From NCBI GenBank assembly GCA_046757445.1, contig JBHHYG010000003.1, positions 1 through 36,680 of the forward strand: 36,680 nucleotides of DNA, in the 5' to 3' direction. The first letter of the stretch is position 1. Every line of letters begins with the position of its first letter. The position numbers were made by a program, and so were the translations under genes. The notes below the pieces were generated by a model. That model had not been told where the DNA came from, did no database searches, and saw nothing but the letters and a program-made list of their open reading frames with translations. Shown piece by piece: positions 1 to 36,680 of this stretch. This DNA comes from Acidobacteriota bacterium. GTDB lineage: Bacteria; Acidobacteriota; UBA890.

Positions 1-330
1 TTGCCGCCAGCTCTCTTCACCGAGCTGGTCGAAGAGCCCCGGGGCCGGGCCACCGGCGTTGTTGACGAGGATGTCGACGGTGCCGAAGCGCTCGAGAGCG
101 GCGCTGGCCAGGCGCTCGATCTCCTCCACCCGGGTGAGGTCGGTGGAGACCGCCAGCACCTCCGTTCCAGCGGCCTCCAACTCCTTTGCCGCCCTCTCCA
201 GATTCGCCGCGGTACGGGCGCACAGCACCAGGTTGGCGCCGGCCGCGGCCATGCCTTTGGCAATCGCCAGGCCGAGTCCTGCGGAGGAACCTCCCACCAG
301 CGCCGTCCGCCCGTCGAGCCGGATCTTCAT
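1..330 (-). CDS. SDR-family oxidoreductase (FabG-like), 3' part outside window
   Basis: Manual minus-strand translation from ATG at 330: MKIRLDGRTALVGGSSAGLGLAIA...VDILVNNAGGP. Has the Rossmann GxxxGxG and NNAG motifs. ATGA overlap with the cupin stop. Confidence 0.9.
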   Translation of the reverse strand, partial: MKIRLDGRTALVGGSSAGLGLAIAKGMAAAGANLVLCARTAANLERAAKELEAAGTEVLAVSTDLTRVEEIERLASAALERFGTVDILVNNAGGPAPGLFDQLGEESWRQ

Positions 331-686
331 CCCTCACCCCGCAGATAGGCATCGTCACCGCTGAGCCAATCCTCGCGGATGGGGCTGAAGCAGTCCAGAT
401 CGAGGGTGTCCTCGAGGGCCACGGCAGCGTGCTCGACGTTCGACGGTATGAGCAGCGTCTCGCCGGCCCGCACGTCGACGGTGCTGCCGTCACCCAGGGT
501 GAACCGCAGGCCACCCTCGAGGATATAGGTGATCTGCTCGCTCTCATGATGATGGGCGGGAACCACCGCCCCCTTCTTCAGCGTCACAATGGCCGCCATC
601 ACCTTCTCGCCCGAGAGCACGCGGCGAGAAATGGTTGGCGAAAGGCGCTCGAGTGGCACCTCTTCCCACGGGGTATGTCGGACCAC
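327..686 (-). CDS. Cupin-domain protein
   Basis: Cupin motifs PAHHHESEQITY and IPSNVEH. GTG start at 686 follows an AGGAGG RBS. Confidence 0.9.
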   Translation of the reverse strand: MVRHTPWEEVPLERLSPTISRRVLSGEKVMAAIVTLKKGAVVPAHHHESEQITYILEGGLRFTLGDGSTVDVRAGETLLIPSNVEHAAVALEDTLDLDCFSPIREDWLSGDDAYLRGEG

Positions 687-848
687 GGGATCCTCCTGGG
701 CTAGCAAACGGGGCTGACCTGGGCTGCGGCCGCCGCTGCACGCTACAATGTGCTGGGGAGCGCACCGTAGCACGGTGATCAAGGAGCATCAACAAAACCC
801 CGTTGCGGTGATCGTGCAATTCTGCGGTGCCACGAGCAGGTTGAAACG

Positions 849-1556
849 TTGCGCCGAATTCTGATCGTCGCAGTCGCAGTCCTGTTGAGTACGGCCACCG
901 CGGTGCTCTACGAGGTCGTGATCGACGGGGTGGCGTTGCGGTCGCTGCCCGCCATCGTCGGCGTCTTTCTCGCCGCCTTCTCGATCACCAGCTACTTCGC
1001 CGTATGGACGGCCTCGAGCCTGGGGCTCCCGACCTTCTTGCTACTCTCTCCCCTACCCTCGCGCCACAAGTGGACGCGCTTCGCCGTCTACGGCGTCGGC
1101 GTCGGAATCGCCATCTCCCTCGTCAACAGCGCTCTCTACCATACGGCAGCGAGCACCCCGGTCCGCCCCTGGTACGCGGACAACCTCGACAGTCATCTCG
1201 ACATGCTGCTGCTCTCCGCCCGGGCGGGGTTGCTGGAGGAAACCTTCTACCGGCTCTTCGCGATTCCCTTTCTGGTGTCGCTGGGGATGCGCTTCTACGG
1301 CTGGCGGCCTCGCTTCGGCTTCGAGCCGGCGCGGGGCGAACCGTCACCGCCCGCCCCACGGCCTTCGAAGCTGATGATCGCGGGGGCCGTTATCCTCTCC
1401 GCCCTGCTGTTCGGCTTCGCCCATCGGTTCAACCCCGCTCCGGCAGTGGCGTTCGGCCTGATTCTGGGGCTCGTCTACCTGAAGGCCGGCTGGGAATCAG
1501 CGGTGGTGGCCCACTTCCTGGGCGATTATTTGCTGTTCGCCGGCATATACCTATAA
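849..1556 (+). CDS. CPBP-family (Abi/CAAX) intramembrane metalloprotease
   Basis: Multi-TM protein with EExxxR (EETFYR), FxxxH (FGFAH) and HxxxD (HFLGD) motifs. Confidence 0.88.
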   Translation: MRRILIVAVAVLLSTATAVLYEVVIDGVALRSLPAIVGVFLAAFSITSYFAVWTASSLGLPTFLLLSPLPSRHKWTRFAVYGVGVGIAISLVNSALYHTAASTPVRPWYADNLDSHLDMLLLSARAGLLEETFYRLFAIPFLVSLGMRFYGWRPRFGFEPARGEPSPPAPRPSKLMIAGAVILSALLFGFAHRFNPAPAVAFGLILGLVYLKAGWESAVVAHFLGDYLLFAGIYL

Positions 1557-1714
1557 GAAAACGATCGAGGTTTAAGAGCGCCCCAGGCATGGGAGCGTGA
1601 GGGATAGGAGCGCGAAGTAAAGGGTGGGTGCAGAGACGAAACCTTTATGGCGGGGTATCCGTCAGATAGGATGAGGCTGCTCGTTGCTGTGCTGCGCCTG
1701 CCGGGGAGGTGCTG

Positions 1715-2026
1715 ATGTTCGAGTTGCTGGGGGTCGTGCTGATCGCGGCAGTGGTCGGAGCCGTGATCCTGGCGGGCTGGCTGCTGCTGTTGCCCTTCTA
1801 CCTTCTCTTCCGCTTGGCCGGCTTCGCGCTCAAGTTCACCTTCGGCGGCATCTTGCTGCTGCTGGGCGCACTGATCTTGCTGCCGCTGGCCTTGATCATC
1901 GGCGCCATCTTGCTGCTCAAGCTGATCTTCATCGTCATACCGTTGCTGCTCTTGGGGCTGATGATCTGGTGGCTGGCCGGCTTTCTGCGCCCGCGCAGCC
2001 GCGAGCCGTTGAGAAGTTCGGGCTAG
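1715..2026 (+). CDS. Small hydrophobic membrane protein, unknown function
   Basis: GGAGG RBS before GTG 1709/ATG 1715. Almost entirely Leu/Ile/Phe-rich. C-terminus is encoded by a repeat copy. Confidence 0.7.
   Translation: MFELLGVVLIAAVVGAVILAGWLLLLPFYLLFRLAGFALKFTFGGILLLLGALILLPLALIIGAILLLKLIFIVIPLLLLGLMIWWLAGFLRPRSREPLRSSG
1986..2026 (-). repeat. MITE-like palindromic repeat, partial copy 1 (one end)
   Basis: Reverse complement CTAGCCCGAACTTCTCAACGGCTCGCGGCTGCGCGGGCGCA closely matches the copies at 16743 and 36627. Confidence 0.85.
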
Positions 2027-3009
2027 GGCTGTAGGTCTACAAGATCCAGTAAAGCCCGCCGCACCTCGACGCGGGCCATCTTCTTGCGCCAGTAGAGGGT
2101 CAGGTCGGCGTTGTCCAGTGGCGTTGCCGCCGCGGCTGCGGCCTCTGCCGCCGCCTCGATGAGCTCCGGGCTGAGCGTTTCACCCACCATCAACCGCTCT
2201 GCCTCGACGACTTCGACGGGATGGGTGTGGACGGCACCGAGAACGATCTTTGCCCGCCGCGCCCTACCGTCTTCAATCTCGAGGGCTGTGGCGACGCCGA
2301 GAATGGGAAAATCGAAGCTGCCTCGGCGGCGCACCTTTCGGTAGCTGCAGCGCAACCCGGCAGCGGCGGGAACGACGATGCGGATGAGGATCTCGTTGGG
2401 CTGCCGGGTCAAGTAGTTGATGCCATCGTCCTGGTAAAGGGCCTCGACCGGTATCGTTCGCTCCCCGGCAACACCGGCGAGCACCACTTCTGCCCCGAGG
2501 CTGATCAGCACCGGCGCCGTATCGCTGGAAGAGATGGCCCAGCATTTCCGGCTGCCGGGGGCCACCAGGCAGACGGCACCGTCCTTCTTCATGCAGAAGC
2601 CGATCGACTTCCGCCACTCATGGGTCTGGTTGTAGTAGTTGCAGCGGGTGTCGACGCACAAGTTGCCACCCAGGGTGCCCATCCGCTGGATCTGGGGGTT
2701 GGCGATCTGCGAGGCCGCCTGGGCCAGCGCCGGAAAGCGAGATCGCACCGCCTCGGAGCGGCCGAGCTGGTAGAGGGTCACTCCGGAGCCTAGCAGCAAG
2801 CCCGCGCCATCGGCGTCGATGGCCCGTAGCTCGCCGAGGCCCTGCAGAGATACCAGCACCGCGGGTTCGAACTGGCGGCGCTTGAGGTTCGGCAACAGGT
2901 CAGTACCGCCCGCCACGAGCATGGCCCGGCCGCCACCCTCCGCCATCATCTGCGTTGCCTCCTCGAGCGTGGCGGGACGCCGGTACTCGAAGGGCGGCAA
3001 TCTCAGCAT
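2023..3009 (-). CDS. hcrB: 4-hydroxybenzoyl-CoA reductase-like FAD/[4Fe-4S] (beta) subunit
   Basis: AGGTDL and TLGGNL FAD motifs, plus the Cys-rich insertion (RCNYYNQTHEWRKSIGFCMKKDGAVCLVAPGSRKC) typical of HcrB-type subunits. Confidence 0.85.
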   Translation of the reverse strand: MLRLPPFEYRRPATLEEATQMMAEGGGRAMLVAGGTDLLPNLKRRQFEPAVLVSLQGLGELRAIDADGAGLLLGSGVTLYQLGRSEAVRSRFPALAQAASQIANPQIQRMGTLGGNLCVDTRCNYYNQTHEWRKSIGFCMKKDGAVCLVAPGSRKCWAISSSDTAPVLISLGAEVVLAGVAGERTIPVEALYQDDGINYLTRQPNEILIRIVVPAAAGLRCSYRKVRRRGSFDFPILGVATALEIEDGRARRAKIVLGAVHTHPVEVVEAERLMVGETLSPELIEAAAEAAAAAATPLDNADLTLYWRKKMARVEVRRALLDLVDLQP

Positions 3010-5525
3010 GGTTTTTCTCCCTCGCGGCGAGTGGTAGGAACCCAGTTCTCAGGCTCGTCGCCATACCAGACCGGATCGACGTGGATCGGCTCCGGCCACT
3101 CGACCTGAGGCACCTTCTCCGGACCCACCGCGGCCCCTTGCCCCTTCTCGGAACCCACCTGGCGTGCCCTACCCTTGTCGGGACCCACCTGGGCCCTTGG
3201 CTCCTTATCGGGACCCAGTAGGCCGGGTTCGCCTCCAGCAGCCCCTGCCAACCCCTCGAGCACCTTCTCGGGGGTGATCGGCAGCTCGCGGATGCGCACG
3301 CCGACGGCGTCGTAGAGGGCGTTGGCGACCGCCGGCGGCACCGGCAGCAAGGGTCCCTGCCCCGCCTCCTTGGCGCCGAACGGGCCCTCACCGTCGAGGC
3401 TCTCCACCAGGAAGGTCTCCACTTCGGGCATTTCCAGGAAAGTCGGGCTCTTGTACTCGAGCATCGACGGGAACTTGTGCAGCCCCTTCCGGAAGACTTG
3501 CTCTTCCATGAAGATCTCGCCGAGCGCCATGTAGACGGAACCCTCCACCTGGCCCTCGACGAGCACCGGGTTGATGGCCCGCCCACAGTCGTGCGCGATC
3601 CAGATCTTCTCGGGGGTCACGATGCCGGTTTCGGGATCGACCCCCAGTAGCGCCACGCAGGCGGAGTAGGAGTAGGCCGGTGCCGGACCAACCCCCGAGC
3701 CCTTGAACGGCCCGGCCAGCTTTTGTGGTCTGTAGGAGCCGGTAGCGGTCAGCTGCCCGTAGCGGCTCTCGGCCAGCGGCACCGCCTCCTGGAAGGAGAG
3801 CTGCCTGCCGGACGGCGGGTGGACGATCTGCCCCGCCCGTGCCACCAGCTCCGCTGCCGGCACCTCCAGCTTGTCGGCGGCGGCGGCGAGGATCTTGTCG
3901 CGGATCTCCTCTGCTGCCTGCTGCGCCGCCCTGCCCATCATGAAAGTGACGCGGCTCGAGTAGGAACCGAGGTCGATGGGCGTGGTGTCGGTGTCGGCGG
4001 TGGTCAGCTGCACCTCCTGCGGGTGGATGCCGAGCACCTCGGCCACCACCATGGCGAGCACCGTGTCGGAGCCCTGGCCGATGTCGATCTCCATGCACTT
4101 GGCGCTGACGCCGCCGCCGCGATCGACCTTGAGGTCCACCGAGGTATGCGGCATGTCGTTCCAGTAGATCGGCAGCCCGGCACCGGTCAGGTAGGAGCCG
4201 ACGCCCAGGCCGATGCCTTTGCCGAAGGGCAGGTGGCGGTGGCGGCGGCTGAAATCGGAGGCCTCGACGACCTTGTCGATGCACTCCTTCAGTCCACAGG
4301 AGGTAATGCGCAGATGGTTGACGGTCATCGAGTACTCGTCGACACAGATCGACTTTCGGTAAGCGGCCGGGTCGAGGCCGAGCGCCTCGGCGATCTCGTC
4401 GATCTGGCACTCCAGTGCGTAGCGGGGCTGCGGCGTGGCGTGCCCGCGCTTGGGGCCGCAGGGAGGCTTGTTGGTGAACACCCTCAGGCCCCGGAAGCGA
4501 TAGGCGGGAACCTTGTAGGTAACCGTCTGCAGGGCGCCGGTGTAGTAGGTGCTGGCGACCCCGTAGCTGCCATAGGCGCCGCCATCGACGAACGACTGGA
4601 AATCGATGGCGGTGATGGTGCCGTCCCGCTTGACGCCGGTCTTGATCGACATCAGCACCGGGTGTCGGCCGCGATGCATGTAGAAGACCTCCTCCCGCAG
4701 CAGGGTGATCTTTACCGGCCGGCCGGTGAGCATGGCGAGCTTGGCGGCGCAGAACTCGTGCGGGAAAGGGTCGGACTTACCGCCGAAGCCGCCCCCCACC
4801 GGTGTGGCGATCACGCGGATGCGGCTGGCCGGTATCTGCAGCACCTGCGCCAGGGCCTTGTGGACATAATGTGGGGTCTGGGTGGACGACCAGAGCGTCA
4901 GCTTGCCGTCGGCGCCGTAGCGGGCGACGGCGCAATGTTGCTCCATCGGCAGATGGGTGCTACCGCCGTAGAAGTAGATGCCCTCGAAGATCTCGTCGGC
5001 GGCGGCAAAGCCCGCCTCGACGTCACCGTACTGCAAGGCCACCTGCTTGTGCAGGTTGCCCCGCGGCCCGTAGTCGTGGATCCGCTCCAGTCCTTCGACT
5101 CTCTCCAGCCCCGACTCGATGGTGAAGGCGGTAGGCAGCTCCTCGTACTCCACCTCGATGAGCCGCAGCGCTTCTTCGCAGGTGAACTCGTCGACGGCGG
5201 CGACAGCGGCGATGGGGTCGCCGACGAAACGCACGCGGTCGATCTCGAGCGGGTACTCGTCCTCGCTCACCGGCAAGATGCCGTACTTGACCGGCAAGTC
5301 CTTGCCGGTGATCACCGCCATGACGCCGGGGAGCGCCTCGGCCTTGGCGGTATCGATATCGAGGATGCGGGCGTGCGGCCGGTGGCTGCCGAGCAGTCTG
5401 CCGGTGAGCATGCGCGGCAGCTGCAGATCGTCGGCGTAGACGGTCTCGCCGGCGGCCTTCTCCAAGCCATCGACCTTGGCCAGCGGCTTGCCGATGATGG
5501 CCAGCTTCTCCGACCCCTGGCTCAT
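3003..5525 (-). CDS. hcrA: Xanthine-oxidase-family molybdopterin subunit, HcrA-like
   Basis: Motifs GGGFGGK, RGH, DIGQG, GSYSSR, GQVEG and GPFGAKE. ATGA overlap with hcrC. Flanked by hcrC- and hcrB-like genes. Confidence 0.8.
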   Translation of the reverse strand: MSQGSEKLAIIGKPLAKVDGLEKAAGETVYADDLQLPRMLTGRLLGSHRPHARILDIDTAKAEALPGVMAVITGKDLPVKYGILPVSEDEYPLEIDRVRFVGDPIAAVAAVDEFTCEEALRLIEVEYEELPTAFTIESGLERVEGLERIHDYGPRGNLHKQVALQYGDVEAGFAAADEIFEGIYFYGGSTHLPMEQHCAVARYGADGKLTLWSSTQTPHYVHKALAQVLQIPASRIRVIATPVGGGFGGKSDPFPHEFCAAKLAMLTGRPVKITLLREEVFYMHRGRHPVLMSIKTGVKRDGTITAIDFQSFVDGGAYGSYGVASTYYTGALQTVTYKVPAYRFRGLRVFTNKPPCGPKRGHATPQPRYALECQIDEIAEALGLDPAAYRKSICVDEYSMTVNHLRITSCGLKECIDKVVEASDFSRRHRHLPFGKGIGLGVGSYLTGAGLPIYWNDMPHTSVDLKVDRGGGVSAKCMEIDIGQGSDTVLAMVVAEVLGIHPQEVQLTTADTDTTPIDLGSYSSRVTFMMGRAAQQAAEEIRDKILAAAADKLEVPAAELVARAGQIVHPPSGRQLSFQEAVPLAESRYGQLTATGSYRPQKLAGPFKGSGVGPAPAYSYSACVALLGVDPETGIVTPEKIWIAHDCGRAINPVLVEGQVEGSVYMALGEIFMEEQVFRKGLHKFPSMLEYKSPTFLEMPEVETFLVESLDGEGPFGAKEAGQGPLLPVPPAVANALYDAVGVRIRELPITPEKVLEGLAGAAGGEPGLLGPDKEPRAQVGPDKGRARQVGSEKGQGAAVGPEKVPQVEWPEPIHVDPVWYGDEPENWVPTTRREGEKPC
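3113..3217. repeat. In-frame 30-bp tandem repeat (about 3.5 copies) in the hcrA 3' end
   Basis: CCTT-T-C-G-ACCCA-type units recur at 3113, 3143, 3173 and 3203, encoding LGPDKEPRAQ/VGPDKGRARQ/VGSEKGQGAA/VGPEK. Confidence 0.9.
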
Positions 5526-6217
5526 AGCCGCTCCACCTCGGAGCCTGCACCCCGGCAACCGGCACGAAACTCTGCAGCGGCGCTGCCCCGCTCGCCCTCC
5601 ACCGGCACCGGCAGTGGCAGCGACCCGGGTCCCTCATCTCCGGCGCTACCATGTTTGCCTTCTACGGGGGGGATTGGATCCGGCATCGACTCTGGAGGCT
5701 GTGGGCCGATCGGGCGATGCTCCGGGTCGGGGTCTCCGGACGCGGCCCTCCGGGCGATGCGCTCGGCGGCCAGCTCGACGGCCTCGAGGATCTGCAGGTA
5801 GCCGGTGCAGCGGCAAAGGTTGCCGGCAAGGTAGGCGGCAATCTCCTGCCGTCGTGGTGCCGGCTGCTCCTCCAGCAAGGCCTTCGCCGCCATCAGGATG
5901 CCGGGGGTGCAATAGCCGCACTGCGCCGCCCCGAGCTCGGCGAAGGCCACCTGCAGCTCGTGTGGTCGTCCGTTGCGAGCCAGACCCTCGATGGTCTCGA
6001 TTTGCCGTCCTTGGAGGTCGACAGGCAGGCCGAGACAGGAGAGATAGGGCTCGCCGTCGACCAACACCGTGCAGGTGCCACACTCCCCTAGCTCGCAGCC
6101 GTGTTTGGTGCCGGTGAGCCCGAGATCCTCGCGCAACACCTCGAGCAGAGTCTTGTATACAGGGACCAGCAGCTCGTGCTCCTCGCCGTTGACCTGCAGC
6201 CGTATGCGTTCCTTCAT
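5522..6217 (-). CDS. hcrC: 2x[2Fe-2S] (gamma) subunit, HcrC/CoxS-like
   Basis: GCELGECGTC...C and QCGYC...NLCRC motifs. Pro-rich C-terminal tail. Confidence 0.88.
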   Translation of the reverse strand: MKERIRLQVNGEEHELLVPVYKTLLEVLREDLGLTGTKHGCELGECGTCTVLVDGEPYLSCLGLPVDLQGRQIETIEGLARNGRPHELQVAFAELGAAQCGYCTPGILMAAKALLEEQPAPRRQEIAAYLAGNLCRCTGYLQILEAVELAAERIARRAASGDPDPEHRPIGPQPPESMPDPIPPVEGKHGSAGDEGPGSLPLPVPVEGERGSAAAEFRAGCRGAGSEVERL

Positions 6218-6275
6218 CGGCAAGCTTTTTTCTACCCTGTTCGCAGACCAAGGCCAGCATACCCGACGCCGCTCC

Positions 6276-7055
6276 TCAACGGTGGTGCCAGTCGGGCTCT
6301 CTCTTCTCGATGAAGGCGCGGATGCCCTCGGCCATATCCTCGGTGGCCGTCAGTTGCCGAAGATAGAGCTGTTCGGAGCGCTCCAGCGCCCGTCCCCAGG
6401 CCTCCTCGCTGGCGGCATGGATCGCCTTGCGGGTGATGCGCAGGGCCGCGCGGCTGAGCCCGCCGAGGCGATCCAGGAGGGCGTCGGTCTCGACCTCCAG
6501 CCGGTCGTCCGGCACAACCCAGTTGACCAACCCATAGCCGGCGGCTGTCGAAGCCGTGATCGGCTCCCCCAGATAGAGCAGCTGGCAGGCGCGGTGATGG
6601 CCGATACGGCCTGGCAGGATGGCGGCAGCGACGGGCGGAAAACAGCCGAGCTTGATCTCCGGCTGGCCGAAACGGCTGCTGTTGCCAGCCACCACCAGGT
6701 CACAGGCACTGACCAGCTCGCAGCCACCACCGAGAGCCGCTCCCTGCACCACGGCCAGGGTCACCGGTTCGAGGCTCCAGAGCCGGCGAAGGAGGCGGTG
6801 AAAAGACTCCAGCATGGTTTCCACGCGCTCGGGCGTGTGGGCCTCGACGTCGACGCCGGCGCAGAATGCCTTCTCTCCGGCGCCGTGCAGGACGAGCACC
6901 GACAGGTCGGCCTTGTCGGCGGCAACCTGTAAGGCACGGTCGAGCTCGTCGATAACCTCCAGGGTGAGGACGTTGACCGGCGGGTTGTCGATCGTCAGGT
7001 GGACAACTTGCCCTTGTTCTTGGTAGCGGATGGTTTGAAAGTCAGCACTCGCCAT
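6276..7055 (-). CDS. Enoyl-CoA hydratase, cyclohexadienoyl-CoA hydratase (Dch/BamR)-like
   Basis: AGVDVEAH, GGGCEL and FGQPEIKLGCFPP resemble the Dch subfamily as recalled. Start could be GTG 7061. Confidence 0.75.
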   Translation of the reverse strand: MASADFQTIRYQEQGQVVHLTIDNPPVNVLTLEVIDELDRALQVAADKADLSVLVLHGAGEKAFCAGVDVEAHTPERVETMLESFHRLLRRLWSLEPVTLAVVQGAALGGGCELVSACDLVVAGNSSRFGQPEIKLGCFPPVAAAILPGRIGHHRACQLLYLGEPITASTAAGYGLVNWVVPDDRLEVETDALLDRLGGLSRAALRITRKAIHAASEEAWGRALERSEQLYLRQLTATEDMAEGIRAFIEKREPDWHHR

Positions 7056-7107
7056 CGTCACTCACACCCTGAGGGCATCGTCGGACGACCCCTTGCGGCC
7101 CGCACCA

Positions 7108-7899
7108 CTACTTGCCCCGGAAACGGGCCGGCCGCTGCTCCAGGAAGGCGGCCAGCCCCTCGGCGAAATCCTCGCTGTTGAAGCAAGCCTCCTGGGCTTC
7201 TACCTCCCGTGCCAGCGCTTGCTCGAGAGAGCCCTCGATGCCGGCGCGGATCAGATACTTGGCATGACTCACTGCTTCTCGTGCGACGCCTTTCGTGGTG
7301 GCGATCCGCTGTGCCGTCGCGCGCAACTCCTCCTCGTCGACGAGCTCGTGAACCAGGCCTACTTGCGCTGCCTCCGCCGCCGGAATCAGTCGCCCGCTGA
7401 GCACCATTTCGAGCGCCCGTGCGGGGCCGACGAGCCGCGGTAGCCAGAAGCTCGCTCCCCAATCAGGCGCCAGGCCGAGCTTGCCCCAGGTCGCGCCGAA
7501 GCGTGCCCCCAGCGTCGCCACCCTGATGTCACAGGCCAGGGCCAGGGCCAATCCGGCCCCGGCGGCGACACCGTTGACAGCGGCCACCGTCAGGCCCGGA
7601 AACGCCTGCAGCGACAGGATCACCTCCGCCCCGGCGTGCAGCAGAGCGCGGAAGCCGGCCTCGTCACCCTGCCGGCGTAACGCCGCCATGGCGTCGACGT
7701 CGCCGCCGGCACAGAAGGCGGCGCCAGCGCCGGTGACGACCAGCGCCCTGACCTCCCCCGCCTCCGCCGCCTCTTTGATACGGGAGCGCAGCTGCTCCCG
7801 CATCTGTCCGGCCAGGGAGTTCAGTTTGTCCGGCCGCTCGAGCGTGATCCAACCGACATGCCCGCTACGCTCGTAGCCGATGTGGCCACCAGCACTCAC
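7108..7899 (-). CDS. Crotonase-family isomerase, PaaG-like
   Basis: FCAGGD. GAGLALAL lacks the first catalytic Glu. GLAPDWG carries the Asp typical of PaaG-type isomerases. GTGA overlap with the thiolase stop. Confidence 0.8.
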   Translation of the reverse strand: MSAGGHIGYERSGHVGWITLERPDKLNSLAGQMREQLRSRIKEAAEAGEVRALVVTGAGAAFCAGGDVDAMAALRRQGDEAGFRALLHAGAEVILSLQAFPGLTVAAVNGVAAGAGLALALACDIRVATLGARFGATWGKLGLAPDWGASFWLPRLVGPARALEMVLSGRLIPAAEAAQVGLVHELVDEEELRATAQRIATTKGVAREAVSHAKYLIRAGIEGSLEQALAREVEAQEACFNSEDFAEGLAAFLEQRPARFRGK

Positions 7900-9125
7900 C
7901 TCCGAGCTCCCTGCTTGTAGCTCGTTCGCTCCACGAGCATCGACGCGCCCATCCCCCCTGACACACACAATGTCGCAAGACCCCGACGGGCCTGGCGTCG
8001 GCACATCTCGTGCATCAGGGTGACCAGAATCCGCGCGCCGGTACAACCGATAGGATGTCCCAGCGCGATGACACCACCATTGACATTGAGCCTATCGGCA
8101 TCGAAATGCAACTGGCGATCCACCGCCAGCACCTGGGCGGCGAAGGCCTCGTTCAACTCGACCAGATCGATATCGGCCAGCGACAGGTCGGTCGCCGCCA
8201 ACAGCTCCCGTACCGCCGGCACTGGCCCAATGCCCATGACCGCTGGATCGACGCCCGCCTGGGTAGCAACGACGAGCCGTGCCATGGGCTCCACAGCCAG
8301 CCTCCGTGCTGCATCCTCTGACAGCACCAGCATCGCCGCCGCCCCATCGACGACACCGCTACTGTTGCCGGCGTGCACCGTGCCGTCCTCCTTCTTGAAG
8401 ACCGGGCTGAGCCGGGCCAGCTGCTCCATGGTGACCTCATCCCGCGGATGCTCGTCGACATCAACGATCGCCGTTTCGCCGCCCTTGCCCACCGATACCT
8501 CGACCGGCACGATCTCGTCGACGAAGCGTCCATCCTCTCGCGCCAGCTGGCAGCGCCGCTGCGTCTCCATGGCGTAGCGATCCTGCTCCTGACGGCTGAT
8601 CTCGTATTGTTCGGCCAGCCGCTCCGCCGTGCTGCCCATGAGCTCGCCACAAAGCGGGCACAGAAAGCCGTCCCTGTACTGGCCGTCGAGGACCTCGGCG
8701 TGGCCCAGCCGATACCCCCAGCGAGCCCCCGGCAGCAGATAGGGGGTATTGCTCATGCTCTCGGTGCCGCCGGCGAGCATCACCTCGGCGGCGCCGGCGG
8801 CCACCGTTTGAGCGGCCAGCATCACCGCTTTTAGCCCGGATGCGCAGGCCTGATTGACGGTGTACGCCGGGGAGGTCTCCGGAACCCCCGCCCCCATGGC
8901 GATCTGGCGCGCCGGGTTGGGCCCGCAGCCGGCCTGACGGGCGTGGCCGAAGACGGTCTCGGAAATCTCGGCGGCGGCCATGCCGCTGCGCTTGAGCACC
9001 GCCTTGGCGGCGCCGATGCCGAGCTGCACGGCACCGAGGCTCCGTAGCGCGCCGCCGAATCTGCCGATCGGTGTGCGCACCGGGGCTGCGAGCACCACCG
9101 GTCGCGCTGCGCGGAAGTCGAACAT
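7896..9125 (-). CDS. Acetyl-CoA C-acyltransferase (thiolase)
   Basis: NQACASG, NEAF, GHPIG and CVSGG catalytic motifs. Confidence 0.95.
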   Translation of the reverse strand: MFDFRAARPVVLAAPVRTPIGRFGGALRSLGAVQLGIGAAKAVLKRSGMAAAEISETVFGHARQAGCGPNPARQIAMGAGVPETSPAYTVNQACASGLKAVMLAAQTVAAGAAEVMLAGGTESMSNTPYLLPGARWGYRLGHAEVLDGQYRDGFLCPLCGELMGSTAERLAEQYEISRQEQDRYAMETQRRCQLAREDGRFVDEIVPVEVSVGKGGETAIVDVDEHPRDEVTMEQLARLSPVFKKEDGTVHAGNSSGVVDGAAAMLVLSEDAARRLAVEPMARLVVATQAGVDPAVMGIGPVPAVRELLAATDLSLADIDLVELNEAFAAQVLAVDRQLHFDADRLNVNGGVIALGHPIGCTGARILVTLMHEMCRRQARRGLATLCVSGGMGASMLVERTSYKQGARR

Positions 9126-9169
9126 GGCTCCTGCTGGCTGGCGGCGATGGCTGCCGTGCCGGGTCGCGC

Positions 9170-10648
9170 TCAGCCGAGATCCACCCAGATGTTCTTGACC
9201 TGGGTGTAGTGCTCCAGGGCGTGGGCGCCGAGCTCACGTCCGAAGCCGCTCATCTTGTAGCCGCCGAAGGGGGCGGCCGCATCGTAACGGTTGTAGGTAT
9301 TCACCCATACGGTGCCGGCCCGCAGGCGTCGGGCGATGCGATGGGCGCGGCCGATATCCCGGCTCCAGACGGCGGCGGCGAGACCATAGGGGGTGTCGTT
9401 GGCCTGGGCGATGGCGCTCTCCTCATCGTCGAAAGCGATGGTCGCCAGCACCGGCCCGAAGATTTCCTCGCGGGCGATGCGCATGGAGTTGTCGACCTGA
9501 TCGAAGACCGCGGGCCGCAGGAAAAAGCCGTCGCCCTTTCCCACCACGGCGCGATCACCGCCGGTGCGTAGCCGCGCCCCCTCCTCTTTGCCGGCGCCGA
9601 CGTACTCGAGAACCTTATCCATCTGCTGGCTGGAGACGATGGCTCCCATGCGCGTTTTCGGGTCGAGCGGGTCGCCGGGCACCAGCTTCTCGGTGCGCGC
9701 AACCACACGGTCGATGAACTCCTCGGCGACGGCGCTGTCGACGAAGAGACGACTGCCGGCGGCGCACACTTCCCCCTTGCCGTAAAAGATACCGATGGTC
9801 GCGCCCTTGGCGGCGGCGTCGAGGTCGGCGTCGGCAAGCACGATGTTGGGTGACTTGCCGCCCAGCTCGAGGGTGATCTTCTTCAGGGTGTCGGCGGAGC
9901 CACGCAGGATCTCCTGCCCGGTGGCGGTCTCGCCGGTGAAGGCGATCTTGTCGACGTCGGCATGGCGCACCAGCGCGGCGCCGACCCGCGAGCCCTGACC
10001 GGGCACGACATTGAGCACACCCGGCGGCAAGCCGGCCTTGGCGACCAGCTCGGCCAGCTTCAGTGCGGTCAGGGGCGTGTTGCTGGCCGGCTTCAGCACC
10101 ACCGTGTTGCCCATCGCCAGCGCCGGTGCCACCTTCCAGGATGCCAGCAGCAGCGGAAAGTTCCAGGGAACGATCGCCGCGACCACGCCAACAGGCTCGC
10201 GCAGGGTGTAATCGAGGACGTTGCCGTTCACCGGAATGGTCTCGCCGTGCAACTTGTCGGCCCAACCGGCGTAGTACTGGAAGACCTCGGCGACCATGGG
10301 GACGTCGACGTAGCGTGACTCGAAGATCGGCTTGCCGTTGTCGAGGGTCTCGAGCAGGGCGACGTCCTCGAGCTCGTCGCGCAGCAGCTCGCCCAGCCGC
10401 CAGAGGATGCGACCGCGCTCCCGAGCCGCCATCTCGGCCCAGGGACCGTTGTCGAAGGCCTCTCGAGCCGCCGCCACGGCACGGTCGACATCGCTACGAC
10501 TCGCCGCGGCCACCTCGGCAAGCACCTCGCCGGTGGCCGGATTGACGGTGGCGAAGGAGGCGCCACCCTCGGCATCGCTCCATTCGCCGGCAATGAACAG
10601 TTTGCGCGGCGATGCCTCGATCACCGCGCCGACCGCCTCGATCGTCAT
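9170..10648 (-). CDS. NAD(P)-dependent aldehyde dehydrogenase (BoxD-like role by context)
   Basis: PWNFP, FTGE, ELGGKSP, GEVCAAG and EEIFGP motifs. Confidence 0.95.
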   Translation of the reverse strand: MTIEAVGAVIEASPRKLFIAGEWSDAEGGASFATVNPATGEVLAEVAAASRSDVDRAVAAAREAFDNGPWAEMAARERGRILWRLGELLRDELEDVALLETLDNGKPIFESRYVDVPMVAEVFQYYAGWADKLHGETIPVNGNVLDYTLREPVGVVAAIVPWNFPLLLASWKVAPALAMGNTVVLKPASNTPLTALKLAELVAKAGLPPGVLNVVPGQGSRVGAALVRHADVDKIAFTGETATGQEILRGSADTLKKITLELGGKSPNIVLADADLDAAAKGATIGIFYGKGEVCAAGSRLFVDSAVAEEFIDRVVARTEKLVPGDPLDPKTRMGAIVSSQQMDKVLEYVGAGKEEGARLRTGGDRAVVGKGDGFFLRPAVFDQVDNSMRIAREEIFGPVLATIAFDDEESAIAQANDTPYGLAAAVWSRDIGRAHRIARRLRAGTVWVNTYNRYDAAAPFGGYKMSGFGRELGAHALEHYTQVKNIWVDLG

Positions 10649-10674
10649 GGTCCTGAATCCGTGGTGGCGGTGGG

Positions 10675-11451
10675 CTAGCTTCCCTTGAAGGCTGGAGCCC
10701 GCTTCTCGAGGAAGGCGTTCAAACCTTCTTTGGCATCCTCGGTGATGAACAGTCGGTTCTGCAGCTCGCGCTCGAGGGCCATCGCCTGCGCCAGGGGCAT
10801 TTCGATTCCCTCCTGCACGGCCACCTTGATGAGGCCGATGGCGCGCACGGCGCCTTGGTTCAGGTCGCGGGCGAAAGCCAGGGTCTCCTCGAGCACATCG
10901 CCGTCGAAAACCTCGTTGACCAGGCCGATCTGCTTGGCTTCCTCGGGGCTCAGGGTCTTGCCGGTAATCATCAGCTCCAACCCTCGGGACTTACCGACCA
11001 ACCGGGGTAGCCGCTGCGTGCCCCCGGTGCCCGGCAGCACCCCCAACGTGACCTCGGGGAGACCGATCTTGCCGACGTCCCTGCCCATGAAGCGGAGGTC
11101 ACAGGCCAAGGCGATCTCCAGGCCGCCGCCGACACAGTGGCCGTTGATGGCGGCGATGACGATCTTGGGAATACGCTCGAGCTCCATCAGCGTTTCCTGG
11201 CAGTGCAGGCAGAACATCGCCTTGTACTGCGGCTTGCTCTCTTTGAGCATCTTGATGTCGGCGCCGGCGGAGAAGAACTTGCCCCCGCCGGTGAGCACCA
11301 CGACGTTGATCTCCTCGTCGACGCGGACCTCCTCGATGACGCGATCCAGCTCTCGCATGAGGTCGAAATTGTAGGTGTTTGCGGGAGGCCGGTTGAGGGT
11401 AACCACCCCGATGCCGTCTTTCTTGTCTACCAGGAAGGACTCGTAGGACAT
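10675..11451 (-). CDS. Crotonase-family protein resembling the BoxC N-terminal catalytic domain
   Basis: SAGADIKML, KAMFCLHCQET, GGGLEIA and LPEVTLGVLPGTGG. Both catalytic Glu present. Confidence 0.85.
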   Translation of the reverse strand: MSYESFLVDKKDGIGVVTLNRPPANTYNFDLMRELDRVIEEVRVDEEINVVVLTGGGKFFSAGADIKMLKESKPQYKAMFCLHCQETLMELERIPKIVIAAINGHCVGGGLEIALACDLRFMGRDVGKIGLPEVTLGVLPGTGGTQRLPRLVGKSRGLELMITGKTLSPEEAKQIGLVNEVFDGDVLEETLAFARDLNQGAVRAIGLIKVAVQEGIEMPLAQAMALERELQNRLFITEDAKEGLNAFLEKRAPAFKGS

Positions 11452-11662
11452 GCGCACACTCCAGTACCGCGAAAGGTGAGAACGCTCGACCCGAAAGGGC
11501 CGGTGGGGCCGAGGCAACACGACCCGAACAGGGAGCAGAGTATCAGAGATGCGGAAGACCTATCAATGAACGGGTACGGCAGCCGGATGAACCTGTTGGC
11601 GAGCTGCCGATCAACCCCGATGGGTTCCCGCTAGTCTGCCAGGTGCGGCCGCGGCAGGCGGG

Positions 11663-11671
11663 TGCTAGAAT
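11663..11671 (+). promoter_or_regulatory. Putative extended -10 promoter element (TGcTAGAAT)
   Basis: TGn-TAnnnT match in the intergenic region upstream of the small ORF at 11768. Confidence 0.4.
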
Positions 11672-11767
11672 CAGGCTGATGGGCGTTGTTGCGGCGGGGG
11701 AGGCGCGCCGTAGCGCCCGCAGACGGATCTCTAGAGCCAAGACCGACACCATCCGACCTCCACATCT

Positions 11768-12022
11768 ATGGGAAAGCATGTACGAGTGGTACGAACTCCC
11801 GGCGAGCTGCGAGACACCATTGGTCACAAGATCATGGTTCGCAAGGACTGGCACGGCGAGGTTCTGAAAGAGCTCACCGGGGATGAGCTGGGCCCATTCG
11901 GCTTTCATCCCAAGCGCTTCGAAAAATTCTACCTGGTCCAGTTCAAGCAGTGGGCGCAGCCGATCGCCGTTCCGGCCACCAACCTGGTGAGCTTCTCGCC
12001 GCAGGAAGAGCGGACGGCTTGA
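11768..12022 (+). CDS. Small hypothetical protein (possible SH3-like beta barrel)
   Basis: 84 aa with GC3-rich codons. Fills the gap convergent to dgt. Strand-like segments VRVVR, GEVL and YLVQF. Confidence 0.65.
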   Translation: MGKHVRVVRTPGELRDTIGHKIMVRKDWHGEVLKELTGDELGPFGFHPKRFEKFYLVQFKQWAQPIAVPATNLVSFSPQEERTA

Positions 12023-12048
12023 GATCGGCCTGCTGCCGCTGAGCCGGC

Positions 12049-13191
12049 TTACTCGTCCCTCTCGAGAGTGCGGTACGCCTCCAGGGCGAAGCGATCGGTC
12101 ATGCCGGCGACATAGTCGGCAATGGCGACGACTTCGGGTACGGCGCCGAAGCGCCGGCGATGACGGGGCGGCAGCCGTTCAGGCTCCTTGCGGTAGGCGT
12201 CGAAAAGACCCCGCACCACCCCCCGCGCCCTCTCCATGGCGGCGGAGACCCGGGAACTCCGGTAGAGGTGCTGCATCAAGAAGCTGGCCACTCGCTCTAA
12301 CTCTTCGTAGACAACCGGGCTGTGGGCGACCAGCCGCTGCGGATGGCGGCGCACCGCTTCGACATCCGTGATGCCGGCAGCATCGATCTGGCCACGGGTG
12401 GTATCGATGAGGTCGGTGACCAGCCGATCCAGCATCCCGCGGTTCGACTCGTTGAAAAGCTGGTGAGGGTCAGCCTCGGGGAAGCGCTCTTTCTGCTTCT
12501 GGTATAGCTCGCCGAAGAGGGGCAACGCGGCGACCAGTTGCTCGACCGAGAGAATGCGGGCCTCGACGCCGTCGTCGAGATCGTGGATGTTGTAGGCGAT
12601 CTCGTCCACCCAATCGATGATCTGGGCTTCGAGATAGGGTTGCTCCTCGGGACGGTACTCGCGCAACTCATCGTGGCGGAAGCGGTCGTAGCGGGTGGTG
12701 TGCTTGACGATGCCCTCTCGCACCTCGTAGCTCAGGTTGAGGCCCTGGAAAGCTGCATACCGTTCCTCGAGCTCCTCGACGATGCGCAAGGCATGACGGT
12801 TGTGCTCGAAGCCCCCGTGCTCGGCGAGGCCGGCGTCCAAGGCTTCTTCGCCGGCGTGGCCGAAGGGCGGGTGCCCGAGGTCGTGGGCCAGCGCGATCGC
12901 CTCGGCCAGGGTGGTGTTCAGGCCGAGCGCCGCGGCCACCGTTCTGGCGATCTGGGAAACCTCGATGGTGTGGGTCAGGCGGGTGCGGAAGTGATCGCCC
13001 TCGTAGTTGGGAAAGACCTGGGTCTTATACTCCAGGCGGCGAAAGGCACGGGAATGGACGATGCGGTCGCGATCACGCTGGAAACAATCTCGGTAGGGAT
13101 GCTCTTCCTCGGGATAGCGCCGTCCGCGGGAAGCTTCGGCACGAGCTGCGTAGGGCGCCAGCGCCAACAAGTTACCTAGCCCGATGCGCAT
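12049..13191 (-). CDS. dgt: Deoxyguanosinetriphosphate triphosphohydrolase (HD family)
   Basis: FQRDRDRI, FRRLEYKTQV, RTRLTH, HDLGHPPFGHAGE and DYVAGMTD motifs. Confidence 0.95.
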   Translation of the reverse strand: MRIGLGNLLALAPYAARAEASRGRRYPEEEHPYRDCFQRDRDRIVHSRAFRRLEYKTQVFPNYEGDHFRTRLTHTIEVSQIARTVAAALGLNTTLAEAIALAHDLGHPPFGHAGEEALDAGLAEHGGFEHNRHALRIVEELEERYAAFQGLNLSYEVREGIVKHTTRYDRFRHDELREYRPEEQPYLEAQIIDWVDEIAYNIHDLDDGVEARILSVEQLVAALPLFGELYQKQKERFPEADPHQLFNESNRGMLDRLVTDLIDTTRGQIDAAGITDVEAVRRHPQRLVAHSPVVYEELERVASFLMQHLYRSSRVSAAMERARGVVRGLFDAYRKEPERLPPRHRRRFGAVPEVVAIADYVAGMTDRFALEAYRTLERDE

Positions 13192-13352
13192 GGATACATC
13201 CTAGCAGGCCATCGATCGGCCTTCGCCGTGGAGCAGAGGATAGATCATGACTTTGCTTGCGCTGAGCCCCCCGGCGAGGTAAAAGCCGCCCGGCAGGCCG
13301 CCGCTTCCCCGGCGCACTGCCGGCCGTGTACCCCCTTCGACGAGTCGCGACC

Positions 13353-14723
13353 GTGATCGAATCCGACCTTTCCGCCCAATTGACCGCCTTTTTCGTCTGG
13401 CTCAACGGTTATCTTTGGGGATGGCCGATGCTGGTGCTGTTGGTCGGCACGGGGATCTTCCTGACCGTCTACCTGGGTGGGGTGCAGTTTCGACTGCTCG
13501 GCCATGCCCTCTACCTAGCGCTGATCAAGAGAAAAGAGGACGAGCCCGCCGAGGGTGATATCACCCACTTCCAGGCGCTGATGACCGCCCTCGCCGCCAC
13601 CGTCGGCACCGGCAACATCGCCGGTGTGGCCACGGCCATCGCCGCAGGCGGCCCCGGAGCGCTGTTCTGGATGTGGATCACCGGGCTGTTCGGCATGGCG
13701 ACGAAGTTCGCCGAGGCCCTGCTCGCGGTCCGTTTCCGGGTCTCCGACCAGCGTGGTCAGATGAGCGGCGGGCCCATGTACTATCTGGCGCTGGGCGCGA
13801 AGATGCCCAAGGTCGGCAGCCTCTTCGCTTTGCTGGCTGCCCTCGCCGCCTTCGGCATCGGCAACATGGTGCAGAGCAACTCGGTGGCAGACGCCGTCCA
13901 CAGCACCTTCGGCCTGCAGCAGACCTATACCGGGCTGGCGATCGCCCTCGCCACCGGCCTGGTCATCCTCGGGGGCATCCGCAGCATCGCCCGGGTCACG
14001 CAGGTGATGGTGCCGGCGATGATCTTGCTGTACATGGGAGCCGCCCTGGTGGTGATCCTGCGCAATCTCGGCGGTGTGCCCTTGATCTTCACCCTGGTGC
14101 TGCGGGAGGCGTTCAGCCCCACCGCTGCGGCCGGCGGCTTTCTCGGCGCCACGGTTGCTCAGACCATGCGCTACGGCGTCGCCCGTGGCGTCTTTTCCAA
14201 CGAATCGGGCTTGGGATCGGCACCGATCGCCGCCGCTGCGGCGCAGACCAAGAACCCGGCCACCCAGGCCCTGGTGTCGATGACTCAGACCTTCATCGAC
14301 ACCATCGTCGTCTGCTCGATGACCGGCTTCGTGATCATCTTCACCGGGGCCTGGAGCTCGGGCCTCGACGGCGCCCCGCTGACCGTGGAAGCCTTTTCGC
14401 GCGGCCTCCCGGGCAACACCGGCGGTATCGTCGTCTCGCTCGGGCTGATCTTTTTTGCCTACTCCACCATCCTCGGCTGGTCGTATTACGGCGAGAAGTC
14501 GATCGCCTACCTGCTTGGCGAGCGCGCTGTCAAACCCTACCGCCTGCTCTTCACCTTGATGGCCTTTGTCGGTGCCATCGTCCACATCGACCTGGTCTGG
14601 GAGCTGGCGGACAGCATGAACGCCCTGATGGCGGTGCCCAACCTCATCGGCCTGCTGGCGCTGGCAGCGGTGACCCGGCGGGAAACGCGGGCCTACATCC
14701 GTGAGCTGCGCGACACCAAGTAG
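13353..14723 (+). CDS. Alanine/glycine:cation symporter (AgcS/AlsT family)
   Basis: [27 protein letters not shown] and FSNESGLGS motifs. Start uncertain (GTG 13326 or 13353). Confidence 0.95.
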
Positions 14724-14859
14724 CCAGCCCCATTGACGCCGACCCACGGCCAGGCTATCTTTGGAATGTGGGTCCCGCCGATTTTCTCTCCCCCACCCTT
14801 CCTTTCCACCGGTAGCAGCGAGGGTCGACCACTGGTCGGGCAGGTAGCCCGACCAGGGG

Positions 14860-16746
14860 GTGATTCGAATGCTGAGATACCGGCGACAGTCCTTGTGGGT
14901 GAGGGGCCTATCAGGCTGCGGGAAAACCCTCCTCGTGCTACTGCTGACGCTACTTCTTGCGGTCAGCGTCTCTGCACAAACCTCTGCTGACCACGAACTG
15001 CGGGCGCACCTCCGGTATTTCGAAGGCACTGTGTCCATGCAGCGTGCCGCCGCGGGCGAGACCCGAGCCGCCCTCATCAACCTGCCGCTGGACCCGGGCG
15101 ACCGCATCTGGAGTGGGGACGACGGCCGCGTCGAGCTGCTCTTCGACGACGGCTCGCTGCTGTGGATGGACGAGCAGACCACCATCGACCTGGAAAGCTT
15201 CGGCGGCCAGGCCGGGGGCGCCGGTATCATCATCAGGCTGTGGGCCGGAAGCATCTATGTGGCACGGCCCGCGCCCGACCGATACCACGAGCCCGCGGGG
15301 ATCGCCCGTGTCGATGCGCCGGCGGCCAGCGCTGTGCTGCCCGGCAGTGGCTTGTTTCGTCTCGACATCGACCAAGAGCAGCGCCTCTGGCTGTCCACCT
15401 ACCGGGGCTCGGGAGAGTTGATCGGCGGTGGCCGGAGCGAGCCCGTGGATGCCGGCGAAGAAAGCTACGCAGAAGGGAATAGCGCACCGGCACGGGCCAT
15501 CGCCTTCAATACCGCCGACCAGGACACTTTCGATCGCTGGCAAGCCGAGCAGGTCGCGCGCACGGCCTTGACCGAGCACCACGTCCGCGAGCGCTCCTAT
15601 GTGCCGAGGCAGATCGTGCACCACGCCGCCGATCTCGAGGGTCATGGCAGCTGGATCTACTACGATGACTACCACACCTGGGCCTGGCACCCTTACGTGG
15701 CCCCCTACTGGTCCCCGTTCCACGACGGACGTTGGGTCTATGCACACCATGGCTGGACATGGGTACCCTTTGCGCCGTGGGGCTATACCACGACTCACTA
15801 CGGGCGCTGGCACTTCACCAGCCACTACGGCTGGGTGTGGTTCCCCGGTAGCGTCTATTCACCGGCCTGGGTGCAGTGGTACGTGACGCCGTACCACGTC
15901 GGTTGGGTGCCGTTGAACTATTTCAACCGGCCCGCCGTAAGCATCGGCATCTTCTTCGGGAACGGCCATTCCAGCCATCACTTCGTTCACCACCCCCATT
16001 CCCACGACGACCATCACGACGCGGTCGTGCATGTCGGCACGCACGGCTCTGCCTTTGGCGGTCGAGCGGTACAAGGCCGTGGCTTCACATCCGGCCTCGA
16101 TCGGGCCTGGAACTTCGTACCCGCGGGCAAGCTCGGCAGTGAGGATGTCACGCACCTGGCCGTGCGGCGGGCCGACGTGGAAGCCGCCGAGCAGGGAGGC
16201 CCGAAGGCTCGTACCCTGTTGTCAGGCGCGCTACGTCCACGACGCCCGACGCAGCTGACGCCCTCGGTATCCCGACGGGCGGTACCAAGAACGGGCTTGG
16301 CGACACCGAGGCGAAACTCTGACGCAGCGAGGCGGGGCGAGCGCGGCAGCGTCACTGTGCCCCGGTCACCATCGGCCGGCCACAAGGCTGTACCTCGCGG
16401 CGGCGTACGGGGAATCGGCCGCCGCTCGCCGGCGAGGCCGCTGCCTTCGCCCGTGGCCTCACCCCGGCGGCCGCGCTCCTCGGGCAGTTCCTCGCCGGCG
16501 AGCGGAAGGCGTACGATGATCCGCAGCCCCTCACCGCCGACGCCCACTGCGAGGCCCCATCGCCAAGGGCGGAGTATTCACGCCGCGCCGAGGCCCAGGA
16601 CAAGTTCACCGGCCCGGCCGAAGACCATCCAGCGAGGTGGCCCGAGAGGATCGCACAGCAAGATCGCCAAACCGAGACCGACGACGGGGAAAAGTGCAAA
16701 GCGGGGGGCGCCTCGCAGGGCCCGGAGCAAGGCAAAGGGCAGCTAG
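14860..16746 (+). CDS. Secreted FecR-like + DUF6600-type protein with basic disordered tail
   Basis: Signal peptide, then FecR-like GDRIWSGDDGRVEL, Trp/Pro-rich GRW..GWTWV..PWG..HYGRW..WVWFPG..PAWV region, His-rich linker and Arg/Pro/Ser tail. Confidence 0.8.
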   Translation: MIRMLRYRRQSLWVRGLSGCGKTLLVLLLTLLLAVSVSAQTSADHELRAHLRYFEGTVSMQRAAAGETRAALINLPLDPGDRIWSGDDGRVELLFDDGSLLWMDEQTTIDLESFGGQAGGAGIIIRLWAGSIYVARPAPDRYHEPAGIARVDAPAASAVLPGSGLFRLDIDQEQRLWLSTYRGSGELIGGGRSEPVDAGEESYAEGNSAPARAIAFNTADQDTFDRWQAEQVARTALTEHHVRERSYVPRQIVHHAADLEGHGSWIYYDDYHTWAWHPYVAPYWSPFHDGRWVYAHHGWTWVPFAPWGYTTTHYGRWHFTSHYGWVWFPGSVYSPAWVQWYVTPYHVGWVPLNYFNRPAVSIGIFFGNGHSSHHFVHHPHSHDDHHDAVVHVGTHGSAFGGRAVQGRGFTSGLDRAWNFVPAGKLGSEDVTHLAVRRADVEAAEQGGPKARTLLSGALRPRRPTQLTPSVSRRAVPRTGLATPRRNSDAARRGERGSVTVPRSPSAGHKAVPRGGVRGIGRRSPARPLPSPVASPRRPRSSGSSSPASGRRTMIRSPSPPTPTARPHRQGRSIHAAPRPRTSSPARPKTIQRGGPRGSHSKIAKPRPTTGKSAKRGAPRRARSKAKGS

Positions 16747-16925
16747 CCCGCATTTCTCAACGGTTCGAGGCTGCGCGAGCGCAAGGGCCGCGATGACTGC
16801 GTTGCGCTTGGCTCGAGGGCTCGACGTACTGCACGAGTACGCCTGCGCCCTCGAACCGGCGCGCGCCTTGTCCTCGCGGCCCTTGCGCCCGCTCGCTTCA
16901 CGACCCGTTGAGAAATGCGGGCTAG
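16743..16925. mobile_element. Complete 183-bp MITE-like palindromic element (copy 2)
   Basis: Perfect 21-bp terminal inverted repeats CTAGCCCGCATTTCTCAACGG (16743-16763 and 16905-16925). Inner 15-bp IR at 16779-16793/16874-16888. Central CGTACT-gcacg-AGTACG hairpin. No transposase. Confidence 0.85.
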
Positions 16926-17089
16926 GTCCTCGAGAGATCCGTGCCAGGAGCCTGTTTCCGAGGGCAGAATTGCACGGCTGGGAACCTTGGCTTGTGCGGG
17001 TGGAGACGCTTGCATTCAGGCACACCCTAGACTACCATCGGCCCATCTGTGTGGGGGTGCGTGCCCCCGGTATTCTGGACACCTGCCAC

Positions 17090-17518
17090 ATGAAGGTTGT
17101 CAGCCACACGTTCGAGGTCAAAAGCACCGCTCGCCTTGACCTCATCGATCTCACCCAGAAGGTCCGTGAGATGTTCAACGGATCGATGGTCAAGAAGGGG
17201 ATGCTCTATCTACACTCCCTTCATACCACCACGGCGATCATGATCAACGAGTGGCAGCATGCCTTGCTGGACGATCTCAAGGCTTTTCTGCAAACCATCG
17301 TCGACGACAACGACTATTTCTGGCACAACGATCCGGAGCACAGCGACTGCGTGCGCAGCAATGCGACCTCGCACCTTCGTTCCGCCTTGCTCTCGCACAA
17401 CGTCTTGGTGCCGATCGAGGACGGCAAGCTCGTCCTCGGGCAGTGGCAGAGCATCATCTTCGCCGACTTGGACGGCCCACAGACGCGCTCGGTCGTGGCC
17501 CAGATCATCGGCGAGTAG
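17090..17518 (+). CDS. yjbQ: YjbQ/UPF0047 family protein
   Basis: HTTTAIMINE, NATSHLRS, LGQWQSI and DLDGP motifs. Confidence 0.92.
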   Translation: MKVVSHTFEVKSTARLDLIDLTQKVREMFNGSMVKKGMLYLHSLHTTTAIMINEWQHALLDDLKAFLQTIVDDNDYFWHNDPEHSDCVRSNATSHLRSALLSHNVLVPIEDGKLVLGQWQSIIFADLDGPQTRSVVAQIIGE

Positions 17519-17595
17519 TCGCCCGGCTCTCGAGCCCCTTTTTGCTGCAGCGCCGACGCCGGTGTCTCTTCCTACCGGGAAGCAACCGGGCAGGC

Positions 17596-17970
17596 TCAGC
17601 TACAGCTCAGCCAGTCTCTTCCCTTGTCGTCCAGCGGCACGCGATCCTTGAAGGACTCCCAGGTAAAATGCCTGTGGGTGATGCTGTCCTCGTCGGGAGT
17701 CCAGCACCAGAGCATGTTCGGATCGGGAGACCGGAAATCGACGGTGAAGATGCCCTTGGGCTGCGCGCCCGACTTGAGCACCGTGCGAACCCACTCATTC
17801 AGCGCCCCGCGAGTCTCCTCTTCGAGCTTGGCGCTTTCTTCCTCAGGGCTCAGCCCATAGGTGGCCCTTAGCGCCTGCAACCGGGTTCGTGTGCAGTGCG
17901 TCAGGTCGACGATCTCCGGCAGCGCCTGGTTGGCCTGCTCGAGAGTGAAGATGCGGTAGGGATAGATCAT
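17596..17970 (-). CDS. DUF2203-family protein
   Basis: FTLEQANQALP...VDF...WCW..E..I.H.H....F..R pattern. Alternative start at 18012. Confidence 0.8.
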   Translation of the reverse strand: MIYPYRIFTLEQANQALPEIVDLTHCTRTRLQALRATYGLSPEEESAKLEEETRGALNEWVRTVLKSGAQPKGIFTVDFRSPDPNMLWCWTPDEDSITHRHFTWESFKDRVPLDDKGRDWLSCS

Positions 17971-18370
17971 CGTTCTGTCAGCCGGGTCGCGAGTATGCTC
18001 AGACGTTACCATGACTGGCCGTTGGCGGTATTGAATCCGCGGGGGCGCAGCGTGGGTGGGGGTTTCGTACGATTTTCGCCTGGATGGCCGATTCCCCCTT
18101 CCCTGCCTTCTCCTCCGCTCGGGGAATCTTCCGGAATCCCGCCTTCAACGACCTTGCGGTCTCGGCTCCGGCCACCTATGATTTGGCCGTCTGAGCTTCT
18201 CAGGGCGAGAGGGGTCAGCCCCCCACACCCGACCCCCCGCCCGAGGGATTCCGGGAGCCACCCACCGCCCACCCCACCGGAATCCCTACGTCTGTGGTCC
18301 GACCACCTCTCCACTGAGTGGTAGAGTCCTCGACCTGGAGCCATGCACCCGTTCAGCGGAGAAGCCCGTC

Positions 18371-19498
18371 ATGAGTTTCGAGATCTTCACGATGGAGCGC
18401 TGGCAGTCGACCTATGAACACGAGGTTCTGTTCAACCTCTCAGAAAGCGGGGTCGAACCACTGACGATCGGAGAGTTGTTACAGCTCAGCAACGTCAGCG
18501 CTGAATCACTCCTCGGAATAGCACTCGAATACAACCACTCGAGAGGCACTCCTCTGCTCCGCGAGCGCATCGCGGCACTCTACCCGGGGGCTTCGCCGGC
18601 CAACGTCCTGGTCACCAACGGCGGTGCCGAAGCCAACTACCTTTTGACCTGGGACCTCCTGGCGGCGGGAGACGAGCTGGTTTTCATGTCGCCCAACTAC
18701 ATGCAGGCCGGCGGCCTGGCGAGGAACTTCGGCGTTTCGTTGCGGGAGTGGCGGCTGCGGGAAGATAACGGCTGGCTGCCCGATCCAGATGCCCTCTCGC
18801 GGCTGGTGAGCGATCGCACCAAAGCGATCCTGGTCACCAATCCCAACAACCCCACCGGCTCGATCCTGCCCGAGGAAACCATGGACGCAGTGGCCGAGGC
18901 CGCCGATCGGGTCGGCGCCTGGATCATTGCCGATGAGATCTACCGCGGCGCCGAGCTGCAAGGGCCCGAGACCCCGACTTTCTGGGGTCGATCCGAGCGC
19001 GTGCTGGTGACGGCGGGCCTGTCCAAGGCCTATGGATTGCCCGGCCTGAGGTTGGGCTGGGCGATCGTGCCGGCGAACCTTGTCGAGGAGCTTTGGGCCC
19101 ACAAGGATTACACCACCATCGCCATGGGAACGATCAGCGATCGTCTGGCCGCGGCCGCCCTGACCGAGGACGTGCGGCCGCGATTGATCGAGCGTACCCG
19201 GTCGATCCTCAATGCCAACTGGCCGATCATGGAGAAGTGGCTGCAAGCCAGGTCCGAGACCTTCAGATGGCACCCCCCCCAAGCCGGGGCCATTGTCTAC
19301 GTTGGCTACGACCTCCCCATCGATTCGCTGGAGCTTGCCGAGCGGCTGCGTACCGAGGTCGATTGTCTAGTCGTCCCGGGCGCCCATTTCGAAATGCAGA
19401 GCTACCTACGCCTCGGGTTCGGCCCTGAAGCGTCGAAGCTGTCCACCGCGCTCGAGCGTTGCGCATCGCTGATCGACGAGCTGCGAATCGCCACCTGA
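18371..19498 (+). CDS. PLP-dependent aminotransferase class I/II
   Basis: NPNNPTG, DEIY and SKAYGLPGLRLGW (PLP Lys) motifs. Confidence 0.93.
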   Translation: MSFEIFTMERWQSTYEHEVLFNLSESGVEPLTIGELLQLSNVSAESLLGIALEYNHSRGTPLLRERIAALYPGASPANVLVTNGGAEANYLLTWDLLAAGDELVFMSPNYMQAGGLARNFGVSLREWRLREDNGWLPDPDALSRLVSDRTKAILVTNPNNPTGSILPEETMDAVAEAADRVGAWIIADEIYRGAELQGPETPTFWGRSERVLVTAGLSKAYGLPGLRLGWAIVPANLVEELWAHKDYTTIAMGTISDRLAAAALTEDVRPRLIERTRSILNANWPIMEKWLQARSETFRWHPPQAGAIVYVGYDLPIDSLELAERLRTEVDCLVVPGAHFEMQSYLRLGFGPEASKLSTALERCASLIDELRIAT

Positions 19499-19516
19499 GC
19501 CCCGAGCACGAACGCC

Positions 19517-20542
19517 ATGCCAAAAAGTCGCGCCTTCTCGGGAATTCAGCCGAGCGGAGAGCTGCACATCGGCAACTACTTCGGCGCCATCCAGAATTGG
19601 GTTCGGCTCCAGGACGAATACGATTGTATCTATTGCGTCGTCGACTACCACGCGGTGACCGACCAGATGGAACGCCAGTTGGCCCGGCGGCCGGCCGGGG
19701 CTGCAGATTCGCTGCCATCCCGCACACTTCGCATGGCCGGCGATCTCATCGCCTGCGGCATCGAGCCGCAGCGATCGATCCTCTTCGTCCAGTCACACGT
19801 TCCGGAGCATACCGAGCTCGCCTGGATCCTCAGCTGCGTGGCCTCCTACGGTGATCTCACCCGCATGACCCAGTTCAAGGACAAGTCGGCACGTTCTTCC
19901 TACGTCAGCGTCGGGTTGTTCAGCTACCCGGTTCTGCAGGCGGCTGACATTCTTCTATACCGAGCCGCAGGCGTTCCCGTCGGTGAGGATCAAGTACAGC
20001 ATCTCGAGCTCGCTCGCCGCATAGGGCGTCGCTTCAACAGCCTGGTGGGCCAGGAGTACTTCCCGGAGGTCGAACCGCTGTTGACCGAGGGCAAGCGGAT
20101 CATGTCGCTGGCCGAGCCCGGGCAGAAGATGAGCAAGAGTCTGGGGCCCAAGCATTACATTGGCCTGATGGAGAACTCACAGCAGAGCCGCAAGAAAATC
20201 CGCGCCGCCGTCACCGACACGGGGTTGCAAGCTGGCCAGGCGATGAGCCCGGGTGTGGCGAATCTCTTCGCCTTGTTGCGTCTGAGCGCCCCCGCGGATC
20301 TCGTCGACAAGCTGCAACAACAGCATGTCGCGGGCAAGCTCCGCTACGGTGATCTGAAGGAGACCGTTGGCGAGCAGCTGACGGCATCGTTGCGGCCGAT
20401 TCGTGAGCGCCGGGCGGCGCTCACCGATGCCGAGATCTTGCGCGTATTGACCGATGGTGCCGGTCGGGCGCGCGCCATCGCCGTACAGACCATGCAGGAG
20501 GTGCGGGCGCTGATCGGCGTCGGCGCCGCCAGGCTCGACTAG
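19517..20542 (+). CDS. trpS: Tryptophan--tRNA ligase
   Basis: SGIQPSG, HIGN, YPVLQAADIL, VPVGEDQ and KMSKS motifs. Confidence 0.97.
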   Translation: MPKSRAFSGIQPSGELHIGNYFGAIQNWVRLQDEYDCIYCVVDYHAVTDQMERQLARRPAGAADSLPSRTLRMAGDLIACGIEPQRSILFVQSHVPEHTELAWILSCVASYGDLTRMTQFKDKSARSSYVSVGLFSYPVLQAADILLYRAAGVPVGEDQVQHLELARRIGRRFNSLVGQEYFPEVEPLLTEGKRIMSLAEPGQKMSKSLGPKHYIGLMENSQQSRKKIRAAVTDTGLQAGQAMSPGVANLFALLRLSAPADLVDKLQQQHVAGKLRYGDLKETVGEQLTASLRPIRERRAALTDAEILRVLTDGAGRARAIAVQTMQEVRALIGVGAARLD

Positions 20543-20588
20543 CTCGCATTTCTCAACGGCTCGCGGCCCGTTGAGAAATGCGAGCTGG
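20539..20588. repeat. Internally deleted 50-bp MITE-like hairpin (copy 3), possible bidirectional terminator
   Basis: CTAGCTCGCATTTCTCAACGG-ctcgcggc-CCGTTGAGAAATGCGAGCTGG lies between convergent genes. Confidence 0.88.
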
Positions 20589-20590
20589 GT

Positions 20591-21115
20591 TCAAAAGGCA
20601 TCGCCGAACGTTCCGATCTCGATCAGCGGCTGTCGCCACAGCTGCGGCAACATCTCCGGATTGATGATACGGCTGATTTCCTCGGAGGGGCCGTCGGCGT
20701 GAACCACTCGAAATCGCAGCCGTAACTCCCCGTCCGGCGCGAAGAGTTGGTCGGGAGAGTAGGCTACCAAGTAATCGGCGGTCGGGTGAGTACACGGCTT
20801 TTTGCACAGAAACAGGCCTGCCGCGAGTGTCTGTCCGAAGGTAACTCGCTGCAGGAGGTAACGGTCGATGGTCGCCGTTCCCTGGCCGACTTCCACTTCT
20901 TGGGCGGCGCCGATTTCCAACAGCTGCGCAGAACTTTCTCCAGCTCTGACGTGGATGCTGATCGCTCGCGATTGTACATCGGTCGTATTGAGCTGCAACG
21001 ATCCCCCACTGAGAGGCGAGAAGCCACTGCATGCGGCGGCTAGACAGGCGACCAGGCAGATGGTTCTCCTGCGGATCGACATTCGTCGCTGGGGCCCGCC
21101 CCTACTCCCGTTCAT
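20591..21115 (-). CDS. Hypothetical exported protein/lipoprotein
   Basis: Basic N-terminus, hydrophobic stretch and lipobox-like LAAAC. GGAAGC-type RBS. Start uncertain. Confidence 0.6.
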   Translation of the reverse strand: MNGSRGGPQRRMSIRRRTICLVACLAAACSGFSPLSGGSLQLNTTDVQSRAISIHVRAGESSAQLLEIGAAQEVEVGQGTATIDRYLLQRVTFGQTLAAGLFLCKKPCTHPTADYLVAYSPDQLFAPDGELRLRFRVVHADGPSEEISRIINPEMLPQLWRQPLIEIGTFGDAF

Positions 21116-21210
21116 GCTGGCTTCCTTTCCACTAGCGGCTGCTCGGCCACTGTACAACGGTCCGCTATCGCGGCAAAGTCGATACTCTGGAAGCTCCGGC
21201 TCACGCCGCC

Positions 21211-24054
21211 TCAACCGGCCTGCGGTAACCGGCAGGCCACCTCGACGAGCTCGACAACTTCGCGGCGCAAGCGTTCATTGAGCGCCGATGCCGACTCGGC
21301 GCCACCGTCGTCCCCAAGCGGCCACAGTGGCTTTCCAAACGCTACTGCCACCGGGTGAGGTTGCAACTTACCACCGCGCGGCCACATCTCGTAAGTACCC
21401 CACAGGCCCGCCGGCACCAGGGGCGCTTGAAGCTGGCGGGCGAGAATGCTCGCTCCGCGTCGAAACTCCTTGATCTTGCCGTCGATCGACCGCCCCCCCT
21501 CGGGAAAGATCACCAGCACCATGCCCCGCCTCAAGCCTTCGGCGGCTGCCTGCAGCGCCTTCTCCAAGTGACGATTGGGATCGATGGGGATGTTTCGCAC
21601 CCAGCGCGACAAGCGGCGCCCGGCCCAGCCCTCGAAGTACTCGCTGTAGCCAACGAAGAAGCAGCGGCGGAACACCCGCATAGGCAAGGCCATGGCCAAG
21701 ATGAAGGGATCGAAATAGCTGAAATGGTTGGCGCAGATCAGAAACGGGTAGCGTTTCGGCAGATTCTGTTGCCCGCTCGAGCAATAGCCGGAGAGTAGCC
21801 GCAAGCCTAGGCGCGTGCCGCGCGACAACGCCCATAGGGCCGGTTCGGCGACAGGCCGTCGGCCCAGGTACAGGTCCAACTTCTCGGCATGTTCTGCCAG
21901 AATGTGAGACCAGTGATCCCGGTCCGAGCCCAGGACCTCCGCCCGCCTGATCTCCGGCAGCTTCTCCTGCAGAGCATCGAGAATCTCGCCCACGGTATGT
22001 AGCTCTGCAGCCGTTTCATCGCCCAAGGAGACGCCCAGCGATTCCTGCAATTCCGCAAACAGCTCGATGCGATCCAGCGATTCCAGGCCGAGATCCAGAT
22101 CCAGGTGATTCTCCCTCCGTACGCTGTCGGTTTTGGCGTGACGGGCGATGGTTGCACGCACCCGAGCCATCCAATCCGGCTCAGCCTCCAGCGGCTTCAC
22201 AGACGAACCTGCCTGTTGTTTCGCGGCCGGTGGCCCGCCGATCTGATCATCCGCTGCCTGTTGGTCGGAGCGCTGGCCCTGCTGTCTTGAATCCTCGACC
22301 TCCTCGACAACCTGGAAACGCCTGATCTTCCGCGTCGTGGTTCGAGGAAGAGGCTCGGTACGCACCTCGAGGCTGGTGAGGCGTTGCCAGCTCGGCAGCA
22401 CAATGCTGCGGCTGTCGAGCTCCCACTTGATCATGTCGCGGATATTGACGTACCCACGGCGGCGGGCAGCGACCATGTCCGGCACCACGACTCCGTGAAG
22501 CCGCTCACCCAGTCCACCTGCATCCGGGACACCAACGATGCAGATCTCCTCGATCAGCTCGCATTGGCCATAGAAGCCCTCCAGTTCTTCGGGATAGACA
22601 TTCTTGCCCGAGGCCAGGACGATCACGTCCTTGACGCGGCCGGTGATCTGCAGATGGCCGTCGCCGAGCAGACGTCCCAGGTCTCCGGTCCGCAGCCAAC
22701 CATCGACGAGGGCTGCTTCCGTGGCTGTGGGGTTGTTGAAATAACCATCCATGAGGTTGGGCCCCCGCGCCCAGACCTCGCCGATGCCCTCTTCGTTAGG
22801 GTCGTGAATCGAGAGCTCCACCCCCGAGATCGGCGGTCCCACCGTATCCCCGCGCAACTGGTCCAGTGGTGTGATGGTCAACACAGCGGTCGCTTCGGTG
22901 AGGCCGTAACCCTGGGCGAGGGTGAAACCCCAATCCAGAAACTGTTCGAAGATTTCGGCATTCATCTTGGCGCCGCCGGTGACGAATAGACGCATGCGCT
23001 TGCCGAAGGGCCGGTGGGCGGCTCGCAGCAGCTTGCGTCCGAGGTTGATGCCGAGTCGCCTGCGGGTGAACCGCGAAACCGCCAGTAGCTTTTTGGCCAC
23101 AGCACGTCGCACCGGGCTCAGCTGCTCGAGGCCACTGACCAGCTGCTCATGGAAGCGGTAAAAGAAGGCCGGCACGCAGACGAAGACACTGATCCGGTGG
23201 CGGCGGACGGCGGCGATGATGCTGGCGGCGGTGAGCTCGGAGAGAAACACGACCCTCGCACCCAGGTACATCGGCCCCAGGCAGTTGGCGATCAACGGCA
23301 GAACGTGAAACAGAGGAAGCACGGCGAGGAGTCGATCGGAGGCCGAAAAGCGAATGACCTTCAGCGCCGCCTCGATGTTCTCGACCGCCGCGGAGCGGCG
23401 GATCATCACGCCCTTGGGATCGCCGGTGGTCCCCGAGGTATACAGGATGCTGCCGAGGCCATCGGGCGACACACGAGGAGCCCAGCCGGCATCGGGCTCC
23501 ACGGGGTGGTCGCTGACGAAATCCTGTAGCGCGGCGATCGGCAGTGACGTATCGAGGGGACGGTCGGGGACCTCCGGGCGGCCGAACCGGCCAGCCGCCT
23601 CTCCCCTCAGGGCCCCGTCCCAGCACTCCTCGTTGCTGCCGTTCACGGTGAGGATGAACGGTGGCTTCTCGAGGCTCCTGCAGGCCTCATCGAGCTTGTC
23701 GAGCAGGCTCGATGAAGTGACACAGGCGACCGCACCCGAGTGCTGGAACAGACGGCCCAGCGCTCCCGGCTCTGTCTGCGGATCGAGCGGCACGGTGACC
23801 CCGCCGGCGTACCAGATCGACAGGTAGGCCACCGGCCAGGCCGGCCGGTTCTCCATGCAGATCGCCACGCGCGAACCATCGCCCAGCCCCGTGGCGTGGA
23901 GCGCCTGGCCGAATCGGCGCACCCGTTCGATCAGCTCTCCATACGAGAGAACTCGGCTGGAGTTGCCCTGCGCCAGCTCGAAGGCGACGTTGTCGGGAGC
24001 GCCCCGGGCGCGAGCAAAGACGGTGTCAAGGTAGTTCCCTCCGCTAATGCTCAT
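21211..24054 (-). CDS. Tri-domain acyl-AMP/CoA ligase - acyl carrier - PlsC-type acyltransferase
   Basis: YTSGTTGDPKG, QGYGLTE and TGDLG; carrier motif DLGLESL; NHFSYFD and FPEGGRS. Confidence 0.92.
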   Translation of the reverse strand: MSISGGNYLDTVFARARGAPDNVAFELAQGNSSRVLSYGELIERVRRFGQALHATGLGDGSRVAICMENRPAWPVAYLSIWYAGGVTVPLDPQTEPGALGRLFQHSGAVACVTSSSLLDKLDEACRSLEKPPFILTVNGSNEECWDGALRGEAAGRFGRPEVPDRPLDTSLPIAALQDFVSDHPVEPDAGWAPRVSPDGLGSILYTSGTTGDPKGVMIRRSAAVENIEAALKVIRFSASDRLLAVLPLFHVLPLIANCLGPMYLGARVVFLSELTAASIIAAVRRHRISVFVCVPAFFYRFHEQLVSGLEQLSPVRRAVAKKLLAVSRFTRRRLGINLGRKLLRAAHRPFGKRMRLFVTGGAKMNAEIFEQFLDWGFTLAQGYGLTEATAVLTITPLDQLRGDTVGPPISGVELSIHDPNEEGIGEVWARGPNLMDGYFNNPTATEAALVDGWLRTGDLGRLLGDGHLQITGRVKDVIVLASGKNVYPEELEGFYGQCELIEEICIVGVPDAGGLGERLHGVVVPDMVAARRRGYVNIRDMIKWELDSRSIVLPSWQRLTSLEVRTEPLPRTTTRKIRRFQVVEEVEDSRQQGQRSDQQAADDQIGGPPAAKQQAGSSVKPLEAEPDWMARVRATIARHAKTDSVRRENHLDLDLGLESLDRIELFAELQESLGVSLGDETAAELHTVGEILDALQEKLPEIRRAEVLGSDRDHWSHILAEHAEKLDLYLGRRPVAEPALWALSRGTRLGLRLLSGYCSSGQQNLPKRYPFLICANHFSYFDPFILAMALPMRVFRRCFFVGYSEYFEGWAGRRLSRWVRNIPIDPNRHLEKALQAAAEGLRRGMVLVIFPEGGRSIDGKIKEFRRGASILARQLQAPLVPAGLWGTYEMWPRGGKLQPHPVAVAFGKPLWPLGDDGGAESASALNERLRREVVELVEVACRLPQAG

Positions 24055-24134
24055 GCCACCTGCAGTATACCGCGAGGCACAAGCCCGGGATCCCGGCTTA
24101 GTTCAGTGACAGCCAGGGAACGCCAGGAAGGCCC

Positions 24135-24776
24135 TCAGGCAGCATTCTTGCCCTGGACATATCGCTCTTCGTACCTCCTCACCGTCCACTCTCTCTCGGG
24201 GAGAGTCCCCTGGACCGCATCGAGGCCCACAGCTCGATCGAGCCAGTCGCGCAGAGCCGGTCGCTGGTCGATGAGTTCAGCTATCGGCGTATACCTTCGT
24301 AGCCAATCCATGCGCGCCCAAAAAGAAGCCAGATGGAAGGCCAACAAGCACTCGACCTCTGCACCCATCGTCTGGAGGGTCAGGTTGAGCTCGTCGAGCT
24401 CCCCCTCCACCTTCCGGCGCCGCTCGTCGTCGAAGCTCTCCGGCTTCATCAGCGACTCGTAGAAGGCCGGCAGGACCACCGCATCCCATTGTTTCATGGC
24501 CAGCTTCTGACGCGCACAGAGCCGCGGATCGCTCGAGTAGGCCGGCCCCCAGCCCTGCTTGTCGGCCAGATAATCGTTGATGACCTGCGACTCGTAGAGC
24601 TTGAAATCGCCGTCCAGCAACATCGGTACCTTGCCTGTCGGGGAGATCTCGAGGAATCGGGGATCACGCTCTCGCAAGTCGATCTCGTGAACCTCGAATG
24701 GCTCTCCCAGGTGCGTCAGCAGCGCCCTGGTTCGCTGCGCGAAGGGGCATACCTCGGCGCTGTAGATCTGCAACAT
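24135..24776 (-). CDS. Glutathione S-transferase family protein
   Basis: CPFAQR, SPTGKVP and LYESQVINDYL motifs. GGAG RBS. Confidence 0.9.
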   Translation of the reverse strand: MLQIYSAEVCPFAQRTRALLTHLGEPFEVHEIDLRERDPRFLEISPTGKVPMLLDGDFKLYESQVINDYLADKQGWGPAYSSDPRLCARQKLAMKQWDAVVLPAFYESLMKPESFDDERRRKVEGELDELNLTLQTMGAEVECLLAFHLASFWARMDWLRRYTPIAELIDQRPALRDWLDRAVGLDAVQGTLPEREWTVRRYEERYVQGKNAA

Positions 24777-24904
24777 CAGGTTTTCCTCCCTACGGTGTGG
24801 CCGGTTCGCTCTCGTTCCCGCACGAAGTCGGTGGCACGCTCGACCTTGGTATGATACACGCGGTCGCCAAGATCCCCCAAGCAGCTTCACCGCGAAGGAT
24901 TGTG

Positions 24905-25732
24905 ATGAGCGCCAGGAAACGGCGGGGCAAGGCCGCGAAATCCACCGCCCTCGATCTCGATAAGTACCAGATGTACCAGCTCTCGGTGCAGGAGCCCGAG
25001 GCCGACATCGACTTCATCCACCAGGTCTTCCGGCATCATTACGGACGCTTCCCCCGGCTCCTACGGGAAGATTTCTGCGGCACCGCCTATCTCGCCTGCC
25101 AATGGGTCACGACCCACGAGGGCAACCTGGCCTGGGGGATCGACCTCGACGACGAGCCACTCTCCTGGGGACGCGCCCACAACGTCAGCAAGTTGACCCC
25201 GCAGCAGCAGGAGCGGTTGTCGCTGGTGCAGGGTGACGTTCTCGAGGTTCGCCACCAGGCGGTCGACGTGGTGGCCGCCTTCAACTTCTCCTTCTTCACC
25301 TTCCAAACTCGCAGGGCGCTGTTGCGCTACTTCGAAACGGCCCGTGGCAACCTCAGGGAGGAAGGGCTCCTCCTCCTCGACCTCTACGGCGGCCCCGAGG
25401 CGCAGGAACTGGTCGAGGACACCACCGAATACGACGATTTCGGCTACGTCTGGGACCAAGACGAGTTCGACGCGGTCAACAACCGCACCGTCTGCTACAT
25501 CCACTTCGATTTGCCTGACGGTCAGCGCATGGAGAGAGCCTTCAGCTATGACTGGCGTCTGTGGACCATCCCGGAGCTGAGAGAGGCGCTGATCGATGCC
25601 GGCTTCTCGGCCACCGAAGTGTACTGGGAAGGTACCGAGGAAGACACGGGCGAAGGCGATGGAGAGTTCACCCTGACCGAGAGCGCCGAGAACAGCGAAT
25701 CCTGGATCGCCTACCTGGTGGCCATCAAGTAA
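24905..25732 (+). CDS. Class I SAM-dependent methyltransferase-like protein
   Basis: LREDFCGTA motif I variant, GIDLD and GDV. TGgTATGAT at 24847-24855 upstream. Confidence 0.85.
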   Translation: MSARKRRGKAAKSTALDLDKYQMYQLSVQEPEADIDFIHQVFRHHYGRFPRLLREDFCGTAYLACQWVTTHEGNLAWGIDLDDEPLSWGRAHNVSKLTPQQQERLSLVQGDVLEVRHQAVDVVAAFNFSFFTFQTRRALLRYFETARGNLREEGLLLLDLYGGPEAQELVEDTTEYDDFGYVWDQDEFDAVNNRTVCYIHFDLPDGQRMERAFSYDWRLWTIPELREALIDAGFSATEVYWEGTEEDTGEGDGEFTLTESAENSESWIAYLVAIK

Positions 25733-25848
25733 TCGCTACCAGAAGCTCATGGGCCAGTAGAAACTTTCCAGTCGACTGAAGCAAAATGCCAAGTAGAGAG
25801 CAAGCCCCGGCCGGGCGGTAATGCGGCCCGGCGCCACACCTTCGAGTC

Positions 25849-26481
25849 GTGGAGAGAACCATCGTGCACACCCTGCGGTCCCTGTCCGTAGCACTCACCT
25901 TCACCGCGCTGGGATTCACCCTATGGCTGCTCGCGTCGGCTGGCTCTTCCATTCCTGACTTTACCTCCTCGCGCACGGTCTCTCTCGATGCACCTCGCGC
26001 TGCCGCGGACTTCACTCTAGCGGATCTGGATGGTGGTTCGCTTTCCTCCACCAGCCTCAAGGGCGATATCGTCGTCCTCGACTTCTGGGCCTCCTGGTGC
26101 CAGCCCTGCCTGAGCGAAATCAGCCACTACAACCAGCTCTACGAGCAGTACAAGGATCAAGGTGTTCATCTCATCGGGGTAACCCTGCAGTCGGGCAACG
26201 CCGCCAGCGTATCCGCCTTTGCCGCCACCGAGCCGCACCGCATCACCTACCCGCTGGTCCTCGGCAACGATAAAATTGTCGACACCTACGGGCCCATCCG
26301 CGGCTTTCCAACCACGATGCTCATCGGCCCCGACTGGAAAGTGCGAAAGAGCTGGATCGGTGCCGGCGCCGGTAAGCAGGCCGAGCTGCGCCAGCTCATC
26401 GAGCAGCTCCTCGCCGCCCCGCTTGCAACAAATGCCCAGGCCGGGATTCGAACCCGGAAGGCCGAAGCCAGAGGATTTTAA
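25849..26481 (+). CDS. TlpA/ResA-like thiol-disulfide oxidoreductase
   Basis: N-terminal TM, LDFWASWCQPC and the cis-Pro loop GFPTT. Confidence 0.92.
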   Translation: MERTIVHTLRSLSVALTFTALGFTLWLLASAGSSIPDFTSSRTVSLDAPRAAADFTLADLDGGSLSSTSLKGDIVVLDFWASWCQPCLSEISHYNQLYEQYKDQGVHLIGVTLQSGNAASVSAFAATEPHRITYPLVLGNDKIVDTYGPIRGFPTTMLIGPDWKVRKSWIGAGAGKQAELRQLIEQLLAAPLATNAQAGIRTRKAEARGF

Positions 26482-26514
26482 GTCCTCCGCGTATGCCAGT
26501 TCCGCCACCTGGGC
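26433..26514 (-). tRNA. tRNA-Leu(TAA)
   Basis: GCCCAGG acceptor stem, GAGGA-CTTAAAA-TCCTC anticodon arm, long variable arm and GGTTCGAATCC. CCA not encoded. Confidence 0.97.
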
Positions 26515-26534
26515 CCGGAGGGTCGCAGGAAGCC

Positions 26535-26571
26535 GTTGCGAGCGCCCCTACGCTACGGGCGCCTCCGCAAC
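26535..26571. terminator. GC-rich hairpin between phoU and tRNA-Leu (terminator or processing stem)
   Basis: GTTGCG-a-GCGCCC-loop-GGGCGC-ctc-CGCAAC. No clear U-tract. Confidence 0.35.
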
Positions 26572-26586
26572 CTGCCAAGACCGACC

Positions 26587-27288
26587 TTAGTCTTCCGCGT
26601 AGTCCGACTCCATCCCCGGCAGCAAGTCCTCGTCGAAGTAGTCGAGCTTGTGCAGCGGCATGATGACGCTGGAGAGAATGTTGAGGACGTGGGCCTCGAT
26701 GCGCTTGTAGAAGCGTGCCCCGACGCCCACCTTCACCGCCACCGCCGCCGAGAACTCGGAGCTGGCCGTCTTGATCACCAGGTCGTCACAACGCCTGGAG
26801 ATATTGCGACCCTCGCGGATGAGATTGGCGGCGCGGGCGCTGTCGGAGGTCACAAAGACCTGTTCGGCATTGTCGGCGAAGCCCTCGACCACGGTGCGGA
26901 TCTCCATGAGCTCTTGAATCAGGGGGTGATCAGGCAGCGGCTCGGAGACCAGATCGGCGATATCGACGAGGTTCTTGGCATAGTCGCCGACGCGCTCGAC
27001 ATCCTTGACCAGGCTCATCATCATCAGGCAGTAAGGCACGTCGCGCGGTGCATGCACCGCCAGGTGGGTGGCGATGCGCCGACGGATTGCGCGCTCCAGC
27101 TTGTTGACCTCGAGGTCCCGACGGTAGAGGGCTTCCCGCTGCTCGGGCTGATCCCCTTTTTTGTCCCAGTAGATGATGTTGGCCTCGAGCACCATTTCCC
27201 GGGCGATCTGCAGCATGCGGGTAAAATCCACCGATGTCTCCTTCAGAGGGCTGTCCCCCTTGAAGATCGAAAGCAGTTCCTTGAGCAT
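26587..27288 (-). CDS. PhoU-domain protein
   Basis: RDLEVNKLERAIRR and KDVERVGDYAKN PhoU repeats. Lies downstream of the Na/Pi cotransporter. Confidence 0.88.
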   Translation of the reverse strand: MLKELLSIFKGDSPLKETSVDFTRMLQIAREMVLEANIIYWDKKGDQPEQREALYRRDLEVNKLERAIRRRIATHLAVHAPRDVPYCLMMMSLVKDVERVGDYAKNLVDIADLVSEPLPDHPLIQELMEIRTVVEGFADNAEQVFVTSDSARAANLIREGRNISRRCDDLVIKTASSEFSAAVAVKVGVGARFYKRIEAHVLNILSSVIMPLHKLDYFDEDLLPGMESDYAED

Positions 27289-27313
27289 CGTCAACCTCCT
27301 ATCGAGGAGCCTA

Positions 27314-28471
27314 CTACAGCCGCGACAGGACAATCAGCAAGGCCGGAAGTCCATAAAACAGTCCAAAGACATAAAAAAGCGCGTAGCGCCGAGAGCCAAC
27401 GGCGATTCTCGCCAGCCACTCGGCCAGTCGAATGGGCACCGCCCGAGCGGCAGGAAGCGGGTACATCAACAAGATACCGCTGATATTGAACAATAGATGG
27501 GCCAGTGCCACTTGAATGGCCACCGCGGCCGTCTCGGGAGGCGCGGCGAGCGAGGCCAGCAGGGCGGTAATGGTGGTGCCGATATTAGCACCCAGGGTAA
27601 TCGGGAAAACCTGATACAGCGACACCAACCCCGCCCCCGCCAGCGGCACCAGCACCGAGGTGGTGATCGAGCTCGATTGCACCATCACCGTCACCACGAC
27701 GCCGACGATGATTCCGAGGTGCGGGCTGAAGCCCAGTGAGCGGGTGAGGTAGGACTCCATGCGCGTCGCCATCAGCGTCCGCAGCGTTCGCACCAGCAGG
27801 TAGAGCATGCCGAAGATGGCGGCGACGGAAAGCATGATGAGCAGGATCGCTGCCACGCGCTGGCTGCCCACCAACCATTGAAGCAACTGGTGCAGGGGCT
27901 GCAGCACCAGGTTGGTGGTGTCCTTCAGGGGATTGGGGAACTTGGTGCCCGCCTGGCCCGCCAGCAGCGAGCTGAGCTCTCCTGACAGATGGCGCAGATA
28001 GCCGGTGGTCAGCTCCAGGGGGAGAAGGACGGCAACGGCGATGAAGTTGAAGAAATCGTGGCAGGTTGCGGCGGCGAAGGCGCGGCGGAACTCCTCCGGC
28101 TGGCCGATATGCCCCAGGGAGACGATGGTGTTGGTGACCGTGGTACCGATGTTCGCCCCCATAATCATGGGGATCGCATCGGCCACCGGCAACGGGTTCT
28201 CGGGGGCGGCCACCAGCGCAACGATGAGCGAGGTGGACACCGAAGAGCTTTGCACCAGCGTCGTGCCGAGGATACCGATGATCAAGCCGATGAAAGGGTT
28301 CGAGGTGGCGGTGAAGAAGTGCTTGAGAAGGTCGCCGCCGAGTTCCTTGAAGCCCGTTCCCAGCCCCCGCACTCCGACGAGGAAGACAAAGAGCAGGAAC
28401 AACACCCGAAGGATGGTGCGCCAGGCAGGCTGGGAGCTCGAGGCGCTGTTGCGTTGCGCTGCCGGGACCAT
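27314..28471 (-). CDS. Na+/phosphate cotransporter (NptA/SLC34 family)
   Basis: Duplicated QSSS and GANIGTT motifs. Confidence 0.93.
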
Positions 28472-28574
28472 CGATGACCCCTGCCATGATAATGAAGGAG
28501 AGCTGCGGATTCCGGAAACCCGAGGGCCGGTTTCACGGAGCCACGACCCCACAACGATCGTCTATCATACCCAC

Positions 28575-31500
28575 ATGAGAATAGCGAGCCAGTCAGCGCC
28601 GCAGGCGCGACTCGAGAACTTGATCGAACAGCGAGTGCTGGTCTTCGATGGTGCCATGGGCACCTCCATCCAGGCTCGCAAGCTGGGCGAGGCCGACTTC
28701 CGCGGCGACCGCTTCGTCGACCATCCACGCGACCTGCTCGGCTGCAACGACCTGCTGTCGCTGACCCGCCCCGAGATCATCAGCGAGATCCACAGCGCCT
28801 ACCTGGCGGCGGGCGCCGATATCATCGAGACCAACACCTTCAACGCCACCTCGGTTTCTCTCGCCGACTACGGGCTGGAGTCCGCCGTCTACGAGATCAA
28901 CGTCGCTGCCGCCCGCCTCGCCAGCGCCGCCAGCGCCGCCTTCACCGCCAAGGACCCCGACCGGCCCCGTTTCGTCGCCGGCTCCATGGGCCCCACCAGC
29001 AAGACCACTTCGATCTCGCCAGCAGTGGACAACCCGGCCTTCCGTGCCGTCAGCTTCGACGACCTGCGGCACGCTTACCACGAGCAGGCTCTCGGCCTCA
29101 TCGATGGAGGCGCGGACATCCTGCTGCCGGAAACCGTCTTCGACACCTTGAACGCCAAGGCGGCACTGTTCGCCATCGAAGAGGCTTTCGAGGAGCGTGG
29201 CCGAAGGCTCCCGGTGATGGTTTCGGTGACCGTCGTCGACGCCAGCGGCCGGACGCTGTCGGGGCAGACGGTCGAGGCCTTCTGGAACTCCGTCGCCCAC
29301 GCCGGCCTGCTGGCCGTCGGCATCAACTGCTCGCTCGGGCCCGACCTGATGCGTCCCTACGTCGAAGAGCTGGCGACCGTCTCTGATGTCTATGTTTCCT
29401 GCGTGCCCAACGCCGGACTGCCCAACGAGTTCGGGGAATACGAGCAGACCCCATCGATGATGGCCGAGGTGCTGGGCGATTTCGCCGCCGCCGGCTGGCT
29501 CAACTTCGCCGGCGGTTGTTGTGGCACCACACCCGAACATATCGAAACCATCGGAGCGGCCGTGCGCGTCGCCCGACCGCACCAGCGCGCCAAGCCGGAA
29601 CCTCTGTCCCGCTTCAGCGGCCTCGAGCCGCTCACCGTGCGTCCAGACTCCAACCTGATCGTCATCGGCGAGCGCACCAACGTCGCCGGCTCGCGCCGGT
29701 TTGCCCAGCTGATCAGGGAGTCGAGCTACGAAGAGGCGCTCGAGGTCGCTCGTCATCAGGTGGAGGGCGGCGCCAACATTCTCGACGTCAACATGGACGA
29801 GGGGCTGCTCGACTCCGAGCGGGTCATGCAGACGTTTCTCAACCTCGTCGGCGCAGAGCCCGAGGTCGCCCGCCTGCCGATCATGGTCGACAGCTCCAAG
29901 TTCTCGGTCATCGAGGCGGGCCTCAAGTGCCTACAGGGCAAGTCGATCGTCAACTCCGTGAGCCTCAAGGAGGGCGAAGAGACCTTCAAGGAACAGGCGA
30001 CGCGGGTCAAACGTTATGGCGCAGCGGTGCTGGTCATGGCCTTCGACGAGCGGGGCCAGGCAACAGACCTCGAACGTAAGCTGGAGATCGCCAAGCGCGC
30101 CTACCGCATTCTCACCGAGGAGGTCGGCTTCGCCCCCCAGGAGATCATTTTCGACCCCAATGTGCTGACCATCGCCACCGGCATCGAAGAGCACAACGAC
30201 TACGGCGTCGCCTTTATCGAGGCCACCCGGCAGATCAAGCAGATGTTCCCCCAGGTGAAGGTCTCTGGAGGCATCAGCAACCTCTCCTTTGCTTTCCGCG
30301 GCAACGAGCGGCTGCGCAAGGCGATGAACTCGGTCTTCCTCTACCACGCCATCCGGGCCGGACTCGACATGGCCATCGTCAACGCTGGCCAATTAGAGGT
30401 CTACGAAGAGATCCCGGCACAGCTCCGGAGTCTGATCGAGGACGTGCTCTTCAATCGCCGCGTCGATGCTACCGAGCGGCTGATTGCAGCGGCCCAATCC
30501 CTGAGCCCGGAGGAGGAAGACCAGATAGAGGAGCAGGCATGGCGCCAGGCGCCGGTTGGTGAGCGCCTCAGCCATGCCCTGGTGAAGGGAATCGACGAGT
30601 TCGTCGAGCAGGACACCGAAGAAGCTCGGCAGCAGGCAGCTCGCCCGCTCGAGGTCATCGAGGGACCGTTGATGGACGGCATGAACGCCGTCGGCGATCT
30701 CTTCGGTGCCGGCAAGATGTTCCTACCGCAGGTGGTCAAGAGCGCACGGGTGATGAAAAAGGCCGTCGCCTACCTACTGCCCTATCTCGAGGCGGACAAG
30801 AAAGAGACCGGTGCCAACGATTCACAGCGAAAGATCCTGCTGGCCACCGTCAAGGGTGACGTGCACGACATCGGCAAGAACATCGTCGGGGTGGTGCTCG
30901 GCTGCAACGGCTACCAGGTGATCGACCTCGGCGTCATGGTGCCGGCGGAAAAGATCCTCGAGGCCGCCCGCGCCGAGCAGGTGAACATGGTCGGCCTCAG
31001 CGGCCTGATCACTCCCTCACTCGACGAGATGACCCATACCGCCCGGGAGATGGAGCGCGTCGGACTCGAGGTGCCCCTGCTCATCGGCGGCGCCACCACC
31101 AGCAGCAAGCACACCGCCGTGAAGATCGCGCCCGCCTACAGCCAGGCCACCATTCACGTCAAGGATGCCTCCCGGGCCGTCGGCGTTGTGGGCGATCTGA
31201 TGAATCCGCAGCGCGCCGCTGCCCTGGTCGATAAGAATGAGGCTCGACAACAACGGCAACGGGCCGAATTCGCGGCTCGCGGGCAGCCCGACCTGCTACC
31301 ACTGGATGCGGCCAGGCGCCAGCGATTGAAGATCGCCTGGGCGAAATCCCAGATCGCGGTACCGTCTTTTCTGGGCGCCCGTACCGTCGACGACCTCGAC
31401 CTGGGAGAGATCGCTACCTATATCGACTGGACGCCTTTCTTTCACGTCTGGGAGTTGCGCGGCGCCTATCCGTCGATCCTCGACAGTCAGAAGTACGGCG

Positions 31501-32270
31501 CCGCCGCCCGCGAACTCTACGCCAACGGCCAGCAACTACTGGAGAGGATCATCTCCCAGGGTTTGCTGGGGGCCGAGGCCGCATACGGGTTCTTCGCCGC
31601 CCACAGCGAAGGCGACGACCTCGTGGTCTATACGGACACCTCAGGTAGTTGCGAATTGACCCGCCTGCACACATTGCGACAGCAGAAGCGACCATCCGAC
31701 GACCGTCCGTGTCTGGCTCTCGCCGACTTCGTCACTCCGGCGGAGTCGGGAATCGGCGACTACATCGGCGGCTTCGTGGTGAGCGCCGGCATCGGCGTCG
31801 ACCCCCTGGTGGCGCAGTTCGAGAAACAGCACGACGATTACAACGCCATCATGGTCAAGGCCCTCGCCGATCGCCTGGCCGAAGCGCTGGCGGAGATGCT
31901 GCACGAGCGGGCGCGACTGGATTGTGGCTTCGGCGAGAAGGAGAATCTGAGCAAGACAGACCTCATCAAGGAACGGTACCGGGGAATCCGCCCAGCACCG
32001 GGCTACCCGGCTAGCCCCGATCACACCGAGAAGCGGCTGCTGTTCGATCTGCTCGGGGCCGAAAGAAGAACCGGGGTGCGGCTGACGGAAACTTTTTCCA
32101 TGGCGCCGGCGGCCTCGGTCAGCGGCTTCTACTTCAACCACCCGCAGGCCCGCTATTTCAGCGTCGGCAAGATCGGTGAGGACCAGCTCATCGACTACGC
32201 CAAGAGAAAGGGGATGTCGAGGTCGGAGGCGGAGCGGTGGTTGGCCCCGAACCTGGCGTCTCGTAGGTAA
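28575..32270 (+). CDS. metH: Cobalamin-dependent methionine synthase
   Basis: DGAMGT, GGCCGT, IGERTNV, B12 motif GDVHDIGKN and RPAPGYP. Confidence 0.98.
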
Positions 32271-32326
32271 CAACTCGCCCGCCGCACGGGCAGGAAGCTG
32301 GACAGCGGGGCGATGGGAAATGCCGC

Positions 32327-32785
32327 CTACAGGTGGTGCAGCAGCACGCCCAGGAACATCACCAGGATGGCCACCGCGATGGTCAGCCGGGGAGCGATGA
32401 TCGGTGGAGGCCCCACCTGCTCGTCGGCCGCCCAGCGGCTGACCCGTGCGTAGCTAGCATGAGCTAGCCCGATCAAGGTCATGGCCAGCAAGAATTTGAT
32501 GCCGAAAAGAAGGTGATAGCGGGGCCCCAGGCCGCCGAAGCCGACGTAGGAGATTCGCACCCCCAGCATCGCAAACCCCGATAGCAACACCAGCAAGGTG
32601 GCAGCCGAGACCAGATTTCGAAACCTGAGCAGGGCTGCTTCCACCACCGGCCGGGCGTTGGAGCCGACGGCCCGGGCCGCCGGCTTCAAGGCCACCAACA
32701 GGAACAAGCTGCCGCCGGCCCAAGCAACGATGCTGACGATGTGGAGCCATCGGGCGATGACATCCACCCAGCCCTGAGATCCCAC
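32327..32785 (-). CDS. Four-TM CopD/DUF4149-like membrane protein
   Basis: RWLHIVSIVAWAGG...SG...IKFLL pattern. GAGGAGG RBS before GTG. Confidence 0.75.
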   Translation of the reverse strand: MGSQGWVDVIARWLHIVSIVAWAGGSLFLLVALKPAARAVGSNARPVVEAALLRFRNLVSAATLLVLLSGFAMLGVRISYVGFGGLGPRYHLLFGIKFLLAMTLIGLAHASYARVSRWAADEQVGPPPIIAPRLTIAVAILVMFLGVLLHHL

Positions 32786-32982
32786 GGCTCCCTCCTCTTG
32801 AGCATGACCTGCTGACGGCCCGGTCATTGATCCCAACGATCGGTGCGCCGGCTGCACGAAGGCGAGCCTATCCGTCCCACGGCCTGCCGGCAAGGTCGCC
32901 CCCGGACACCCTGGGCTGCATGGCCATCTCATCCCGCACGAGGACGACGAACGTCCATCCCACAGGAAAGGAGGAAGGCGCC

Positions 32983-33261
32983 ATGAAAACCTCATGCAGG
33001 CTTTTGCGCAGGGTGTTCGCTTCGCTGATCGTACTGGTGGTGTGCACGACCCTCTCGGGTCTCACCCGGGACGCGCGGGCCGGATGTTTGAGGGAATGGA
33101 AGCAGTGCGGCGATTGCTTCAAGCAGAAATTCAACAAAGCAGCCCGTGGATTCGACCTCAGCGGTATAGCCGACGCCTATGTCGACGCCATCGATTGCGA
33201 TATCGACCTCTTCCATTGCCTCGTTCTGGGCTCACATCACACCAACCCGTGCGCCCTTTGA
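32983..33261 (+). CDS. Small secreted cysteine-rich protein
   Basis: AGGAGG RBS, signal peptide ending in ARA, and a 59-aa mature part with 6 Cys. Confidence 0.8.
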   Translation: MKTSCRLLRRVFASLIVLVVCTTLSGLTRDARAGCLREWKQCGDCFKQKFNKAARGFDLSGIADAYVDAIDCDIDLFHCLVLGSHHTNPCAL

Positions 33262-33264
33262 CCC

Positions 33265-34392
33265 ATGATGCGGCGGCCGCGTAGACCCGTTCAGTCCCCC
33301 GCTCGTCACGCGGTCGCTGGTCTCCGGCGCCCGGCAGCTCATTGGCTTCCGGGCGCCGGATGGTGTGCCCTGACGCTCACCATGATGGCCGCGTGCCACT
33401 CGAGCCCGGTGCCGGCCGAGTGGACGGTCGACCTGGTGCAAGAATTCGCCCTCGGCAGCGAGCCGGTCACCCTGGATACCGCATTCTTCCAGCCTTCGGC
33501 GCTGGGCTTCGACCACACCGGCAGGCTCTACGTTCTCGACCGCGGCAACCACAGAGTCCAAATCTTCGAGGCCGACGGGAGGTTTGTGCAGAGCTTGGGA
33601 GGACCAGGTGAAGGGCCAGGGCAATTGAGCTCACCCACCGGCATGTGGGTACACCCGGACGGCAGCGTCTTGGTGGCGGATACCCGTAATCGCAGGCTGC
33701 AGCCCTTTGGTGCCAGCGGTTCGATCCTCGACCCCATAGCGGTCGACTTCTTCCCAATTGACGTTGTTGCCACCCACAACCGCCTGTTCGTACTCCGGCT
33801 GCCACGGGCCAGCATGGTGCTGGGCCCGGACCCCAGGCCGCTGGTGCAAGTGCTGGACCGCTCGGGCAGGCCAATCGACGGTTTCGTCGAAGCCACCCCG
33901 ACCTCCGCCGGCGCCCTTTACCTGCTCGAAAACGCCCTCGCCCTGGCGCCCGCCCCGGACGGCGGCATCGCCGCCAGCAACCTTTACCTGGCCAGCCGCA
34001 TCCGCCTGTACAGACCCTCTGGCAAGCTGCGCCGGGAAATCCCCGTTCTCTACAAGGCTGGTCCCTGGGCACCCCTCGGCAGACGGCCGAGCATGCTGAA
34101 CGAGGCCAGCATTCAACGGGTGGCCCGCACCGCCAGCGACCTCGCCTGGGATCCTGTTCGTCGTCTCTACTGGGTTCTCGCCGGCTATGTCGATCAGACC
34201 CCGGAGGGGGAATGGGTGATCGGACAGGAGCTCTACCGCTACGACGTCGAAGGCCACTACCGAGGCAGTGCCATGCTTCCCTTCCGCGGCCTGGTGGTGG
34301 CTGGCGGTCCGGACAGCCGTGTCTGGGTCATCGATATCGACGGCGTCGTCCATGCCTTCAGGGTGCGCGACACCGATATGAAGCCCCGCTAA
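33265..34392 (+). CDS. NHL-repeat six-bladed beta-propeller lipoprotein
   Basis: Lipobox-like MAAC, LYVLDRGNHRVQIF, GEGPGQL and VADTRNRR. Confidence 0.85.
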   Translation: MMRRPRRPVQSPARHAVAGLRRPAAHWLPGAGWCALTLTMMAACHSSPVPAEWTVDLVQEFALGSEPVTLDTAFFQPSALGFDHTGRLYVLDRGNHRVQIFEADGRFVQSLGGPGEGPGQLSSPTGMWVHPDGSVLVADTRNRRLQPFGASGSILDPIAVDFFPIDVVATHNRLFVLRLPRASMVLGPDPRPLVQVLDRSGRPIDGFVEATPTSAGALYLLENALALAPAPDGGIAASNLYLASRIRLYRPSGKLRREIPVLYKAGPWAPLGRRPSMLNEASIQRVARTASDLAWDPVRRLYWVLAGYVDQTPEGEWVIGQELYRYDVEGHYRGSAMLPFRGLVVAGGPDSRVWVIDIDGVVHAFRVRDTDMKPR

Positions 34393-34429
34393 CCCATCAC
34401 AAAGCTTGCCTGCCCCTCGCGAGCATCTG

Positions 34430-34993
34430 CTACGACCGAGAGCGGACGAACTTCCAGACGGTCGTGCCGGTGTCGTTCACCTGGCTGAAGGACAGGACGT
34501 CCGCCGCGACCTGGTAACGGAAGGTGTAGGACTCGACCCGATCCGGAGTGTTCAGCGGCCACCGATGCCCGGCCACCTCGAGGATTCGGCCGGCCCCCGT
34601 CCACCGGGCGATCTCCTCCACCTGGGTCATGCCCTTCTCGTAGCGATGTACGGTGCCATCCCAGCGGTAGGTCTGGGTGCTCGTGTGCCCGCCCTCGACA
34701 ACGAACTCCAAGACGATATGACTGGGCTGCTGGTCGATCCGATAGCTGATCTGCCGGCCTCTCCATACCTCGAGCATCGGATCGCTATGGCCGGCATCGA
34801 AGCGCCAGCTTCCGGAAAAATCCACCGCCGGGAAATCGCTTACCCAGCCGGTCGGCCACTCCACTTTTTTCTTCCGAGCTTCCTGCTGGAGGAATAGACC
34901 GAGCGTGGAGTCGGCCGCGCCGCTGGTCGCCAACCCACCCCCGCTCATGACAAGCGAGACAAGGGCGACAGACAAGGTCGTCTTCAGCGCCAT
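34430..34993 (-). CDS. Secreted hypothetical protein, lipocalin-like beta barrel
   Basis: Signal peptide, DFSGSW (GxW) motif and beta-rich pattern. Confidence 0.65.
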   Translation of the reverse strand: MALKTTLSVALVSLVMSGGGLATSGAADSTLGLFLQQEARKKKVEWPTGWVSDFPAVDFSGSWRFDAGHSDPMLEVWRGRQISYRIDQQPSHIVLEFVVEGGHTSTQTYRWDGTVHRYEKGMTQVEEIARWTGAGRILEVAGHRWPLNTPDRVESYTFRYQVAADVLSFSQVNDTGTTVWKFVRSRS

Positions 34994-35068
34994 GAGCCCT
35001 TCGTGCTCCGTTCCATAGCTACGGTGAGGTTCGCGGGTGGCTCTTGCGGGCGAGGTCGAGGAACGAGG

Positions 35069-35140
35069 AGGCGGCGGGCGGACTCGAACCGCCGAATTAC
35101 GGTTTTGCAGACCGCTGCCTTACCACTTGGCTACGCCGCC
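35069..35140 (-). tRNA. tRNA-Cys(GCA)
   Basis: GGCGGCG acceptor, CTGCAAA loop, GGTTCGAGTCC and U73. Followed by CCT rather than CCA. Confidence 0.97.
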
Positions 35141-35175
35141 CCCGGAATGCACGCAAATAAAGACAGGGAATGAAT

Positions 35176-35251
35176 TGGAGCGGGAAACGGGATTTGAACC
35201 CGCGACCTCAACGTTGGCAACGTTGCGCTCTACCAGCTGAGCTATTCCCGC
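35176..35251 (-). tRNA. tRNA-Gly(GCC)
   Basis: GCGGGAATAGCTCAG...TTGCCAA...GGTTCAAATCC...TCCA, 76 nt. Confidence 0.98.
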
Positions 35252-35348
35252 TCCACCGCTACCCATGGTACCGACGCCGGCGCCGTTGAGGCAAGCACCG
35301 GTGCTGCATCGCTCTGCGATTCTTCGCCCTTTCGTATACCGTCAGCTC

Positions 35349-36257
35349 ATGCCCCGATACGTCTATTCGCCCCATTACCGAGTCGATATCGGCCCGCACG
35401 TTTTCCCTACGGCCAAGTACGGGATCATTCGCCAACGGCTGATCGACGAGGATGGCGCACGACCTAGCGATTTTCTCGAGCCCGAGCCCGCCGCCGAGGC
35501 AGACGTTCTATTGGTGCACACACCAGATTACTACCAGAAGTGCCGCGACGCGGCGCTCAGCGTCGAGGAGCTCTGGCGCCTGGAGTTGCCATGGTCCGAG
35601 GAGCTATTCGACGCCTCGCTCCGCTGTGTGCAGGGCTCGATACTGGCCGCCCGGCTGGCCATCGAGCACGGCGTCGGCCTACATATCGGCGGTGGCTTCC
35701 ATCACGCTTTCCCCGACCATGGTGAGGGTTTCTGCGTCTTCAATGATCATGCCTGTGCCATCCGCCGCCTACAGGCTGACGGCGTCATTGACCGCGCCCT
35801 GGTGGTGGATTGTGACCTGCACCAGGGCAACGGTACCGCCGCTATCTTCGCCGACGACAACTCGGTGCCCACCTTTTCCATCCACCAGCAGCACCTCTAT
35901 CCGGTGCACAAGCCCCCTGGCACCGTGGATGTGGGGCTGCCCTCCGGGGCCGATGACAAGTGCTATCTGCGGGCGCTCGAAAAGCAACTGCTGCCGCTAA
36001 TCCGGTCGCACCAGCCTCAGCTGCTGGCATATGTCGGCGGTGCCGATCCCTACGTTCACGACCAGCTCGGCTCGTTAGGCCTTTCCCTGGAGGGCCTCAG
36101 ACAACGGGATGCTCTTGTCGTCGAGGCCTGCAACCAAGCGAGGATTCCGCTGCTCGTGTTGCTGGCCGGAGGCTACGCCACACAGGTGGAAGAGACCGTG
36201 ACCATCCACCTCGGTACTCTACGCGAAGCGGCGAGGCTCTGGCGCCCCAGCCCGTAG
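35349..36257 (+). CDS. Histone deacetylase-family amidohydrolase
   Basis: HVFP, GGFHHA, GFCVFND, DCDLHQGNGT and GGY motifs. Confidence 0.94.
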   Translation: MPRYVYSPHYRVDIGPHVFPTAKYGIIRQRLIDEDGARPSDFLEPEPAAEADVLLVHTPDYYQKCRDAALSVEELWRLELPWSEELFDASLRCVQGSILAARLAIEHGVGLHIGGGFHHAFPDHGEGFCVFNDHACAIRRLQADGVIDRALVVDCDLHQGNGTAAIFADDNSVPTFSIHQQHLYPVHKPPGTVDVGLPSGADDKCYLRALEKQLLPLIRSHQPQLLAYVGGADPYVHDQLGSLGLSLEGLRQRDALVVEACNQARIPLLVLLAGGYATQVEETVTIHLGTLREAARLWRPSP

Positions 36258-36271
36258 TGAGAGATCCGGGC

Positions 36272-36637
36272 TCAGGGACGAAAGGCGTCTCGGAGCCAAC
36301 GGATGCGGGCGCGACCTTCCTGCAGCTCCACACAGACGACGTCGAAACGGCATCGACAAGAGCCCCACCCGGCCTTTCGCAGGTAGTGGCGAGCGGTGCA
36401 CACCAGATGGCGCCTCTTGCGTCTGGTTACAGCTTGCGCCGGCGTCCCGAACCTCTGGCCGCGGCGGGCCTTGACCTCGACAAAGGCGAGCACCGGCCCG
36501 TCCTGAACGATCAGATCGATCTCGCCCCGGCGCCACCGATAGCGGCGCGCCAGGATATCGCAACCCATTCCCACCAAGTGCCGGGCCGCAAGATCCTCCG
36601 CAGCGCCTCCCAACAACTGCCTCCACCTAGCCCGCAT
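36272..36637 (-). CDS. yraN: YraN-family (UPF0102) putative endonuclease
   Basis: G..AE..A, GEIDLI, FVEVKAR and RFDVV motifs. Confidence 0.92.
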   Translation of the reverse strand: MRARWRQLLGGAAEDLAARHLVGMGCDILARRYRWRRGEIDLIVQDGPVLAFVEVKARRGQRFGTPAQAVTRRKRRHLVCTARHYLRKAGWGSCRCRFDVVCVELQEGRARIRWLRDAFRP

Positions 36638-36680
36638 ATCTCAACGGCTCGCGGCTGCGCGAGCGCAATGGCAGGCGATG
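36627..36680 (+). repeat. MITE-like repeat copy 4 (truncated by window end)
   Basis: CTAGCCCGCATATCTCAACGGCTCGCGGCTGCGCGAGCGCAATGGCAGGCGATG matches 16743-16795. Confidence 0.88.

Follow-up and report, generated by a model that had tools for sequence, protein, structure and literature searches.

An operon combining a 4-hydroxybenzoyl-CoA reductase-like enzyme with Box/Paa-type finishing enzymes in an acidobacterium, and its putative role in phenolic acid breakdown

The window, a stretch of 36,680 nt from an uncultured Acidobacteriota bacterium, carries eight closely packed genes at 2023-11451, all on the minus strand. In transcriptional order, they encode an enoyl-CoA hydratase (ECH3, 10675-11451), an NAD(P)-dependent aldehyde dehydrogenase (ALDH, 9170-10648), a thiolase (acetyl-CoA C-acyltransferase, 7896-9125), two further crotonase-fold proteins (ECH2, 7108-7899, and ECH1, 6276-7061), and the 2Fe-2S (5522-6223), Mo (3003-5525) and FAD (2023-3009) subunits of a molybdenum enzyme. 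The original prediction of eight co-directional, tightly packed and partly overlapping genes was thus confirmed by the coordinates. Three of the seven junctions overlap, with GTGA between thiolase and ECH2, ATGA between the 2Fe-2S and Mo subunits, and ATGCTGA between the Mo and FAD subunits; the remaining four are gaps of 26-52 nt by the gene coordinates. The start of ECH2, placed at a GTG at 7899 that overlaps the stop codon of the thiolase, is uncertain by a few codons. These overlaps, together with the conserved gene order described below, favour co-transcription of the operon.

The 597-bp intergenic region upstream (11452-12048, minus strand) is, by its position, the presumed promoter region. 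It contained a single sigma-70-like match (11566-11539; shuffled mean, 1.2), and in the promoter and terminator scan sites were no commoner than in shuffles. An Rfam search of the window returned three tRNAs and nothing else. A Pfam scan of the 20 other ORFs detected no benzoyl-CoA reductase (BCR), BoxB/PaaA, aryl-CoA ligase or regulator, in agreement with the original prediction. The sole AMP-binding protein in the window (21211-24054) is a fusion of AMP-binding, PP-binding and acyltransferase domains by Pfam. Within the operon itself, NCBIfam and Pfam detected neither a 3-hydroxyacyl-CoA dehydrogenase nor an aryl-CoA ligase.

For each of the three molybdenum enzyme subunits, the best NCBIfam model was the equivalog of 4-hydroxybenzoyl-CoA reductase (4-HBCR), although all three scored below the cut-offs: 185.2 bits versus 257.8 for the 2Fe-2S subunit (TIGR03193), 838.4 versus 994.55 for the Mo subunit (TIGR03194), and 277.1 versus 404.55 for the FAD subunit (TIGR03195). 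Pfam and TIGR models recovered the make-up of a Mo-pterin alpha, an FAD beta and a 2x[2Fe-2S] gamma subunit. The Mo subunit matched PDB 1rm6_A with 609.6 bits, the next solved family reaching 274.6 bits. The FAD subunit matched 1rm6_B with 200.7 bits, and the [4Fe-4S] insertion was aligned. This insertion, about 40 residues with four Cys in the FAD subunit, was our test for 4-HBCR, in which it goes with a reversed flow of electrons. The four residues, Cys123, Cys139, Cys147 and Cys156, were kept in 79 of 83 homologues; we take them to be the [4Fe-4S] ligands, following the assignment in the structure paper for the 4-HBCR beta subunit. Homology shows the three genes to encode an HcrCAB-like Mo/FAD/FeS enzyme, as had been predicted, with a putative reductase activity.

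The order of its subunit genes (gamma-alpha-beta) and its domains are those of HcrCAB from Thauera aromatica (PDB 1RM6/1SB3), which is the best solved relative of alpha and beta and has the same four-Cys beta insertion. Unlike in the Thauera enzyme, all subunits score below the equivalog cut-offs, and alpha and gamma carry C-terminal tails. The alpha tail, of about 80 aa, is clade-specific and carries a motif. In gamma, Fer2 and Fer2_2 span residues 10-150 of 233 and are followed by a low-complexity extension of about 75 aa; alignments extended to query residue 200 or beyond in 6 of the 89 subjects with a match, the window included. The host also differs in encoding a terminal oxidase, and the partners are ALDH, isomerase, hydratase and thiolase.

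The Mo subunit was 59-76% identical to those of 80 related loci but 47-51% identical to three canonical HcrA genes scoring above the cut-off. We placed it in a FastTree phylogeny with SH-like supports only; 91 sequences were extracted, a single fragment of less than 700 aa was removed, and the locus of an unpublished genome (G052) was left out. It fell in a clade of seven sequences from Acidobacteriota (support 100), distinct from the above-cut-off HcrA genes. All seven have ALDH and/or thiolase in their context. The Box-linked Hcr genes formed a separate clade of 30 sequences (support 99), 26 of them with box genes. Because all three subunits are below the cut-offs and the clade is distinct from above-cut-off HcrA, 4-hydroxybenzoyl-CoA is only a putative substrate.

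ALDH matched Pfam Aldedh with 617 bits, PDB 4qf6 with 545 bits and ALDH2 with 538 bits. The best 25 of its 43 NCBIfam matches comprised BADH (615 bits), StyD (585 bits), HpaE (544 bits), PuuC and similar models, with no BoxD model among these 25, and PRK13252 was matched with 598 bits (cut-off 593). Matches below the cut-offs included ring-fission semialdehyde dehydrogenases, namely HpaE and 2-hydroxymuconic semialdehyde dehydrogenase (470 bits). By these matches, the predicted enzyme is of the ordinary class-1/2 type, and they do not show it to be the BoxD of the original prediction. It is 72-82% identical across relatives in the family and order. The thiolase (Pfam Thiolase_N and Thiolase_C) scored 451 bits with TIGR01930, above the cut-off of 240.55; BktB (420 bits) and PcaF (369-375 bits) were both below their own cut-offs.

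The three crotonases are single-domain proteins of 258-263 aa. A PaaG-like enzyme had been predicted in the operon. The scores of ECH2 with TIGR02280 (171.1 and 170.7 bits) are below the cut-off of 345.15, and the oxepin_alt model gave 170 bits, but its active site is of PaaG type. When it was aligned with the Thermus thermophilus structures 6sl9 and 3hrx, AAGAG-LALA and GL-PD replaced the two hydratase glutamates. Alignments with these, 2ej5 and a canonical crotonase agreed that both glutamates are absent while the Asp of the Pro-Asp motif, which is catalytic in PaaG-type active sites, is present. The same motifs were found in four orthologues and in the copy of G043, a genome from another acidobacterial family. 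ECH2 is the accessory gene most constantly beside hcrC in relatives and is present in all seven members of the Mo-subunit clade. ECH2 (51-62% identity in relatives) and ALDH rank with the best-conserved genes of the module.

ECH3 and ECH1 keep both catalytic glutamates. For ECH3, a generic short-chain or PaaF-like hydratase, GGGLE and LPE align with the motifs of canonical crotonase; it matched Pfam ECH_1 (216 bits), PDB 2ppy (278 bits) and PaaF 4fzw_A (170.7 bits), its best NCBIfam model was PRK07658 (241 bits, below the cut-off of 313), and the PaaF model gave 204 bits. A Dch-like enzyme had also been predicted. ECH1 is the only TIGR03189 (Dch) family match in the genome at E<=1e-30, but its 152.4 and 151.9 bits are well below the cut-off of 292.5, and this model is its second-best NCBIfam match. 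An F-P-P-x-AA loop is common to ECH1 and the Dch-like gene beside bcrC in G008, a genome of the same family. No ECH1 match was found in the 80 related loci at E<=1e-20, and ECH1, seen only in the window, occupies the place of an IclR regulator gene of the relatives.

The prediction of BoxC did not hold. We looked for a two-domain crotonase of about 550 aa above the TIGR03222 cut-off of 712.3 bits; the best match in the genome was ECH3, with 74.2 bits over model positions 42-219. We also considered ECH3 as a hydroxycinnamoyl-CoA hydratase/lyase and rejected this, as its active site is the ordinary two-glutamate one and that model is outside its 25 best NCBIfam matches. The p-hydroxycinnamoyl-CoA hydratase/lyase model does match the generic crotonase on contig C195 (170.7 bits). 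The crotonase of C195 had come up as a second PaaG-like gene of the genome (170.4 bits) and was set aside as part of a generic trio with thiolase and 3-hydroxybutyryl-CoA dehydrogenase, beside leu genes. Among the PDB matches of the three crotonases at E<=1e-25, no molecule was named 4-chlorobenzoyl-CoA dehalogenase, and this identity was also rejected.

The order ECH3-ALDH-thiolase-ECH2-hcrCAB, with IclR instead of ECH1, recurred in six of the 80 related loci that were retrieved, each of the six with an Acidobacteriota label, as well as in the genomes G021 and G027. The arrangement is beyond chance. Single genes were absent in some of these loci, such as ALDH in L013 and thiolase in L011. The module was also present in G040. 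Upstream of the Hcr trio, 15 of the 80 loci gave a match to an IclR-like gene; in L008, where it was identified by Pfam, this gene sits between ECH2 and hcrC. ECH3 and ALDH are the most widely conserved adjacent pair, and they occur as an isolated pair, with no linkage to Hcr, in G035 and G053.

At other loci, the Box hybrid of the original prediction is borne out. True boxC and boxB genes, with 931.6 and 862.5 bits, followed the Hcr trio in 26 of the 80, and sister Hcr clades adjoin benzoate-CoA ligase, BoxB and BoxC, which use benzoyl-CoA. In such Hcr-like/boxC/boxB clusters (Methylomirabilota and others), the Hcr trio belongs to the same wider family and is 59-66% identical. G043 has homologues of ECH3 (53%), ALDH (66%) and PaaG-type ECH2 (39%) in one TetR-headed cluster that also holds a short BoxB, CoA transferase, HcrCAB, amidohydrolase and 3-hydroxyacyl-CoA dehydrogenase. 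In contrast to both kinds of cluster, the window lacks BoxB, BoxC, benzoate-CoA ligase, PaaK-like ligase and CoA transferase, its Hcr is in another clade, and thiolase and ECH1 are added.

The host genome, in which we looked for ring-attacking genes, is 90.7% complete. Two DNA sequencing datasets of one study are labelled hydrothermal vent metagenome and may represent the source sample; no RNA dataset is listed. The genome gave no BoxB match with TIGR03225, nor in tblastn with two queries, the L037 BoxB and the short G043 BoxB, and BoxC, BoxA and canonical PaaABCDE were not found. Given the 90.7% completeness, the absence of BoxB is not proven. BoxB was found in none of the 26 genomes of the family and order (this one and 25 relatives), which include the 96%-complete G008. 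The short BoxB of G043 had no orthologue in the family or order, only 21-23% identity to a PaaA-like gene. For BamB (class II BCR), no AFOR_N match was detected in the same 26 genomes. Heme-copper oxidase subunit I was encoded in 24 of them, this genome included.

The genome carries two TetR-headed, divergent class-I BCR-like sets, with C, B, A/D and D genes on contig C245 and C and B genes on contig C451. All scores on C245 are below the cut-offs of TIGR02259-02263 (for C, B, A and D, 273.5 versus 421, 211.4 versus 487, 213.9 versus 578, and 134.6 versus 313 bits), and the D gene is 187 aa long, cut off by the end of the locus. The two contigs are 5.6 kb and 2.8 kb, and their binning is uncheckable. 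The proteins are 30-43% identical to the canonical BCR of G008. Had was not found in the genome and Oah gave only a weak fragment. A canonical Had-Oah-Dch-BcrCBA cluster is found in G008, which shares the operon, and in G013, also of the same family; in G008 Had (411.8 bits), Oah (548.8), BcrC (497.6) and BcrB (683) are all above the cut-offs, whereas the Dch-like genes beside bcrC in the two genomes reach only 212-220 bits versus the TIGR03189 cut-off of 292.5. The original prediction had named a classical Bcr pathway without BoxB as evidence against it. This combination occurs in the sister genus g4 but only in half in the host genome, which has divergent BCR-like sets and yielded neither Had nor Oah.

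PaaA/PaaC-like pairs were found in 18 of the 26 family and order genomes, and the host has a PaaC-like gene on its contig C416. They are below the thresholds (147 bits versus 280; 102 versus 133). In G008 their neighbours are genes for a lipoprotein, a CBS protein and a betaine-type ABC transporter, with no reductase and no other paa gene. Queries with ECH1-3, ALDH, thiolase and ligase gave no match within about 10 kb of these genes in G008, G011, G020 and on C416. We therefore rejected the canonical Paa pathway as the partner in the main reading. In the phylum sample, 12 of 35 Hcr-positive genomes lacked BoxB, BcrC-like and AFOR_N matches. Seven of the 12 are at least 90% complete, and in G011, G020 and G027, which lack these markers at 91-95% completeness, nothing known to consume benzoyl-CoA can be seen. 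G027 has no PaaA/PaaC-like genes either.

Our tentative reading, to which we give a probability of roughly 0.4 as a whole, is that the host is a facultatively aerobic acidobacterium which uses the operon to break down phenolic acids of the 4-hydroxybenzoate type in a CoA-dependent way. The Hcr-type enzyme would draw low-potential electrons through the extra [4Fe-4S] of the FAD subunit and reductively strip an aroyl-CoA of its para-hydroxyl group, with benzoyl-CoA as the most likely product. The ring would then be attacked by enzymes encoded outside the operon, for which the only recognisable candidates in the genome are the two TetR-headed BCR-like sets. Finally, the co-transcribed module would turn ring-opened aliphatic CoA esters into acetyl-CoA and a dicarboxyl-CoA, by ALDH, the PaaG-type delta3,delta2-isomerase (ECH2), the hydratases (ECH3 and ECH1) and the thiolase in this order. 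The grounds for this step are the types of enzyme, their active-site motifs and the conserved linkage.

The module is the set of Box/Paa-finishing enzymes minus only the 3-hydroxyacyl-CoA dehydrogenase. As in the lower part of these pathways (BoxD/PaaZ, PaaG, PaaF, PaaH and PaaJ; PDB 4FZW and 6SL9), it combines ALDH, a PaaG-type isomerase, a two-glutamate hydratase and a thiolase. It differs in missing the PaaG, PaaF and PcaF cut-offs, in its class-1/2 ALDH and in lacking a PaaH-type dehydrogenase, and the genome differs in the lack of detected BoxA, BoxB, BoxC or canonical PaaABCDE. The classical Dch/Had/Oah route yields neither an aldehyde nor a 3-enoyl-CoA, so the route here is probably not fully classical, whether aerobic or anaerobic. 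Several points count against the proposal. ECH3 and the thiolase fit generic beta-oxidation equally well, the operon lacks 3-hydroxyacyl-CoA dehydrogenase and varies in composition, the ECH3-ALDH pair is unlinked in two genomes, the BCR-like sets are divergent, Had was not found, and 12 of the 35 Hcr-positive genomes are marker-free.

The linkage of ECH3 and ALDH, with thiolase next in the window, would also suit a side-chain pathway, which we consider unlikely. Here the hydratases, thiolase and ALDH would shorten 4-hydroxyphenyl acyl-CoA, from p-coumarate-type phenylpropanoids or p-ethylphenol-type ketones, or oxidise 4-hydroxybenzaldehyde, and the Hcr-type enzyme would dehydroxylate the resulting 4-hydroxybenzoate/4-hydroxybenzoyl-CoA. 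Clusters of hydratase/lyase, aldehyde dehydrogenase and thiolase serve ferulate catabolism in Pseudomonas, and 4-hydroxybenzoyl-CoA is formed thiolytically in Aromatoleum. However, ECH3 has the ordinary hydratase site and does not have the hydratase/lyase model among its 25 best matches, the operon lacks aryl-CoA ligase and 3-hydroxyacyl-CoA dehydrogenase, and the PaaG-type isomerase in all seven clade members would be useless for shortening a 2-enoyl side chain. A somewhat more doubtful explanation is a purely classical anaerobic pathway, with Hcr feeding BCR, ECH1 as dienoyl-CoA hydratase, ECH3 and thiolase in beta-oxidation of pimelyl-, glutaryl- and crotonyl-CoA, and ALDH and ECH2 as passengers. 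The four-gene BCR-like set of the host and the Thauera-type clusters (BcrCBAD, Dch, Had, Oah) scoring above the cut-offs in the operon-bearing G008 and G013 are consistent with this, as are the status of ECH1 as the best Dch match and the crotonase-like ECH3. Yet the BCR-like proteins are divergent, the genome yielded neither Had nor Oah, the window contains none of these genes, and G008 already has a Dch-like gene adjoining bcrC. That ECH1 was seen in the window but in none of the 80 related loci, with IclR in its place in relatives, also speaks against this explanation, as does the conservation of ALDH and ECH2, which is among the highest in the module, and their linkage across several families.

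The (micro)aerobic Box hybrid, the route of the original prediction, appears improbable for this genome. Benzoyl-CoA from the Mo enzyme would be epoxidised by BoxAB and cleaved by BoxC, with the box genes in the unassembled 9% or a PaaA/PaaC-like diiron oxygenase in their stead. The finishing enzyme types, the short BoxB beside a homologous module and Hcr in G043, the 26 Hcr loci with true BoxC and BoxB, the PaaA/PaaC-like genes and the terminal oxidase all point in its direction. It is only partly supported, because BoxB and BoxC were not found, BCR-like sets are in the genome and the relative G008 has the canonical anaerobic cluster. In addition, the Box-linked Hcr genes form their own clade, the short BoxB gave no hit in this genome or in the family and order, and the PaaA/PaaC-like genes score below threshold, have transporter and other unrelated genes as neighbours in G008 and are absent from G027. 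We regard it as similarly improbable that the Mo enzyme is no dehydroxylase but some other member of the xanthine-oxidase family, with a different (hetero)aroyl-CoA as its substrate, or that its neighbourhood is functionally meaningless. The scores below all equivalog cut-offs, the marker-free genomes and the clade-specific tail would fit, but the [4Fe-4S] insertion is kept, 4-HBCR is the best structural relative by twofold in bits, sister clades adjoin genes for benzoyl-CoA use, and overlaps and conserved order favour co-transcription. There is an equally small chance that Hcr and the module belong to a ring-opening route without BoxB, class-I BCR or BamB. Such a route would proceed by an unrecognised ring-attacking enzyme that yields an aldehyde and a 3-enoyl-CoA, or by a Mo enzyme giving a dearomatised keto-tautomer that the hydratases cleave, and it would explain the 12 Hcr-positive genomes without the three known markers.

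4-Hydroxybenzoyl-CoA reductase counts as a marker for the degradation of aromatics under strictly anaerobic conditions. A literature search combining this enzyme with the box pathway found no paper; the accessible part of PMC4782131 lists the reductase and boxB in SAR324 bins without linking them, and by title and abstract none of the papers retrieved for the reductase and Acidobacteria was on this topic. The present operon places a sister clade of 4-HBCR in oxygen-respiring Acidobacteriota, together with enzymes typical of the ends of the aerobic CoA-epoxide routes, and many of the genomes show no known system for dearomatising benzoyl-CoA. Should the accessory genes belong to ordinary beta-oxidation, this would be an unremarkable hcr operon whose host is unusual. 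If the module processes ring-cleavage products, the ring-attack step is still to be found, and marker-gene surveys misjudge the turnover of phenolic, lignin-derived acids at oxic-anoxic interfaces.

The eight co-directional, tightly packed genes originally observed were confirmed as eight minus-strand ORFs across 2023-11451 of the window, which is the complete contig C3 (G+C about 65%) of a 3.99-Mb genome in 615 contigs, 90.7% complete and 1.05% contaminated. Using Pfam and NCBIfam, we named them as an FAD subunit (HcrB-like, 2023-3009), a Mo-pterin subunit (HcrA-like, 3003-5525), a 2x[2Fe-2S] subunit (HcrC-like, 5522-6223), crotonases ECH1 (6276-7061) and ECH2 (7108-7899), a thiolase (7896-9125), an aldehyde dehydrogenase (ALDH, 9170-10648) and crotonase ECH3 (10675-11451). 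The start/stop overlaps, also observed originally, are present at three junctions (GTGA, ATGA and ATGCTGA), and the other four have gaps of 26-52 nt. The window's other 20 scanned ORFs are housekeeping or unrelated genes (MetH, TrpRS, aminotransferase, transporters, HD-domain phosphohydrolase). Likewise unrelated to the operon are a 947-aa fusion protein with AMP-binding, PP-binding and acyltransferase domains (21211-24054, minus strand) and three tRNA genes (Leu-taa, Cys-gca and Gly-gcc; 26433-26514 and 35067-35251).

For all three subunits of the molybdenum enzyme, the best NCBIfam model was the 4-hydroxybenzoyl-CoA reductase (4-HBCR, Hcr) equivalog, with scores below the cut-offs: 838.4 bits against 994.55 for the Mo-pterin subunit, 277.1 against 404.55 for the FAD subunit, and 185.2 against 257.8 for the 2x[2Fe-2S] subunit. 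Among solved structures, the Mo subunit scored 609.6 bits with 1rm6_A and 274.6 bits with the next family, CO dehydrogenase. The FAD subunit matched 1rm6_B at 200.7 bits in an alignment that covered the FAD-domain insertion. Cys123, 139, 147 and 156 of this insertion, which we take to be the ligands of the extra [4Fe-4S] cluster where low-potential electrons enter 4-HBCR, are conserved in 79 of the 83 FAD-subunit homologues examined. The Hcr-type assignment, made at the sequence level, is solid as homology. The enzyme is likely a reductive aroyl-CoA dehydroxylase, the substrate of which we assign by inference.

With one genome scanned per species, 529 stretches encoding homologues of the Mo enzyme were found. 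The best 80 of the 529, with 59-76% identity to the window's Mo subunit, were from MAGs labelled Acidobacteriota, Methylomirabilota/Rokubacteria, Chloroflexota, Binatia and others. Identity to three acidobacterial genes above the HcrA cut-off was only 47-51%. In a FastTree tree of the Mo subunit (90 rows, SH-like supports, midpoint root purely for drawing), these three genes were excluded from an 81-row clade (support 99), and the window's subunit lay inside a seven-row Acidobacteriota clade (support 100). At its C-terminus the Mo subunit is extended by a tail of about 80 aa (3003-3245), with a motif common to the closest Acidobacteriota loci. This motif, VGP..VP...WPEP..VDPVWYD.PPE.WV.T.RR, is in the last part of the tail, and the window adds GP-DK-like repeats. 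In the FeS subunit, a low-complexity, proline-rich tail spans about 75 aa (5522-5770) and is matched by few relatives.

Two of the labels first given to the accessory enzymes, BoxC and BoxD, are not borne out. No BoxC, which has two domains and a length of about 550 aa, was found in the operon or the rest of the genome; the highest TIGR03222 score, with a cut-off of 712.3 bits, was the 74.2 bits of ECH3. The ALDH, taken for BoxD, is a class-1/2 enzyme that matched BADH (615 bits), StyD (585) and HpaE (544) in NCBIfam and ALDH2 (538) in PDB. ECH3 is akin to generic short-chain hydratases (2ppy, 278 bits; PaaF, 171 bits), and both hydratase glutamates are retained in ECH3 and ECH1. For ECH1, Dch was the second-best model (152 bits; cut-off 292.5). 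At E<=1e-30 no other gene of the genome matches Dch, and ECH1 has a loop in common with the Dch-like gene adjoining bcrC in the same-family relative G008. ECH2, at 171 bits, was below the 345-bit PaaG cut-off. It lacks both glutamates and carries the AAGAG-LALA and GL-PD motifs of T. thermophilus 6sl9/3hrx and of 2ej5, as do four orthologues and the copy in G043, an acidobacterium of a different family. Because the glutamates are absent and the 6sl9/3hrx-type motifs are shared by orthologues, ECH2 is predicted from its active site to be a PaaG-type isomerase. The thiolase was above the TIGR01930 cut-off and akin to acetoacetyl-CoA, BktB and 3-oxoadipyl-CoA thiolases, under each specific cut-off.

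The order ECH3-ALDH-thiolase-ECH2-(IclR)-HcrCAB was found in six of the best 80 of the 529 loci (L008-L013, all Acidobacteriota), with gaps: no ALDH in L013, no thiolase in L011, no ECH3 match in L010 and no called ALDH ORF in L012. ECH2 is constant across the six, and the upstream HD-domain gene is the same as the window's. For ECH1, a search of the best 80 of 529 found no counterpart at E<=1e-20. Among the sampled acidobacterial genomes, G021 and G027 have the identical order, G040 has TetR-ECH3-ALDH-thiolase-ECH2 on a short contig, and G035 and G053 have just the ECH3-ALDH pair, not linked to Hcr. Split reading frames, from frameshift or assembly error, were seen in the ALDH of L009 (4595-6063), the Hcr subunits of G021 (L153, 3632-7223) and leuC on contig C195 of the window's own genome (L129, 2155-3412).

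Elsewhere, Hcr is linked to Box genes. In 26 of the best 80 of 529 loci, genuine BoxC (931.6 bits) and BoxB (862.5 bits) are encoded shortly downstream of the Hcr trio: L022, L027, L031, L032, L037-L039, L041, L043, L044, L047, L050, L052, L060, L062, L063, L069-L072, L074-L076, L083, L084 and L087. They are mostly labelled Methylomirabilota/Rokubacteria, have the same-strand order Hcr-like trio, HTH-cupin regulator, boxC and boxB, and often also carry a benzoate-CoA ligase and a PaaK-like ligase. Among the best 80 of 529, these ligases are carried by 19 and 40 loci, respectively, and a BCR (benzoyl-CoA reductase)-like gene is within 10 kb in none. In the FastTree tree, the Hcr genes linked to Box group apart in a clade of 30 rows (support 99), 26 of which carry box genes. 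G043, with Hcr above the cut-off, has a single TetR-headed minus-strand cluster (L111, contig C20, about 5400-19800): TetR, ECH3-like (53%), ALDH (66%), a UDG-superfamily gene, PaaG-type ECH2-like (39%), a 373-aa short BoxB (196 bits to TIGR03225), two CoA-transferase subunits, rhodanese, HcrCAB, amidohydrolase_2, 3-hydroxyacyl-CoA dehydrogenase and a Macro-domain gene. No description of the Hcr-Box or short-BoxB clusters was found in the searched literature; PMC4782131 lists both Hcr and boxB, incidentally.

When the window's own genome (90.7% complete) was searched for boxAB versus bcr, had and oah, neither BoxB nor AFOR_N/BamB was found, Had had no match at E<=1e-30, and the only trace of Oah was a fragment scoring 78.6 bits, at the end of a contig. 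Two class-I BCR-like sets were present, one on the 5.6-kb contig C245 (384-5235; TetR and C, B, A/D and D genes) and one on the 2.8-kb contig C451 (98-2796; C and B genes). Their best models were BcrC and BcrB, under the cut-offs, and their identity to the canonical BCR of G008 was 30-43%. The two sets are paralogous (71-78% mutual identity), and the two ATPase subunits encoded on C245 are short, at 272 and 279 aa. Similar sub-threshold BcrC matches were seen in G007, G012 and G038.

In the 26 family/order genomes, own genome included, BoxB and AFOR_N were found in none, a BcrC-like gene in nine (above cut-off in five), a heme-copper oxidase in 24, and divergent PaaA/PaaC-like genes in 18. The latter, which do not reach the PaaA or PaaC cut-off, are not part of any catabolic paa cluster; a trio of PaaA-like, 95-aa and PaaC-like genes is at 1-867 of the own contig C416 and at 8887-11312 of L124 in G008. 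G008 (96% complete), the source of L010, has an operon like the window's, and a single cluster with Had (411.8 bits), Oah (548.8), Dch-like (211.8), BcrC (497.6), BcrB (683) and BcrA (574.8). It also has another CoA-dependent aromatic route (L128, contig C1, about 4000-14400), with a benzoate-CoA-ligase-like gene, a crotonase, an acyl-CoA dehydrogenase and a bifunctional salicylyl-CoA 5-hydroxylase/oxidoreductase-type protein (1115 bits against a cut-off of 1078).

Across the phylum sample, 35 of 61 genomes had an Hcr-like gene at E<=1e-150. BoxB was found in eight of the 35, a BcrC-like gene in 15, and AFOR_N in four of the remaining 16; these tallies use one marker per system, include the unpublished genome G052 and count kin that are not independent. 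G052 has no part in any other result given here. All three markers were absent from 12 of the 35, seven of them at least 90% complete (G011, G020, G027, G030, G034, G052 and G059). These 12 remain unexplained.

The original prediction was a (micro)aerobic route in which Hcr feeds Box-type ring cleavage. The grouping of anaerobic-type with epoxide-type enzymes is borne out by the enzyme types of the operon and the linkage in G043, but no Box cleavage enzyme was found in the genome or its family/order and the BoxC/BoxD labels are not borne out; the interpretation as a whole is therefore partly supported. The Box and Paa routes both finish with the conversion of 3,4-dehydroadipyl-CoA semialdehyde into succinyl-CoA and acetyl-CoA by an ALDH, a PaaG-type isomerase, a hydratase and a thiolase, and the operon has these same enzyme types. 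The module might instead shorten side chains, but this would leave the isomerase, ECH2, without a function. A role after ring cleavage is favoured because the G043 cluster sets three module homologues beside a BoxB-like oxygenase.

The only ring-attacking candidates recognisable in the own genome are the BCR-like sets. Our tentative reading, to which we give a probability of roughly 0.4, is that an aroyl-CoA would be dehydroxylated by the Hcr-type enzyme, that its ring would be attacked by enzymes encoded elsewhere (BCR-like in this genome), and that the products would be worked up by the ALDH/isomerase/hydratase/thiolase module of the operon. An aldehyde intermediate and a 3-enoyl-CoA intermediate match neither classical route. 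The Hcr-Box clusters share the enzyme family, and the short-BoxB cluster of G043 the accessory module, with the window, whereas the window's operon is without any oxygenase; it is a further variant among Hcr-linked clusters.
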